From: Candidatus Multivoradales bacterium
Lineage (GTDB): Bacteria > Acidobacteriota > Thermoanaerobaculia > Multivoradales > JAHEKO01
Length of the DNA stretch: 64,000 nucleotides
Reading direction: 5' to 3'
Assembly: GCA_965223155.1 (NCBI GenBank)
Contig: CBDCVR010000014.1
Coordinates: 896,001 to 960,000, forward strand
The notes below the pieces were generated by a model. The model had not been told where the DNA came from. It ran no database searches and saw nothing but the letters and a program-made list of their open reading frames with translations. The position numbers were made by a program, and so were the translations under genes. The first letter of the stretch is position 1. Each line of letters begins with the position of its first letter. Below are positions 1 to 64,000 of the stretch, piece by piece.

Positions 1-335
1 CCTTCGTTCCTAGCTGCCTCTTTGATGGCTGCGGTGAGAAGCTCCTTGCCGGGCCAGTCCTGGCAGTCCTGGTAGCGATAGGCGAGACGAACGACGCCAG
101 CCTGATCCACGACGAATTCGCCGGGTAAGAGCCAGGGATTGGCCACCAACGCTGTTGCGGAGCCGTGGCGGGACTGCTGCAGTTCGCGCCCGGTCTCGAA
201 GTCGAATCGCATGTACTCCTCCGGCGCGTCGTCCATGATCTGTGAGACTTGGCCTTCGAGAAGGTCGAACGCGTTGTATGCGCTATATGTCGGATCGGAC
301 AGGATAGGAGTTGGCAGGTCCTGCGCCTCGTCCAG
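1..335 (-). pseudogene. 5'-truncated AhpC/TSA-like (redoxin) gene fragment, runs off the window edge
   Basis: Manual translation gives EAQDLPTPILSDPTYSAYNAFDLLEG...NPWLLPGEFVVDQAGVVRLAYRYQDCQDWPGKELLTAAI, a peroxiredoxin-like C-terminal half. There is an in-frame TGA at 348-350 and no CxxC-containing N-terminus upstream. Confidence 0.6.
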
Positions 336-569
336 CTGGACACCCGTTCAGCTATCGGGAAACCAGGGATGTGAGCGATCAAGAAGCTGGGCCTCCTACT
401 CCGCTCCCACTCCCTCTCAGGCGGACTGGTGCGAGCACTACCCAGTGCGCAGGAGCGGGATCCCGCCCCCCGCGGAGGCCCCTCGCCCCAGCCGGAGTCC
501 ACGAGGCTCGCGCCCAGTGAGATGCTGCGCTAAAATCTTGCTAGCAATTGATAGCACCAGGGAGATTCA

Positions 570-788
570 ATGGCTACCGTACAGATCAACGCCCGAGTGG
601 ATCCGGCACTGAAGAAGGCAATCGACGAGTACTGTCGCTCACGTGGCGTGGTCCTCAACCACTTCGTTCAGGAGGCGTTGATCGACCGCCTCGAGGAGCT
701 CGAGGACGTCGAGGACCTCAAGAGCATCCGCCATGAGCCGACGCGCCCACTAGCTGAGGTGCTCTCCGAGCTCGATCTCGATGGCTAG
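570..788 (+). CDS. Ribbon-helix-helix antitoxin (RelB/CopG-like)
   Basis: 72 aa; RHH-like N-terminus (VQINARVDPALKKAIDEYC) and acidic C-terminus; GGGAG RBS; overlaps the toxin gene. Confidence 0.8.
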   Translation: MATVQINARVDPALKKAIDEYCRSRGVVLNHFVQEALIDRLEELEDVEDLKSIRHEPTRPLAEVLSELDLDG

Positions 789-1041
789 CTACGCGATCGA
801 GATCTCGAGAAGCGCAGAGAAGCAGCTCAGGAAGCTAGCCCGAGGCGAACAGGAGCGGATCGTCAGCGCGATTCTGCCACTAGCCCAGAACCCCCGCCCG
901 CGCGGCGCCCGGAAGCTATCCGGCTACGACGACGTCTTCCGGATCCGTGTTGGGCACTATCGGGTTCTCTACAGTGTCTCGAGCGGAACCCTGGTCGTCA
1001 TCGTTTTGAAGATCGGTCACCGGCGCGACGTCTACCGATAG
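781..1041 (+). CDS. relE: RelE/ParE family type II toxin
   Basis: YAIEISRSAEKQLRKL...NPRPRGARKLSG..FRIRVGHYRVLY...IGHRRDVYR is the classic RelE/StbE pattern. Confidence 0.9.
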   Translation: MASYAIEISRSAEKQLRKLARGEQERIVSAILPLAQNPRPRGARKLSGYDDVFRIRVGHYRVLYSVSSGTLVVIVLKIGHRRDVYR

Positions 1042-1069
1042 CGGTCAACGGTAGAAGTACCTGGCAGAA

Positions 1070-1299
1070 CCCTGCTCGAGCTCGCCGCGCTCGTGTCCGG
1101 GGCCCTAGAGGCTGCGGGCATCGTCGCGACACTGTCGGGTGGAAGCGCCGTGTCCGCCTACACCGAGAACGGCTACGAGTCGGCGGATCTCGATTTCGTG
1201 ACGTCCGCTCTTCGGGAGACCCTCGAACCCGTCCTGCGGCCCCTGGGCTTTGTAGCTGCGCAGAATCCTCGCCTTTCGGTCGTCTTCCGGCCGAGGTGA
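1070..1299 (+). pseudogene. Truncated nucleotidyltransferase-fold gene (N-terminal fragment)
   Basis: TLLELAALVSGALEAAGIVATLSGGSAVSAYTENGYESADLDFV carries GGxA and DxD motifs; it stops after ~75 codons and has no clear start. Confidence 0.6.
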
Positions 1300-1386
1300 T
1301 AGCACCCGCCGCCCACGAGAAGCCCCCGCCAGTCGAGCCAGACTCTGTAGGCGGCCAGGCCGTGACAGCGGTGCCGGGCCAGCCGT

Positions 1387-2025
1387 TCAGAAGTTGTAGC
1401 GGAACCCGGCCGTGAGGCTGAACGACGAGTAGTCGACCGCTATCGGCTGTGCACCGACGGCCGGCGCTGTCTCGAAGGCGCCGTCCTCCGTGGCGTAGTA
1501 GCGCAAGCTGAAGTCGACGATCCAGTGCTCGTCGACGTCGATCCCCACGCCGGCGAGGAACTGCCATGCGAACAGGGTGTCCTCCGCAGAGACGATCTGG
1601 GGGTTCTCGTCGGTGCCGAAGTCTGTCAGCTCGATCTCCGCCCAACCGATCCCGGCGCCGACATAGGGGGAGACCCGCTTGTCCTTGTTGAAGTCGTACA
1701 CGATATTGCCCATGCCGGCTTCCGATTGGACGTCACCGCGTGATCCGGCCTGATCGACTCCGTTGAGACGGTGTACATCGACGTCGGTCTCGCGGGGAGT
1801 GTCGAGCTCGCCGTCGAGGCGAAAATGTTTGAATTGGTACCCGCCCCCGACGCTCCAGAGGTACCCGTCATCGAGCAATGTCTCGATGGCGCCGGCATCG
1901 ACGTCGAACTCGATATCGTCCGCGAAGTTCGCTCCGACGAAGGCTTGCACGTACCAGCCACCGGTGGCGGCAGGAGCTGCCACGAGGGTCAAAAGCGTGA
2001 AAACTACTGATCGGACGGTTCGCAT
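1387..2025 (-). CDS. Outer membrane beta-barrel protein (OmpA-like/porin family)
   Basis: Signal peptide, SPYVGAGIG motif, C-terminal GFRYNF with terminal Phe; GGAGG RBS. Confidence 0.88.
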   Translation of the reverse strand: MRTVRSVVFTLLTLVAAPAATGGWYVQAFVGANFADDIEFDVDAGAIETLLDDGYLWSVGGGYQFKHFRLDGELDTPRETDVDVHRLNGVDQAGSRGDVQSEAGMGNIVYDFNKDKRVSPYVGAGIGWAEIELTDFGTDENPQIVSAEDTLFAWQFLAGVGIDVDEHWIVDFSLRYYATEDGAFETAPAVGAQPIAVDYSSFSLTAGFRYNF

Positions 2026-2097
2026 GGGCTTCCTCCGTTTGTTGCGTGTGCCGTCCCTATGCGTTCCGAGTTGCTGCGCGGGACTAAGAATAGCAAG

Positions 2098-3381
2098 TCA
2101 ATGACCTGCGACCCAGCTCCAGAACGCCAGGTGATCCTGGTCTTTGACCAGTACGCCTCCGTCGACAGGAACGAGATGAGCCCATGTTGAGCTCTCCGCG
2201 ACCGCATAGCGCGCAAGCTCATCGTAGCTCTTGTCGTTGTCGCTCAGCACGATCAGTTCGGCCGAACCCGTGAGGGCGAGGATCGCCCCATCCACGACAA
2301 GGAGCGATGCGTAGTTTCCTGTTCGCCCGGGGCCGGTCCACAGGATCTCACCACTTGCCGCGTCCAGGCTGAAGATGCGGCCCTTGTCTTGGTGCGAAAG
2401 ACCGTAGATACGGCCATCGCTCTGAACCGGTGAGCTCATGTCCATCGCCAGCGAGTCGATCTGCCACGCCGGTTCGACCGACCAGCCGTCGGCGCCGCTC
2501 GAGGCCCGCAGCGCGATGATCCCGCGGCCCTTGCCGCTGATCACTACCAGGTCGCCGACGGACAGCGGGGTCACGATGTTGTGATGCACCATCGACTGCG
2601 GGAAAGTGTAGCGCCACCCGGGCCGACCCGTTTGTACATCGAAGCTGACGACCGCCTCTGCGCTGATCGTCACGACCTGCTGCGAGCCACCGAAAGCGGT
2701 GACGATCGCGGACGCATAGCTCGCCCCGTCGCTCGAGCCCGCCCAGACCTCTTCACCCGTCTCGACGTCGAACGCGATCACGCCACCGTCCTTGCCGCCG
2801 AAGTTGGAAATTACCCGCGAGCCATTCACCAGTGGAGATGCCGCCGCGCCGAAGTGTGGCAATGTCTTCTTGAAGCGATCTGCGAAGTCCTCCCGCCACA
2901 ACAGCTCGCCGCTGTCGGCGGCCCAGGCCGAGAGCACGCCGGTGATGCTGGTCGTAAACAGCCTCTCACCGTCGTAGGCGGGGCTGGCCTTGGGACCCGG
3001 CCCATGGCGACCCGAACCCATCCGGGGATTGAACGGCACGGCGTAGCGCTGGCTCCACAGAACCCCGCCACTGGCCAGCTCCAGGGCGCGTACCACCTCG
3101 TGCCCATCCTCACGGGACTGGACGAACACCCTGCCTCCGGCAACCACCGGAGCGGAGTAACCCGAGCCGACGCGGACCCTCCAGCGCCGCTGGAGCTCCT
3201 CGGGCCAGGCTTCGGGTACCGTGAACCCCACCGCGGTTCCGTCGCGTTCGGGACCGCGCCAGCCGGGCCAATCCGCGGCCCCGGCCAGACTCAGTTCTTC
3301 CCCATGCGCGAAAGAGGACCCCAAGGCAACCGCTACTGCGGCAATCGCCCAGATCGTTGATCTCCAGGTCGTGGGTCTCAT
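2098..3381 (-). CDS. PQQ-binding-like beta-propeller protein (BamB-like)
   Basis: Signal peptide MRPTTWRSTIWAIAAVA, then DWPGWRGPERDG, GSGYSAPVV and repeated A.D..SGE.LW blades. Start trimmed from the 580-aa ORF, whose 5' part reads through the repeats. Confidence 0.85.
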   Translation of the reverse strand: MRPTTWRSTIWAIAAVAVALGSSFAHGEELSLAGAADWPGWRGPERDGTAVGFTVPEAWPEELQRRWRVRVGSGYSAPVVAGGRVFVQSREDGHEVVRALELASGGVLWSQRYAVPFNPRMGSGRHGPGPKASPAYDGERLFTTSITGVLSAWAADSGELLWREDFADRFKKTLPHFGAAASPLVNGSRVISNFGGKDGGVIAFDVETGEEVWAGSSDGASYASAIVTAFGGSQQVVTISAEAVVSFDVQTGRPGWRYTFPQSMVHHNIVTPLSVGDLVVISGKGRGIIALRASSGADGWSVEPAWQIDSLAMDMSSPVQSDGRIYGLSHQDKGRIFSLDAASGEILWTGPGRTGNYASLLVVDGAILALTGSAELIVLSDNDKSYDELARYAVAESSTWAHLVPVDGGVLVKDQDHLAFWSWVAGH

Positions 3382-3521
3382 CCGTATCAGTGCTTCAGCG
3401 CCAGCGTTCCCACCTATGTCTGCTCCTTCGTTCGTCCGTGGCTCGCCGATGCTACCGCCATGCGTTGCCACCACCGCGAGCCCCAGCGCTCGAGGAGGGC
3501 ACCGAAGGCCTCGAGCCGAAG

Positions 3522-3718
3522 GCGGCATCGGCAGCAGGAATCGCTCCGAGTGACCGAGCCGAAGGCGAGGGAACGACGACCGCGTACCCAGGCGGTTCCG
3601 TCCATCTCCTCGCGACGCCAGCAAATGGCGGAAGCGCATGGGTCGCTCTAGCGCGCCCGAGCCACAGGCGAGGACGCGACGACCGATGAGCATGCGCGTC
3701 CGGTGTCTGCGGAGCAGA
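3522..3718 (-). repeat. tRNA-tail repeat: one 93-bp unit (3626-3718) plus a degenerate unit (~3522-3625)
   Basis: TGGCGGAAGCGCATGGG at 3626 and 3719 (93 bp apart); ggaatcgctccgagtgaccgagccgaaggcgagggaacgacgaccg at ~3537 matches the unit core. Confidence 0.85.
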
Positions 3719-3787
3719 TGGCGGAAGCGCATGGGAATCGAAGCCACTCCCGACGTGGCATCCCACGCCGGACTACGGTCTTGAAGA
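3719..3787 (-). mobile_element. Displaced 3' part of tRNA-Sec (att-site core, copy B)
   Basis: 68 nt collinear with 9115-9182, 3 mismatches; identity ends at the anticodon loop. Confidence 0.9.
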
Positions 3788-3930
3788 TTGCCGGGATCCA
3801 ACTGACGACAACTGTCGGCAGCTGACAACCACAGACGCACAAGGTAGTTGCGAGGCGTCGTGTTGATGAGGATTGCTGAGCCGAACGGCCGGAGGTTGGC
3901 GTCTATTGCACCACCAGCGCACCGTAAGAA
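3788..3930 (-). mobile_element. Conserved att-arm-like sequence (copy B)
   Basis: Collinear with 5111-5255: ATCCAAC at +10 and a (T/C)GCACC direct-repeat pair (11-bp period) at +121 from the tRNA fragment, the same offsets as copy A. Confidence 0.75.
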
Positions 3931-3944
3931 CCGCTGTTCGGACG

Positions 3945-4154
3945 CTAGAGTCGGCCTGACTTGCGCATCAGACGGGCCTCACTCGCTTCGCTCGCTGAGC
4001 CGAACTTGCGAACACCAGCTTCAAGCCGCCAGGGGCGCAGGCCATAGGCCAACTCGGTCAAATCGCAGGCGATTCTCAGGTTCTCAGAATCGAGTGGTCT
4101 CAGTCTTCTGGGACCAGGCATCTCAGCCACGGACGTGTACTTGGTAACAGGCAC
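3945..4154 (-). CDS. Small hypothetical protein, putative partner of the nucleotidyltransferase
   Basis: 69 aa, GTG start abutting the NTase stop; basic; MPVTKYTSVAEMP...GVRKFGSASEA. Confidence 0.7.
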   Translation of the reverse strand: MPVTKYTSVAEMPGPRRLRPLDSENLRIACDLTELAYGLRPWRLEAGVRKFGSASEASEARLMRKSGRL

Positions 4155-4637
4155 CTACGAGCTCTCCTCGTCCAGATCGAAGGCCTCGCGAATCCTCGCG
4201 GCGTCCGCGCGATCCTGGGGACGCACGGTATCCCGCTTCATGCGGTACAGCATTCGGGGGCTGGCGACACGAACCTTCAGATCCCCCAGGTCGATCTCCT
4301 CACTCCCCGACGCGAGATCCTCCCACGAGAAAGCCTCCCCGAGCCGGGTCAAGAAGTCCAGCGAATACCGACCGTGCGGTGGAACGTACTCGACTGCCGG
4401 ATACCTGCCCGCAAGCTCCTGAGGGTCGATTTCATCGATGCTGGAATCGTCGAAGAGAGACTTCAGAGCCCGCTTCAGAGCTTCGAGATTGTCGAGCGCT
4501 GGCGCCACGAAAAGATCCAGATCCTGAGTCGCTCGTGGAAGGCCCTGCGCCGCCATCGCCATCGAACCGATGACGACGAAGTCGACGCCCTCGTTCACCA
4601 AGGCTGTCAATACGGCCTTGACTTCTTCAAATGTCAC
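4155..4637 (-). CDS. Nucleotidyltransferase (DUF6036/AbiEii-like), putative toxin-antitoxin component
   Basis: VDFVVIGSMAMAAQGLPRATQDLDLFV (G[GS]xA..R.T.DxD) and C-terminal MKRDTVRPQDRAD (K...R..D..D). Confidence 0.85.
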   Translation of the reverse strand: MTFEEVKAVLTALVNEGVDFVVIGSMAMAAQGLPRATQDLDLFVAPALDNLEALKRALKSLFDDSSIDEIDPQELAGRYPAVEYVPPHGRYSLDFLTRLGEAFSWEDLASGSEEIDLGDLKVRVASPRMLYRMKRDTVRPQDRADAARIREAFDLDEESS

Positions 4638-4763
4638 AACATTCCCTCATAGCCATTGTATTTCAGGGCTTCTGACGATAGCTCTGGGCTCAGCCTGGCA
4701 CAGCCCGGCACGCAGTCGCTCCGGGCACGATTGTGGCCTTCGCGGTGGTCGGTCTGAAGCGAA

Positions 4764-5042
4764 CGGCGGAAGCGCATGGGTCACTCTAGAGCGCCCGAGC
4801 CACAGGCGAGGACGCGACGACCGATGAGCATGCGCATCCGCTGTCTGCGGAGCAAATGGCGGAAGCGCATGGGTCACTCTAGAGCGCCCGAGCCACAGGC
4901 GAGGACGCGACGACCGATGAGCATGCGCATCCGCTGTCTGCGGAGCAAGTGGCGGAAGCGCATGGGTCGCTCTAGAGCGCCCGAGCCGCAGGCGAGGACG
5001 CGACGACCGATGAGCATGCGCGTCCGCTGTCTGTGGAGCAGA
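4764..5042 (-). repeat. Three tandem 93-bp units, each ending in the last 17 nt of tRNA-Sec
   Basis: (T/C)GGCGGAAGCGCATGGG at 4764, 4857, 4950 and 5043; the intervening sequence is nearly identical. Confidence 0.95.
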
Positions 5043-5110
5043 TGGCGGAAGCGCATGGGAATCGAACCCACCCCCGACGTGGCATCCCACGCCAGACAAC
5101 GGTCTTGAAG
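5043..5110 (-). mobile_element. Displaced 3' part of tRNA-Sec (att-site core, copy A)
   Basis: 68 nt collinear with 9115-9182, 3 mismatches; ends at the anticodon loop. Confidence 0.9.
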
Positions 5111-5255
5111 GCTGGCGCGATCCAACTCGCCACAACTGTCGCCAACAGATAGCCACAGAAGATCGAGTTGGATGTGGGCCGCTGGCCTGTTGGCGACTGT
5201 TGAACACAGTGGTCAGGAGTTGCCGTCTACTGCACCAGGAGTGCACCATGAAGAA
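5111..5255 (-). mobile_element. Conserved att-arm-like sequence (copy A)
   Basis: TGCACC repeats at 5231 and 5242; ~10-bp-period CAAC repeats at 5120-5160; collinear with 3788-3930. Confidence 0.75.
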
Positions 5256-5284
5256 CAGCATGCTATCCGTGCTATCATGCTCCC

Positions 5285-5578
5285 GTGATCCGCTCTTTCG
5301 GAGATGTCGGCACCGAAGACATCTTCAATGGGCGTAACACCAAAGCCGCGAGGCGAACCTGCCCTCGGAATCTCTGGCAGGTAGCAGTGCGGAAGCTGGA
5401 GCAACTCGACTCCGCCGAGAATCTCGATGACCTCAGGGTGCCGCCGGGCAACCGACTCGAGGCCCTGACCGGCAACCGAAGTGGGCAATTCAGTGTTCGG
5501 ATCAACAGTCAGTACAGGGTCTGCTTCGCCTGGTCCGAAGCGGGTCCTGATGAAGTCGAAGTTGTCGATTATCACTAG
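5285..5578 (+). CDS. higB: HigB toxin (plasmid maintenance system killer, RelE superfamily)
   Basis: MIRSF...RKLEQLDSA..LDDLRVPPGNRLEAL.G.R.GQFSVRINSQYRVCF.W...VEVVDYH. Confidence 0.93.
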   Translation: MIRSFGDVGTEDIFNGRNTKAARRTCPRNLWQVAVRKLEQLDSAENLDDLRVPPGNRLEALTGNRSGQFSVRINSQYRVCFAWSEAGPDEVEVVDYH

Positions 5579-5590
5579 GGAATAGCCATC

Positions 5591-5905
5591 ATGGTCCGAG
5601 TACCCACACATCGCACACCGACTCATCCCGGGGAAATGCTCCTGGAGGAGTTCCTCAAGCCGATGAAGATGAGCCAGAGCGATCTCGCCAAGAAGATCCA
5701 TGTCCCCTACCAGCGGATCAACGAGCTGGTGAACGGCAAGCGCGGCATCACGCCGGCTACCGCCCTTCGGCTCGCCAAGTTCTTCGGGATGTCGGCCGGG
5801 TTCTGGATGAACCTCCAGCTCCGCTGGGACTTGTTTCACGCTCAGCGAGCTGAAGCCGAGGAACTGAAGAGGATTCGAAAGATCCGCCGGCCAGTCGGAG
5901 TGTGA
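5591..5905 (+). CDS. higA: HigA family HTH antitoxin
   Basis: PTHPGEMLLEEFLKP...RINELVNGKRGITPATALRLAKFFG.SAGFWMNLQ. Confidence 0.93.
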   Translation: MVRVPTHRTPTHPGEMLLEEFLKPMKMSQSDLAKKIHVPYQRINELVNGKRGITPATALRLAKFFGMSAGFWMNLQLRWDLFHAQRAEAEELKRIRKIRRPVGV

Positions 5906-5982
5906 GGTAGCAGCGGCCCCCGCACCAGGACTACGACTTCACCTTCCCAAGGGAGGTCGCAAGGGGCAGTGGGCAAGTCGCA

Positions 5983-6041
5983 ATCCAACAGGTGACAACG
6001 GCCGGCAACTCGTAACCACTGCTGTACAGAGAGGTTGCGAC
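5983..6041 (-). mobile_element. Truncated third att-arm-like copy (C), without a tRNA fragment
   Basis: atccaacaggtgacaacggccggcaactcgtaaccac...gttgcga has the same 57-bp ATCCAAC-to-GTTGCGA spacing as copy B. Confidence 0.6.
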
Positions 6042-6071
6042 CTGCGAACCGCCGGTTGAGTCGGACATCGA

Positions 6072-8908
6072 TTACGCCGCCTCCCGTGCCTCCAACTGCT
6101 CGAGCACCGCTTGCCTCTGGCGCTCGCGCTCGCGGTCCCAGTCGGCAATGATCTCCTTGAAGGATGGGTCGTCGAGAAGCACGCGAAAAGTAGGATCGAG
6201 GCTCGGGTTGACCGCGATCCAGCGGGCTTCGACCAGCTCGCGCCACACGTCGATCGCTTCCTCCTCACGACCCTCGAGGACAAGCACCCTCGCCCGTGCA
6301 AGTTGCATCTGCGGATGCACGACTCCGGCCGCGCGAGCCTCGTCACAGTACGCCCTGAGCTCGGTGAGCAAAGCCTCGGCTCCAGCCGAGTCGCCCGTCG
6401 CCCGTCGAGCCTGGATGAGCCAAACCGCGCCCTGATCCCAAAACGCAGCAAAGAGAGCCCGACGTGCCCTACCGTCTTGTCCGCCAGCGGCTCGAGGTAG
6501 CCGCGGGCGGCCTCGGCATCGCCCGCCCAGAGGTGAGCTCGCCCTGCCATTTCGGACGAGAAGGTGCTCGGATGCTCTCGAGCCCAGGTGCGAGCGAACG
6601 CGGCGGCCTCCGCGAATCGACCCGCTTCTTGCAGAGACACGACTCTTTCGAGGGGTCCCGTCCTGAGCTCTTGCGCTCGGTCGAAGAGTCCCAAGATGCT
6701 GTAGAGGTAGCTCAGGAAGCGTCCGATGGAGGCGTCCTCGGGTGCCAGCTCCAGCGCCCGCAGTAAGCCCTTGTGCTGTTCATCCCCGTGCCCCCTTATC
6801 CGGTGGAGCGCCGTCAGGGCCTTGTAGCTCGCCGCGTCTCCCCGGACTCGGACCAGCCTCTCCGCCGTTTCGCGAGCCTCGTCGTAGCGGCCCCTCCAGC
6901 TCGCCACAACGACCCAGTTCTGGACCGCCACATAGGACAGCGGATCCAGGGCCACCGCCCGCTTCAAAGCGGCGAACCCTTCGTCGTAACGGTTGAGATC
7001 GACCAACGACTGCGCTCGCCAAAGTACCGCTCGCGCCATGTTGGGGCTCTTCGCGAGAGCCCTATCGAACGTCGCAACGGCTTCTTCGTGAAGTTCCCGA
7101 TTCTTGAACAAGAGTCCCTCGGCGACCTGGACCTCCGGCGAGTCCGGAGCCAGCAACCGGGCGCGCTCGATCAGAGGCTCGACCCGCGCGATCGCCTCGG
7201 TCAGCGGGATGTCACCGTAGTGGCCGGGGGTGTCCTGCAGAAGAAGGGTCGTCTCCACCAGCGCAGCGTAGGCCGGCGCGTACTCGGGGTCGAGCGCGAT
7301 CGCTGTCTCGAAAGACCCAAGGGCCTGCTCCAAAGGCTTCTGACCACGCTTCTCCATCAAGTAACGGCCCTCCAGATAGGCGCTATAGGCCTCCGTACTC
7401 GCGCTCCGCACCGCCTCCGGAGCCTCGGCCGCGAGCCCCAGCTTCTCCTCGAGCGCCGCGACGATCGAACGTGCGATCTCGTCCTGGATCGCGAACACGT
7501 CCTCAAGCTCACGGTCGTAGGTGTCCGACCACAGGTGAAAGCCCGAGTCGGCGTCGATCAACTGGGCGGTGATCCGGAGCGTCGTGCCGGCCTTGCGCAC
7601 GCTTCCCTCGAGGACGTTCTCCACCTCCAGGGCCTCGGCGATCTTCTTGACATCCTCGTTCTTGCCCTTGAACGCGAACGACGACGTGCGAGCGGCGACC
7701 TTCAGACCCGGGAGCCTGGCCAGGAGATTCAACAGCTCCTCCGAGATCCCGTCCGAGAAATACTCCTGATCGCGCTGCGGGCTCATATCGGCGAAGGGGA
7801 GCACCGCGATCGAGGCGTGGCCGGCCTCGACGGCGGCCTGACCGGCGGTCTCTCTGGGCGAGTCTCTTCCCGTGCCGAACCAGAAACCGGCTGCGAGCGC
7901 TACGGCCAGGGCTGCCGCTCCCAGCCCGATCCAGAGACTCCGACTCGAAGGCGTCGCGCTCGACTCGGTCGTTGAAGCCTGTGCGCGTTCCGGAGCCGCT
8001 GGCCCGGCCGCCGCTGGAGCCGTGACCGACACAGATGCAGCGACGGCATCCCGCTGCAGCCTGCTGAGGTCGGCTTTGAGTTCGGAGGCGTGCTGGTACC
8101 GAAGCGTCTTGTCCTTCTCGAGCGCCTTGTCGAGGATGCGTTCGAGCTCGTCGGGCAGATCCGGGTTGATGCGGACCGGGGCGGTCGGGGCCTCGCTCAG
8201 AATCCGATTGAAGATCGCCCCGGCGGTCTTGCCAGCGAAGGGCTGCTTGCCCGTCGTCATTTCGTAGAGCACAACTCCCAGCGAGAAGAGATCGGTTCGC
8301 GCGTCGAGCTCCTCTCCGCGCACCTGCTCGGGCGACATGTAGGCAACTGTGCCGATCGCAGTGCCGGGAGTCGTCAACTGCTCGCGAGCCGGCTCGGTCT
8401 CGGCATCTTCGGAGTGGGACTCCCGTCGTGCCCGGTCTTCGCTCACCTTGGCGAGCCCGAAGTCGAGCACTTTGGCGTCACCGCGGCGGGTCAGGAACAG
8501 ATTCGCCGGCTTGAGGTCGCGATGGACTATGCCTGCACCGTGCGCTGCGTCCAAGGCATCCGCCACCTGAGCACCGAGTCGGACTACCTGCTCGACGGAC
8601 ATTGGCTCGCCGCTGATCCGGTACTTCAGGGTCTGGCCGTCCATCAGCTCCATGACGATGAAGGCGCGGCCCTCCTCCTCCCCCAACTCGTGGACCGTGC
8701 AGATGTGCGGGTGGTTGAGCGCCGATGCCGCCCGGGCCTCGCGCTTAAAACGCGCCAGCGCTTCGGGATCCTCGGCCAGTTCGTCAGGTAGGAACTTGAG
8801 TGCCACCCGCCGGCGCAGCGTCAAGTCCTCCGCCTGAAACACCACTCCCATCCCGCCACCACCGAGCTTCTCCAAGATCTTGTAATGGGAGACAGTGGTT
8901 CCAATCAT
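6072..8908 (-). pseudogene. Ser/Thr protein kinase + TolB-like (SIAVLPF) + TPR protein, frameshifted near 6455
   Basis: [51 protein letters not shown]. The family-typical C-terminus ([19 protein letters not shown]) is in another frame (ORF 6072-6371). Confidence 0.8.
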
Positions 8909-9018
8909 GGGACCCGTCCTGTCGGGAGACTCCTTTCTCGTCAGGTTGCTCGAATTCTAGCGGAGCGGTGTCTTCGCAAACCAACGGAGGAACCTCACTT
9001 ACCGCCTTGGCGGCGAAA

Positions 9019-9114
9019 TGGCGGAAGCGCATGGGAATCGCTCTAGAGCAGCGTCGCCGTCAGGCGGCGGTGCGACGACCGATGACCATGCGACTCGGCC
9101 ATTCGCATAGCGAA
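9019..9114 (-). repeat. Diverged 96-bp tRNA-tail unit directly downstream of selC
   Basis: 22-nt duplication TGGCGGAAGCGCATGGGAATCG at 9019 and 9115; core gctctagagc...cgacgaccgatga.catgcg is shared with the 93-bp units. Confidence 0.88.
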
Positions 9115-9214
9115 TGGCGGAAGCGCATGGGAATCGAACCCACCCCCGACGTGGCATCCCACGCCGGACTACGGTTTTGAAGACCGCGGGAGGCACCAGC
9201 CCCCGAGCGCTTCC
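9115..9214 (-). tRNA. selC: tRNA-Sec (anticodon UCA)
   Basis: 8-bp acceptor GGAAGCGC/GCGCTTCC, 6-bp D stem with 4-nt loop, anticodon loop CTTCAAA, long variable arm CCGGCGTGG/CCACGTCGG, 5-bp T stem with TTCGATT, G discriminator and encoded CCA. Confidence 0.97.
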
Positions 9215-9221
9215 GCGGGGG

Positions 9222-9227
9222 ATTGTA
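9222..9227 (-). promoter_or_regulatory. -10 element of the selC promoter
   Basis: TACAAT 7 nt upstream of the tRNA 5' end. Confidence 0.55.
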
Positions 9228-9338
9228 CGGCAGGAGGCGCCGGGCCGACTGGCGGCTCGTCGCACCGGTTTCTTGGCTGGAACGAGCGGCGGTCTGTGTC
9301 GCGGCCACCGCTGGCACCCCTCGACGGCTAGTGCTTCG

Positions 9339-10742
9339 CTACTCGCCGCCGAGACCCGGAGTCTCGGCTTCGGCCGGAGCGTCGGCATCGGCCGCCGCGG
9401 TCAGGTCGGGCCGCTGCTTGGGCACGTTGACCTTGAGCCAGGCGATGAGGTCGCGCCAGATGCGAAGCTGCTCGGCCTCGCTCACCATGATGCCCGCGCT
9501 GGGCAGCTCGATAGTGACCACGGGCAGGCCCAGATGGACGCCGGCGTAGCGGCCGAGCGAGCCCGGATAGGTGCCCATCTGTTTCAGGTAGAGGGAGCCG
9601 AGTTTTTCTGGGGGCTCCGGCGGGCCGTCGTAGTCAACGACCTTGCTCGGAGCATGGACGGAGACGATCGCCGACGGGCGGAAGGTCTGGATCTGATCGA
9701 AAAGCCACTGAGACTCGGGCTCGCTCAAGGGGTCGGTACCGGGATACCGGCGCGGATTCCGTGACGTACGCCGGATCCAGTAGTCCGACGCCTCGACGTG
9801 CCAGTTGGGGCTCGGAAAGTTGCGGTTGAGATCGACGCCATGCTCGTTCATGCGCTGCGCCTTGGAGCGCAGCAGGCCGTCGGGATTCAAGAGCGGCACC
9901 ACCCGCCAGTGAAACATCCCCGAGTGGTTGCGCTGGAGGATCGACAGCCATTTGAAGACGATGGAAACCGAGGAGTACTCGTCTCCGTGAATGCCCCCGA
10001 AAAGCAGCACCCGGCCGAGCGACTCGCGAGCGGCAAGGGGCGGGAACTCGGCCATCAGAATGGGGGCGCCGTTGACCGAACGGGCGCCCGTCGTGGCAAG
10101 CCGGCTGTCGACGCAATCACTCCGATCAACGCTCCCCAGCTTGCGACCGATCCGTCCGCACAGGTCGAGACGTGCGGTGTTGACGGCGTCTGGACTCTGA
10201 GCCGATGGATCGACATCCTCGAGAGCCGAGTGGGCACTCTCGGTATCGCCGACGACCGTGTCGGCAGCAGCCGGCGTCTGCAGCGCGGAGTGCGAGGCCA
10301 TCCCGGCCTCAGCCGCCGGTGTAGACGAAACGGCCGGACTCCCGGCGAGATCCTCGCCGGGCGGGCGATCCGAGTCGTGGGCTGGGTCTCCGGACGCGTC
10401 GGATCGAACGATCTGTTGGCTCTCGACGGCTTCGGACTCCGGACCCGGAGGCTCCGGATCTCCCGCCGCAGCAACCGAGGCTTCCTTGCCGCCGGCGCCT
10501 CGGACGTCTGTAGGTGCCAGGTGCCGCGCCAGGTAGGTGACCCCCAAGACCAGCGCGCCGAGGATCAGAAGGGTCGTCAGCGCGCCCCAGGGCGAGTCGT
10601 CTTCGGCCTCCAGCTCGGCCAACTCGATCGATTCGGTCGAATCGGCCTCGGGCGAAGCGGGCGAACCAACCAGATCGGACGCCTGGGGCGACTCCGGAAG
10701 CTCGGCCTCGATCGGCTCCGGGTCTCGTTCGTCGTCGGTCAT
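9339..10742 (-). CDS. mpaA: M14 zinc carboxypeptidase, murein peptide amidase A-like, with N-terminal TM and acidic linker
   Basis: GGIHGDE, LLNPDG, RMNEHGVDLNRNF, SEPE, SVH, YPGSLGRYAG..LPVVTIEL. Confidence 0.85.
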   Translation of the reverse strand: MTDDERDPEPIEAELPESPQASDLVGSPASPEADSTESIELAELEAEDDSPWGALTTLLILGALVLGVTYLARHLAPTDVRGAGGKEASVAAAGDPEPPGPESEAVESQQIVRSDASGDPAHDSDRPPGEDLAGSPAVSSTPAAEAGMASHSALQTPAAADTVVGDTESAHSALEDVDPSAQSPDAVNTARLDLCGRIGRKLGSVDRSDCVDSRLATTGARSVNGAPILMAEFPPLAARESLGRVLLFGGIHGDEYSSVSIVFKWLSILQRNHSGMFHWRVVPLLNPDGLLRSKAQRMNEHGVDLNRNFPSPNWHVEASDYWIRRTSRNPRRYPGTDPLSEPESQWLFDQIQTFRPSAIVSVHAPSKVVDYDGPPEPPEKLGSLYLKQMGTYPGSLGRYAGVHLGLPVVTIELPSAGIMVSEAEQLRIWRDLIAWLKVNVPKQRPDLTAAADADAPAEAETPGLGGE

Positions 10743-10886
10743 GGTTCTTCGCGCTAGCCGTCGCGGCTCGCTGGAGCCGATCGGGTCATCCTGGCTCAGA
10801 CACTCGGCTCTGGCTGTGGAACGTGTTACGGCCCCGGCCGGAAGTGTATCGCTATACTGCCGGCGCTCACCGGTCGGACGAACCGC

Positions 10887-11804
10887 ATGGCGCTATTCAA
10901 CCGAAGATCGTTCCTCAAGGCCTTGCCCGTGGCGGGCTGCGCTTGCGCGCTCGAGGGAACTCGCCGGGTGCGCGTCATCCCGCCGTCCGACCGACCGGCG
11001 CCCGACCGACCGGCGCCCGACCCCGGCCTGGCCGATTCCGGCATCGCTCACATCGATCCTCCCTCGGATGAGGGCTCCGGACACCGAAGCGGCGGCCATC
11101 TGCACAAGATCCAGGATTTCGACCGCACCTACGACGACGACTACCTACTGGCGGCAAGCCGGGTCGAGCTCTTGGAAGCCAGCGCAGCCCGGGTCGAGCG
11201 CGCCCTCCGCTACATCGGGCACGGGCACTTCAATCTCGTTTCCTTCGATGAGCTCCTCAAGTACGCGGCACGCTACAGCGCCATCGGAGCCTTCCCGCGC
11301 CAAGAGATCGAGTTTCTGGATGAGATCTTCCATACCGATGCCGCGAACTACGGTTTCTTTGGGGACAAGGTACTCACCCGCCAAACGGCAGTCATCGCCG
11401 AACGGGACGTCAAGAAGATCGCAGGATCGGGCCACTATTTGCTCCGTGGCGAGCCGCTGGCAAGGTTCGACCAGATCCGGCGCGACCTGGGTGAGCGGGT
11501 CGTCTTGACCTCGGGCGTCCGAGGCATCGCCAAGCAGTACCAGCTCTTCCTTTCGAAGGCGGTCGAGACCGGCGGTAACTTGTCCCAGGCTTCGCGTTCG
11601 CTGGCGCCTCCAGGCTACTCGTACCACGCGATCGGAGACTTCGACATCGGCCGCGTGGACTACGGGCTCAAGAACTTCTCGGCCGAGTTCGCCCTGACGC
11701 CCGAGTACCGCCAGTTGATTCGCCTCGGCTACGTTGAGATCCGCTACACCGAGACCAATCCGTTCGGTGTCCGCCACGAGCCCTGGCACATCAAGATCGC
11801 CTAG
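10887..11804 (+). CDS. M15/VanY-like D,D-carboxypeptidase with Tat signal
   Basis: NRRSFLK Tat motif; TSGVR, APPGYSYHAIGDFD (SxHxxGxxxD-like), HEPWH. Confidence 0.85.
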   Translation: MALFNRRSFLKALPVAGCACALEGTRRVRVIPPSDRPAPDRPAPDPGLADSGIAHIDPPSDEGSGHRSGGHLHKIQDFDRTYDDDYLLAASRVELLEASAARVERALRYIGHGHFNLVSFDELLKYAARYSAIGAFPRQEIEFLDEIFHTDAANYGFFGDKVLTRQTAVIAERDVKKIAGSGHYLLRGEPLARFDQIRRDLGERVVLTSGVRGIAKQYQLFLSKAVETGGNLSQASRSLAPPGYSYHAIGDFDIGRVDYGLKNFSAEFALTPEYRQLIRLGYVEIRYTETNPFGVRHEPWHIKIA

Positions 11805-11893
11805 GCCCGTTTCCACAACCGGCGCGGCAGCCGCCCGCGCCGGACCCCCGGCGATCGGAGGCGGATCGAAGCCGGCTCCGGTACCATGCGCCG

Positions 11894-12643
11894 ATGAACG
11901 GCCGCTTCTTTCGAGCCCGCGTCACGGTCCTTCTTCTGACTCCGGTCCTGCTGGCAAGCGGCTGCTCGAGCACGGCTCTGGACGAGATCCTTGCGGGCGC
12001 CCTAGAGCCCTCGCAGGCTCTCGACCGAGAGACCGTGATCGCCGGACTGCGCGAAGCCCTCGAGGTCAGCGCCGAGCGAACCGTCGAGCGGACCGCCCGT
12101 ATTGACGGCTTCCTGGCCAATGAGCTCATCCGGATCGCGATTCCGGACGAGCTCGACAAGCTGGCTTCGGCACTTCGTCGGCTGGGGCTCGGAGGCAAAG
12201 TGGATGAGCTCGAGATCCAGATGAACCGCGCCGCCGAGGAAGCGGCCGGCGAGGCCCGCGAGATTTTCTGGGACGAGATTCGCAGCCTGACCTTCCCCGA
12301 TGCCGTGGCAATCCTCGAGGGCGGCGGCACCGCCGCCACCGACTTTCTCGAAGAGCGCACCGGCGGCGAGATCCGTAGCCGGTTCGAACCGGTCGTCGTC
12401 GAGACTATGAATGAAGTTGGCCTGGCGCGCCTCTACGCCGATCTGGCCGAGACCTACAACCGGCTGCCGCTAGTGACCACGCCGGCGATCAATCTCGAGG
12501 ACTACGTGACCGAGGAAGCGCTCGAGGGTCTGTTTACGGTCCTCCGAGAGGAAGAGGCACGCATCCGGGAGGATCCCCTGGCGCGGACGACCGATCTGCT
12601 GCGGCGGGTGTTCGGGCGCGAACGCGCCACGCAATCGCGCTAG
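11894..12643 (+). CDS. DUF4197 family lipoprotein
   Basis: LASGC lipobox; AGLREALEV, MNRAAEEAA, YVTEEALEGLF...EEARIREDP..RTTDLLRRVFG. Confidence 0.88.
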   Translation: MNGRFFRARVTVLLLTPVLLASGCSSTALDEILAGALEPSQALDRETVIAGLREALEVSAERTVERTARIDGFLANELIRIAIPDELDKLASALRRLGLGGKVDELEIQMNRAAEEAAGEAREIFWDEIRSLTFPDAVAILEGGGTAATDFLEERTGGEIRSRFEPVVVETMNEVGLARLYADLAETYNRLPLVTTPAINLEDYVTEEALEGLFTVLREEEARIREDPLARTTDLLRRVFGRERATQSR

Positions 12644-14046
12644 CTGAGGTCCGTCTCGCGGCCGAAGCCCGTTCCGATCGCGATCAGCACCATCACGAGG
12701 AGCGCCCAGGAGTGGGCGTTCGCCACCCCCACTTCGAAGGGCGACACGCGGGGCATGCCCTCGGCGCCGGCGCTCAAGCTCGACGCCAGCAAGGTCGGAA
12801 TGCAGTACGGCACCAGAAAGGGATACGTGCAGACTGTGACGTCCAGAAGGTTCGCGCGCCGGTTGGGCGAAAGACCGAAACGCTCCCCGGCGCGCCGGGC
12901 AAACGGACCGACCGCCAGGAGCGCCACGACCGAGTGTGTCGTCAGCAACACGGCAGCCGAAATGGTGGCGAAGGTCCAGAGCTCGGCTCCACGCGCCGTC
13001 CGCGTGCGGCGCTCGGCCCCTTCGATCAACCGGCTCAGGAGCCCCGAGGCCTCGAAGCCCGCGACCAGGGCCATGAGTAGAAGCGTGAAGACCGAGATAC
13101 CGACGCCGCGGCCGATACCCTCGATCACCAATCCCTTGGCCGAATAGGCCTCCCGATCGATCCAGAAGATCTGGCTGGGCTCGATCAGACCCAGGACCGG
13201 CGCCAGAACGGCAGCCGCCACGACGCCGGCAAAGAGCCCTTCGAGAAGGTGCCTGCGCGACAGCAACAAGGCCAGAATCAGTACCGGCGAAGCCAGCATC
13301 ACCAGCGCCACGGGCTCGAACGCCGGTCCGGCAGCCGATCCCGCCGCCGCCTGCCCAACCGGACCACCGCCGGTCCCCCCCAAGAGTCCGTACCCGAGGA
13401 TCGCCACCGCCGCCGCCGGCAGCGCGTACTTCAAACGGCTCCGCACCACCGAACCGATCTCGGCTCCCTGGGTCGATGCCGAGGCGATCGTGGTGTCCGA
13501 GACCGGGGAGATGTTGTCGCCGAAGGTCGCTCCGCCCAGGATCGCGCCCATGAGAACCGCCGGAACGGCGCCCAGCTCCGCTCCCGGCGGATAGAGAAGC
13601 GGCGCGCACAGAATCAGGGTCCCGAGGCTTGTGCCGGTGGCCGTCGAGACCAGGCAGCAAACGAAGAAAGCCGCTACCGCATAGGCGCCACCGGTCAAGC
13701 CGGCCGCGCCGGCAAGACCCGCGAGGGCCTCGACCAAGCCGCTCGCGCGCAGCAGTGTCGCCAGCACCCCGGCCAGGAACCAGGCCAGGAGCATGAGCGC
13801 GACGATCGGCCGGCTCATGCCGGCAAGTACCGTTTCCGAATAAGCGGTCCGGTCCCGAGCCAGAAACAGCCCTAGCGCCAGGGCGGCCAGAAGGATCGGC
13901 CAGAAGCCGCGCTCGTCGGGGGCGCCCGAGAGCCCCAGCCACACGACGCCGGCCAGAAACAGGGCAATCGGCGCTACGGCACCGGTGACGCCTCCGAAAA
14001 ACGTCAGGCGCTTCTGGCCGCCATCGTTGGTCCTGCGATCCTTCAC
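12640..14046 (-). CDS. Na+/H+ antiporter NhaC family protein
   Basis: Multi-TM; STATGTSLGT and GAILGGATFGDNISPVSDTTIASA motifs. Start uncertain. Confidence 0.85.
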   Translation of the reverse strand: MKDRRTNDGGQKRLTFFGGVTGAVAPIALFLAGVVWLGLSGAPDERGFWPILLAALALGLFLARDRTAYSETVLAGMSRPIVALMLLAWFLAGVLATLLRASGLVEALAGLAGAAGLTGGAYAVAAFFVCCLVSTATGTSLGTLILCAPLLYPPGAELGAVPAVLMGAILGGATFGDNISPVSDTTIASASTQGAEIGSVVRSRLKYALPAAAVAILGYGLLGGTGGGPVGQAAAGSAAGPAFEPVALVMLASPVLILALLLSRRHLLEGLFAGVVAAAVLAPVLGLIEPSQIFWIDREAYSAKGLVIEGIGRGVGISVFTLLLMALVAGFEASGLLSRLIEGAERRTRTARGAELWTFATISAAVLLTTHSVVALLAVGPFARRAGERFGLSPNRRANLLDVTVCTYPFLVPYCIPTLLASSLSAGAEGMPRVSPFEVGVANAHSWALLVMVLIAIGTGFGRETDLS

Positions 14047-14245
14047 GACTCGAAAATGGAGGGTACCAGCCGCGCATGCTCGTCCACTGCCCGGCCTCAA
14101 GGCCCCTTGCCCGACGCTCGGAACGAATACACGGGTGACGATCCTGGCACGCCGTTTTCGGCTTGGGAGGGCGTGTTATGCTGTTTGAAACACATCAGAT
14201 GTCGGGTACGGACGCGCGGCGGCGCTGTCCGAACACGGAGGGGCC

Positions 14246-14575
14246 ATGAAACGAATTCTCGGTTTGATTGCGGTTGCGATGTTCCTCGGCGCCTGCTGTC
14301 CCAACGGCTTCAGCAACACGGTCACCAGCGAAGCGGTCTACTACCCGGACGCCGACGCTTGTGAGCAGGCGGTCCGGGACGGCCGTGAGGGCCTCATCCA
14401 GACCGCCGAGAACGGCTGCGAGAACTCCTGCAAGCCTTGCGACGGTACCGTCCAGGATGTCGGCGGCGAGCCCGATTTTTCCGTCCTCTGCGAAGAGGTG
14501 CCGGACTCGCCACAAGGACCCGAGCTGTCCTGGCGAGGCGTGGGCAGCTACACCTACGGCTGCGACTGTGCCTAG
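14246..14575 (+). CDS. Small Cys-rich lipoprotein, hypothetical
   Basis: GGAGGG RBS; MKRILGLIAVAMFLGAC lipobox; many Cys; ends in YGCDCA. Confidence 0.75.
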   Translation: MKRILGLIAVAMFLGACCPNGFSNTVTSEAVYYPDADACEQAVRDGREGLIQTAENGCENSCKPCDGTVQDVGGEPDFSVLCEEVPDSPQGPELSWRGVGSYTYGCDCA

Positions 14576-14585
14576 GAGGGACCCG

Positions 14586-15875
14586 ATGCAGGCACTCAAA
14601 GGACCCGACGTGAAATGGCTCCGGATCCTGACGCGCCTTGCCGCGCTGGGGATCGTCGTCTACATCGGCTCGGTTGGCTGTTCGTTGTTCGTCGTGGCCT
14701 CGGGAGGCGATTCAGACTCCACACCGGCTCCGGCACAAGATGAATACGGCTGCGACTGCCTGTGCCAGGTCTGCGAGGGAACCTGGATCGGCGAGGCCTG
14801 TGTCGACGAGAACGACAGCCCGACCGAGATCGGGACGCGTACGGACACCCTTCGCTTTTGCGCGCCGCCAGACACACCCCAGACCGAGCTCATCACCGAG
14901 TGTGACGCCCTGTGCGTGTCCACGCCCGAGCAACCCGGACACGAGTTCGAGATCTGCGAGCGGGCCAGCGCAGTGACCCAGTTCGACACCGCGACCTGTC
15001 CGCCCGAGACCGAGACCGTGTATTCGGACGGCAGAACCAACGTCGGCGATGCCCTCACCATCACTCTCGACGAGGCCTCGCACGCCAACGTGACCCTCTC
15101 CGGACCGCTGGCCAATTTCGCGACCCCGAACATTCCGATCTCGGGCTCGTTCCGGCTGTTCATCGACGGTTGCGAGGAGCAGGAGGGAGCCTGCTCGGTG
15201 TCGGTGGCCGACGCCGATGTCTCCGCCGGAGACGCCGCTATCGGACCGTTCCAATTGAGCGGTTTGACGCTCATCCTGGCCGATCCCGCGCCGGGCACGA
15301 TGGACGAAGACGGCAACCTGAGCTTCCCGTCGGTGCGCTTGCACGGCGGCGTCGACTATCTCGGCCTGCGCTCGGTCGGCAACCTGGAGATCCTGCCAGA
15401 GCACGTCGTAAGCGCGCGCCTGGATCGGGAGGACCGGGAGTTCCGGGCCGATGGGCAGATGACGGGCAGCTTCAGCGTGCCGCCATTCGGCCAACTCACC
15501 GAGACCGTGCTGGTCAGCCTCAGAGGCTCGGTCGCAAACTTCCCGCCGGTGGCCAGAATCAGTCAGACGGACACTGCGGTGCTGTCGTCGGCCGAGAGCT
15601 CGGACCGGGACGGACTGGGCACGATCGCTCATCGTCGCTGGTTCGATTCGGCCGACGGCGCCTTCCTCGGATCGGGCATGGAGCTCGAGCTCGAGCCGGG
15701 GGAGCACGCGGTCAGCCTGATCGTGACCGACGCCAGCGGCGCCCAGGATCGAGCCGACTTCACGCTCGTGGTGCCTCAGGCCCTGCCCTGGCTGCCGCTT
15801 GTCGTGACCGCTCTGGTTCTACTGCTTCTGGTGTGGTGGCTGCGCCGGCCCAAGACCAAGGCCGCTCCCGCCTAG
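14586..15875 (+). CDS. Cys-rich secreted/surface protein with PKD-like domain and C-terminal TM plus basic tail
   Basis: AGGAGG RBS; YGCDCLC N-terminal region; NFPPVARI..LSSAESSDRDG..W..LEPGEHAVSLIVTDASGAQD (PKD-like); LPWLPLVVTALVLLLLVWWLRRPK. Confidence 0.75.
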   Translation: MQALKGPDVKWLRILTRLAALGIVVYIGSVGCSLFVVASGGDSDSTPAPAQDEYGCDCLCQVCEGTWIGEACVDENDSPTEIGTRTDTLRFCAPPDTPQTELITECDALCVSTPEQPGHEFEICERASAVTQFDTATCPPETETVYSDGRTNVGDALTITLDEASHANVTLSGPLANFATPNIPISGSFRLFIDGCEEQEGACSVSVADADVSAGDAAIGPFQLSGLTLILADPAPGTMDEDGNLSFPSVRLHGGVDYLGLRSVGNLEILPEHVVSARLDREDREFRADGQMTGSFSVPPFGQLTETVLVSLRGSVANFPPVARISQTDTAVLSSAESSDRDGLGTIAHRRWFDSADGAFLGSGMELELEPGEHAVSLIVTDASGAQDRADFTLVVPQALPWLPLVVTALVLLLLVWWLRRPKTKAAPA

Positions 15876-15958
15876 GGCTGTTTCAGGGTAGGCCGCTGCC
15901 GGGGGCCCTTGGTGCCCTCGGCTGGAACCATGCCCACCACTGGCCGCGGCAACGGGCT

Positions 15959-17500
15959 CTAGAGGATCCGCCGGCGGGCTGAACCCAGCCAACCCGAACC
16001 GAGGCCGGCAAGGACCGCGAGAAGGCTCATCCAGGCGAGCCAGTCGCCGAGGCGCGCGTACACCGTGCGACCGTCGAGAAGCGGCAGGTTGCCCGCCAGG
16101 GTGGCTTCGGCGTCCAGCCGAGTCCGGGCCAGGATTCTCCCTGTAGGCCCGACGAAGCCGCTGATCCCGGTATTGGTTGCCCGAGCCATCGCGCGCCGGA
16201 ACTCGATCGTGCGGAGCGAGGCGAGGACGAGATGTTGCTTGGGCTCATGGCCGTTGCCGTACCAGGAGTCGTTGGTCAAGTTGACCAGAAGCTCCGGAAC
16301 CGGTTCGTGTCCGAACGTGCGCCGGGTCACTCCCGGAAAGAGGCTTTCATAACAGATTGTCACCGCCAGCCCGCGTCCATCGAAAACGATCGGGTCGTCC
16401 TCAGCGCCGGCCACCAGCCGGCGGTTGCCGACTTCGCGAGCCAGAGACGGCGCTCGGTCCAGAACCGAGTCCACCACCGGCAGATACTCGCCGAAGGGCA
16501 CTCGCTTTCTCTTGTCGTAGCGCGCCAGCGCAACGCCGTCCGGTCCAGCCAGAATCGCCGAGCCGAAGAGCCGGTTGCCTTCGGGAGCGGCCTCGTCCAC
16601 GAGGGCGCCAAACAGCGTGGGCAAACCCGTGGGGGCGAGGACCCGGCGGCCGGCGGCCGTCTCTCCGGCCGCAAGGGACATGCGAACGACCGTTTCCGGC
16701 CACACCACGAGATCGAGATCCGCGGCCCCAGCCAGCTCGTGAGTCAGCCGGTGATGTCGGCGGGCATAGGCGGCGGGATCCCGGTGGGCCTCCCGGGCCC
16801 CGATACCCGCTTGAACGAGGCCCACCTCGAGTCTCGGAGCCACGGCCGCGCGCCCTTCCATCTGCTGAATGCGCACGAAGCCGTACAGAATCGTCACGGC
16901 CAGAAGCGCGAGCATGCCGGCCACGGGAGCGAGCCTACGAGTCCTAAGGGTCTCGTAGAGAGCCCCGTTTGCCAGAACCACCAAGAAGGAAAGTCCCGCC
17001 TGTCCCGTGACGTCCGCGACCTGGATCAAGGTGCTGAGCCGGTACTGAGCGGCGCCAAGCTGGAAGGGAAAAAGGAACGGAAACACGAACTCGACCGCGA
17101 CCCAGGCGAACGGCAACGACCAAGCCATGGGCAGGTCGGTCCGGATGGCCAGCCGGCGCACGGCCCAGGCAATGGCCCCGCCAAAGAGCCCATGGAAGGC
17201 GGTGATCCCAACGAGAGCGGCCAGGGCCACGGGCCGGGAGGCGCCGCTGAACTGATGGACGGCGTAAGCGATCCAGGGCATCGCCCCGAGCATCGATACC
17301 GAGGCCGCCACCCATCCCAGGGCGAAGGCGCGGCCGGGAGACGCGTCCCGGACCATCCAGAGAAACGGCACCAGGAAGAACCAATGCAGGTACCCCTGAT
17401 CGAAGCCGACGTAGCCGAGAAAAGCCAGGACGCCGACCGCCACGGCGATCGGCCAGTGCCACTTGGCGGGTGGAGGCTCCGGGAAAGGACGGTGCGACAT
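15959..17500 (-). CDS. lnt: Apolipoprotein N-acyltransferase
   Basis: VVWPET, YDKRKRVPFGEY, ICYES, NLTNDSWYG, RATNTGIS. Confidence 0.95.
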   Translation of the reverse strand: MSHRPFPEPPPAKWHWPIAVAVGVLAFLGYVGFDQGYLHWFFLVPFLWMVRDASPGRAFALGWVAASVSMLGAMPWIAYAVHQFSGASRPVALAALVGITAFHGLFGGAIAWAVRRLAIRTDLPMAWSLPFAWVAVEFVFPFLFPFQLGAAQYRLSTLIQVADVTGQAGLSFLVVLANGALYETLRTRRLAPVAGMLALLAVTILYGFVRIQQMEGRAAVAPRLEVGLVQAGIGAREAHRDPAAYARRHHRLTHELAGAADLDLVVWPETVVRMSLAAGETAAGRRVLAPTGLPTLFGALVDEAAPEGNRLFGSAILAGPDGVALARYDKRKRVPFGEYLPVVDSVLDRAPSLAREVGNRRLVAGAEDDPIVFDGRGLAVTICYESLFPGVTRRTFGHEPVPELLVNLTNDSWYGNGHEPKQHLVLASLRTIEFRRAMARATNTGISGFVGPTGRILARTRLDAEATLAGNLPLLDGRTVYARLGDWLAWMSLLAVLAGLGSGWLGSARRRIL

Positions 17501-17750
17501 GACGGATTCGAGTTGTGACGGCGAAGCCTATCGCGCGCTCGGCGGCCGGCGCGGCGCGCGAGCGGGCATCGCGCCGGGCCAAACTACCCGGACGTTCTGG
17601 GCTTGAGGGTCAGATCGACTCCAAGCTGAGGTGCCCAGTGCTTGAGAGATCGACGAGTGCAAAGCACGGTGGACTCGGCCGTTTCGGGCCTCACGATCGA
17701 AGTCCGGAGAGGCGGGCAGGCTAGACTCGCGATTCCGAAGGAGACCGACT

Positions 17751-18098
17751 ATGAGCCACGACGACGCGTTCACCCTCTACGACCTTCGGATCGAGGTCGT
17801 CGCCTCGGACAAGCCGATGGTCTGCAATCACAAAGAGGGCGACTTCTTCGAGCTCTCCGGTGAGAACCTGTCGCTGCCGGCCGGCCAGACCTTCCCGATC
17901 TATCCGCTAGCGGCGCTCTTGCCGCTCCTGCCCGCCAAGCAGCGCGAGACCGCCGCCACCGATTGGATGACCACCGACACCGACATCGCCTGTCCCGATC
18001 CCAACTGCGGCGGCGTCTTTCGCATCACCCGCACCGGCCGGCGCACCTTCCGGCACGGCGAGGTGACCTTGACGCCCCTCAAGCCCGGCGCCGAGTGA
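17751..18098 (+). CDS. TIGR04076 family protein
   Basis: LYDLRIEVV..VCNHKEGDFFELSGE..LAALLPLLPAKQR..DWM..IACPDPNCGG.FRITR. Confidence 0.8.
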   Translation: MSHDDAFTLYDLRIEVVASDKPMVCNHKEGDFFELSGENLSLPAGQTFPIYPLAALLPLLPAKQRETAATDWMTTDTDIACPDPNCGGVFRITRTGRRTFRHGEVTLTPLKPGAE

Positions 18099-19192
18099 CT
18101 CCGGCCGCCGCCGGCCGGGTCGAACTCGCGCCCGGCTACCCCATCGCGCCGGTTCTGACCGGTTGCTGGCAGCTCGCCGCCGGCCACGGCGGTACCCGGC
18201 CGTCCGATTTCGGTGAGCTGGAGCGGCGCTTGGCCGAGCTGGTCGATGGCGGCTTGACCACCTTCGACTGCGCCGACATCTACACCGGCGTCGAGAACGC
18301 CCTCGGCCGCTTTCTGGCGCGATGCGCGCGGCGCGCGGAGGTTCAGATCCACACCAAGTACGTTCCCGACCTCGACGAGCTGCCGACCCTGACCCGGAAC
18401 TCGGTCGCCGGCGCCATCGAGTGCTCGCTCGGGCGTCTCGGGGTCGAGCGTCTGGACCTCGTCCAGTTCCACTGGTGGGACTACGAAGTACCGGGAGCGG
18501 TGGCGGTCGCGGGCTGGCTCGACGAGCTCCGGCTCGAAGGCAAGATCCGGCATCTGGGAGTCACCAACTTCGATGCCGAGCATCTCGAGCCCATCCTCGC
18601 GGCAGGCGTGCCGATCGTCAGCAATCAGGTTCAGTATTCGGTCGTGGACCGGCGTCCGGCGGGCGCGATGACCACGCTCGCCCGACGCTCCGGCTTCCGG
18701 CTCCTGACCTATGGCTCGCTGGCCGGAGGCTTCCTGACCGATCGCTACCGGGGCCGCGAGCGGCCCGACGGCGAGCTCGCCAACCGCTCGCTGGTGAAGT
18801 ACCGCGAGATTCTGGACGAGCTGGGCTGGGAGACCTTCCAGGAGCTTCTCGGCGCGGTCGCGACGGCCGCCGCCCGCCACGAGGTGCCGACCGCCCGACT
18901 CGCCGCCGGCTGGGTCCTGAGCCAGCCGGAGGTGGCTGGCATCATCCTGGGACTGGGCTCGCGGAACCGCCTCGAGGAGCGCTTGGCCCTCGCCCAGCGG
19001 GTCAGACAAGACCTAGGTACTAGCGAACGAGGTACCAGGCTCGAACAAGCCCTCGCCGAGCTCGACGACATCGTCGCCCGCTACCCCGGCATCGCCGGTC
19101 CCGTCTTCGGGCTAGAGCGCGAGCCGTATGGCCGCCACCTCAAGCTCCTCAAGCGGAACTTGCGGTCGGGCTCCCAAGGGCAGGTCAGCTAG
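18095..19192 (+). CDS. Aldo/keto reductase
   Basis: GCWQLAAGHG, FDCADIYTGVE, IHTK, LDLVQFHWWD, GKIRHLGVTNFD, NQVQYS; GTGA overlap with the upstream gene. Confidence 0.92.
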   Translation: MTPAAAGRVELAPGYPIAPVLTGCWQLAAGHGGTRPSDFGELERRLAELVDGGLTTFDCADIYTGVENALGRFLARCARRAEVQIHTKYVPDLDELPTLTRNSVAGAIECSLGRLGVERLDLVQFHWWDYEVPGAVAVAGWLDELRLEGKIRHLGVTNFDAEHLEPILAAGVPIVSNQVQYSVVDRRPAGAMTTLARRSGFRLLTYGSLAGGFLTDRYRGRERPDGELANRSLVKYREILDELGWETFQELLGAVATAAARHEVPTARLAAGWVLSQPEVAGIILGLGSRNRLEERLALAQRVRQDLGTSERGTRLEQALAELDDIVARYPGIAGPVFGLEREPYGRHLKLLKRNLRSGSQGQVS

Positions 19193-19237
19193 ACCGAATC
19201 AATTCGGTCAGAACCGCCCCTCCGCTAGACTGCCGGC

Positions 19238-21040
19238 ATGAACCGATTGACTTGGCTCGCCGCCGTCTTGGCCCTCCTGAGCGGCGCCGACGGCGCGCTA
19301 GGCGGCGAACCGGCCTCCAGCTACGGCCCTCCCCTGGCCCAGGCCTACGTCGAACGTTACTTCGAGACCTTTCCCACCCGAGCGACCGCGGCCGGACGGC
19401 ACGAATTCGACTCGCGGCTCGAAGACCTCTCGCCCGAGACGCTCGGCGCCTGGGTCGATTTCAACCGGACGATCGCGGCCCAGATCGAAAACGCTCTGGC
19501 TGGAACGGATCTCGGCTTCGACGACCGGCGGGATCTGGAGCTGGTGCTGCGGCGGGCACAAAGGGAGCTCTTCGACCACGAAGTCCTCCACCTGCCGGCG
19601 ACCTATCCCTTGTACTGGAGCGGCCTGGCAAGCAACGCCACCGTGATGCTCCTGGTCCGCGACGACCTGCCTTTGTCCAAGAGGCTGAGCGCGGCCCGCG
19701 ACCGCGCCGCCCTGCTGCCCCGGCTGGCGGCGCAAGCCCAAGCCGCGCTGAGCGCGAGTGATCCGGGGCGGGTCGCGCCCGAGATCGCGCGCATGGCCGC
19801 CGGCCAGCTCCGCGCCTCGGCCAGGTTCTACCGGGAGGGCTTCGCCCGGGCGGGGGACGCCGACCCCGCTCTCGAAGCCACTCTCGACGCCGCTCTCGAA
19901 GCGGGGCTCGAGGCGGGGCTTCGCCCTTCACTCGAGCTCACCGGCGCCGCCGCGGCCGCGGCTCTGGACAAGCTGGCCGCGAGCGTTGAAACGCTCGCCG
20001 AGCGCGCCACCGGCGCCCCCCGTCTGGGCAAACACTACGCCGAGCGCTTCCGGCGAGTAACCGGCCTCCAGACTCCCCTAGCCGAGGTACTGGCCCGGGC
20101 CGAGGCGGCGCTGGGCGAGAAGCGGGCCGAAGCCGCGGCTTTCGGCCGCTCGGTCTGGGAGGACCTCTTGCCCGGGCAAGAGGCTCCGGCCAAAGACCGG
20201 GAGCTTCTGGCTGCTCTCTTCGACCGGGTCGCCCGGGATCACGCCGCCGACACCGACGAGTTTCTCGAGGACTACCGAACCCTGGTTGCCGAATCCGTCG
20301 CCTTCGTGCGCGAGCGCGACGTCATGACCCTGCCCGAGCCCTTGACCCTCATCATCGATCGATCGCCACCGTTTTTCGTGGGTCAGAGCGTGGGCGGCGT
20401 CTACGCCGCCGGGCCGTTCGCCGACGCCGACTCCAAGACGTTGCTCTTCCTGCCGACGCCGCGGCCGGACGCGAGCGCCGAGGAGCTCGAGGGCTTCTTC
20501 CGGGACTTCAACCACCATTTCAACGTCATGATCACGCCGCACGAGATCATTCCCGGCCACTATCTCCAGCTCAAGCTGGCCGCCCGGCATCCGCGCAAGG
20601 TGCGCGCGCTCTTCGGCGATGGCGTCTACATCGAAGGCTGGGGAACCTTCTGCGAACGCCTGATGCTGGATCTCGGCTGGGGCGGCCCGCTGGACCGGCT
20701 GGCCCATCTCAAGAAGCAGCTCGAGAACATCGCCCGCACCATCGTCGACATCCGCGTTCACACCCAGGGCATGACCCGGGACGAGGTCCTGGCCTTCGTC
20801 CGCGACGAAGCGCTCCAGGACGAGCAGTTCGCCGCCAACATGTGGCGCCGGTCGATCACCAGCGCTCCCCAGCTCACCAGCTACTTCCAGGGATACGAGC
20901 AGGTCATGAGCCTGTACGAGGAAGTCCAGCGCTCCCGCGGCCCGGACTTCGACTTGAAGGAGTTCCTGGACGGCATGATGCGCATGGGTCCGATCCCGGT
21001 ACGATTCTACCGGGAGGCCATGCTCGGCGACGCCGGCTAA
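19238..21040 (+). CDS. DUF885 family metalloprotein
   Basis: Signal peptide; HEIIPGHYLQ, YIEGWG, IVDIRVH, PQLTSYFQG. Confidence 0.88.
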   Translation: MNRLTWLAAVLALLSGADGALGGEPASSYGPPLAQAYVERYFETFPTRATAAGRHEFDSRLEDLSPETLGAWVDFNRTIAAQIENALAGTDLGFDDRRDLELVLRRAQRELFDHEVLHLPATYPLYWSGLASNATVMLLVRDDLPLSKRLSAARDRAALLPRLAAQAQAALSASDPGRVAPEIARMAAGQLRASARFYREGFARAGDADPALEATLDAALEAGLEAGLRPSLELTGAAAAAALDKLAASVETLAERATGAPRLGKHYAERFRRVTGLQTPLAEVLARAEAALGEKRAEAAAFGRSVWEDLLPGQEAPAKDRELLAALFDRVARDHAADTDEFLEDYRTLVAESVAFVRERDVMTLPEPLTLIIDRSPPFFVGQSVGGVYAAGPFADADSKTLLFLPTPRPDASAEELEGFFRDFNHHFNVMITPHEIIPGHYLQLKLAARHPRKVRALFGDGVYIEGWGTFCERLMLDLGWGGPLDRLAHLKKQLENIARTIVDIRVHTQGMTRDEVLAFVRDEALQDEQFAANMWRRSITSAPQLTSYFQGYEQVMSLYEEVQRSRGPDFDLKEFLDGMMRMGPIPVRFYREAMLGDAG

Positions 21041-22221
21041 GCCGGGTCGTCGGGCTCGAGAGCGGCCGCTAGCTCGGCCCGGATCTCCTCGTTGTGCTCG
21101 CCCAGAAGCGGCGGGTGGCGCCTGTAGGTCGGGCCCGCCGACGTCGCCTTGATGGGGAGCCCGATCGAGCGCACCAGGCCCAGGAGCGGGTGCTCCAGCT
21201 CGACGATCATGCCCCGCGCCCGGACGTGCTCGTCGGCCACGGCCTCGTCCGGGAAGTTGATCGGGCCGGCGGGAATGCCTTCGGCCACCAGGGCCTCAGC
21301 CCAGTCCGCAGCGTCCCGGGTGGCGAAGATCGCCTCGAGCGCCGGCAGGAGCTCGGCCCGGTTCCGGATCCGGTCCGGGTTGGTGGCGAAGCGGGGATCC
21401 TCCATCAGAGTCTCCTCCACTCCCAGAACCCGGCAGAAGCGCCGCCATAGCGGCTCGGTCCCGACTCCCACGATCAGGTCCTTGTCCCGCGCCCGGAACG
21501 GCTGGTAGGGCACGATCGACGGATGGGCGTTGCCGATCTTGACCGGGCGCTCGCCGGTGGCGAAGTAGGATCCGGCGATGTTGGCCAGCCAGGTGAGCTG
21601 GCTATCGACAAGCGAGACGTCCACGAGCTGGCCGCGTCCGGTACCCTGCCCCTCCCGGTCGCGCTCGTACAGAGCCGCCAGAATGCCCAGCAGGGCGTAG
21701 ACGCCGGCCGAGATGTCGGCCATCGCGGTCGGGTAGCGCATCGGCCCATCGTCCGGACCGCCGGTGATCGCCATCAAACCCGCCTCGCCCTGGGCGATGA
21801 CGTCGTAGCCGCCGCGGCCGGCCTTGAGGCCGGTGTGCCCGTAGCCGCTGATCGCGCCATACACCAGGGCCGGGTTGAGACCGGCGACGGTATGCGGGTC
21901 CAGCCGGTACCGCGCGAGCGAGTCCATGCGCGGATTGTTGGTCAAGAAGACGTCGGCCGAAGCGATCAACCCGTGCAGAACGGCAAGATCGCCGGCATCG
22001 CGGATGTCCAGCTCGATCGAGCGCTTGTTGCGGTTGACCGACAGGAAATAGGCACTCTCCCCGTCCAGGAACGGCGGTCCCCAGCGCCGCGATTGGTCAC
22101 CGAGACCGCGCCGCTCGATCTTGATGACGTCGGCCCCCAGGTCCCCCAACGCCATCGCGCAGTAGGGTCCGGCCAACGCCTCGGTCATCTCGAGCACGCG
22201 GATTCCGTCGAGTACCGCCAT
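21037..22221 (-). CDS. CaiB/BaiF family III CoA transferase
   Basis: LDGIRVLE..AGPYCAM.LGDLGADVIKIE, NRNKRSI, GYDVIAQGEAG, PPLLGEHN. Confidence 0.95.
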   Translation of the reverse strand: MAVLDGIRVLEMTEALAGPYCAMALGDLGADVIKIERRGLGDQSRRWGPPFLDGESAYFLSVNRNKRSIELDIRDAGDLAVLHGLIASADVFLTNNPRMDSLARYRLDPHTVAGLNPALVYGAISGYGHTGLKAGRGGYDVIAQGEAGLMAITGGPDDGPMRYPTAMADISAGVYALLGILAALYERDREGQGTGRGQLVDVSLVDSQLTWLANIAGSYFATGERPVKIGNAHPSIVPYQPFRARDKDLIVGVGTEPLWRRFCRVLGVEETLMEDPRFATNPDRIRNRAELLPALEAIFATRDAADWAEALVAEGIPAGPINFPDEAVADEHVRARGMIVELEHPLLGLVRSIGLPIKATSAGPTYRRHPPLLGEHNEEIRAELAAALEPDDPA

Positions 22222-22294
22222 TCCGCAACTCTATCGAGCCCCGGCCCGCGCGTCCGAACCGGTCTCGGAACGCTCCTGCTGGTAGCGAATCCGG

Positions 22295-22891
22295 CTAGCC
22301 GGCGTCGGACGCAGCGCCTTCGCCTTCGCCTTCGCCCTCATCCCCGGCCTGGCCGAAGAGAGCGAGGTAGCGGCCGTAGCCTTCGGCTTCGAGCTCGGCG
22401 ACCGGAATGAACCGCAGCGCCGCCGAGTTCATGCAGTAGCGCAAACCGGTGGGCCGAGGTCCGTCGGTGAAGACGTGGCCCAGATGGGAATCGCCGTGCT
22501 TTGAGCGGATCTCGGTGCGGGTCATGAAGAGCTTGCGGTCCACCTTCTCGACCAAATTGCCCGGCTCGAGGGGTTCCCAGAACGACGGCCATCCGGTGCC
22601 CGACCGATACTTGGCGAGCGAGCTAAAAAGCGGCTCCCCGCTCACGATGTCGACGTAGATGCCCGCCTTCTTGTTGTCCCAGTACTCATTGGCGAAAGGC
22701 CGCTCGGTGGCGTCCTCCTGGGTCACGCTATACTGCAAAGGCGTCAGCTTCGAGCGTAACTCGTCGTCACTAGGCTTCGAATACACGGTCTCTCCGGCTG
22801 AGTCGCCACCGGCCTCGGCTTCGGCCCGGGCACTGGCAACCGCTGTCAATGTACCAAGTGCGACGACGACGGCTAGGGTTGGGTGGGTCAT
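22295..22891 (-). CDS. msrB: Peptide-methionine (R)-S-oxide reductase with signal peptide
   Basis: [57 protein letters not shown]; GGAGGAG RBS. Confidence 0.95.
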
Positions 22892-22943
22892 ATGGGTCTC
22901 CTCCGCTGGAGTACGAATGACATCACGCCGGAGCCGCCAAGTC

Positions 22944-22992
22944 CTCACGAAGGATTCACATTTCCGGCCGGACAGCGTGAAGATTTCGTGAG
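22944..22992. promoter_or_regulatory. Two divergent direct-repeat boxes (YGTGAA-N5-CGTGAG), putative OmpR-family binding sites
   Basis: ctcacgaaggattcaca (22944-22960, minus) and cgtgaagatttcgtgag (22976-22992, plus); a third copy lies at 25278. Confidence 0.65.
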
Positions 22993-23096
22993 GTTGGGCG
23001 CATAGACTTTCGCGAGCCGCGAACCCGAGCACGGCATGCGGTTGAGCCGAGCGGACTCCCAGGTTCCGAACCCCAGACCTGCCCAATGACAGCCCC

Positions 23097-23807
23097 ATGA
23101 CTGCCCAGCGCCAGGTCCTCTTGATCGAAGACGATCCCGACATCGCTCATCTGGTGGAGCTCCACCTCAGGGATCTCGACTGCCGGACCACAATCGAGCA
23201 TCGGGGACCGGAAGGCCTGGCTCGGGCCGAGGCCGGGAATATCGACCTCGTGATCCTGGATCTGATGCTGCCCGGACTGGACGGTCTCGAGATCTGCAAG
23301 CGCCTCCGAGCGGGGGCCAAGCGACACGTGCCGATCCTGATGCTCACCGCCCGCTCGACCGAGCTCGACCGCGTCCTCGGACTCGAGATCGGCGCCGATG
23401 ACTACCTCACCAAGCCCTTCTCCATCCTGGAGCTGGTGGCGCGGGTCAAGGCTTTGTTCCGGCGAGTCGAGGCCTTGGCGGCTCGCGGGACCGAGGCGCC
23501 ACTGGCCGCGATCCAGCACGGGGCGCTCCGCATCCAGCCGGCGGAGCGGCAGGTCACGGTCGACGGCGAAGAGATCCGGCTGACGGCAAAGGAGTTCGAC
23601 CTGCTTGTGCACTTCGCCTCTCACCCCGGACGGGTCTTCACCCGGGCGCAGCTCCTGGACTCGGTCTGGGGCTACGGGCACGAGGGCTACGAACACACCG
23701 TCAACTCGCACATCAACCGATTGCGGGCCAAGATCGAGCCCGAGCCCTCCCGACCCCGCTGGATCGAGACGGTTTGGGGCGTCGGATACAAGTTTCCGGG
23801 AGCCTGA
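23097..23807 (+). CDS. OmpR/PhoB family response regulator
   Basis: [25 protein letters not shown], winged helix [25 protein letters not shown]. Confidence 0.96.
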
Positions 23808-25282
23808 TGTTCAAGACCCTGTACACGCGGCTGGCGGCCGCTCTAATGGGAATCCTGCTCCTCGCCGCGGTACTGCTGATTGCCTTCGACCTCATCTCGA
23901 ACCGCAGACTGCTGCAAGAGATCAATCAGGATGTCCACCGCGATCTGGCCGGCCAGCTCCTGGACGAGTCGATTCCGATCCAGGATGGCCGCATCGATCC
24001 CGACGCCCTCGAGCACATCTTCCACATGCTGATGGTCATCAACCCGGCGATCGAGGTGTATCTGCTCGACCCCGGGGGTGCGGTGCTGGCCTACTCCGCC
24101 AAGCCCGGCAGCGTGGTCCGCATGAGGGTAGACACCGAACCGATCCGGCGCTTCCTCGAACCCGGGGCCCGCCTCCCCCTATTCGGAGACGATCCCAAGT
24201 CGGCGGCCAAGCGCAAGGTCTTCTCAGCGGCTCCGATCCCGGCCGACCGCGGCGGCGGCTACCTCTACGTCATCCTCGGCGGCCAGCAGTACGAATCCAC
24301 GGCCTCGATGCTTCAGACCAGCCGCAGCTTGCGCTTGGGCGCTGCAGCGCTGGTCGGGATCCTGGCCGCCGCCGCCGCGGCCGGTCTGCTGCTCTTCGCC
24401 TCGATCACGCGACCCGTGCGCACGCTCGTGGGCTCGGTCAAGCGCTTCCAGTCCTCGAACTTCGCCGGTGTCTTCGAGGCCTCCGGAGCTCCGGCGACGG
24501 CGGAGCTCGAAGACCTGGAGCGGGCCTTCGCCGACATGGCGGAGCGTTTGGCCGAGCATATGAGCGAGCTTCGCAAGACGGATGAGCTCCGCCGCGACCT
24601 CATCGCCAACGTCTCCCACGACCTGCGAACCCCGATCACCTCGCTGCGCGGATATCTGGAGACCCTGTCGCTCAAAGCGCACCTCCTGTCCGAGACCGAG
24701 AGGAAGGAGTATCTCGACGTCGCCCTGCGGCACAGCGAACGGCTCGGCAAGCTGGTCGCCGATCTCTTCGAGCTCGCCCGCCTGGATTCTCTCGCCACTG
24801 AGCTCGCCTGTGAGCCGGTGGCCCTTGCCGAGCTCCTGGCCGACATCCTCCAGGGCTTCGAGCTCGAAGCCGAGCGGCAGAAGGTCACGTTGCAGGCAGC
24901 CATCGACGCCTCCGACTCGGCCTTCGCGGAAACCGATGCGGGCCTCATCGAACGGATTCTCGGGAACTTGCTGGACAACGCCATCCGGCATACTCCGCAA
25001 GGCGGCCACGTCACGCTCGGCCTCGCCCCAGCGCCGGACGGTTACCGCATCACGGTCCAAGACACAGGGCCGGGAATCGCACCTGAAGACCTGCCCCACC
25101 TGTTCGACCGCTTCTTCCGCAGGGCCACCGGGCCTTCGGCCTCGCGGGACGGCGCCGGCTTGGGCCTGGCGATCGCCCAACAGGCCCTCAACGTCCTGGG
25201 AAGCGAGCTCGAGGTCTCGTCCGGAACTCCGGATTCGCCCGGCGCCACCTTCGCCTTCGTTCTCGGATCGAAGCCTTCGTGA
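23807..25282 (+). CDS. HAMP-HisKA-HATPase sensor histidine kinase
   Basis: Two TMs; periplasmic FHMLMVINPAIEVYLLD; ANVSHDLRTP, NLLDNAIRH, DTGPGI, GAGLGLAI. Confidence 0.95.
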   Translation: MFKTLYTRLAAALMGILLLAAVLLIAFDLISNRRLLQEINQDVHRDLAGQLLDESIPIQDGRIDPDALEHIFHMLMVINPAIEVYLLDPGGAVLAYSAKPGSVVRMRVDTEPIRRFLEPGARLPLFGDDPKSAAKRKVFSAAPIPADRGGGYLYVILGGQQYESTASMLQTSRSLRLGAAALVGILAAAAAAGLLLFASITRPVRTLVGSVKRFQSSNFAGVFEASGAPATAELEDLERAFADMAERLAEHMSELRKTDELRRDLIANVSHDLRTPITSLRGYLETLSLKAHLLSETERKEYLDVALRHSERLGKLVADLFELARLDSLATELACEPVALAELLADILQGFELEAERQKVTLQAAIDASDSAFAETDAGLIERILGNLLDNAIRHTPQGGHVTLGLAPAPDGYRITVQDTGPGIAPEDLPHLFDRFFRRATGPSASRDGAGLGLAIAQQALNVLGSELEVSSGTPDSPGATFAFVLGSKPS

Positions 25283-25294
25283 ACGAAACGTGAG
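25278..25294 (+). promoter_or_regulatory. Third YGTGAA-N5-CGTGAG box, upstream of the spondin gene
   Basis: cgtgaacgaaacgtgag. Confidence 0.6.
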
Positions 25295-25388
25295 ACTTCG
25301 CGGATCACTCCGTGAAGGTCTCCCGTCATCGTTCGGTTGTTCCCAATGGGCGCTCCACTCGGAGCGCCCACAACCCAAGGAGGACTTG

Positions 25389-26036
25389 ATGACCAAGAAC
25401 ACCAAACCGCTTCGAGCCTTACTGGCGCCGGCACTCGGCTGTCTCGCCCTGGTGCTCGCCACCGCCGGCGTCGCCCAGGCCGCACCCTTCGACGTCACCA
25501 TCTACAACGCTTCGGCCCAGATCTTCTCGCCGCCGATCGTGGTGACCCACCGAGCAGCGCTCGATCTGGTATCGGTCGGCGAGACCGCGTCGAGTGAGCT
25601 CGCGGCGGTGGCCGAAGACGCCGACAGCGAGGGCTACCTGGCGGCGCTCCAGACGCTGGGCGGCGTGCGGGACGTCGCCATCGGCGACGGCGTCATCCTG
25701 CCCGGCGAATCGATGACCGTACGCGTCGATGGCAACAACTCGACGTTCACCGTGCTCGGGATGATGGTCACCACCAACGACACGCTCTACGTCGCTCGCC
25801 AGCGCGTCAAGGCCCGAGCTTCCTTCTTCGGTAGCGCCTACGATGCCGGCAGCGAGGCCAACACTCTCGACTGTGCCCACATTCCGGGACCTCCCTGCGG
25901 CAATGCCGGCGTCAGGGTGACGAACGGCGCCGAGGGCAAGATCACCATCAGCCAGGGGATCAACCGCGGCCGGCTCCGGCCCTTCGACTGGCGCGATCCC
26001 GTGGTCAAGGTAAGCATCCGCCGCGCCAGCAACTAG
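25389..26036 (+). CDS. Secreted spondin-domain (Spondin_N-like) protein
   Basis: AGGAGG RBS; signal peptide; QIFSPPIVVTH, AVAEDAD, ILPGES, MMVTTND, AYDAGSEANT..CAHIPGPPC. Confidence 0.85.
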   Translation: MTKNTKPLRALLAPALGCLALVLATAGVAQAAPFDVTIYNASAQIFSPPIVVTHRAALDLVSVGETASSELAAVAEDADSEGYLAALQTLGGVRDVAIGDGVILPGESMTVRVDGNNSTFTVLGMMVTTNDTLYVARQRVKARASFFGSAYDAGSEANTLDCAHIPGPPCGNAGVRVTNGAEGKITISQGINRGRLRPFDWRDPVVKVSIRRASN

Positions 26037-26230
26037 GCTCGAGCCTCGCGACCAAGCTCGCCACCCGCCACGTCTCCCGTGCGGGCCGGGACTGCGGTTC
26101 CGCCCGCACGGGAGCTGGACCGGCCTGGACTGCGCTCGGCGCAGGACCCAGTAGCGACCGTCTCGCCGCTGGGCGCTCGACCGTGCTTCCGAGTCGAGCT
26201 GGGATGGAGATCCGGCCGCGGCCGTCGCCG

Positions 26231-26833
26231 TCAGTTGTCCTGAGCTCGGGTCTCGAGCCGGGACAGGGTCACCGCTTGCCCACCGCCGGCGCCTTCGTGG
26301 CAGCCTGGCAGGCTCGAGAGATCCGCCTTCTTCTCGACCACATCGACACAGAGCGTCAGCTCGGTGTTCCGGGCCAAGCGGCTCCCCACCGGCTCGATGG
26401 TGACCATGAGAACAGAGCCCGCACGCGCGTTCTTGGTCAGCCTCTTCGACGCCGAGAAGGATCCGTCCGCGGCCAGAACGACCGGAATCGAGAGCTTGCC
26501 CCCGGCCCGGCCGCTCGCGGCGTCTTCGAAGCGCGCCATCACGAGAACTCGCCCGGGCAACGCGCCACCCGGGGGCGCCTCCGCCAGACCCGAGATTCGC
26601 GCGTACCGCTTCTTGAGCTTGAGAGCGTCGGGAAAGAACCAGGTATGAACCAAGCTCGCGTCACCGGCGTCGAGGGTCCTCGAGAGTCTAATGAAGAACC
26701 GCAGCCGCTGGAACCGATCGCCCGAGAAGTCCAACGCGCACCCCTGAGCCACCAGAAGCGAGAACGCGAGCACCCAGAGCAGGCAACGGCTGGCGACCCG
26801 TGCAGGCGGACGACGGCGTGAATTGAAGCGCAT
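26231..26833 (-). CDS. Hypothetical lipoprotein
   Basis: Basic N-terminus, hydrophobic stretch and AQGC lipobox; follows the MaoC gene. Confidence 0.55.
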   Translation of the reverse strand: MRFNSRRRPPARVASRCLLWVLAFSLLVAQGCALDFSGDRFQRLRFFIRLSRTLDAGDASLVHTWFFPDALKLKKRYARISGLAEAPPGGALPGRVLVMARFEDAASGRAGGKLSIPVVLAADGSFSASKRLTKNARAGSVLMVTIEPVGSRLARNTELTLCVDVVEKKADLSSLPGCHEGAGGGQAVTLSRLETRAQDN

Positions 26834-26873
26834 GCCTTGCCTACGTGGCGGGCTATTCCCAACCGCCGTTGGC

Positions 26874-27344
26874 CTAGCCCTCCCCGGAACAGACGAAGAG
26901 ACCCAGAGTGCGAGCGGCCAGGGCCGGGCGCTGGCGCCCTTCGATCTCGACCTCGACCTCTACGGTCACCAGGAAGCGTCCGGGCCGGCGCTCGGTCACC
27001 TCGACGACCTCGCCCCGCGCTCGCACCCGGGACCCGCTCGGCACCGGCTCGATCCAGCGCACCCGATCGATACCGTAGTTGATGGCCCGCTCCAACCCTC
27101 GCGGCAAGAGCATGGACTCCTCGAGAAGCTTGGGCAGCAACGACAGCGTCAGAAAACCGTGCGCGATCGTCCCCCCGAGTCCGGCGGCCACAGCCCGGGC
27201 AGGATCCACGTGCAGAAACTGGCGATCCTCAGTAGCTTCGGCGAACGCGTCGATACGGTCCTGGTCGACTTCGAACCATGGCGAAGGCTCGAGCCGGGTG
27301 CCCGCCAGCTCGCGAAAGCGTTCGATGGGAAGAAGCCTATCCAC
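26874..27344 (-). CDS. MaoC family dehydratase
   Basis: VDQDRIDAFAEATEDRQFLHVDP..GGTIAHGFLTLSL..NYGIDRVR. Confidence 0.93.
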   Translation of the reverse strand: MDRLLPIERFRELAGTRLEPSPWFEVDQDRIDAFAEATEDRQFLHVDPARAVAAGLGGTIAHGFLTLSLLPKLLEESMLLPRGLERAINYGIDRVRWIEPVPSGSRVRARGEVVEVTERRPGRFLVTVEVEVEIEGRQRPALAARTLGLFVCSGEG

Positions 27345-27359
27345 GTCCAGAGTTCAGGA

Positions 27360-28460
27360 TCACCCTAGCAGGCGATCGATGCGTTGCAGGTCGATCGAGC
27401 GCGCGGCTGTGAGACCACATCCTCGCACGCCGTCGAGGAGCGAGGCGAAACGCGGATCGCGAGTGTGCCCCCGGAGGTAGCGAGCGTAGATCTGCTGGAT
27501 GATGACCGCCAGCTTGAACACCCCGTAGACATAGTAGAAGACCAATCCGTCGAGGCCGGTGCCGCCGAGCTCGGTGTAGCGCTGCGCAACCTCCGCCCGC
27601 TCCGGATTGCCGGGCAGTGTCGTGGGACTCAAAGCAAGCTTGTGGAGCTCCTCCGGATCGTCCGCGTCGATCCAGTATCCGAGCATCGTTCCCAGATCCA
27701 TCAAGGGATCGCCAACGGTGGCCATCTCCCAATCGAGCACTGCCCGAACCCGAGCCGGGTCCGCAGCGTCCAGAACCAGATTGTCGTACTTGAAGTCGTT
27801 GTGGACGAGCGCGGCCCGACGCCCGCCGGCATCCTCGTGGTCCGGCATCGAGTCCAGAAGCCAGCGGGCCACCTTCTCCATCGCGGCCACCTCATCGGTC
27901 CTGGCGGCCCGCCACCTCTCGGTCCAGCCCTCGATCTGGCGGCGCACGTACCCCTGCGGACGTCCCAGCTCACAAAGCCCGGGCCGGGTGGCATCGAGGC
28001 CGTGCAACTCGACCAGCGTACGGACCAGCGAGTCCGCGATCGCCGCCATCAGCTCCTCAGAAGGCACCTCGTCCGAGGCCATGCAGCCTCGCAGCACCAC
28101 GCCCTCGACCCGCTCCATCAGGTAGAACGGTCCACCCAGGACGCTCGGATCGGCGCACGCGACGAGGGGCTTCGGCGCCTTGTCGTAGAGGCCGTCGAGC
28201 GCCGACAGGATCCTGTACTCGCGCCCAACGTCATGGCCGCTAGGGACATTGGCTCCCGGCGGCGGCCGGCGCAGGACCAGATCGCGGCCGGCGACCCGGA
28301 CGCGGTAGGTGAGATGCGAGTAGCCGTGCGGAAACTGGCCGATCTCGACCGGTCCGGCCAACTCCGGCGCGACCGTCGCGAAGAAGGCCTCGAGGGCGGT
28401 CACGTCGAGCTCTTCGCCGGGACGAACCGCGGTCGCACGATCGGTTGGGAGTCCGGCCAC
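27360..28460 (-). CDS. APH/choline kinase family phosphotransferase (ACAD10/11 N-terminal-like)
   Basis: GYSHLTY, LVLRRPP, HDVGREY, LVHNDFKYDN, VLDWEMATVGDPLMDL. Confidence 0.92.
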   Translation of the reverse strand: MAGLPTDRATAVRPGEELDVTALEAFFATVAPELAGPVEIGQFPHGYSHLTYRVRVAGRDLVLRRPPPGANVPSGHDVGREYRILSALDGLYDKAPKPLVACADPSVLGGPFYLMERVEGVVLRGCMASDEVPSEELMAAIADSLVRTLVELHGLDATRPGLCELGRPQGYVRRQIEGWTERWRAARTDEVAAMEKVARWLLDSMPDHEDAGGRRAALVHNDFKYDNLVLDAADPARVRAVLDWEMATVGDPLMDLGTMLGYWIDADDPEELHKLALSPTTLPGNPERAEVAQRYTELGGTGLDGLVFYYVYGVFKLAVIIQQIYARYLRGHTRDPRFASLLDGVRGCGLTAARSIDLQRIDRLLG

Positions 28461-28552
28461 CTCGTCGACTTTCTCCAGTCGCCTGACTACCTTACCAAGA
28501 AGGCAACCGACGGCCGGCCGGCGCCGGATGTCCGCCGGCGCGGCTCTCCGTC

Positions 28553-29824
28553 ATGGATCGTTCCGTACCCGACAGCCTCCGGTCCACGCTCGATCGCATC
28601 GAAACGTTCGTCGAAGACGAGCTCGTGCCGCTCGAACCGCGGTTCGTGAGCGAACCATTCCGGAGCCTGCTGCCCGATCTGGAACGATTGCGGGACCGCG
28701 TTCGGGAGCTGGGCCTTTGGGCGCCAAATCATCCCGCCGAGTACGGCGGAATGGGTTTGGGACTGGTCGATTTCGGATTCCTGTCCGAGGTGCTCGGCAC
28801 TTCGCCCCTGGGCCACTTCGTCTTTGGATGCCAGGCTCCGGACGCCGGCAACATCGAGATTCTCGACAGCCACGGCACGGCCGACCAGAAGGATCGTTGG
28901 CTCGGGCCCCTCGTGCGAGGCACAGTCCGAAGCTGTTTTTCGATGACCGAGGTGGACCGGCCCGGATCGAATCCGGTACTCCTCGACACCACGGCCGAGC
29001 GGGACGGCGACGACTACGTCATCAACGGCCGCAAGTGGTATGCGACGGGCGCCGATGGCGCGGCTCTGGCCGTGGTCATGGCGATCACCAATCCCGACGA
29101 GGCCGCTCACAAGCGAGCGTCCATGATCCTGGTCCCAACGGACACCCCCGGATTCGAGATCGTCCGCAACCTAGCGGTCATGGGCGAGTCGGGCGAGGAC
29201 TGGCTGAGTCACGGCGAGGTCGTCTACGACGGCTGCCGGGTACCCAGGGCCAACCGGCTCGGTCCCGAGGGATCCGGGTTCCAAATCGCCCAGGAACGGC
29301 TCGGACCGGGGCGGATCCACCACTGCATGCGCTGGCTGGGAATCTCCCGGCGGGCGCTCGACCTCTTGTGCCGCCGGGCGGTCCGCCGCCCGATGGCCGA
29401 GGCCGAGACCCTCGCTGACAAGGAAATCGTCCAGGCCTGGATCGCCGAGTCGGCCGCCGAAATCGCGGCCGCCCGAGCCCTGACCCTCGAAACCGCCAGC
29501 AAGATCGAAGACGACGGGTGGCGGGCGGCCCGGGCCGAGATCTCGATGATCAAGTTCCTGGTCGCCGGCACCATGCTGCGCGTAGTCGACCGGGCGCTTC
29601 AGGTCCACGGCGGCCTGGGCATGACCGATGAGACGCCGCTGGCCTTCTGGTACCGGCACGAGCGCGCGGCCAGGATCTATGACGGCCCCGACGAGACCCA
29701 CAAGCAGGCCTTGGCTCGGGCGCTGCTAAGGCGCTACCGAAACGACGCTACGGCGGGGCACGGAACGCGCGGACTCGGCCGCGCACCGCGTCCTTTCCGG
29801 ACACTCGATCCGCTGAGCGCCTAG
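28553..29824 (+). CDS. Acyl-CoA dehydrogenase (ACAD10/11-like)
   Basis: CQAPDAGNIEIL, FSMTE, INGRKW, AQERLGPGRIHHCMR, RIYDGPDETHK. Confidence 0.94.
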   Translation: MDRSVPDSLRSTLDRIETFVEDELVPLEPRFVSEPFRSLLPDLERLRDRVRELGLWAPNHPAEYGGMGLGLVDFGFLSEVLGTSPLGHFVFGCQAPDAGNIEILDSHGTADQKDRWLGPLVRGTVRSCFSMTEVDRPGSNPVLLDTTAERDGDDYVINGRKWYATGADGAALAVVMAITNPDEAAHKRASMILVPTDTPGFEIVRNLAVMGESGEDWLSHGEVVYDGCRVPRANRLGPEGSGFQIAQERLGPGRIHHCMRWLGISRRALDLLCRRAVRRPMAEAETLADKEIVQAWIAESAAEIAAARALTLETASKIEDDGWRAARAEISMIKFLVAGTMLRVVDRALQVHGGLGMTDETPLAFWYRHERAARIYDGPDETHKQALARALLRRYRNDATAGHGTRGLGRAPRPFRTLDPLSA

Positions 29825-29837
29825 CTCGCGGCGGCGC

Positions 29838-30377
29838 TCAGGCCGCCGGCTCTTCGTCGTCCGAACCGGAAAACGGCCCGCGCGGCATGCACACCACGAT
29901 GTTGTCGCGCAGGAAGATTCCCATGAAGCCGCTACGGAGCTTCTCGGCGGCTCCGAGCGCGCAATCGATCTCGGTGCTCTGATCGTCGGTCAGAGTGAGG
30001 ACGAGCTTGCGGGGCGACTTCTTCGACCAGGCGATGCCCCAAGTCGGTGGATCGAAGGTGATCTCTTCGACCTCGGCCTTCTTGCCAGGATCCACCGCGT
30101 CCACTCGGTACGAGTCGTCGACCATGAGCTGGCGCTCCTCGGCGTAGTCGAAGGAGACCCAAGCCAGCGCCGCGGCCATCCACTCTTCCTCGGTCATCCG
30201 GTCGAGCTCGGCCTGGAACTCCTTGAGCTCCTCCTTGGCCAGGTCAATGTCAGTCTGCCAGAGGAAGCCGTCCCGGCCCATGGTGGTCTTGCCGGCCCCG
30301 GGATTCCCCTGGGCGAGCGCAGGACCAGCGATCAAGGCGCCCAGCGCGAGTGTCAGTAGCGTGTTGCGTGCTTTCAT
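29838..30377 (-). CDS. Hypothetical secreted protein
   Basis: AAGGAGAGG RBS; signal peptide ending ALA-Q; strong GC3 bias. Confidence 0.7.
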   Translation of the reverse strand: MKARNTLLTLALGALIAGPALAQGNPGAGKTTMGRDGFLWQTDIDLAKEELKEFQAELDRMTEEEWMAAALAWVSFDYAEERQLMVDDSYRVDAVDPGKKAEVEEITFDPPTWGIAWSKKSPRKLVLTLTDDQSTEIDCALGAAEKLRSGFMGIFLRDNIVVCMPRGPFSGSDDEEPAA

Positions 30378-30556
30378 GATCCTCTCCTTCGAAAATTGTC
30401 GTCACAAAGCCGACTCGGGAACCCTAACTCCTGGTTCAGGGTCTTGCAAGAGTCGGACCGGGCGCACACGCCGGCAGCCGCCACTAGAGCCCGCACCGCT
30501 GCCTTCGGTCACGCCGCTTTCGACCCGGCAGGGGACGCCGCCGCCGGTCGCGGCCC

Positions 30557-31597
30557 TTAGCCGGACTCGTCCACCAGCCGGACGATCTGCTTGCCCACGT
30601 TCTCGCCCGCGAACATGCCCAGAAAGGCTCGCGGCGCGCTCCGGAGCCCCTCGGCCACGGTCTCCCGGTAGCGCAGACGTCCCTCGGCCAGCCAGCCGCT
30701 CCCCACCGAGAGCCACTCCGCGCAAAGCTCGGGGTAGTCGGAGACGATAAACCCCTGCATGCGCAGGCTCCGGCCGATCATGACGAACAAGCCGCGCGGG
30801 CCGGGTGGCAGATCCTTCGGCTCGGCGTTGTAGTCCGCGATCATTCCGCACAGGACGATCCGGCCGCGCGGCCGCATGTTCAGGATGGCGGCTTCGAACA
30901 TCGGACCGCCCACGTTTTCGAAGTGGACGTCGATGCCTTCCGGGCAGAGCTCGCGAAGCGCCCGCACCGGATCCTCAAGAGTCTTGTAGTTGACCGCGGC
31001 GTCGAAGCCCAGCTCACCCGTCAGGAAGTCGACCTTCTCATCGCTTCCGGCCGAGCCGGCCACTCGGCACCCGAGGTTCTTGGCGATCTGGCCGGCCACC
31101 GAGCCGACCGCGCCAGAGGCCGCGGTCACGAACACCCGCTCGCCTTCCTGGAGCTCGCCGATGCCCCGGAGTCCGACCCAGGCGGTCATGCCGGGCATGC
31201 CCAGAATGCCCAGGTGGTAGGACAGTGGCACCGGACCTCGACCGATCTTGCGCAAGCCGCGCCCATCCGACGCCGAATAGAGCTCCCAGCGCAGCATGCC
31301 GACCACGAGATCGCCCTCGGCAAAGCCCGGATTGCGGCTGGCGACCACTTCCGCCACGACCCCGCCTTCGAGCGGCTCCCCCAGGACGAACGGCTCGATG
31401 TAGGACTGGACGTCATTCATCCTGCCGCGCATGTACGGATCGACCGACAGGTAGAGGTTGCGGGTCAGGATCTCGCCCTCGCCCGGCTCGGCGACCGGTT
31501 GTTCGTCGAAGGCGAAATGCTCCTCGGCAGGACGGCCGACGGGGCGGCTCGCCAAGAGGATCCTCTGATTCATGCGATCTCGCTGAGCTGGCGGCAT
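30557..31597 (-). CDS. NADP-dependent oxidoreductase (CurA/PTGR-like MDR)
   Basis: LASRPVG, YLSVDPYMRGRM, LGMPGMTAW, AASGAVGSVAGQIAK, FENVGG, GENVGKQIV. Confidence 0.94.
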   Translation of the reverse strand: MPPAQRDRMNQRILLASRPVGRPAEEHFAFDEQPVAEPGEGEILTRNLYLSVDPYMRGRMNDVQSYIEPFVLGEPLEGGVVAEVVASRNPGFAEGDLVVGMLRWELYSASDGRGLRKIGRGPVPLSYHLGILGMPGMTAWVGLRGIGELQEGERVFVTAASGAVGSVAGQIAKNLGCRVAGSAGSDEKVDFLTGELGFDAAVNYKTLEDPVRALRELCPEGIDVHFENVGGPMFEAAILNMRPRGRIVLCGMIADYNAEPKDLPPGPRGLFVMIGRSLRMQGFIVSDYPELCAEWLSVGSGWLAEGRLRYRETVAEGLRSAPRAFLGMFAGENVGKQIVRLVDESG

Positions 31598-32220
31598 CAG
31601 CCGGACTCCGGATCGAGGACGGCGTTGAGCGCCATCGCCGTCACTTGCTCGACCACCTCTTCGCTCGACAGCCGGCCCTCCTCCCGGTACCACTTGGTGA
31701 GCCAGAGGATCATCCCCAGGATGCTGAACGCGGCCACCGTGGTGTCTACGTCCCGGAGGCGTCCCTGAGCCTTCAGCGCTTCCAGCAACCGCTCCAGCTT
31801 GCGGTAGTACTCGCGCTTTCGATCGTCGATGTCGGCGCGAGCGGCCGGATCCAGGACCTTCGTCTCATCGATCACCAGGATGCTGAGCGCGCCGTCGGCT
31901 TCCTCGCAGATGAGTCGCGCGTGCCCCCGCACCAGCCAGCGCAGGCCCTCTCCAGGATCGTCCGTATCGCGGGCCGCCGCGGTCGCCCGCTCGAGCTCAT
32001 CCATGGCGTAGCTCATGATCGCGAACATGAGGTCGTGCTTGCTGGCGAAGTGGTAGTAGAGGCCGGGCTTGGTCACCTTCGCCCGCTCGGCGATTACGTT
32101 CATCGAGGTTCCGTCGTAGCCCAGCTCCAGAAAGACGTGCGCCGCCGTGCGCAAGATCTGCACCTTGCGCTCGTCGCCGCGAGCCGGTCTTCGCGGCAGC
32201 TCCAGGATCGCCTTGTTCAC
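31597..32220 (-). CDS. TetR/AcrR family regulator
   Basis: ILRTAAHVFLELGYDGTSMNVIAERAKVTKPGLYYHFASK; C-terminal ILGMILWLTKWYREEGRLS. Start approximate. Confidence 0.92.
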   Translation of the reverse strand: MNKAILELPRRPARGDERKVQILRTAAHVFLELGYDGTSMNVIAERAKVTKPGLYYHFASKHDLMFAIMSYAMDELERATAAARDTDDPGEGLRWLVRGHARLICEEADGALSILVIDETKVLDPAARADIDDRKREYYRKLERLLEALKAQGRLRDVDTTVAAFSILGMILWLTKWYREEGRLSSEEVVEQVTAMALNAVLDPESG

Positions 32221-32272
32221 TCGCCCCACAATACCCGATCGAGGCTCGCCTAGCCTCCCAAGGGCAGCGCCA

Positions 32273-33025
32273 TCAGCCGCCTTGGGTGCCGTTTCCCGGC
32301 TGGGCACCGGGCTGGGCATGGAAGCCGTCCGCTTCGAAGACCGGCCGCACCTCGCCGGTAACGCCCGGGAACACGGCCTTGAACGGAGTAGATTCTCCGG
32401 GCCGCAGCACCCGATTCCCAACCAGGGCCGACTTCGTGGCGAGCTCGGCGCCGCCATCATCGAAGACGGTCACCGCCACCGTCACACCCACCGAGACCAG
32501 CTCGCCGTCGTTGCGAAGCGTTCCGGTGACCGCCACCCCGGACACGGACGGGTCGAAAGCCTGGTTCCAACCGATCACTTCAAGAGGACCGGACTCGGAC
32601 CGCCGGTTTCCGTTCGACTCGGAAGCCTCCAGCCCCCCGGCGTTTCCGTTCCGGTCCGCGGCGGCGCCACCCCGGTGCTCTCCCGGGTTCACGTGGCCGA
32701 CGTCGGCATCAGTCAGGATGAAGGTCGCCTTGCGCCGCGGGGTCTCGACGGAGCCCCCGCCCGAATCCTCCGTCGTCTCGTCCCCGGAGGACTCCGCCTC
32801 GGCCTCGGTCTCGGCCCGCTGGGCGGTCTCCGTCAACTCGCGGCTGGCTTCCAGATCGACTTCATCGAGGCGAACGGCCGCCAGGGTCCCACCGGGAGTC
32901 GTGAACACGACCAGGGCGCCCTCGACCCGCCATGCGCCGTCGGTCTGGATACCGTGCCCGCCCCGAATCACCAGCCAATCGGCCCCGGCCGCCGCCGCGC
33001 CGAGCGCCGCTACGACCACCGCCAT
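32273..33025 (-). CDS. Secreted protein with C-terminal FxLYD-like domain
   Basis: Signal peptide; VTGTLRNDG..VAVTVFDDGGAEL..LRPGESTPF; last gene of the pilin operon. Confidence 0.65.
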   Translation of the reverse strand: MAVVVAALGAAAAGADWLVIRGGHGIQTDGAWRVEGALVVFTTPGGTLAAVRLDEVDLEASRELTETAQRAETEAEAESSGDETTEDSGGGSVETPRRKATFILTDADVGHVNPGEHRGGAAADRNGNAGGLEASESNGNRRSESGPLEVIGWNQAFDPSVSGVAVTGTLRNDGELVSVGVTVAVTVFDDGGAELATKSALVGNRVLRPGESTPFKAVFPGVTGEVRPVFEADGFHAQPGAQPGNGTQGG

Positions 33026-33045
33026 CACCACCGATCGAGTACGGC

Positions 33046-36000
33046 CTAGAACTCCTTCCAGTTGCGATCGATAACACATACGGGCACCGGGACGATGCAC
33101 TGTACACCGTTCTCCGATTGAAGTGTCATCACGTTCAAGCTGTACTGAGCGAAGTCACACTCTGCTGGCATGTCGGCCATGAGTGAATTGCGCAGGGCCT
33201 GGAGTTCGTCGTCTGAGCAGGCGGTTTGGTCTTCGGGCGGCTGCGACGGATCCGTGGGCTTGCCCTTGGCGGCTCCGGCTGACTCGACAAAAGGTTGGGT
33301 CACGAAATCGGAGACCTGACGGAACCTGGCACCGTTCGAGCTGAGTCCGCCACCGTTGTCGGCAAACACCGAATACAGACGGCTGTCGCCCGACGAGCTG
33401 CACACCGCCGTGCCGCTCCCCGTCGTCGTCACCGGCAGGTAGGTCGAGAAGAACACCACACCGGAAAGTCCGAAGGACTTGGCCGCGACCCGCTCCTTGA
33501 GGTCCAGCTCGAGGACCCAGCCGGCCCGGAAACCCCGGGTCGTGTCCGGGTTCTCGATCAGATCCCGGTTGGGATCCACGTTGCGGTTCCGGCCGGCGTC
33601 GAACGATTCGAAGTCGCTCTCGTCCAGGGGCAGAGCCGCCACGTTGCCGACCTCACCGAAGCCGTCGTCGAGGATCATGTAGAAGCGTCCGCCCAGGAGA
33701 TCGTCGGACCAGAGGTCCTCGCGGTCGCCGGTACCAAAGGCCACCGCGTAGCGGGCCTGCTCCGGCACGAAGATCACCGAGGGAGGGAAGTAGATCGGCC
33801 GGCCACCGGTTCGGAAGATCGGAAAGGGATCCCAGGCAGCGTCCACGATGCGATCGACCCGGCGCGTCAGAGGCGGACTGCCGGTCGAGGGGTCGACCTC
33901 CGAATAGTCCCGGATCGGAACGTTGGCAACGATCTCTACCGGCTCACTGATGTCCACCTTGTATAGATAGCCAGCGGTGTTGCCGATGTAGATCGTGTCG
34001 AGATAGCTGTCCTGGTCGGTGTCGACCGCAGCCGGTTGGCTCGGAGCCGAGGCCGGCACCCGGGTACCGCTCGCATCAATCGCATCCAGGCTGCGCTTGT
34101 AGAGAAGCTGCCCGGTTTCGATGTCGACCATGAAGAGATAGTTGCCCTCGACCTCCGTGCCCACCGGGTTCTGCTTGAACTCGGGGTCCATGCCGCCGCC
34201 GAAGATCGCAACGTACCGGTCCTCGGTGACTACTTCACCGTTGACCACCCCGGTCTTGATTCGGACCCGGCCGGTGTTGGCCTGCGACCAGGTGAAGGCC
34301 AGGTCCGCCGCTCCATGGCCGGGAGTGCCCGGCGGGTCCTCGTCCCAGGTGTGGGTCCATTCCCACTTGATCTCCGGATACCGGCCACGACAGTTGGTCT
34401 CGGGATTGCCACCCGGTGCCGTCGCGTTGGTGCCGGAGCAACCCGGATAGAGGAGCGACGGATTGCTGGGCACCCCCTGATTGGGATCGATCGGATCCGG
34501 CCGGGTGACGTCCAGCGCGTAGTAGGCCTTGCCGCCCTCACGCAGCCCGCCCACGGCCACGGTGCGCCACTCCCGGTCCGCGGGATCCAGAGGATCGTTG
34601 GTGGTGAAGCTCGGATCGATGAGCACGTCATCCACCGTGACCGGACCGTCCACCGTGAACTGATGGCCGCTGCCCGCCGCCATCTCGCGAATCTTGGGCA
34701 TCACGCTACGCGGAACGTAGGCGAAGAGCTCGCGCCCGGAACCGACCGAGTACTCGACAATGCCGTCCGTGTTGCGACTCGCGGCACCTGCGTCGAAAGC
34801 GTGCAGAGCGCCCTCGTTGCTGCCCACCAGGACCACCCGTCGGCGCGACAACTGGTCGCGCACGAAGCACGGGTAGCGGGACGGATCGTCGTTCGATGCG
34901 CCGCAGGGCTCGGTCTGTCCCTCGAGGTCCTTGGCGAAGTAATCGAAGCGCCGGGGCTCGGCGATCACAGTGGGATCCGAGTGGAAGATGTCCGCCATCA
35001 CGTAGTCGACGGTCTCCTGAGCTCGGGTGATCGGATTCAGGATATCGGCCTGCTTTTCCTGCAAGAAGTACTTGACGATCTCCTCGCCATCCGCCTGGAA
35101 GTTCGGATCGCCCAGAGTCAGGCCGAAGCCCTGCGGACCGTACAGCTCGTCCTGGACCTGGCCGGGGCTCTTGGTCCGGAAGATCCTTCGGGTCTCGACC
35201 GCTCGGCCCGCGACCGGCTCGCCGTAGAAGACCCGCCGCAGACCGTTGCCGTTACCCAGCTTGAACGTGCCGGCGTCGAGCTCGGCCCGGGTCGGCGCCT
35301 GGACCAGCAGCTCCTTGGCGCCGTCCCAGGCCAGACAGTTGTCGGGATCGGCGCCCAGGCACGTCTTGCGGCGGTCGGCGACCACCTGGCCGCCAACGTC
35401 GACCAGGGGCACCGGCTTGATGTAGCCGTCCAGGCGACCGGGCCAGAGCGAAGTACCGTCCGCCGTCGGACTGAACTGGGTGAGATAGACGTTTTCCGCC
35501 GCCGAGCCGACCACCGAAGGCACCGCCGCGGTGGCGAACGTCCTGGATCGTTCCTGGACGTCGTCGATGATGGCGTTGAAGGCATCGATCAGGTCTTGCT
35601 GGTTGGTCGCCGTGTACGAGTAGACGCCGTCCGGAACGTCATCGCCATCAAGGTCGCGCTCGGGCGAGCCGCCCTCGCGGGCGATGTCCTCGAGCGCAGG
35701 GTTGTTGACCGCGAAGCCGATCACATAGACCGTGATTCCGGCCCGCGCCAGAGTCTGGGCCGCGGCGACCGGATCGGTATTGTTGCAGGTGTCGAAACCG
35801 TCGGTCATGAGCACGACGCTGACCTCGCGGCATCCGGAAGCCAGGGCGGGATCTTGAGCCTCGGCCAGCGGCCGCCAGGCATCGTGCCAGGCCTTGAAAT
35901 CGATCAGCGCCTCGCCCAGGGGCGTGGCGCCCCGAGCCAGGAACGGACGTGCGGCCGAGTCGCGCAGGCGGAAGTACGAGCCATTGGGAGGATCGGAACA

Positions 36001-36627
36001 GCCTCGGCACGCGGGATCCTCGAAGTAGCGGGCGATGCCGTAGTCTGGAACGGTCTCGCCGAGCGCCAAGTTGGGGGCGAGCCGGTCGCGGATCCGATCC
36101 AGGTTGTCCTCGGCCCAGTCGAGCGGAATCAGATCGCCGGTCGAGAGGCCGGAGGTCGTGGCGCCGGTCGGCCACTTGAAGGTGTAGTTGTCGTAGAGAT
36201 CAGAGCTCGAGTCGCTATTGAGCTCGATACCCTCGCACCACCGGCTCTCGGACTCGAGGTCTTCCGAGACGTAGAAGCCACCGGTGGTGGCCGCGATCCG
36301 GCGAACCCGCAGCCCGGTGTGGTTGGGAAACGTGGCAAAGCCGAAGTGGACGCCGCCGGTTCCCTGGAGCACACCGTCGAGCGCCTGCTTGGCGAGAAAG
36401 AGGCGCGACGACGGATCGTCGTCGATGCGGGCTGGCGTGGTCTCCGCCGTCAGAATCCATTCCATCGATCCAGTGGCGTCGAACAGGATGAAGAGATACG
36501 GCGAATCGGCCGCCGAGCGAAACAGATCGCGATCGTCGGCAGCTGCCGGCACCGGCAGAGCCAGGATCGCGCTCAGCGCCACAATCGCGGTGGTCAGAGC
36601 TGGAACATTAGATAGACGACGCTTCAT
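33046..36627 (-). CDS. pilY1: PilC/PilY1 type IV pilus tip adhesin with vWA domain
   Basis: vWA (ILFDATGSM, ATPLGEAL, VLMTDG); PilY1 propeller motifs MADIFHSDP, GSNEGALHAFDA, ELFAYVP, VDGP, GGLREGG..YYALDVT, DTDQDSYLD. Confidence 0.88.
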   Translation of the reverse strand: MKRRLSNVPALTTAIVALSAILALPVPAAADDRDLFRSAADSPYLFILFDATGSMEWILTAETTPARIDDDPSSRLFLAKQALDGVLQGTGGVHFGFATFPNHTGLRVRRIAATTGGFYVSEDLESESRWCEGIELNSDSSSDLYDNYTFKWPTGATTSGLSTGDLIPLDWAEDNLDRIRDRLAPNLALGETVPDYGIARYFEDPACRGCSDPPNGSYFRLRDSAARPFLARGATPLGEALIDFKAWHDAWRPLAEAQDPALASGCREVSVVLMTDGFDTCNNTDPVAAAQTLARAGITVYVIGFAVNNPALEDIAREGGSPERDLDGDDVPDGVYSYTATNQQDLIDAFNAIIDDVQERSRTFATAAVPSVVGSAAENVYLTQFSPTADGTSLWPGRLDGYIKPVPLVDVGGQVVADRRKTCLGADPDNCLAWDGAKELLVQAPTRAELDAGTFKLGNGNGLRRVFYGEPVAGRAVETRRIFRTKSPGQVQDELYGPQGFGLTLGDPNFQADGEEIVKYFLQEKQADILNPITRAQETVDYVMADIFHSDPTVIAEPRRFDYFAKDLEGQTEPCGASNDDPSRYPCFVRDQLSRRRVVLVGSNEGALHAFDAGAASRNTDGIVEYSVGSGRELFAYVPRSVMPKIREMAAGSGHQFTVDGPVTVDDVLIDPSFTTNDPLDPADREWRTVAVGGLREGGKAYYALDVTRPDPIDPNQGVPSNPSLLYPGCSGTNATAPGGNPETNCRGRYPEIKWEWTHTWDEDPPGTPGHGAADLAFTWSQANTGRVRIKTGVVNGEVVTEDRYVAIFGGGMDPEFKQNPVGTEVEGNYLFMVDIETGQLLYKRSLDAIDASGTRVPASAPSQPAAVDTDQDSYLDTIYIGNTAGYLYKVDISEPVEIVANVPIRDYSEVDPSTGSPPLTRRVDRIVDAAWDPFPIFRTGGRPIYFPPSVIFVPEQARYAVAFGTGDREDLWSDDLLGGRFYMILDDGFGEVGNVAALPLDESDFESFDAGRNRNVDPNRDLIENPDTTRGFRAGWVLELDLKERVAAKSFGLSGVVFFSTYLPVTTTGSGTAVCSSSGDSRLYSVFADNGGGLSSNGARFRQVSDFVTQPFVESAGAAKGKPTDPSQPPEDQTACSDDELQALRNSLMADMPAECDFAQYSLNVMTLQSENGVQCIVPVPVCVIDRNWKEF

Positions 36628-36673
36628 GGTCTCTTTCCTCGTAGTCTCGACGCGCAGTTCGCCCTCGAGACGA

Positions 36674-37270
36674 TCAATACCGAACCTTGAACTCATCGGG
36701 AACGGGCTGGAAAATCTCCTCGCGAAAGACCGCGTCCCACGGCTGGAGCTCGACCATCAAACTGACCGAGCGGCGGGATACGACCTGAGCGTTGGCCGGC
36801 GGCGGCCCGGCGCCCGTCCAACCGACCCGCTCCGAGGTCGCGGACACCGCGTGATTCACCATCTGCTTGCGTTGCGGGCCCTGATTGATCTCGCAGTACG
36901 CACACGGCCCGGCCTGGATCGCCATGAACGGAGACACGTTGACCCGGTTCGCGAGGTGGTAGTCCTGCTCCCGATTCTCCTGATTCATGCGAAAGGTGAA
37001 CCGCTCCTGGCCGCTCCGCGTGAGCGCCCGAGCGGTGCCGATGGCGACGCCGGAATCGGCCGAATAGAAGGTCTGCTCGATCGCCTGCTCGGCCTTCGAG
37101 ATCTGAAGCTCGGTCTGCGTCACCACCGACAGCGACAGCCCCAGAACCATGATGATGACGAGGGCCATGAGCGAGATGAGATAGGCGCTGCCCTCCTGCC
37201 GCCGCAGGCGGACCCGCCGGGGCGCACCGCGCGCTGGGATCGTCGAATCGGAAGTGAACGTCTTGGTCAT
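36674..37270 (-). CDS. pilX: PilX-like minor pilin
   Basis: RQEG|SAYLISLMALVIIMVLG (no Glu5) ... TFYSADSG. Confidence 0.8.
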   Translation of the reverse strand: MTKTFTSDSTIPARGAPRRVRLRRQEGSAYLISLMALVIIMVLGLSLSVVTQTELQISKAEQAIEQTFYSADSGVAIGTARALTRSGQERFTFRMNQENREQDYHLANRVNVSPFMAIQAGPCAYCEINQGPQRKQMVNHAVSATSERVGWTGAGPPPANAQVVSRRSVSLMVELQPWDAVFREEIFQPVPDEFKVRY

Positions 37271-37272
37271 GA

Positions 37273-38544
37273 TCAGAGGTTCCTGAAGTCGATGACCGAC
37301 CGAATCTGGCGCCGCCGGAAACGGCGGTCGCGCACGTCGCGGGCTGGGGGTGTCGCGGGTTCGTTCCAGAGGTGGTCCTCGATACGGTCGATCGGCGGCG
37401 CGATGAACTTGACGTCGGTCCGATCGGTTCGCACCAGAGCCGTCAGCCGGAGCAGCTCCAGGCGTCCTCCCGAGTTCCATACCCAACCGCGCGGATCGTT
37501 GGGGTCGTCGAGCACGTCATTTTCGTCGTTGAAGAGCCACTCATCCGAGGCCAGCTGGGAGGCGTCTGTTCCTTCTTCTAACTGACCGTCACGGTCCAGA
37601 TCGATGCCGAGAGCGATCTGCAGATCCAGGACATTGTCGGCAATGTCCTCTTGGGCGTACCGGTTCGAGGGGTGTACGACCTGGGTTCCCGGATAGAAGC
37701 GGGCGCGACTCAGACGCGGCGTTTGCAGGCTGGCTGGGTTGGAGGGATCGATCGACGACTTGCGCACGTAGTACCGATACTCTTCGAGCACGCCGACGTA
37801 GGCCGCCGAGGTCATCTGAGCCGGAAACGCAGCATCCGGCATCAGCTGCAAGTAGTCACTCTGCCGGGTGCCTCCGGAGCGCGTGAAGCTCAGGGTCACG
37901 CCGCGCACTTCACCGCTCGAGGGATCCCGATCGACGTTGCCACCGGTGAGCTCGACCACGGAATAGAGAGACGAGCCCATCGGACTGACCAGGATCAGCG
38001 CTTCGGGATCGGAGGTCGCGTCGTCCACGGCGTCGGCCAACGGACCGATGTCCTGAACCACCCCCATCGCGCTCAAAGCGCCAACCGTGATCTGGTTGTT
38101 GGCAAAGCCGGTCGTGGAGATCTCGCTTTGGTAGACCGACCCGAAGAGGACACCGCGGACGGTCAGAACGTCGGTACCTTCCACGATCTCGGGCGTCCCG
38201 GCACCACCGATGGCGCTCCCCGCCGGGACATTGTTGGTGACCGCTATCGCCGCTCCCTCGGGCAGCAGGTGCCCGCCGAAGCCCGGGCTCGGCGCCAGCG
38301 AGGCAGGCAAGCCGCCGCGCCCGGCCATGCGCGCGTAGCGCTGCGTGTCGTACAGGGCGATTCGCAGATTCTGCTGCATGTCCGAGACGTCGGTCTGGGT
38401 CTTGGCGATCTTGCCGCTGGCCTGAAACAGGGTCAGGACGCCGGCCATCACCAAAACCGTGATGGTCAGGGACACCAGCATCTCGAGTAGGCTGAATCCC
38501 GCCCCTCGGGGAGATCCGATTTCTTGTCTTCGGGCTCGCTTCAT
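37273..38544 (-). CDS. pilW: PilW-like minor pilin
   Basis: G|FSLLEMLVSL; QQNLRIA...RMAG; IADNVLDLQIALG. Confidence 0.85.
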   Translation of the reverse strand: MKRARRQEIGSPRGAGFSLLEMLVSLTITVLVMAGVLTLFQASGKIAKTQTDVSDMQQNLRIALYDTQRYARMAGRGGLPASLAPSPGFGGHLLPEGAAIAVTNNVPAGSAIGGAGTPEIVEGTDVLTVRGVLFGSVYQSEISTTGFANNQITVGALSAMGVVQDIGPLADAVDDATSDPEALILVSPMGSSLYSVVELTGGNVDRDPSSGEVRGVTLSFTRSGGTRQSDYLQLMPDAAFPAQMTSAAYVGVLEEYRYYVRKSSIDPSNPASLQTPRLSRARFYPGTQVVHPSNRYAQEDIADNVLDLQIALGIDLDRDGQLEEGTDASQLASDEWLFNDENDVLDDPNDPRGWVWNSGGRLELLRLTALVRTDRTDVKFIAPPIDRIEDHLWNEPATPPARDVRDRRFRRRQIRSVIDFRNL

Positions 38545-38546
38545 GG

Positions 38547-39131
38547 CTAGTTCGACTTCACCAGGTTGATCGTCACCTTCCTGGGCCTGCCCATGGAGGC
38601 GATGTTGGAGCGCTTCTCGACTTCGATCAGGACCTGCTTCAGATGAACGTTCGACGAGTCCGCCGAGGCGTCCAGCGCATCCAGGTTCGCGGCGGCAACG
38701 TCGGTCACCAGCTCACCGTCATCGATCGCCGAAATGTGAAACTGGCGCACGGTCACGGTCCGTAACCAGGAGTAGGAGGCGTTCGCCGGCGGATCTGGAG
38801 TCGTGTACGCCTGCCAGGTCTTGGTGCTGTTGTCCAGATATGAAGTGGTCGCTAGCTCGGTGCCGGCTCCCACGGTAAGGCGGGCGTCGTCGAACGGAAT
38901 CTGCACGTACTCTTCCATCGTCGCCCGCGCCAGCGCGTTGGCCGCGGTGACGTCGCGGCTCTGCATGTTGCTGATCGTGGCGCGGCTGAAGATGGGGAGA
39001 ACTCCCAGGATCATGACCAGGAGAAAGGTGCTCGCCACCAGCACCTCGAGCAGCGAGAAGCCGCGGTTCGCGGCTCGGACGGGACGGTCCAGTCGGTCCG
39101 CTTCGAGGTCGGTCGAAGGAATACGGTGCAT
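38547..39131 (-). CDS. pilV: PilV-like minor pilin
   Basis: RG|FSLLEVLVAS...AANALARATMEE. Confidence 0.8.
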   Translation of the reverse strand: MHRIPSTDLEADRLDRPVRAANRGFSLLEVLVASTFLLVMILGVLPIFSRATISNMQSRDVTAANALARATMEEYVQIPFDDARLTVGAGTELATTSYLDNSTKTWQAYTTPDPPANASYSWLRTVTVRQFHISAIDDGELVTDVAAANLDALDASADSSNVHLKQVLIEVEKRSNIASMGRPRKVTINLVKSN

Positions 39132-39142
39132 CACGTCCTCGC

Positions 39143-39766
39143 TCAGTACCAGACCCATGGGGTGGGTGCCTGATCGCGCCGGTAGAACCTGCCATCGACG
39201 CTGAAGTACTTGCGCACTTGGACCCGGCCGACGGCTCGCGGCTCGACTCGAACTTCCAGGAAGTTCCTGGCGCGCGCCGGATCCGGATGGTCCGCCAGCC
39301 GGTAGGCACCGGTCTCGGCCACGGAACCGTCCTGCTGAAAATGAACGCGGCTGTCGGGCGCGAAACCAACGACGGGGACCGGGTCGGATGGCGGCGCCAC
39401 CGGATAGACCCCGGCACCGAGGGTCGTGCGCATGATCAGAGTTTCGGTGCCTTGATCCCAGATACCGTCATCGTCGCTGTCCACCCAAGCCTGAAGAAGC
39501 CGGTACTCAGAATGGCTCGGATCGGTGGTGGTGCCAAGCAGAAATACGGTCGGCTCCTGGGTCTTGAGAGCCTGGTACCGAGCTTGGCGCATGGCCGCCT
39601 GGATCTCCTGCACGGTCCCCGACATCCGGGTACGGCTAAAGAACTTCTGGATCGCCGGTCCCGACCACACGATGACGATGCCGAGAAGGGCCAGCACCAC
39701 AAGGAGCTCGAGCAGGCTGAACCCGCTCGGGCGCTTTCCATCGTGTGGCGATCGGCTTCGTATCAT
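39143..39766 (-). CDS. FimT/FimU (GspH-like) minor pilin
   Basis: SG|FSLLELLVVLALLGI...ARYQALK...VHFQQDGS...VGRVQV. Confidence 0.85.
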   Translation of the reverse strand: MIRSRSPHDGKRPSGFSLLELLVVLALLGIVIVWSGPAIQKFFSRTRMSGTVQEIQAAMRQARYQALKTQEPTVFLLGTTTDPSHSEYRLLQAWVDSDDDGIWDQGTETLIMRTTLGAGVYPVAPPSDPVPVVGFAPDSRVHFQQDGSVAETGAYRLADHPDPARARNFLEVRVEPRAVGRVQVRKYFSVDGRFYRRDQAPTPWVWY

Positions 39767-39791
39767 CTTGCGCTCCGGGCGCTTGCTGAAG

Positions 39792-39808
39792 ATCAAGCTA
39801 CGTGCCAA
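39792..39808 (-). promoter_or_regulatory. Near-consensus sigma54 (-24/-12) promoter of the pilin operon
   Basis: TTGGCACGTAGCTTGAT versus consensus TGGCACG-N4-TTGC; AT-rich tract upstream (39835-39860). Confidence 0.55.
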
Positions 39809-39977
39809 CCGTTCGCTGGTCGCGCGAAGCCATGTAACTGCAAGAAAGCAAAAGGCTTTCAGGAACTCAACTGGCGCGGCGGGAGATCTCCGGGAAGGCG
39901 ACATGCTACCTATCGTAGCAATTGTGCACAGCCCCCTCGCGCTTGGCGCGGCGTCACGGCCGCGCGGATCCAGGCGC

Positions 39978-40175
39978 TCAGCCGAACCCCGAACCGCAAC
40001 CGCCCGCCGACGCGGCGCTTTCGGAGCTGCCGCGACTGGCAAAGGTCGAAACCATCTTCGAGAGCTTCGGGCTGCGGCAGTAGATGCAGACCAGCCTCTC
40101 CGCCGTCTCTCCCAGGTTCTGCAAAACCTCGAAGTCCCGGCCACATTCCTCGCAGCGATACTCGTAGAGCGGCAT
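39978..40175 (-). CDS. FmdB family zinc-ribbon protein (possible Sec readthrough to 39954)
   Basis: MPLYEYRCEECGRDFEVLQ...CIYCRS; AAGGAG RBS; TGA stop followed by a hairpin. Confidence 0.9.
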   Translation of the reverse strand: MPLYEYRCEECGRDFEVLQNLGETAERLVCIYCRSPKLSKMVSTFASRGSSESAASAGGCGSGFG

Positions 40176-40263
40176 GGATCTCCTTCGGTCCCCATCTTAC
40201 GCTTCCTCGACACACCGCGGTAGCGCCCAACCTGGCGGTTTGTGTGAGCAGCAGCGCCAAGCC

Positions 40264-40290
40264 TGAAACAGAATTTCGTGCGTCTGCGTA
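40264..40290 (+). promoter_or_regulatory. Possible ECF sigma promoter (TGAAAC-N17-CGTA)
   Basis: tgaaac agaatttcgtgcgtctg cgta, upstream of the GAGGAG RBS of a membrane-protein gene. Confidence 0.4.
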
Positions 40291-40313
40291 GTACAGCTTG
40301 AGGAGAGAACATC

Positions 40314-41030
40314 ATGGCTCAAGCAGATCCTTGGACTCGCTGGCTCGACGCCGTCTTCGGCGTCTTCTATCGCGCCCGGCCCTACCTCAACGCGCTCTAC
40401 CTCCTGGCGGCTCTTCCGCTCGGCGTGGCCTATTTCGTGTTCTTGATCACCGGCTGGGCGCTGGGGCTCGGCCTGATGATCGTGTGGGTCGGGTTCCTCA
40501 TCCTCGCCGCCGTCGTGCTGCTGAGCTTCGGCATCTCGTGGTTCGAGCGGCTGCTGGCGATCCATCTGCTGGGAGCCCGAGTCGGACCGATCGCGGCCTC
40601 GCCCGCGGGCCTCGGCGGAATCGCAAGCCGTGCCGAAGGTCAGAACGAGACCGGCTCGAAAGAGACGGAAGGCTTTCTCAACCAAGCCAAAGCCTTCTTG
40701 ACCAACAAGGTGACTTGGACCGGCATGATGTTCCTCTTCCTCAAGTTTCCGCTCGGCGTCGTCTCGTTCGTGATGACCGTGGTCGGCTTCGCGGTAAGCG
40801 GTACCCTTCTTGCGGCCCCGATCTACTTTCGTTGGGATCCACCCACGATCGGCTGGTTCGGCACCTGGTGGGTCGTCGACACCCTGCCCGAGGCCCTGCT
40901 CTGCTCGCTGGTGGGCCTCGTCTTTCTGATCGCCAGCCTGCATCTGGTGAACGCGTTGGCTTGGGTGTGGCGATTCCTGGCGGAAGCGCTCCTGGGACAC
41001 GGTCCCGAACCGGTACCGGCCGAAGCCTGA
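40314..41030 (+). CDS. Stand-alone membrane 'sensor' domain protein
   Basis: YLLAALPLGVAYFVFL..GLGLMIVWVG..FERLLA..LLG..TW..FLFLKFPLG. Confidence 0.82.
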   Translation: MAQADPWTRWLDAVFGVFYRARPYLNALYLLAALPLGVAYFVFLITGWALGLGLMIVWVGFLILAAVVLLSFGISWFERLLAIHLLGARVGPIAASPAGLGGIASRAEGQNETGSKETEGFLNQAKAFLTNKVTWTGMMFLFLKFPLGVVSFVMTVVGFAVSGTLLAAPIYFRWDPPTIGWFGTWWVVDTLPEALLCSLVGLVFLIASLHLVNALAWVWRFLAEALLGHGPEPVPAEA

Positions 41031-41071
41031 TCGCCTGAGGCTCCAGCCCAGGTGACTCGGATCGCCAAGAC

Positions 41072-42112
41072 TCATCGAAGCCGGCGGCCGGCTCGGGCGC
41101 GCCCGACGTACGGCGCGGCAAGCTTGGCGACCCGTGCCCAGTGGCGGTCGCCCTCGGACAGGGCGGCGAAGGCCCGCACCGGTTTCCCCGAACGGCAGTT
41201 GGCGGCGCCGTCGCGATAGGCGGCAAGCATGCGCCGAAGCCGCTGCCGCATCTCGTATTGTGGCGCGCCGGCGACGACGGTCGCGCTCATCACATCCAGG
41301 TCTCGGCCGAACTCCAGGCAGGCCCGACCGGCCGCCGCCAGGGAATCTCGAGCGATTTCGATCTCGAGCCGGCGCCGAATGAGCCGGAGCCGGCCGGCCT
41401 CGCGGACGAAGAGCTCGACCCATTGGCGATGGCGCGCGGCAACCGCCGGAGCCACCGGCTCGATGAGGATTCCAGGCCGCTTCGCGACCCGACCGAAAGC
41501 GACCGGACGCGGTTTGGGATCCCTCCGAGCCCGCCGCCCGGGTACCTGAGGTACAGGCGCTCCGACACCTCGCGAACCGTTCCTCTCGGCGGACTCCTCC
41601 CCGCGGTCTGCGCCGACGGCGCCCATCGCCGAGGCTCTCGCCGCAGCCGGTCGGCGCGCACCAGCTCCCGGAAAAGGCTCTCCTCGGTTCCGAGCGGCCA
41701 GCGCCGCCACCGCGGCCCCGTCGAGCCGATCCAGATAGGGATGGAGTGCTCGCCGCCTCCCCGAGCCAGACAGGTCCCCTCCGACGCGAACCGGGCTCTC
41801 GGTTCGGCCGGCGACGACCGTTCCGCAGCTCGCCTCGAGCTCGCGGCTCCACGCCTCGATGCGACTCCGTTCGCCATCGAGAGCCCGCCTCTGAGCCAGC
41901 TCGGCGACGATCGTCAAGAGCTCGCCCGCCACTGCCGAACGCGTCGCCAATGCCCCGCGCGGCGCGGCGCCGGCACAGAGCTCGGCGGCCTCCAGCATCA
42001 AGAACTCGACGGTCTCGATCGTCCCGGGTCGATCAAGGGCGCCGAGGCCGGGCAGAAACGGGCGAAACAAGGCCAATCCCAAGACCACCACGGTACTCCA
42101 CAGGGCTCCCAT
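41072..42112 (-). CDS. Hypothetical protein
   Basis: Fills the gap between genes; hydrophobic N-terminus after AGCGGGAG; no recognisable motif. Confidence 0.4.
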   Translation of the reverse strand: MGALWSTVVVLGLALFRPFLPGLGALDRPGTIETVEFLMLEAAELCAGAAPRGALATRSAVAGELLTIVAELAQRRALDGERSRIEAWSRELEASCGTVVAGRTESPVRVGGDLSGSGRRRALHPYLDRLDGAAVAALAARNRGEPFPGAGARRPAAARASAMGAVGADRGEESAERNGSRGVGAPVPQVPGRRARRDPKPRPVAFGRVAKRPGILIEPVAPAVAARHRQWVELFVREAGRLRLIRRRLEIEIARDSLAAAGRACLEFGRDLDVMSATVVAGAPQYEMRQRLRRMLAAYRDGAANCRSGKPVRAFAALSEGDRHWARVAKLAAPYVGRARAGRRLR

Positions 42113-42194
42113 CAGGAGCTCCCGCCAATCTTGGCTAGCGCTCTCTCGGAGGATCTCCGCCTGGCACTCAGGGTCTTGCCGGTCCTAGGATTTT

Positions 42195-42239
42195 TCTGAT
42201 CCTGGAGAACCTTCAGACCTTTCAGATCCTCTTGATTCT
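42195..42239. repeat. Degenerate 9-bp-period intergenic repeat
   Basis: tctgatcct ggagaacct tcagacctt tcagatcct cttgattct. Confidence 0.45.
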
Positions 42240-42412
42240 GGTGGCTCGTCATCGGGCTCGTCTCCAATCTCCCTACATGCAGAGACGCGCCGCCACGCCC
42301 GCATCTGACGGCACGGCGGCCGGGTGAGCTTGATTCCCCGCGCGGTTCGCACTAGCCTGCCGCGCGGGACCTCCGCTCGAGGCCGGTTCCCGCTTCCTGC
42401 CCTACTCGGTCC

Positions 42413-43357
42413 ATGCCCTCCTCGCCACCCCGAGTCGCCGCGATCGTTCTCAACTACAACGGTCGCGAGGTCACCCTCGAAGCCCTGGGCAGCCTGGCGA
42501 GGATGACCTATCCGGCCTTCGATCTCATCCACGTGGACAACGGCTCCTCGGACGGCTCGCACGAGGCCGTTGCCAGTGCCTTCCCGGACGTCATCCAGCT
42601 CCGGGTCGAGAACAACACCGGCGCCGCCACCGGCATGAACGTGGGTCTCGAGTACGCCTGCCGCGAGGGCTACGACTACCTGCTGCTTCTCAACAACGAC
42701 ATCGAGGTCGATCCCGACATGCTGACCGAGATGATGCGCGTGGCCGAGCGCGGGGACCAAGTCGGTTGCGTCGGACCCAAGGCCTACTACTACGGCGACC
42801 GTACCCGGATCTGGTCGGCGGGAGGAATCATCCGATTCAAAGAGTCGGTCACGCGCGAGCGCGGCATGCGCCAGATGGATCGCGGCCAATTCGACGAGGA
42901 CCGCGAGGTCGACTACATCAACGGCTGTGCCCTCTTGACCCCCAGGCGCGTAGTCGAGGAGATCGGCGGCTGGGATCCTCTCTTTTTCCTCGCCGCCGAG
43001 GACGCCGACTGGTGCATGCGCATGAAGCGCCAGGGCTACCGCTGCTACTACGCCCACCGCGCCCGCTTGTGGCACATGGTTTCGCACACGGCCGGCGACT
43101 ACGTCCCCAAGCGCACGGTCCATACCGGCCGGGGAGCGGCTCTCTTTGTCAAGCGCTACGCCAACGCCTGGCAGTGGCTGACCTTCGTCGCCTTCATGAG
43201 CGGCTCGTTCGTCTGGGCGTTTCTGCGCGAGCTGCCCAAGGGCAACGCCCTGGCGGTGGTCCGGAAGGCCCAGGGCGTGGTCCGGGGACTGCGCACGCCG
43301 CTGACCGAGCCGCCGGCGATCGACACGAGCCGCGACGCCGCGACCGCCGGCTTATAG
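42413..43357 (+). CDS. Glycosyltransferase family 2
   Basis: IVLNYNG, VDNGSSDGS, LLLNNDIE, YINGCALL, FFLAAEDADWC. Confidence 0.94.
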   Translation: MPSSPPRVAAIVLNYNGREVTLEALGSLARMTYPAFDLIHVDNGSSDGSHEAVASAFPDVIQLRVENNTGAATGMNVGLEYACREGYDYLLLLNNDIEVDPDMLTEMMRVAERGDQVGCVGPKAYYYGDRTRIWSAGGIIRFKESVTRERGMRQMDRGQFDEDREVDYINGCALLTPRRVVEEIGGWDPLFFLAAEDADWCMRMKRQGYRCYYAHRARLWHMVSHTAGDYVPKRTVHTGRGAALFVKRYANAWQWLTFVAFMSGSFVWAFLRELPKGNALAVVRKAQGVVRGLRTPLTEPPAIDTSRDAATAGL

Positions 43358-43495
43358 CCAGCTCGTAGCCGGCGGCCGCCGGGAACCGGGATCCCACCGG
43401 GCTTCCGAGCTACAATCCGGCATCGTGCCGGCACACCGAATCTCGCCACCGTCCGCCTCGCACCGCGACGCCCGGTCCCATCCCCAGCGCGCCCA

Positions 43496-45835
43496 ATGAC
43501 CTTCGAGATCGGCCTGGTTCTGGCGGTCCTGGCTGGCGCCGTCGCCCTCTTCGTGAGCGAGTGGGTACGGGTGGACGTGGTCGCCCTCATCGTCCTCGTC
43601 ACGCTGGCGCTGACCGGCTTGGTAACTCCCTCGGAAGCGCTCTCGGGTTTCAGCAACCCCGCCGTGATCACGGTCTGGGCGGTGTTCATCCTGAGCGGCG
43701 GCCTCGCCCGCACCGGCATCGCTGGCCGCCTCGGCCACCAGGTGCTGAAGATCGCCGGCAAGCGGGAGGTCGCTCTCATCGGCACGATCATGCTGACGGC
43801 CGGCTTCCTGTCAGCCTTCATGAACAACGTAGGGGTCGCGGCCATGATGCTGCCGGTGGTCGTGGACATCGCCAGGCGCACCAAGATTCCGACCTCGAAG
43901 CTGCTGATCCCGCTGGCCTTCAGCTCGCTTCTGGGCGGGCTGACGACCCTTATCGGCACACCCCCGAACATCCTGATTAGCGCCGCGCTGGAAGAGTCCG
44001 GGCGGGAGCCCTTCGCGATGTTCGACTTCACTCCCCTGGGCGCTGCGGTCCTCTTCGTGGGGGTCGCCTTCATGGCCACCATCGGCCGCCGGCTCCTGCC
44101 CGACCGCGACCCGCGGACGCTCTCCGGCGCCACCGAACCGGACAAGGACAAGCTCTACCGCTTACAAGAGCAGGTCTTCATGGTGGAGATTCCAAACAAC
44201 TCGACTCTGGCCGGCCGCAGCCTCGCCGACAGCCGGCTGGGCTCGGCCCTGGCCCTCAACGTGATCGCGATTCAGCGCGCCGATCGAACGCTGCTGGCGC
44301 CCCGGCCGGACACCACGCTCCAGGCCGGAGACCGGCTGCTGGTCGAGGGCGACGCCGAGCAGCTCCACAGTGACGGCGAGATCTTCGCAATCGAGCGGCA
44401 AGCCAGCGCCGCCGACACCCTGCGCTCGAAGGACGTCCACATCGTCAACATCGAGATCCTGCCCGGATCGAGCCTGGCAGGCGAGTCGCTGCGCTCGAGC
44501 AACTTCCGCAACCGCCATGGCGGCATTGTGCTCGCGATCCGGCGCCGCGACGAGGTGGTGCGGCGGGGGCTGGATAGGTGGCCCCTGGACCACGGCGACA
44601 TGCTCCTGGCCCTGGCCTCGACCGAAGAGTTGGACCGTCTCCAGCAAAACGACCACCTGCTGGTCACGCGCCCGGAGGAAACCGAGGACTTTCTTCTGGG
44701 CGACGAGCTCATCGTGGTGCGCGTTCCGCACGGCTCGGCCTTGGCCGGCAAGTCACTCATCGAAAGCCGCCTTGGCGAAGGCTACGGCATCGGCGTCTTG
44801 GGCGTCGTGCGCGGGGAGCAGACCGACCTCTCGCCGCCGCCCAGCTACCGCATCCAGGAAGACGACGGTCTGCTGATCAAAGGTTTGCGCGAGGACCTGG
44901 AAACCGTCCAGGCCCTGCACGGCCTCGAAGCCGGGACGCGCGGAATCGACCTCGACCTGCTCGAGTCCGAGCGCATCGGACTGGCCGAGGTGGTGCTCTC
45001 ACCGCGCTCGACGCTCGCCGGCAAGACCCTGGCCGAGCTTCATTTTCGTGAAAAGTACGGGTTGAACGTGGTGGCGATCTCGCGCGCCGGCGAGATCATC
45101 CGGCGCGGCCTCAAGGACGAGCCGCTCTTTTTTGGCGACGCCTTGCTGCTCCACGGCTCACGAGCCCGTCTCAAGGTCCTCGCCTCCGAGCCCGACTTCC
45201 TGGTCCTCGACGCCGAAGCGGTCGAAGCGGTGGAACCGCGCAAGGCGCCCCTGGCCGCGTTCTTGATGCTGGGCGTAATCATCTCGGTGGTCGTGGGCTG
45301 GCTGCCGATCTACATCGCCGCCGTCACCGGCGCGCTGCTGATGGTGCTGACCGGCTGCCTGACCATGGACGACGCCTACAGCGCGATCGAATGGCGGGCG
45401 GTGTTCTTGATCGCGGGCATGTTGCCCCTGGGAATCGCTCTCCAGAAGACCGGCGCGGCGGAGTTTCTGACCCTCCAGGTCGTGTCCGCGGTCGGCGGCT
45501 ACGGGCCAATGGCGGTGGTCGCCGCGCTTTTCTTGGTCACCGCCTTCGCCGCCCAGGTCATGCCGACCGCCGCGGTCGCGATCCTGATGGCGCCCATCGC
45601 CCTCAATACCGCCAGCGACCTCGGGCTCTCTCCCCAGGCTCTGCTGATGGCGGTCGCACTGTCGGCCTCGGCCAGCTTCATGAGCCCGGTCGCCCATCCC
45701 GCCAACACCCTGATCATGGGGCCCGGCGGCTACCGGTTCGTCGACTACATCAAGGTCGGCCTGCCCCTGACCATCCTGTGCCTGGTGACGGTTCTCTTCT
45801 TGCTGCCGCTGGTCTGGCCCATCGTTCCCCGTTGA
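43496..45835 (+). CDS. SLC13/CitM permease with TrkA-C (RCK_C) domains
   Basis: SAFMNNVG, LIGTPPNI, four S.LAGKSL TrkA-C repeats, SFMSPVAHPANTLIMGPGGYRF. Confidence 0.93.
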   Translation: MTFEIGLVLAVLAGAVALFVSEWVRVDVVALIVLVTLALTGLVTPSEALSGFSNPAVITVWAVFILSGGLARTGIAGRLGHQVLKIAGKREVALIGTIMLTAGFLSAFMNNVGVAAMMLPVVVDIARRTKIPTSKLLIPLAFSSLLGGLTTLIGTPPNILISAALEESGREPFAMFDFTPLGAAVLFVGVAFMATIGRRLLPDRDPRTLSGATEPDKDKLYRLQEQVFMVEIPNNSTLAGRSLADSRLGSALALNVIAIQRADRTLLAPRPDTTLQAGDRLLVEGDAEQLHSDGEIFAIERQASAADTLRSKDVHIVNIEILPGSSLAGESLRSSNFRNRHGGIVLAIRRRDEVVRRGLDRWPLDHGDMLLALASTEELDRLQQNDHLLVTRPEETEDFLLGDELIVVRVPHGSALAGKSLIESRLGEGYGIGVLGVVRGEQTDLSPPPSYRIQEDDGLLIKGLREDLETVQALHGLEAGTRGIDLDLLESERIGLAEVVLSPRSTLAGKTLAELHFREKYGLNVVAISRAGEIIRRGLKDEPLFFGDALLLHGSRARLKVLASEPDFLVLDAEAVEAVEPRKAPLAAFLMLGVIISVVVGWLPIYIAAVTGALLMVLTGCLTMDDAYSAIEWRAVFLIAGMLPLGIALQKTGAAEFLTLQVVSAVGGYGPMAVVAALFLVTAFAAQVMPTAAVAILMAPIALNTASDLGLSPQALLMAVALSASASFMSPVAHPANTLIMGPGGYRFVDYIKVGLPLTILCLVTVLFLLPLVWPIVPR

Positions 45836-45949
45836 CAGAGCTCGAAACGAATGGGTATAACTTTGGAAACGAGTCGGTAGAGCCTTGCCGTCCGGCGGTA
45901 CTCGCCGGCCTTGATCTTGGAAAGAACCCGAAAAAGCCCTGACCTCGAG

Positions 45950-46231
45950 ATGGCGCCCCGCGTCACGGACCGCCGCTGGTGCTCGGACCGGAGGCTGACG
46001 GAGCGTCGGCGCGCGTCGGTGCCGGTGGTCTTCGACCGCCGCCGCCGCGAACGGCGAGTCTCGGAACGGCGAACCGTCTCGGATCGGCGGGGCCGAACCG
46101 TCACCTCCTGGCACCATCGGTGTACCGAGCTGTCGGACTCGACCGCCTGCGGCCAGCCCGCCCTGTTGCGAACCGAAACGGGGTGGCGCTGCGTCTGGCA
46201 CCTCGAGGCGACCGTCCCGGACGCGACTTGA
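45950..46231 (+). CDS. Small protein with repeated [DE]RR motifs and a C-terminal Cys/His cluster
   Basis: TDRR, SDRR, TERR, FDRR, RERR, SERR, SDRR, then HRC..ACG..RCVWH; AT-rich upstream region. Confidence 0.5.
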   Translation: MAPRVTDRRWCSDRRLTERRRASVPVVFDRRRRERRVSERRTVSDRRGRTVTSWHHRCTELSDSTACGQPALLRTETGWRCVWHLEATVPDAT

Positions 46232-46355
46232 AGGGTCTCGACTTCTCCCAGAGTTCGAGTCAGAAGGACGTAGGTGCTTGAAGATCCAGGCTCGCGACCG
46301 GCCGAACGAAACAGCTTCCAACGATCGCGTCCCGAGTTCCGGACCTTGGCCAGAC

Positions 46356-47000
46356 ATGCGGCATAGCTCGGCCGACGACGGATTCCGCCGGCCGCCCGCT
46401 CCCGCCGCCGGACTCGGACTGGCAGCCCTGCTCATCATTCTGCCGGCGGCCTCGGAACCGGCCGCGGCCACAACGCCGCCCGACGTTCAGATCGCCGCGG
46501 CAGTCGCGGCGGCGCCCGAAGACCGGCGCGCCGGCGCCACCGTCCTCGGCTACTCCGCTTCGGGCGAGTTGGTGCGGCTTCGCGAAGGCGAAAACGAGCT
46601 CATCTGCCTTGCCGACGATCCCACCGACGAGCGCTTCCAGGTGACCTGCTACCACCAGTCCCTGGAGCCCTACATGGCGCGCGGCCGCGAGCTCAAGAAG
46701 CAAGGTGTCGCTTCGGTCGAACGCCTGGCGATCCGGCACCGGGAAGCCGACGCCGGCGAGCTCGCGATGCCGGAGGAGCCCGCGACCCTGTTCAACCTCG
46801 GTGGACCCCTCGACCTGGTCGACTGGGAGACCGGCCAGGTCACCGGCGGACGCCGCGTGTGGTCAATCTACATTCCCTACGCGACCGAAGCCGACACGGG
46901 CCTGCCCACGACTCCCCAGACGCCGGGCGCGCCCTGGATCATGCGGCCGGGAACCGCGTCGGCCCACATCATGGTCGTCCACGCCGGCGCCGGCGGCTGA
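46356..47000 (+). CDS. Hypothetical secreted protein
   Basis: Signal-like stretch; AVAAAPEDRRAGATVL..LREGENELICLADDP..CYH..IYIPYAT..TGLP..PWIMRPGTASAHIM. Confidence 0.75.
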   Translation: MRHSSADDGFRRPPAPAAGLGLAALLIILPAASEPAAATTPPDVQIAAAVAAAPEDRRAGATVLGYSASGELVRLREGENELICLADDPTDERFQVTCYHQSLEPYMARGRELKKQGVASVERLAIRHREADAGELAMPEEPATLFNLGGPLDLVDWETGQVTGGRRVWSIYIPYATEADTGLPTTPQTPGAPWIMRPGTASAHIMVVHAGAGG

Positions 47001-47059
47001 TCGCCGCGAAGTTTCGGGCTCTTCGGAGCAATCGGAGCAGCCGGAACAGCAGCGCCAAG

Positions 47060-47095
47060 AAAAAAGCGGCCCCCCGATTTCTCGGGGAGCCGCTT
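47060..47095 (-). terminator. Rho-independent terminator of the TonB receptor gene
   Basis: GCGGCTCCCCGA-GAAA-TCGGGGGGCCGC followed by a T run on the minus strand. Confidence 0.8.
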
Positions 47096-47129
47096 GGCGC
47101 TGCTTTGCCGCTAGCGGGCTAGAGGCCGG

Positions 47130-49730
47130 CTAGTTGCCCCAAGACGTCTGGAAGTTGTACTTGAGGCGGGCGTAGTAGAACGCACCGTTGAAACCGAACG
47201 GCGAGAACTGACTGTAAAGATTGCCGACGCCGGAGCGCGCGCCCTGGTTCTCCTCAGGGAAGGTATCGAGCGCGTTCTGCGCTCCCAGGACGAACGTCAC
47301 GTTGTCGTTGAAGTCGTAGGCGGCCTCGAGGTCGAGCACATGCTCGCCACCGTAGACCGCGCCGTCCTCCGAATCGAACCAGCCATCGTAGGAGCTCAGG
47401 CGTCCGAGAATCCTGAAGCCGTTGTCCATCTTGTGGTTGGCGCTCAGGTTCCAACGAGTCTCGGGCAGGGCCTCCTGGAGCTCCCGAATCCGGGTGGCGT
47501 CCAGTGTCGCCGGGTTGAACTTCGTGACCTCTGTGTCCGTGTTGTTGAACAGGAAGCTGAAGCTCGTCTTGCCGTCGAAAGCCGGCGGCGTGTAGGTCGC
47601 TACCACGTCGAAACCGGTGGTCTCGGTGTCGAAGTCGTTGGTGAAGAACCGGAAGTTCTGCAGGTTGGCCGCGCTGGTGATGCCTTCGGCGACCAGAGCG
47701 TCGACCTCGTCCGGGTTGAGCGAGAAAAGCTGGGTCACGGCCAGCCGATCCTCGAGATCGATCTGGAAGTAGTCGATCGTCAAGGTGAACGGACCGTTGT
47801 CGTAGACGAAACCGGCCGCCAGGTTGGTGGACTCCTCAGCCGTCAGCGGCTCACCGCCACGAAGCTGGGCGACTCGCGACGACGACGGGATGGTGCCGTT
47901 GTTGACCAGATCCATCAGCACCAGGTCGAACTCGGTAGACACGTTGAACGCGTTCGACTGGCCGGGCGTCGGAGCGCGGAAGCCGGTCGAGGCGCTGGCC
48001 CGGAGCTGGAACCGGTCGTTGACCTGGTAGCGGCCCGAGAGCTTGCCGTTGGTGGTCGTGCCGAAGTCCTCGAAGTCCTCGAACCGGACCGCCACGCCGT
48101 AGGCCCATTTGCCGTCGCCGCTGTTGCGCTCCAGGTCCCCGTACAGGGCCCAGTTGCTGCGCGCCCAGCTACCCGCGGCGATCGGACCGAAGCCCGGAAA
48201 GCCGTTCGAGGCCGAGCTGAAGCCCTGCGCCGCCAGCGGACCGATCTCCCAGGAAGCCTGGTCGCCGATGCCGATGGTGAACTCCTCTTCACGCCACTCG
48301 AGCCCGCCCGCCACGTTGGTGCGGTCGTTGAGGGCATACGTGACGTCGAAGTTGAAGTTGAGCTCTTCCTGCTCGTAAAGGCCCGGGTCGAACGACGTCG
48401 GCGTGTTCGGACCCAGCGAGGCGTTGACGGTATTGAAAATGAAGTAGTCAGCCTCGTTGGTGCCCTGGCTGACGCTCACGTCCCAACCCAGGCCGGCGTT
48501 GGTCGAGCCGCGCAGGCCCAGGACGATCGAGCTGTCGGTGACGTCGCCACCGAAGTTCGGCGTAAAGCCGCCGGGGAAAAGCTCCTGGAAGGAGAAGCAA
48601 TTGGGGTCATCCAAGACCTGCTGGAGGGCGACGGGATCCGGAACGTCGTTGGTGATCGTGACCACCGGGCAGTTGGCCGAGCCGTCGAGGACGCCGTCCT
48701 GGGCGTCCAGCAGATCGCCGATCAACAGGGTCGCGCCACCGTCACCGCTGAACACGGATCCGCGGGTGTTGGGGTTCCGGAAGTAGAACCCTCCGGTGAC
48801 CTTCTTGGTGCCGTAGTTGGCGTGGCCGTAGAACTGCTTGCCGCTGTCCGTGACCGTGCCGAAGTTGGCCCACAGCTTGACGTCGTCGGCGATCTCGGGC
48901 GAGCCCCAGATCTGCGCCGGAGTGCGGACCGCGGCGTTACCGGCCGCGATCAGCGCGGCGGCGTCGTTTCGTTGGACGCTCCGGTCGGTGGGATCGGCAT
49001 CGGAGACCTCGGCGCTCAAGTTGAAGAAGCCGTTCTGCCCCATGGGGAAGCCGACGTTCGCGGCCACGGACAGCGCGCTGCCGTCACCCTCGGCGTACTC
49101 GCCGGTCTTGACCTCGATCGAGCCGCCCTGGCTGGCGTCCTTCAGCATGAAGTTCATGACGCCGGCGATCGCATCCGATCCGTACTGGGCGGAGGCGCCG
49201 TCCCGCAAGACCTCGACCTGGCGCAGCGCAATTGCCGGAATCATTGCAATGTCCGGTCCCTGCGCACCATCGGCGACACCGTTGCCGAGCCAGTGGATCA
49301 CCGCCGCGCGGTGGCGCCGCTTGCCGTTGACCAGCACCAGAGTGTGGTCGGGCGCCAGATTCCGCAGATTGGCCGGGCGCACGAGCGTTGACGCGTCACT
49401 GATGGGCTGGGTGTTGACGTTGTAGGACGGAGCCACGGTACGCAGCAGATTGCTGACGTCGGTCTCGCCCTGATTCAGAAAGTCCTCATCCGACAGCACG
49501 TCAATCGGCACCATCGACTCGACCACCGAGCGCGGCTGCGCGCGGGTACCGGTCACGACGATGACATCGGAGAACTCTTCGGTTTCCTGAGCTTCCTCGC
49601 CGTCGCCTTCGTCCATCGATTCGGCCATCTCGCCGTCATCCTGGGCAAACGCCTGGGGCGCCACGCCTGCGACGACAAGCACTGCCAGACCCAGGATCAA
49701 CACCAGGTCTCGAAGTCTGTTCATGGTCAC
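47130..49730 (-). CDS. TonB-dependent receptor
   Basis: Signal peptide; VIVVTGTR, LVLVNGKRRH, VEVLRDGASAQYGSDAIAGV, STGFRAPT, SPFGFNGAFYYARL. Confidence 0.95.
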   Translation of the reverse strand: MTMNRLRDLVLILGLAVLVVAGVAPQAFAQDDGEMAESMDEGDGEEAQETEEFSDVIVVTGTRAQPRSVVESMVPIDVLSDEDFLNQGETDVSNLLRTVAPSYNVNTQPISDASTLVRPANLRNLAPDHTLVLVNGKRRHRAAVIHWLGNGVADGAQGPDIAMIPAIALRQVEVLRDGASAQYGSDAIAGVMNFMLKDASQGGSIEVKTGEYAEGDGSALSVAANVGFPMGQNGFFNLSAEVSDADPTDRSVQRNDAAALIAAGNAAVRTPAQIWGSPEIADDVKLWANFGTVTDSGKQFYGHANYGTKKVTGGFYFRNPNTRGSVFSGDGGATLLIGDLLDAQDGVLDGSANCPVVTITNDVPDPVALQQVLDDPNCFSFQELFPGGFTPNFGGDVTDSSIVLGLRGSTNAGLGWDVSVSQGTNEADYFIFNTVNASLGPNTPTSFDPGLYEQEELNFNFDVTYALNDRTNVAGGLEWREEEFTIGIGDQASWEIGPLAAQGFSSASNGFPGFGPIAAGSWARSNWALYGDLERNSGDGKWAYGVAVRFEDFEDFGTTTNGKLSGRYQVNDRFQLRASASTGFRAPTPGQSNAFNVSTEFDLVLMDLVNNGTIPSSSRVAQLRGGEPLTAEESTNLAAGFVYDNGPFTLTIDYFQIDLEDRLAVTQLFSLNPDEVDALVAEGITSAANLQNFRFFTNDFDTETTGFDVVATYTPPAFDGKTSFSFLFNNTDTEVTKFNPATLDATRIRELQEALPETRWNLSANHKMDNGFRILGRLSSYDGWFDSEDGAVYGGEHVLDLEAAYDFNDNVTFVLGAQNALDTFPEENQGARSGVGNLYSQFSPFGFNGAFYYARLKYNFQTSWGN

Positions 49731-50093
49731 GTTCGTCTCCTTTCGATCTTTCCGGGCCGACCGTGGCGGTCTCAGCCAGCCACGCGTAGTCCGGATGCGA
49801 TTACCAGAATCCTCGACAAATACCCAGAAACACTACCACAAACGCCCATTCCCGCCCGCACTTCCGGCGTCGAATCAACACTGGGAGCGCGGGCCCTTTC
49901 CCGAACACTACGGACCGTTCCGCGGAGAAGTTCCAGGTGGCGCGACGTACCGACCCCGGCCGCCCCGCCAGGGCGAACCGGCTCGGGATGCCATCCCGCT
50001 GGAAAACCGAGGAACCGGATCCGACGTCCCACCTGCGGGGCGGTCCGAGGGTCGGCGTGGCCGGTGCTGGCGACTCGTACCGCGCTGAGTCGC

Positions 50094-50119
50094 GATTTCT
50101 ATTACAATTCTTATTAGCA
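50094..50119. promoter_or_regulatory. AT-rich Fur-box-like site between the divergent TonB receptor and TPR genes
   Basis: gatttctattacaattcttattagc (reverse: GCTAATAAGAATTGTAATAG) in a GC-rich background. Confidence 0.35.
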
Positions 50120-50181
50120 CTCACCACCGGCCGCGGTGCGCTAGCGCACACTGGCCCATTTTCTTCGGCAAGGAGTCCCGC

Positions 50182-51915
50182 ATGACCGATCCCTCTCTTC
50201 GTCGTTCCCGCTCCCCTCGACGCCGTTTCCTATCGACCTACCCACGATCGATCAGCTCGGCCGCGGTCGGCCTCCTCATCGTTGCCGGCTGTGCGGCCCC
50301 CGAATCCGCCTCGACTCAACCGGCCGAGGAGAGCCCCGCGGTCGGGACAGCGGTGGTCGATGCTAGCGGCGCTCCGCTCGGTACCGTGGACTTCCCGACG
50401 TCGTGCCCGGACGCGCAGGAGCAGCTCGAACTAGGGCTCGCGCTCCTCCACCACATGAACTACCGCAAGGCCGAAGAGGTCTTCGAAGCCGCGGCCACGA
50501 CCGATCCGGAGTGCGCTCTCGCCTACTGGGGCCAGGCGATGACCTGGGTCCATCCGCTGTGGCCGGACACGATCCCGGCAGACAAGCGCGAAGCCGGCGA
50601 GGAGCTCTTGCAGCAGGCCGCCGGCGCGGCGCACACCTCGCCTCGCGAGAGTGCCTACGTGGAAGCCCTGGCCAGCTACTACGACGGTGCGGACCGCTCC
50701 GAGCGGGAGCGCCTCGAGACGTATCTCGCCGCCTGGACGAAAGTCCATGCCGACAACGCCGGCGACAGCGAGGCGGCACTGTTCCACGCCTTGGCACTCC
50801 TCGCCAACGCCCCGGCGTCCGACAAGACCTACGCCAAGCAACTCGAAGCCGGAAGCCTCCTGGAGGACGTCTTGGCCCGGGTTCCCCAGCATCCCGGAGC
50901 CCACCACTACACGATTCACGCCTACGATTTTCCGCCGCTGGCGGAGAAGGCGCTCGACATCGCCCGCCGGTACGACGAACTCGCGCCCGAGAACACCCAC
51001 GCGCTCCACATGACCAGCCATATCTTCACCCGGCTGGGACTGTGGCCGGAGTCGATCGAGTTCAACCTGCGCGCCGCGGCGGCGGCCGCCGACCGGACCT
51101 CCACCGGCGAGGTTTCGCTCCACCACCTCCATGCGCTCGACTATCTGGCCTACGCTTACCTCCAGCAGGCTCAAGAAGGCAAAGCGGACGGCGTCCTGGC
51201 CGAGATCCAGGCTTTGGAACCGCCGTTCCAGAATCACTCCGCAACAGCGTACGCCTTCGCCGCCGTGCCCGCGCGTCTGGCGCTCGAGCGGCACGACTGG
51301 GAATCGGCGGCCGCAACCCGCATCGGTTGGCCCACCGAGGTGGCTTGGGAGCAGTACCCGTACCTCGACGCCATCTCGCACTTCGCCCTGGCCTTGGGCA
51401 GCGCCCACACCGGCAACCCGACCGCGGCCCAGGCCGCGATCGCAGAGCTGGAGCGTCTCGAAGGCGCCGCTTCGGTCCTCAACGTCGCCTACGACTGGGG
51501 GATCCAGGTCGAGATTCAGAAACTCGCCGCGCAGGCGTGGCTCGCCTACGAGACCGGCGACGTGGCCGGCGGTCTGGAACGCGCCCAGGAAGCGGCCGAG
51601 CTCGAAGGCACCACCGAGAAGAACCCAGTGACTCCCGGAGAGGTGCTGCCGGCGGCGGAGCTCTACGGCGACATGTTGCTGGCAGCCGAGCGCTACGGCG
51701 AGGCCATCGACGCCTACCGGAAGGCTCTCGACCGCTCGCCCAACCGCTTCAACAGCCTGTACGGCGCGGGGCGGGCGGCGGAGCTCGCTGGCGACGCGGC
51801 GGCCGCGGCCTCGTTCTACGGACAACTGGCCGAGGTCTGCTCCGGAGCTCCGGAAGGCCGGCCCGAGCTCGCCCACGCCCGCGCGTTCTTGACCGAAGCC
51901 TCCGCGGGCCCGTAG
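50182..51915 (+). CDS. TPR-containing lipoprotein
   Basis: AAGGAG RBS; VAGC lipobox; GTVDFPTSC, HPGAHHYTIHAYD, HALHMTSHIFTRLGLW, PNRFNSLYG. Confidence 0.88.
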   Translation: MTDPSLRRSRSPRRRFLSTYPRSISSAAVGLLIVAGCAAPESASTQPAEESPAVGTAVVDASGAPLGTVDFPTSCPDAQEQLELGLALLHHMNYRKAEEVFEAAATTDPECALAYWGQAMTWVHPLWPDTIPADKREAGEELLQQAAGAAHTSPRESAYVEALASYYDGADRSERERLETYLAAWTKVHADNAGDSEAALFHALALLANAPASDKTYAKQLEAGSLLEDVLARVPQHPGAHHYTIHAYDFPPLAEKALDIARRYDELAPENTHALHMTSHIFTRLGLWPESIEFNLRAAAAAADRTSTGEVSLHHLHALDYLAYAYLQQAQEGKADGVLAEIQALEPPFQNHSATAYAFAAVPARLALERHDWESAAATRIGWPTEVAWEQYPYLDAISHFALALGSAHTGNPTAAQAAIAELERLEGAASVLNVAYDWGIQVEIQKLAAQAWLAYETGDVAGGLERAQEAAELEGTTEKNPVTPGEVLPAAELYGDMLLAAERYGEAIDAYRKALDRSPNRFNSLYGAGRAAELAGDAAAAASFYGQLAEVCSGAPEGRPELAHARAFLTEASAGP

Positions 51916-52065
51916 CATCGCCCCGCGTTCTCGGGCGGCTGACGAAGCGGAGCACGGGGAAGCCGACCTGACCTTGGAAACCTCCGGAAACGAGCTGGCT
52001 CACCCGGCCGGCTCCGGCGACGGCTGACGAGGATCTCGCCCCCCGATCAGGGCCGATACCAGCCT

Positions 52066-53073
52066 CTAGAGAACCGACGCGTATGCCGGCAGCGCGGGCT
52101 GGCCGCCCAGGTGCGCGTAGAGCACGGTCGAGCCCGCCGGGATCTCGCCGCTCCGCACCATGCCGATGAGACCGGCCATCGACTTGCCTTCATACACCGG
52201 GTCGGTGAGCACTCCCTCGAGGCCCGCCACAGTGCGAATCGCGTCCAGGGTGCCCTGGTCGGGTACGCCGTACTCGCCGGCGTTGTATCCATCCACGATC
52301 TCGATCTCGCTCTCTTCCAGTGGCCGTTCCAGACCAATCGCCTCGGCCGTGAACGAGGCGATGCGGGTCACCTGGCCGATCGTCTTGTCGAGCGTGGCCG
52401 AGGCGTCGATACCCAGGACCCGGCGGCGGCGATCTTGGAGCGCGAAGCCCGCGATCATGCCGGCCTGGGTCGAGCCGGTGACGGTGCAGACGACAACGGT
52501 GTCGAAGAAGCGGTCGATCTCGGCCTCCTGCTCGGCCACCTCCCGCGCCCAGCGCGCAAAGCCGAGACCACCCAGGGGGTGGTCCGAAGCTCCCGCCGGG
52601 ATGGCGTAGGGGACACCGCCCTCAGCCCGCACGGACTCGAGCGCCCGCTCCCAACTGGCGCGAACGCCGATGTCAAAGCCGGCCGGATCGAGCCGGACGT
52701 CGCTTCCCAAGATGCGGGAAAGCTGGACGTTGCCAACCCTGCCGTACATCGGATCGTCCCAATCCACCCACGTCTCCTGAACCGTGACCGCCTTGAGGCC
52801 CACATGGGCCGCAACGCCGGCCACCTGCCGGGTGTGGTTCGACTGAACCCCGCCGATCGACACCAGCGTGTCGGCTCCCTGCGCCAGAGCCTCAGGAATC
52901 AAGTACTCCAACTTCCGAACCTTATTGCCGCCGAAGGCGATGCCCGAATTGCAGTCCTCGCGCTTGGCCCAGATCTCGACCTCGCCGCCCAGGTGCTCCG
53001 AAAGCCTGCGCATGGTGTGAATCGGCGAGGGACCGAAGGTCAGCGGATAACGCTCGAACCGGTCGAGACTCAT
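52066..53073 (-). CDS. acdS: 1-aminocyclopropane-1-carboxylate deaminase
   Basis: [66 protein letters not shown] (Glu), HLGGQPAL (Leu). Confidence 0.92.
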
Positions 53074-53879
53074 CGCGCCGCCTGGGCGCCCGCCGAGCGG
53101 TCCACCACCCGGTACAAGACCCCCGGCTGCGGCCAGTCGAGGACCATGCCGCGGCCGACGCCGCGAGCCACCTCGTCGCCATAGAGGTGGGCAACGAGGT
53201 ACATGGCGACGTCGTAGCTCCGGGCGCCGCCCTGGGAGGTAAGCGCCTTGCCGTCATGGACGAAGCTCACGTCCCGGACGACCTCGAGCCGCGGGAACAT
53301 CGCGACGTAACGGTCCACGTCGCCGGGGAAGGTCGTGCTCACCAGGCCATCCAGAAGGCCGGCGGCCGCCAGCACGAAGGCGCCATCGCAGAGCGAGACC
53401 AGGTAGTCGGCCGCGGCGCCCACCCGCCGGACCCAGGCCATCATCGCTTCGTTCTCGAGGTCGGTGTCCATCGAGTGCTCGGCGCTCGGCACGACGAGGA
53501 CGTCCATCGCGGGAGCGTCGGCGAAGCCGTAGTGGGCCGCTACCGTCAGACCCTCGAAGGTCGTCACCGGCTCTCCATCGGGCGAGACCGTGAAGACCTC
53601 CATGCCCGGCTCGACGTGGAAGACGGTGTGGTGAAAGATGTCGTAGGGCGCCATGAGCTCGCTGTTGTAGACACCGTCCACGATCAGAAAGCCGACCCGA
53701 AGCGCCCCCGAATTCGGAGCCAGATCCGAAACCAAGTTCGAAGCAGACTCCGAAACCGGCGTCTCCGCGTCAGCCTCCAACGCCGGCAATCCGGCGGCCA
53801 GAAACGCGACCGCCAGTGCCGCGGCCGCGACGACTCCTAGACCTGTCAGGGTGCCAGCCCCCGACCTTGGCGAAGGCAC
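53070..53879 (-). CDS. DJ-1/PfpI family protein with signal peptide
   Basis: [48 protein letters not shown]. Confidence 0.88.
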
Positions 53880-53882
53880 GGA

Positions 53883-54425
53883 TCAGTCCTCCGCGCCTGC
53901 CGGCAGCCGGAGTTCATCCAGCCGGACTTCATGCAGCCAGACTTCGTGCAGATGACGCCAGACGAGGCCGTTCGGCGCGGCGTCGTCCGGTCCAAAAACC
54001 ACGGTGCTCAGCCGGCCGCGGCTCGCGCCTTCCCGGTCGTGCCATTCCTCATAGGTAGCGACCACGAGCTCTGGCGACGCCTGGCGCACGACCACGTCTT
54101 CGATCCGGATGCGGCCAGGAGCGTCCCGCCAGCGGCCGTGCGCCTTGCGAATAGCGTCCACGATCGGCTCGCGGCCGGCCTGGCCGCCCTCCGGACCGAT
54201 CAGGACGAAGGATGCGTCCAGAACGTCGGCGAACCGGGCAAAGGCCGCGTCCGTATCGGGCAGCTCGGCGTTCGACCATGCCTCCAAGAATTCGTGCAGC
54301 TCGACCACCTCGGCCCGGCAACGGTCCTCGAGTGAGGGTTCGGCCCGGGATACCGAAGCGACCCCCAGGATCAGGGCGGCCGCGGCCAGGGCTCCGACCG
54401 CGCCGTCGATTCCAAGCATGCTCAT
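53883..54425 (-). CDS. DUF4440/SnoaL-like (NTF2 fold) protein
   Basis: EVVELHEFLEAW...F..IGPEG...ATYEEW...RLSTVVF...LVWRHLHEVW. Confidence 0.8.
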   Translation of the reverse strand: MSMLGIDGAVGALAAAALILGVASVSRAEPSLEDRCRAEVVELHEFLEAWSNAELPDTDAAFARFADVLDASFVLIGPEGGQAGREPIVDAIRKAHGRWRDAPGRIRIEDVVVRQASPELVVATYEEWHDREGASRGRLSTVVFGPDDAAPNGLVWRHLHEVWLHEVRLDELRLPAGAED

Positions 54426-54605
54426 CCACCGATCTTCTCACTGTTCGCCCCTCCCACGAGCCTGCCGGGGATTGGGCGAGACGGCAGAAAACGGTGGAGT
54501 CGAAGGCTACTGGAGCGGCCACGGGCTGGAGCCGGAACGCAAGATGCGATCACCAGCCCGGCGGGCCGGTACCGGCCCCTCTCGGGACTCTCGACCCACG
54601 CCGCC

Positions 54606-55730
54606 TCAGCGACTGTGGATGCGCCGTTCGATCAGCTCGTCCACCGACAGGTCGCCCGGCCCCTTGGTGCCCGTGCGCCGGACGAAGGACGGCGAAACGT
54701 CGTGGATGCGCATCTCGACCAGCTTCTTGACCGGAACGTCGACGTATCCAAGCTCCTGGAGCGCGCGCACGAAACCCGGCGTGACGTCGTGAATCCGGGC
54801 CTCGACCAGTTGCTTGGCGTCGAGGCCCCGGTACCCCAGCTCGGCCATCTTCTCGAGATACGAGCGCGAGACGTCATGAATGCGCATCTCGATCGCCCGG
54901 CGGAAGCTCCCCTCGCGGACACCGAACTCAGCCAGAGCCGCCAGGTACTCGGGGGTGACGTCGTGAATCCGCATCTCGACCAGACGCTCGACCTCCGGAA
55001 CGCCCAAGCCGGCCGCCAGCATGCCTTCGACGTAGGCCGGCGCGACGTCATGGATCCGCATCTCGACCAGACGCTTCGCGGGAACCTCCGCATACCCGAG
55101 AGCCTGGATCGCGCGCACAAACTCCGCGTCGACGTCGTGAATCCGCATCTCGAGCAGCCGCTCGAATGGCAGGGCGCCGTAGCCGAGATCCGCCAGATCC
55201 GAGGCGAACGCCAGCGTCAGGTCGAGGAGCGCGCAGCGCAGACCGTCCCAGTCGCTCAGATCCGGATAGCCCAAGTCGGCCATCGCGCGCGCGAACTCGG
55301 CCGACGAGACAAAACGAAAGCTGCCCCGCACCTCGCCCCGCTGGTCGCTCTCGCGAGTCAACTCGAAGGATCCAGCGTCGCGGCGGACGGTGTGCCGGAC
55401 CCCATCGCCTTCGAAAAAGCGGACCAGGGCTTCGGCCTCCAGGCGGGCGGCGAGATCTTCCTCCGACGCGTCTAGACCCAGCCAGTGCGACTGATGGATG
55501 TGGTCGCGCCCCGAGCGGGCCCTGGTCTCGACCTGCCAACCCTTGCCGTGCCGTTCGGCCCTCCAGGTGCCCTCAATTCCCTTGGTTTCGACTCCCTCGG
55601 CCGCCCACAGGGCGCCCGCGAACGCCACCAGCGCGACCACGGCCGCCAGGGCGCAGCCCGCGGCCACCTCGATCCACGACAGCCTGCCTCCCGAGGGACC
55701 CGTCAAGAAGGTTCGTTCCAATCTCATCAA
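54606..55730 (-). CDS. Membrane-anchored protein with seven ~29-aa EMRIHDV repeats
   Basis: AAGGAG RBS; N-terminal TM; six RIHDV repeats plus a terminal RIHSR at a 29-aa period. Confidence 0.8.
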   Translation of the reverse strand: MMRLERTFLTGPSGGRLSWIEVAAGCALAAVVALVAFAGALWAAEGVETKGIEGTWRAERHGKGWQVETRARSGRDHIHQSHWLGLDASEEDLAARLEAEALVRFFEGDGVRHTVRRDAGSFELTRESDQRGEVRGSFRFVSSAEFARAMADLGYPDLSDWDGLRCALLDLTLAFASDLADLGYGALPFERLLEMRIHDVDAEFVRAIQALGYAEVPAKRLVEMRIHDVAPAYVEGMLAAGLGVPEVERLVEMRIHDVTPEYLAALAEFGVREGSFRRAIEMRIHDVSRSYLEKMAELGYRGLDAKQLVEARIHDVTPGFVRALQELGYVDVPVKKLVEMRIHDVSPSFVRRTGTKGPGDLSVDELIERRIHSR

Positions 55731-55744
55731 CAGTCTCCTTGTTC

Positions 55745-55819
55745 CAGATACTCAGATCACTCAGCTGGCTCAGCTGGCTCAGATCACTCAGATAGCTCAG
55801 ACTCTCTCTGATCACTCGG
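55745..55819. repeat. 9-bp-period tandem repeat (CTCAG-N4)
   Basis: CTCAG at 55751, 55760, 55769, 55778, 55787 and 55796. Confidence 0.8.
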
Positions 55820-55963
55820 TCGTCTGTAGCCGGCATCTCGCCGACCGCTCCGCACCTACCGAAACTACCGCGCGCGGCCGGAAAGGTTACTCGGCCGCTA
55901 CGCCGCGGCTATGATCGCACCAGGAGCACCGGGCGCCGCATCCGAGCCTGGCGCATCGAAACC

Positions 55964-58321
55964 ATGTGGATTCCGTCCCTGCCAGTCCGAGTCCCGAATG
56001 CCCGTCTTCGCCTGCCGACGGCGCCGGTCATCCTGGCGACTCTGGGGATCCTGGCGGGTCTTGGGAGCCCCGGATCGGGCGCCAGCGGACAGACGTTCCC
56101 GAGCGTCGAGGCCACCCGCACCGAGTTCGAGACCGTCTGCCGGGTGCTCCGCGATCTCAACCCGTACTTCGAGGATGTCTCGACCGAGCGTCTTCGCGGC
56201 CTGGCCGACGCCGCCGGCGAGCCGGTGGCTGAAGCCCGGCTGCGCTCCCGGCTGGGCTGGGACCTCATCCGGCTGGGCCGCCTCGACCGGGCCGTGGCCG
56301 AGCTCGAACGGGCACGCGCGCTGGCTGAAGCGGGCTCGGCACCGGTCGCGCTCGAAGTGGACATCCTACGCAACCTCGCTAACGCCCACTTCCAGCTCGG
56401 CGAGGACGAGAACTGCATAGGTCTTCACGTGGCGTCGAGCTGCATCCTGCCGGTCTCGGCCGAGGCCGTCCACGAGCGGCCCGACCACGCTCGCCGAGCG
56501 GGGGATCTGTACCTGGAGCTCCTGGAGCTCGCCCCGGCCGATCCCCGCGCGCGCTGGATGCTCAACCTGGCGCGCATGGTCTCCGGCCAGCACCCGGACG
56601 GAGTTCCCGAGCCTCACCGGCTGCCGACGGCGGCCCTCACTCCGGCCGCCGAGTTCCCCGATTGGGTCGATGTCGGCGCCAGCCTCGGAATCGCCGCCTT
56701 CGATCTCTCGGGCAGCGTCGTACTGGACGATCTCGACGGCGACGGCCTGATCGACATTCTCAGCTCGAGCTGGGACCCGTGCCAACCGATGCGCGCCTAT
56801 CGCAACGACGGGGCCGGCGGTTTCGAGGACGTGTCCGAAGCCTGGGGCCTGGATGGTCAGCTGGGCGGCCTCAACCTGGTTTCGACCGACTTCGACAACG
56901 ACGGCCGTGTCGACGTCTTGGTCCTGCGCGGCGCCTGGCTCGGCGACGGCGGCCAGATCCGGAACTCGCTCTTGCGCAACGACTTGGACCGGCCCGCTGG
57001 GCGCTTCGTCGACGTCACCGCGGCGGCCGGCCTCGCGTATCCCGCCTACCCGACCCAGACCGCCGCCTGGGCCGACTACGACGGCGACGGCGACCTCGAC
57101 GTCTACGTCGGCAACGAGACCGACGCGGGCACGTACGAGCCACTCCGTCTCATGTCCGACCTGGGCCGGCCGTACCAATCGCACCTCTACCGCAACAACG
57201 GGAACGGCACGTTCACCGAAGTCGGCCAGCAGGCCGGCGTCGAGAACTTCCGCTTCGCCAAGGGCACGGCCTGGGGCGATTTCGACAACGACGGCGACCC
57301 GGATCTCTATGTTTCGAACTTCGGCGCCAATCGCCTGTACCGCAACAATGGCGACGGCACCTTCATCGACGTGGCCCAAGCCGCCGGCGTCACCGAGCCG
57401 GAACGAGGCAGCTTCCCAACCTGGTTCTTCGACATCGACAACGATGGCGATCTGGATCTGTTCGTGGCCAGCTATTCGGCGCCAATGACGATCATCGCCG
57501 CCTCCTACTTCGGCGAGGTTCCGCCTGGCGGACACCCGCTCGTCTATCGCAACAACGGCGACGGCACCTTCACCGACGCCTCGGCCGAGCTCGGACTCAC
57601 CCGGCCGACCCTGCCCATGGGCGCCAACTACGGCGACATCGACAACGACGGCTTCCCGGACTTCTACCTCGGAACGGGCGCGCCCGAGTTCGACACTCTG
57701 ATTCCGAGCCTGATGTACCGCAACGATCGTGGGCGGCGCTTCGAAGACGTCACCTTCGCCGCCGGCTTCGGTCATCTCCAGAAGGGCCACGGCATCGCCT
57801 TTGCCGACGTCGACAACGATGGCGATCAGGACATCTTCCATCAGCTCGGCGGAGCCTTCCCGTACGACGAGTACGGCAACGCCTTGTTCGAAAACCCGGG
57901 AATCGATTCCGGCCGGCAGGATTCGACGCACGCAGACAAGGTCTTCGCAGACGCCCGGCCCGCCTGGATCACCCTGCGTCTCGAGGGCCGGCGGGCCAAC
58001 CGGCCGGGCCTCGGCGCCCGCATCGAGGTCGTGGTGCGCGAGGGCGGCGGCGGCCTGCGCTCGGTGCATCATCTGGTCGGCTCGGGCGGATCCTTCGGCG
58101 CCTCGAGCCTCCAGGCGGAGATCGGCCTGGGAGCCGCCGAGGCGATCGAACGGGTCGAGATCGTCTGGCCCGGAAGCGGCACCCGGCAGACCTTCGCCGC
58201 CGTCGCCCCGAACCGCTTCTACCGAGCCGTCGAGGATCGGCCCAAGCTCGAGCCGCTCGAGCTGCCCCGGATCCTCCTGGGCGCGCCACGACCGGCCCGG
58301 CGCCACGAGCACGGCAACTAG
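55964..58321 (+). CDS. CRTAC1/ASPIC-UnbV family FG-GAP repeat protein
   Basis: LGEDENC..SCILP; repeated D[FY]DNDG.xD; PMGANYGD, GHLQKGHG, GGSFGASSL..EIGLG..IVWP.SG. Confidence 0.9.
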   Translation: MWIPSLPVRVPNARLRLPTAPVILATLGILAGLGSPGSGASGQTFPSVEATRTEFETVCRVLRDLNPYFEDVSTERLRGLADAAGEPVAEARLRSRLGWDLIRLGRLDRAVAELERARALAEAGSAPVALEVDILRNLANAHFQLGEDENCIGLHVASSCILPVSAEAVHERPDHARRAGDLYLELLELAPADPRARWMLNLARMVSGQHPDGVPEPHRLPTAALTPAAEFPDWVDVGASLGIAAFDLSGSVVLDDLDGDGLIDILSSSWDPCQPMRAYRNDGAGGFEDVSEAWGLDGQLGGLNLVSTDFDNDGRVDVLVLRGAWLGDGGQIRNSLLRNDLDRPAGRFVDVTAAAGLAYPAYPTQTAAWADYDGDGDLDVYVGNETDAGTYEPLRLMSDLGRPYQSHLYRNNGNGTFTEVGQQAGVENFRFAKGTAWGDFDNDGDPDLYVSNFGANRLYRNNGDGTFIDVAQAAGVTEPERGSFPTWFFDIDNDGDLDLFVASYSAPMTIIAASYFGEVPPGGHPLVYRNNGDGTFTDASAELGLTRPTLPMGANYGDIDNDGFPDFYLGTGAPEFDTLIPSLMYRNDRGRRFEDVTFAAGFGHLQKGHGIAFADVDNDGDQDIFHQLGGAFPYDEYGNALFENPGIDSGRQDSTHADKVFADARPAWITLRLEGRRANRPGLGARIEVVVREGGGGLRSVHHLVGSGGSFGASSLQAEIGLGAAEAIERVEIVWPGSGTRQTFAAVAPNRFYRAVEDRPKLEPLELPRILLGAPRPARRHEHGN

Positions 58322-58406
58322 CGGCCTGCCACGGCACTGGGCAACCCTGGCGCTCCGCTGACGTAGAATCGGCAACCGCGTGGGACAGCACGAAGGAGAA
58401 CGAGTT

Positions 58407-59648
58407 ATGCACTTTGCACTTGCGAGACGGATCGCTCTGGTTGCGACCGTCGTTATCTGGACCGCCGCCTCGGCGGCGGTCGCGGAAGACTGGCCCCAGT
58501 TTCGGGGGCATAACCGGGACGGCATCTCGCCCGAGACCGGCCTTCTGGCCGAATGGCCCGAGGACGGGCCGCCCGAGCTCTGGCGTGTCCCGATCGGCGA
58601 AGGCTACTCGGCCCCGTCGGTCGTCGGCGATCGCCTGTACACGATGTACGCGGGCGAAGAAGACGGCGAGGCGGTGGAATACGCCGCGGCCTTCGACGCC
58701 GGCTCTGGCGCCGAGCTCTGGCGCACGCTCATCGGCGAGAAGCTGGACACCGAGTTCGGTAACGGCCCTCGCGCCACGCCCTCGGTTGCCGGCGACTCGG
58801 TCTACGTCATGGGCTCGCACGGCGACGTGGCCGCTCTCGACGTCGGTACCGGCGAGGTGCGCTGGAGGCTCTCTCTCCAGGAGCGCTTCGGCGGTCCACG
58901 CCCCGGCTGGGGCTTTGCGAGCTCGATGCTGGTTGACGGCGACCGGATCTTGGTCGATAGCGGCGGCCCGGACGGCAAGTCGTTCGCCGCCCTCGACGCC
59001 GCCACCGGCGAGACGATCTGGACCACGGGAGAAGCTCCCCGAGCCGGCTACAACTCCCCGCTCGCCGTCGAGGTCAATGGCGAGCGCCGGTACGTCTACG
59101 TCGGGGCCGGCCAGCTGCGCTGCATCGACGAGGACGGCAACGAGGTCTGGGCCCACGAGTGGCCGCAAGGCGAAACCCACGCCATGCCGGTGGTGATCTC
59201 GCCCAACCGCATTTACGCTTCCGGCGCCCAGGGCGTCGGGGCGCAGATGATCGAGGTTGACGAGTCCGGGGACCCGGCCACGGTCGAGGTCATCTGGAAG
59301 GAGCAGAACCTACGCAACCACTTCTCGACCTCGGTGGTCCACGACTCGACGATCTACGGGTTCGATAACGCCACGTTCAAGGCGGTCTCGGCCGACGACG
59401 GCAGCCTGGCCTGGGCCAAACGCGGGCTCGGCAAGGGCTCGCTCATCCTCGCCGAGGGCATGCTTTACGTGCTGACCGACCGGGGCCGCCTGCTCCGGGT
59501 CGAAGCCTCACCGGCGGGCTTCTCCGAGGCCGGCAGCGTCCAGGCCCTGTCCGGCAAGACCTGGACCGCGCCGACGCTCTCGAACGGCGTCCTCTTCCTT
59601 CGCTCGCACAGCGAGATGGTCGCCTACGACCTCCGGGGAGGCGCCTGA
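58407..59648 (+). CDS. PQQ-binding-like beta-propeller protein (BamB-like)
   Basis: AAGGAG RBS; EDWPQFRGHNRDG, GEGYSAP, GPRATP, TWTAPTL. Confidence 0.88.
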   Translation: MHFALARRIALVATVVIWTAASAAVAEDWPQFRGHNRDGISPETGLLAEWPEDGPPELWRVPIGEGYSAPSVVGDRLYTMYAGEEDGEAVEYAAAFDAGSGAELWRTLIGEKLDTEFGNGPRATPSVAGDSVYVMGSHGDVAALDVGTGEVRWRLSLQERFGGPRPGWGFASSMLVDGDRILVDSGGPDGKSFAALDAATGETIWTTGEAPRAGYNSPLAVEVNGERRYVYVGAGQLRCIDEDGNEVWAHEWPQGETHAMPVVISPNRIYASGAQGVGAQMIEVDESGDPATVEVIWKEQNLRNHFSTSVVHDSTIYGFDNATFKAVSADDGSLAWAKRGLGKGSLILAEGMLYVLTDRGRLLRVEASPAGFSEAGSVQALSGKTWTAPTLSNGVLFLRSHSEMVAYDLRGGA

Positions 59649-60877
59649 TGACGCGGCTCACACGCACCGCACTGTTCGCCCTGGGCGTTGTCGCCTTCGC
59701 CGTAGCGCCCGCCGTGGCCGATCATCACGAGCTCCCGAGCGCCGAAGACGTCATCGCCGCGCACATCGCGGCCAAGGGCGGCGCCGACGCCTGGGCGGCG
59801 ATCGACAGCCTGAAGCTCACAGGGGACTTCACAGCCTTCAGCAGGATCAGTCCGTTTGCCGCCTACAAGACCCGGAACCGCGAATACCACATGGCCCAGA
59901 AGTGGGGCGACCATCCGGTCACGATTGGCTTTGACGGAGCCGAGGCCTGGTGGGACAACCACATGATGCGCAAGGGCGCGCAGCCGGTTCGCGGCGTCGA
60001 CCGCGCCGTTCTCGAGCGCGACCTGGATTTCGCCACTCCGTTTTTCGACGTCGAGGCGCAGGGCCACGAGGTCACCGTCGTGGGATTCCAGGATCTGGAC
60101 GGCCAGCAGGTGCTGGCCGTGGAGCTCAAGCGCGCCGATGAGTCGACCGAGACCTGGTTCCTGGATCCGGAGACCTACCTCGAAGTCGCCCGCGATTCTC
60201 CGGGCTCGGACTTCGGACGCCCGATGACCCAGCGGACCTTCTTCGACGACTTCCGCGAGGTGGCCGGGGCTCTGATTCCCCACTACACCGAGACCCAGTG
60301 GTACACCCGACACCGGGTGATCGCCGCGGATTCGATCGAAGCCAACGTCGAGATTCCCGAGGGCCTGTTCTCGATGCCCCCTCCCTACGGCATGGAGAAG
60401 CTCCAGAGTCTCGCCGGCACCTGGAAGGTCACGGTCGAGTCCCGGCAGGCGCCGAGCGCGCCTTGGCAAAACGAGGAGCGCGTTTCCGAGATCCAAGGAC
60501 GCCTGCGCGGCGGCCTGTTCGAGGAGACCTATGCAACCCCGACCGCCAAGGTCATCCGCAGCTTGTCCTACGACCAGTACCGCGATCGGTACTTGCTGAC
60601 CCAGATCCACTCGGGCAGTAATGTCCTGGACATCCTGGCCGGCACCTGGACCGAGGACGGAGCGCTGCTCTTGGACAACGTGGTCACCGAGACGCCTGCT
60701 TTGATGTTCGGCCGAGTCCTTCACGAGCGGTTCAAGCTCTTCGAGATCGGCGCCGACGCCTTCAAAGTCGAGCGCGAGAACTCGGTGGACGGCGGCGAGA
60801 ATTGGGCTCTGATGCAGAAGCTGACCTTCGAGCGCCAGGCGGGGGAGAACTCCGAGGAGGCCGGCGGCTCCCGCTAG
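59648..60877 (+). CDS. Secreted protein, LolA-like N-terminal plus DUF1579-like C-terminal domain
   Basis: SAEDVIAAHIAAKGG..W, GFDGAEAW, FLDPETYL, FDDFREVAG; then LQSLAGTW. Confidence 0.65.
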   Translation: MTRLTRTALFALGVVAFAVAPAVADHHELPSAEDVIAAHIAAKGGADAWAAIDSLKLTGDFTAFSRISPFAAYKTRNREYHMAQKWGDHPVTIGFDGAEAWWDNHMMRKGAQPVRGVDRAVLERDLDFATPFFDVEAQGHEVTVVGFQDLDGQQVLAVELKRADESTETWFLDPETYLEVARDSPGSDFGRPMTQRTFFDDFREVAGALIPHYTETQWYTRHRVIAADSIEANVEIPEGLFSMPPPYGMEKLQSLAGTWKVTVESRQAPSAPWQNEERVSEIQGRLRGGLFEETYATPTAKVIRSLSYDQYRDRYLLTQIHSGSNVLDILAGTWTEDGALLLDNVVTETPALMFGRVLHERFKLFEIGADAFKVERENSVDGGENWALMQKLTFERQAGENSEEAGGSR

Positions 60878-60926
60878 GAGGGAGCCGTCCAACCGGCCTC
60901 GAGCCGGCACACCGGAACGGCGGCTG

Positions 60927-62723
60927 TTGGCTCGATCCGAAGCCCAGCGCGTCGTCGTCCGGAGCCGGCCGGGCCTCGATCCAGACTCGGCTTCGAACTG
61001 GCTCGAGTTCGTCGAGCCGGTCGAGATCCTCGAAGCCTCGACTCCGGTCGAGGTCTGGCCAGCTCTCGACGCGCTCGAACGCCGCCTGAGCCGGGGGCGG
61101 TGGGCCGCCGGCTTTCTGACCTATGAGGCCGCGCCCGCCTTCGATCCGGCAATGACCACCCATGCCGGAGACGATCTTCCGGTACTGCGCTTCGGTATCT
61201 ACGATCGGCCCAGGCCGCTGCCCGCGATGGAAGTCGCCGATGCCGGTGCGGACTCCGAACCGGCGCCAACTCCGGAGGCATGGCAACCGTCCCTCGAAGA
61301 GGCCGCCTACCGGAGGGCGGTGGAGGCGATCCACCGAGCGATTGCCCGCGGCGACACGTATCAGGTCAACCTGACCTGGCGCTTGGAAGCGCCGTTCCAT
61401 GGCGACTCCTGGCTTTACTTCCGGCACCTGGCAGCAAGATCCGCCGCCGGCCATGCTGCCTACGTGGAGCTGCCCGGCTACGCGCTGTGCTCGGCGTCAC
61501 CGGAGCTCTTCTTCGAGCTCGAAGGCGACCGGCTCACCTGCCGGCCGATGAAGGGCACCGCCCCACGCGGGCTCTATCCGGCCGACGACGCGCGGCTGGC
61601 GGCCGAGCTTCGAAGCTCCGAGAAGAACCGGGCCGAGAACCTGATGATCGTGGACATGATCCGAAACGATCTCGGCCGGATCGCCCGGCCCGGCAGCGTG
61701 CGAGTCCCGAGCCTTTTCGACGTCGAGACCTACCCGACCGTACATCAGATGACCTCGACCGTGACCGCCACAAGCGATGCCTCCTTCTCCGAGATCCTGG
61801 CCGCTCTCTTTCCCTGCGCCTCGATCACCGGGGCTCCCAAGATCCGGACCATGGAGATCATTCGCGAGCTCGAAACCGGACCGCGCGGCATCTACACCGG
61901 CACCATCGGCTACCTCGGCCCGGATCGCACGGCGCGCTTCAACGTGGCGATCCGCACCGTGCATCTGGATCTCGAGCGCGGCCGCGCCACCTACGGCACC
62001 GGCGGCGGGATCGTTTGGGACTCTGACGCCGAAGCCGAGCTGCGCGAAGGCCGCACCAAGACCCTGGTGGTTACCGAGCGGCCCGACTACCGGTTGCTCG
62101 AGACCCTGCGCTGGTCAGCCAAGGACGGCTACGATCTCCTCGAGCGCCATCTCACGCGGCTCGCAGAGTCGGCCGATCTGCTCGGCTTCGTCTTCGACGA
62201 CAGCGCCACTCGCTTCGCTCTCGCTCGGCTCGAGAATTCTTTCGGTCTCGAGGAGCCGCCCGAGGCCAAGCCTCACCGTGTCCGGCTGCTGGTCGACGCG
62301 GCCGGTGCGATCGAGCTCCAGCACCAGAAGCTCGAGCTCGAGGAGAGCCCCTGGACGGTCGGGCTCGCGCTCGAACCCGTGAATCGCGACGATCGGTTCC
62401 TCTACCACAAGACCACCCGGCGGGCGGTCTACGACCGCGCCCGCTCGGCCCGGCCCGAGCTCGACGACGTCATCCTCTGGAATTGCGACGGCGAGCTGAC
62501 CGAGGCCACCGTCGCCAACCTGGCCCTCGAGATCGATGGCGTCTGGTGGACGCCACCTGTGGCCTCGGGGCTTCTGGCCGGCACCATGCGGGACCGGCTC
62601 CTGGACGAAGGCCGGCTGCGCGAGCGAATCCTGACTCGCAACGACCTCGACCGGGCCACGGCCGTCGCCCTCGTCAACTCGGTGCGGGGATGGATCCCGG
62701 CCCGGCTTACCCGGACTCGCTGA
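60927..62723 (+). CDS. pabB: Aminodeoxychorismate synthase component I fused to class IV aminotransferase (PabB-PabC)
   Basis: GDTYQVNLT, SASPELFF, PMKGTAPRG, KNRAENLMIVDMIRNDL, FPCASITGAPK; then LLETLR, YHKTT, TPP..GLLAG. Confidence 0.93.
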   Translation: MARSEAQRVVVRSRPGLDPDSASNWLEFVEPVEILEASTPVEVWPALDALERRLSRGRWAAGFLTYEAAPAFDPAMTTHAGDDLPVLRFGIYDRPRPLPAMEVADAGADSEPAPTPEAWQPSLEEAAYRRAVEAIHRAIARGDTYQVNLTWRLEAPFHGDSWLYFRHLAARSAAGHAAYVELPGYALCSASPELFFELEGDRLTCRPMKGTAPRGLYPADDARLAAELRSSEKNRAENLMIVDMIRNDLGRIARPGSVRVPSLFDVETYPTVHQMTSTVTATSDASFSEILAALFPCASITGAPKIRTMEIIRELETGPRGIYTGTIGYLGPDRTARFNVAIRTVHLDLERGRATYGTGGGIVWDSDAEAELREGRTKTLVVTERPDYRLLETLRWSAKDGYDLLERHLTRLAESADLLGFVFDDSATRFALARLENSFGLEEPPEAKPHRVRLLVDAAGAIELQHQKLELEESPWTVGLALEPVNRDDRFLYHKTTRRAVYDRARSARPELDDVILWNCDGELTEATVANLALEIDGVWWTPPVASGLLAGTMRDRLLDEGRLRERILTRNDLDRATAVALVNSVRGWIPARLTRTR

Positions 62724-62777
62724 CTCCGCGATCCGGCGACTCCCTCCTACCCCACCAGCTCCACGGCCTCACCGCCG

Positions 62778-63449
62778 TCATGAGGCTGCCGCTCGGTGGC
62801 GACGAGTCGGAATCCGGCCCACCGACCACGCGATCATCCAGATGGCCAGGTAGTAGGTTCCAAGGACCAGAAGATCAGCTCCCGCGAACGGTGCCCGGAA
62901 ACGGTTGGCCGCGAGGGCCGCATCAGACAGCAGGAACACCGTCGCGCCCGCGGCCGCCATGAGCGAGCCGCCGGCGCGGCGCTCCAGCCATGCACTCCAA
63001 GCCCACCACGCCATGCCGGACAGAGCGAGCGTGTAGACGACCGCCGGCGCCTCGAGCCCTCCGAGGTGTGGCCACAGCACCGACAGCGACACACCGGCCA
63101 CAATCGCCAGGGGCGGCGCCGGCGGCCATCGCAGTCGCGCTCCCGTGGACCTGAACGCCGCGATGAACAGAAGATGCCCAACCAGAAAGGCCGCCAAACC
63201 GGCCACGAACCGATCGCTAGGCAACATCAAGAAGACGTCCCCGGCCAGACACGCGACGAGTCCCAAGATCACCAGGACCCCGTAGCGAGCCGTCCGGGAT
63301 GGCATCCCAACCAGTGCAACGGCCAGGATCAAGAGAGTCGCCAGCGGCTTGAAGACGTAGACGAGATCCAGCCTTCCTCCGTGCCGACCCGCGATCGCGA
63401 CCCCGGCGGCGCCGAGGGCTCCGAGACTGAGCAGGACTCGACTTCGCAC
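62778..63449 (-). CDS. YhhN family lysoplasmalogenase
   Basis: FKPL, GDVFLM, GLAAFLVGH, FLLSDAALA.NRF, TYY. Confidence 0.88.
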   Translation of the reverse strand: MRSRVLLSLGALGAAGVAIAGRHGGRLDLVYVFKPLATLLILAVALVGMPSRTARYGVLVILGLVACLAGDVFLMLPSDRFVAGLAAFLVGHLLFIAAFRSTGARLRWPPAPPLAIVAGVSLSVLWPHLGGLEAPAVVYTLALSGMAWWAWSAWLERRAGGSLMAAAGATVFLLSDAALAANRFRAPFAGADLLVLGTYYLAIWMIAWSVGRIPTRRHRAAAS

Positions 63450-63519
63450 ACGCTCAGACTATCCCGAGCACGAGGTCCGGGCGCGGCAGTCGCCGGCTGC
63501 GCTTCTTGACCTCGAGCCC

Positions 63520-63700
63520 TACCCTCGAGGGTGGCCACCCGGTCGCCGGTCCCTGCATCGACTCGATCGCCCAACAGTTCCTCGACACCGCATCCGTCGA
63601 AGGAATCGACACCTCGTGCATCGAGGTTCTCCCGAGGACGGAGTTCGTGGTGGACGGAGAGTGGCCGGAAGCGACTCCGGACGAAGCGAAACGAGCCTCA
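63520..63700 (+). pseudogene. Orphan 3' remnant of an alpha/beta hydrolase (TAP-like C-terminus)
   Basis: GGHPVAGPCIDSIAQQFLDTASVEGIDTSCIEVLPRTEF resembles the catalytic-His C-terminal segment; no N-terminal part is present. Confidence 0.45.
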
Positions 63701-63728
63701 AGCGACTCGCAAGATCCGGGGCCGGGTT

Positions 63729-63926
63729 CTAGTCGTCTTCGAGTCGCGCCGCCGACCCCGACTCCTCCCCCGCCCGCGGCTTCCAGCGCCCGGCCTTCTT
63801 AACCGCCTCGAACAGCAGATACTCGATCTGCCCGTTGACGCTCCGCAGTTCGTCGTCCGACCACCTCTTGAGCGCGTCGTAGAGGCGCGGGTTGACGCGC
63901 AGCGGAAAGGACTTGCGTGGAGCCAC
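63729..63926 (-). CDS. Arc-like ribbon-helix-helix protein
   Basis: [35 protein letters not shown]; this type usually follows SPFH genes. Confidence 0.85.
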
Positions 63927-63952
63927 CTGCGGACTCTAGTCGACCGAGCGGC

Positions 63953-64000
63953 CTAGTTGTGCAACGTGCCCGTGTTGACCACGGGCTGCGTGTGGCGATC
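63953..64000 (-). CDS. C-terminus of an SPFH/band 7 protein (partial)
   Basis: DRHTQPVVNTGTLHN* matches the typical C-terminal QPVVN.G.L motif. Confidence 0.7.
   Translation of the reverse strand, partial: DRHTQPVVNTGTLHN

Follow-up and report, generated by a model that had tools for sequence, protein, structure and literature searches.

An array of integrase-less, att-bounded segments at the tRNA-Sec gene of an uncultured Acidobacteriota lineage

The tRNA-Sec gene (selC) anchors a 10.6-kb array of small gene segments that carry no integrase and are bounded by att-type sites. The array spans C14:894627-905214, where C14 is contig CBDCVR010000014.1, and extends beyond the left edge of the analyzed window (64,000 nucleotides, C14 positions 896,001-960,000). 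The locus is best explained as a tandem accretion of CIME-like cassettes at selC that were moved with helper elements; the probability of this reading is estimated at about 0.55. Judging from sequence comparison, integrase-less blocks have clearly been exchanged horizontally between genera. Accessory genes are turned over in this uncultured lineage without mobile-element machinery resident at the site. As many as seven integrase-less cassettes lie behind one tRNA gene, and their arms of about 140 nt are conserved from genus to genus. Repeat-domain Ser/Thr kinases are flagged as often-exchanged cargo.

Layout of the array and its att arms

The features of the array are listed in Table 1. The selC gene, tails, kinase, higBA, arms A and B, tRNA fragments and nucleotidyltransferase pair named in the original prediction were all present. 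The prediction had placed the end of the array at the PQQ/OMP genes. However, a search with an arm, fragment and tail query located a third arm with its fragment and tails at C14:894627-895036, and the PQQ/OMP block is therefore a further bounded segment, not flank. The same query found other copies at E values of 1e-83 to 1e-134, far beyond chance. The PQQ block also includes a RelB/ParE-like pair, absent from the earlier list, and further ORFs continue from there past the window edge up to arm D.

Table 1 Features of the selC array, in window coordinates unless given as C14 positions.
Feature	Position	Strand	Evidence or remark
Intact tRNA-Sec (selC), anticodon TCA; array anchor	9115-9214	-	ARAGORN; Rfam RF01852, 73 bits
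Tail unit 0, 96 nt	9019-9114	-	Ends in a copy (T) of the final 22 nt of selC; ~80% identical to other tails
Cargo 1: Ser/Thr protein kinase with TPR repeats (STK)	5939-8908	-	Pfam Pkinase 2.1e-47 and TPR families
Half arm C, decayed attR	5979-6040	-	GTTGCC..GTTGTC..GTTGGAT; alignment; blastn vs arm D q107-150, 79.5%
Cargo 2: higB and higA, toxin-antitoxin pair	5285-5578 and 5591-5905	+	Pfam HigB-like 1.3e-17, HTH_3; NCBIfam HigA 2e-32
Arm A (P arm of attR)	5111-5262	-	Paired GGTGCAC/GGTGCAG at 5230-5247, two CAACA boxes, phased GTTG repeats beside core
Fragment A, 68-nt selC 3' part, anticodon loop to CCA	5043-5110	-	Sequence comparison; weak Rfam match
Three 93-nt tail units (X + T)	4764-5042	-	TRF; hairpin fold z -2.3
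Cargo 3: AbiEii-like nucleotidyltransferase and 69-aa partner ORF	4155-4637 and 3945-4154	-	Pfam AbiEii 1.3e-07
Arm B (P arm)	3787-3942	-	Paired motif GGTGCGC/GGTGCAA
Fragment B, 68-nt selC 3' part	3719-3786	-	Sequence comparison
One tail unit and degenerate tail	3626-3718 and 3535-3625	-	Degenerate tail belongs to PQQ/OMP block
Cargo 4a: degenerate tail, BamB/PQQ-like propeller (2098-3411), OMP beta-barrel (1387-2025)	1281-3642	-	Pfam
Cargo 4b: 68-aa ORF (1093-1299), ParE-like toxin (781-1041), RelB-like antitoxin (570-788)	within 1-1299
Arm D	C14:894883-895036		Third arm, left of window
Fragment D	C14:894814-894881		Left of window
Two tails beyond fragment D	C14:894627-894813

Together with their 68-nt fragments, arm A occupies 5043-5262 and arm B 3719-3942. 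As predicted, both of these fragments begin in the anticodon loop; their other end is CCA. Fragments A, B and D all start at CTTCAA, with 2-3 mismatches to the selC 3' part over 68 positions. A period of 93 nt (3.2 copies, 95% matches) was detected by TRF at 4758-5059, and tail unit 0 folds as a long hairpin (z -3.65).

Arms A and B were found to be diverged yet collinear, as had been claimed, with 65% identity in a collinear alignment. The motif GGTGCRC-N4-GGTRCAR occurs only five times in the 4.0-Mb genome, every time at an att arm: at the three selC arms and at both ends of an integrase-bearing tRNA-Lys island. The sharing of this paired motif with the ends of integrase-bearing elements supports the original prediction that the arms are genuine integrase arm sites. 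Each arm represents the P-arm half of an attR junction, and all belong to a single tyrosine-integrase family. The predicted arm C is the core-proximal half of an arm, but it has neither the paired motif nor a tRNA fragment, and the kinase ORF continues through it.

Integrases and the ends of the cassettes

The statement that no integrase is encoded was borne out. Seven PF00589 matches were found genome-wide; the nearest lies 72.7 kb from selC, and no tyrosine integrase was found within 72 kb. No integration or transfer gene was detected in the array by a Pfam scan of all called genes, and no integrase remnant by tblastn with eight integrases. A selC-specific integrase elsewhere in the genome, which had been envisaged, was not found either, and the array is therefore probably at rest. 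Similarly, no tyrosine integrase was found inside any array of the family genomes. A selC-adjacent integrase was absent from this genome (G000) and from the other array genomes except G004, where the arms are of a GGCACAC variant.

Integrase-bearing elements of the same integrase family were identified. The tRNA-Lys island of G000 (18 kb) carries an integrase, a relaxase-like protein, T4CP-like proteins and a primase. Its integrase is 71%, 64% and 56% identical to integrases located directly after selC in G017, G004 (a member of the same genus as G000) and G040, respectively. In these three selC islands the paired motif is found in attL and a second time some 140 nt ahead of the fragment, as a GGTGCAC pair at both ends in G040 and as the GGCACAC variant in G017 and G004. 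Behind the integrase island of G017 lies a segment of 2.3 kb that has no integrase but has an arm and a fragment of its own. The proximal side of the cassettes consists of the core and the tRNA 3' part, with tail units in place of the P' paired motif. This motif is absent from about 30 cassettes, and the only P'-type site sits in a scar of G022.

A mechanism consistent with these boundaries can be proposed. Complete integrative or mobilizable elements of the tyrosine-integrase family would insert at selC. A helper may co-excise with neighbouring cassettes, its attL (with the P' sites) pairing with the attR of the distal cassette. After transfer and integration the helper would leave alone, and the cassette would remain without integrase or P' arm. 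Each well-preserved segment ends in an attR, formed by the P arm of about 140 nt and the 68-nt selC 3' part that a later insertion displaced. Within the P arm, GGTGCAC arm-type sites are paired one helical turn apart and are accompanied by two CAACA boxes and phased GTTG repeats. New insertions would enter beside selC and push older ones outward; the most decayed fragments in the G052 array are the distal ones. The original prediction of serial insertion by an integrase acting in trans is retained as far as the genuine arms and the integrase-less segments are concerned, but no selC-specific integrase was found in the genome and the P' motif is missing.

The tRNA fragments place a condition on this mechanism. 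In every genome examined, the variable arm of the fragments is that of the host, the one exception being a G003 fragment with a G052-type variable arm. If cassettes were simply imported from other genera by site-specific integration, donor-type fragments would be expected, and therefore conspecific donors or gene conversion are needed.

Exchange among related genomes and competing explanations

Collinear arms were found in 11 of 45 family genomes and in 6 of 20 genera. They number 30, with up to seven per array (the G052 array has seven modules over 20.5 kb), and an integrase-bearing island adjoins no arm of this subtype. The arrays have no fixed gene order: relative to G000, STK and higBA have changed places in G052, and the cargo is different in every genome. 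Because the similar rows of related genomes have exchanged packets, the locus is a hotspot of gene exchange common to these genomes. In agreement with the original prediction, it is not one decayed prophage.

Shared cargo blocks are 85-92% identical between genomes, against a chromosomal background of 65-81% (66-81% within the genus, 65-76% to other genera). The PQQ and OMP block matches the array of G052, a member of another genus, at 90.0% identity over 2365 nt, and metagenome contig L113, which begins at the tRNA 3' end, at 88.7%. The higBA pair is 85.4% identical to that of G052 and, when taken with arm A, 92.4% identical to that of G001. The nucleotidyltransferase pair also follows T repeats in G002 (79.6% nucleotide identity), and the kinase shares 55-56% amino acid identity with the STKs of the G052 and G053 arrays. 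Kinases, FG-GAP and Lcl_C proteins, a Mo-enzyme operon and toxin-antitoxin pairs make up the array cargo of this genome and its relatives.

These comparisons bear on passive decay, by which separate full-size integrase-bearing islands at selC would have shrunk in place while the integrase-less units never moved. In G000, G052 and L113 alike, the proximal boundary of the PQQ block is formed by the tRNA 3' end and a degenerate tail common to all three, at 89-90% identity. This indicates that the integrase was lost before the block was transferred, which makes decay as the only process improbable. No integrase pseudogene was found in the array of G000 or in those of G022, G003, G015, G052 and G053, and no phage or conjugation genes were found among the array cargo examined. 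Decay has nevertheless left scars: selC, the P' motif and a half arm lie within about 320 nt without an integrase in G022, and a second P' remnant without an integrase follows a fragment in G004. These P'-retaining scars show that plain decay also happens, and half arm C fits it as well, although the cassettes of G000 hold no trace of a P'-retaining scar. The decay route is described in passages of the tycheposon preprint (10.1101/2020.12.28.424599) and the IME review (PMC5704250).

A second alternative is shuffling by homologous recombination. Integrase-seeded arrays would now have their cassettes swapped by RecA-type recombination after DNA uptake, with the repeated tRNA 3' ends, tails and arms as portable homology. 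Host-type fragments stand beside foreign-like cargo, which puts the proximal junction within the last 31 nt of the tRNA, a stretch that varies only in a few decayed copies. Shared cargo blocks extend to the arm's outer edge instead of the core; cargo and arm have therefore recombined. Accordingly, one arm type is joined to different cargo, since the arm A clade adjoins higBA in G000 and G001 but STK in G022. The tails are 92-99% identical across segments and the arms only 65-71%, which suggests concerted evolution. However, the available homology is short, and the median identity of the arms is only about 72%. In the collinear arm alignment, 70 of 142 columns are at least 90% conserved across six genera, which argues that the arms are still under selection as protein-binding sites and are more than tracts of homology. 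Shuffling of this kind is considered unlikely.

In-situ segmental duplication of one arm, fragment and tail module, without independent insertions, would explain the shared orientation of the direct repeats and the nearly identical tails, but it is hardly tenable, because the three arms of G000 are 65-71% identical to each other while each has a closer relative (76-86%) in another genome, and the arm tree requires at least two origins for them. Nor do the arms of the whole set group by genome: the tree shows 20 label changes, where shuffling gave a mean of 21.3.

Beyond helper-driven accretion at this locus, a wider role of selC is put forward tentatively. In Thermoanaerobaculia, an integron-like exchange platform that spans the lineage and runs on a lambda-type integrase system may have this gene at its head. 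Cassettes of one to a few genes, in particular Ser/Thr kinases of the sensor type that bear TPR or PD40 domains and toxin-antitoxin pairs, would be tagged by the conserved attR-type arm and circulate among genera on transient helpers. The conserved, hairpin-forming tail units at the cassette heads could be a cassette-side recombination or expression signal replacing the P' arm. If helper-driven mobilization is true, CIME accretion, so far a curiosity of a few Firmicutes islands, would become a systematic cassette platform, and a defined arm motif and integrase family would be available for experiments.

Comparison with known systems

The likeness to integrons is one of functional analogy only. 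Both have small, ordered, mostly promoter-proximal cassettes in the same direction, one site per cassette, a single anchor, and toxin-antitoxin cassettes. In contrast to an integron, the selC array has no IntI beside its anchor, which is a tRNA gene, and its sites are double-strand attR-type arms instead of folded attC. The single-strand folds of arms A and B differ, with no fold in common, and arm B gave z values of -0.66 and +0.21 on its two strands. The integrase of the tRNA-Lys island scores far below integron-integrase cut-offs. A true integron was thus rejected, and the predicted "integron-like" platform is kept as an analogy.

In Enterobacteria, tyrosine integrases target selC and duplicate the tRNA 3' part, giving large integrase-carrying islands. 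The target and the duplication are shared with the present array, whereas its units are small and integrase-less.

The CIMEs of the accretion model are closer. Pavlovic 2004 and Bellanger 2011 are said to be the primary papers for this model. In the sections of the IME review that treat it (PMC5704250), with ICESt1/ICESt3 as the example, integrase-less att-bounded units stand in tandem at a tRNA 3' end and can be moved once a related integrase-bearing element has inserted next to them, and "gene capture" is included. The selC segments are likewise without integrase, att-bounded and in tandem at a tRNA 3' end. They differ in stacking up to seven units with no resident helper, in holding mostly one to three genes of non-MGE cargo (often one Ser/Thr kinase), in keeping only the P-arm side without P' arm sites, and in recurring in at least six genera of one Acidobacteriota family.

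Prochlorococcus tycheposon islands were compared by their description in parts of the preprint (10.1101/2020.12.28.424599). There, serial integration at one tRNA pushes older elements deeper, and partial tRNAs, degenerated remnants, adaptive cargo and fragmented integrases are reported. Apparent serial insertion at one tRNA with displacement of older units, partial tRNAs and degenerated remnants left behind, and adaptive cargo are shared with the selC array. The host phylum is different, and the selC arms are well conserved with no integrase fragments found. As far as these sources describe them, helper-moved, integrase-less, att-bounded units are already covered by CIME accretion, and the selC arrays are a variant of it that also resembles tycheposon islands.

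Organization of the selC array

The selC array of the Multivoradales genome (G000) spans 10.6 kb and comprises three full modules of arm plus tRNA fragment and one decayed module. The arms are stretches of about 140 nt that precede the fragments, and the tail units are repeats that follow selC and its fragments. The PQQ/OMP genes had been taken as the flank of the array in the original prediction; they form a further segment, with arm D and fragment D beyond it.

Features of the selC array in G000, listed in tRNA orientation (minus strand), in window numbering unless marked C14
Feature	Position	Strand	Remarks
Intact selC (tRNA-Sec)	9214-9115	-	
Tail unit, 96 nt			after selC; its end repeats the final 22 nt of the tRNA (T)
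Ser/Thr kinase-TPR gene	8908-5939	-	
Half arm (arm C)	6040-5979	-	
higA/higB		opposite to tRNA	between half arm and arm A
Arm A	5262-5111	-	
Fragment A	5110-5043	-	68-nt selC 3' part
Three 93-nt tail units			after fragment A
AbiEii-like NTase and 69-aa ORF			between the three-tail run and arm B
Arm B	3942-3787	-	
Fragment B	3786-3719	-	selC 3' part
One tail unit and one degenerate tail			after fragment B
BamB/PQQ-like propeller and OMP beta-barrel			after the degenerate tail
68-aa ORF, RelB/ParE-like pair, three more ORFs			beyond the OMP
Arm D	C14:895036-894883		left of the window; followed by fragment D, two tails and a convergent kinase gene

The tail unit is predicted to fold as a hairpin (z -2.3 and -3.65) whose stem joins T to an inverted T-like sequence at the unit's start. 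Between the segments of G000, the tails are 92-99% identical, compared with 65-71% for the arms. In G000 the tRNA copies are followed by tail units, and no P' motif was found there; in the arrays as a whole, P'-type sites occur only in the scars of relatives G022 and G004. The tail core CATCGGTCGTCGC is also present downstream of the last fragment in relative G017, and tail-like stretches are found in G020, G022, G052 and G053. Tail units were rejected as tRNA-like genes, with no match in Rfam or ARAGORN.

Homology to related kinases ends near residue 690-720 of the kinase ORF in G000. The ORF (989 aa) crosses half arm C and stops inside the 3' end of higA (window 5939-6460), and a 99-aa ORF in another frame (6072-6371) stops at TAA 6072-6074. 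The end of the kinase ORF is possibly a frameshift or a read-through tail. The kinase was also rejected as a defence gene, since its PADLOC PD-T4-6 and MAD6 matches span the generic kinase domain only. A scan for promoters and terminators detected no promoter-like sites, and terminator-like sites were about as frequent as expected by chance.

The other side of selC was compared within the genus. In G002, G003 and G004, selC adjoins or sits a few kb from homologues of the window genes at about 23.1-28.3 kb, which in G003 are a response regulator/histidine kinase pair. About 14 kb (window 9339-23100; M14 peptidase, VanY and others) separates selC from those genes in G000, and the genes of this stretch have homologues elsewhere in G002, G003 and G004. 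This interposed DNA indicates that the 5' side of selC has been rearranged too. Directly upstream of selC in G015, a member of another genus, lies a gene for a TIR-nSTAND1-WD40 protein of 1350 aa (locus L042, G015:C1, 1149-5201), whose predicted architecture looks defence-like.

Logan contigs from the four runs that hold the locus stop at repeats over C14:893001-907000, at about positions 1700, 6682, 7794-7820, 8219 and 12138 of locus L059. None bridges a module, and none of the listed joints, which have sides of 20-44 nt, links two att cores, rare circles being invisible in contigs. Compared with the assembly, contigs from three of the four runs have a 15-nt insertion (CGTCCGACCGACCGG) at L059:13983 (window about 10983). 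Across window 9218-11000, one run contains a second haplotype, with about 30 differences.

Arrays in related genomes

With arm D as the query, arms were found in 11 of the 45 family genomes and in 6 of the 20 genera; this tally takes in G005, on which no claim rests. Thirty arms with alignments of 100 nt or more share one collinear layout: of 142 columns, 19 are invariant and 70 are conserved at 90% or more, and the median pairwise identity is 72%. The largest array described here is in G052, of another genus, where selC is followed by 7 modules over 20.5 kb. G022 carries 3 modules and a scar, G003 carries 4 modules on two contigs, and G015 carries 1 module. In G053, 2 modules lie behind selC on one contig and more arms lie on a second contig, and G001 and G002 have several modules on short contigs. 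Segment length across the arrays is about 0.2-9.4 kb, mostly 1-4 kb.

The cargo is varied. Ser/Thr kinases with TPR or PD40 repeats are found in G000, G003 (two), G015, G022, G042, G046, G052 (two) and G053. The other cargo includes Lcl_C and FG-GAP proteins, DUF4440 with amidohydrolase, DsbB, SnoaL, DUF7010, higBA and AbiEii-like pairs, and one G052 segment contains an IS3 transposase. A 9.4-kb molybdoenzyme operon in G002 lies on a contig that is bounded by an arm with its fragment on one side and by an arm on the opposite side. This contig (L047, the whole 9,889 bp of G002:C450) encodes an EB_dh/cytochrome c protein, a 1160-aa molybdopterin oxidoreductase, a Fer4_11 subunit, a Nitrate_red_del chaperone and a CMD protein, a respiratory-type Mo-enzyme operon as selC cargo.

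No tyrosine integrase was found in the arrays of G022, G003 and G015 by PF00589 search, nor in those of G052, G053, G046, G042 and G004 with a family integrase as the query (E<=1e-10). The array contigs of G001 and G002 also have none among all called genes by Pfam; the whole-genome integrase search of these two genomes was run at E<=1e-30 and is hence not exhaustive.

An arm-motif scan of genome contigs gave 35 matches, about half of them in Thermoanaerobaculia/Acidobacteriota MAG records; the remainder, scattered over phyla, is estimated to be compatible with chance. Viral contigs gave 0 matches to the core-proximal arm plus core pattern and 15 to the 16-base paired motif, taken by rough estimate as chance level.

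Arm sites and the integrase family

Each arm starts with two GGTGCAC-like sites placed one helical turn apart. The pattern GGTGCRC-N4-GGTRCAR has 5 copies in the 4.0-Mb G000 genome, namely arms A, B and D and both ends of a tRNA-Lys(TTT) island outside the window (locus L060, G000:C14:366335-384738). This 18-kb island has the intact tRNA on one side and a 45-nt fragment of it on the other. The paired motif stands between the tRNA and the integrase gene on the P' side, and about 110 nt before the 45-nt fragment on the P side. The island encodes a 347-aa tyrosine integrase, a Replic_Relax relaxase-like protein, two T4CP-like proteins, a primase zinc-ribbon protein, RadC, an N6/N4 methylase and a Schlafen/AlbA_2 protein. 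This predicted gene set is what would be expected of an integrative mobilizable element.

The Lys-island integrase was compared with integrases encoded directly after selC, and the identity is 71% in G017, 64% in G004 (the genus of the window) and 56% in G040. These three selC islands have the paired motif (GGTGCAC in G040, GGCACAC in G017 and G004) both in attL and about 140 nt before the selC fragment that was displaced. This placement at integrase-bearing islands identifies the array arms as P-arm halves of attR junctions made by the integrase family of the Lys island. Members of this family that are 64-71% identical occupy Lys, Sec, Leu and Ser tRNAs, which indicates that target choice shifts quickly within the family.

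At locus L074 (G004:C112, 9983-10121), the sequence after a GGTGCAC-type arm is another core (CTTTTAATCC...) and not a selC fragment; a tRNA-Gln gene and a 52-aa remnant of an integrase are found at a distance of about 3 kb. The arm type at this locus may serve another target.

Contig C7 of G000 (25,326 bp; loci L141 and L142; G+C 61.6%) is an unplaced mobile-element contig. It encodes an EcoRI-like methylase, GmrSD, RepA_C, an FRG-domain protein and two IS110 and one IS256-type transposases. Its family integrase is truncated by the contig end, with nearest relatives adjacent to tRNA-Leu(TAA) (62%) and tRNA-Lys(CTT) (55%). C7 was rejected as a hidden selC helper, as it contains neither selC homology nor the paired motif.

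Cargo exchange, proposed accretion and known systems

The chromosomal background was measured with 19.7 kb of ordinary chromosome from the window, which is 66-81% identical to same-genus genomes (43 matches) and 65-76% identical to G052, G022 and G015 (31 matches). The shared cargo blocks exceed this background by a wide margin, which indicates horizontal exchange of these integrase-less blocks; the NTase pair is not clearly above it. When metagenomes were searched with the PQQ protein, just two close relatives were found, on contigs of 2.3 and 1.3 kb, of which L113 alone is informative.

Cargo blocks of G000 shared with other genomes
Block	Window position	Match	Identity	Length (nt)
Degenerate tail, PQQ and OMP	1281-3642	G052 array (another genus)	90.0%	2365
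Degenerate tail, PQQ and OMP	1336-3642	metagenome contig L113, starting at the tRNA 3' end	88.7%	2309
higBA	5257-5898	G052	85.4%	643
higBA and arm A	5077-5918	G001	92.4%	843
NTase pair	3971-4678	G002, there too after T repeats	79.6%	710

The context of the blocks varies by genome. In G000 the kinase is followed by higBA; in G052 the order is higBA, a tail and then a homologous kinase (77% in the kinase domain). The shared PQQ/OMP block stops 18 nt before an arm in G052, and at the corresponding point in G000 it adjoins a 2.2-kb RelB/ParE-containing piece. These different neighbours indicate that cargo and arm are not strictly linked. In the tree of 30 arms, genome labels need 20 changes, and shuffled labels need 21.3 on average. 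This tree is short, and its resolution is poor, with 17 of 27 inner branches open; it shows the absence of clustering, nothing finer. Arm A clusters with arms of G001 and G022 (SH-aLRT 98), and the G022 arm follows a kinase, not higBA.

The CIME (cis-mobilizable element) accretion scheme fits most of the locus. In the form given in PMC5704250, att-bounded units that have no integrase persist next to an inserted integrative element; a helper can excise with such units via its own attL and their attR, and can leave alone later. At selC, a helper element would excise with the cassettes via its own attL and a cassette attR, and would later depart alone. The scheme would account for cassettes that need the P-arm side only, for arrays in which no integrase remains, for integrase-less blocks with identical boundaries in different genera, and for the arrangement in G017, where an integrase-less unit comes after an integrase island. 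The most decayed fragments in G052 are the distal ones, which fits insertion at the selC end; such a pattern is also described for tycheposon islands (bioRxiv 10.1101/2020.12.28.424599). Three rivals stand against the scheme: decay purely in place, shuffling by homologous recombination, and duplication in situ.

The fragments complicate a simple cassette model. Cross-genus import via anticodon-loop crossover predicts donor-type fragments, but the host's own variable arm is present in 3/3 fragments of G000, 7/7 of G052, 3/3 of G022, 2/2 of G053, 1/1 of G015 and 3/4 of G003. The exception in G003 has a G052-type variable arm and matches G052 modules at 88-91%. Host-type fragments therefore need donors that are mainly conspecific, or gene conversion, or junctions that fall within the terminal 31 nt of the tRNA; apart from a few decayed copies, these 31 nt are identical throughout. 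An A/G difference lies in the loop, which reads CAAAACC in 6/6 functional selC genes examined and CAAGACC in 5 fragments, and in fragments only. This difference fits a crossover 3' of that position and is no proof of it.

In function the G000 locus resembles an integron, in line with the original prediction: small cassettes, each of which has its own site, are arrayed in order from an anchor. The defining tests of an integron are failed, however: the locus is without IntI, and the arms are without a shared attC-like fold. No account of such an array in Acidobacteriota was found in the literature, including a search for Thermoanaerobaculia and genomic islands. The locus fits CIME accretion but is unusual in its many units and very small cargo, in the loss of the P' side, in arms conserved across genera and in having no resident helper.
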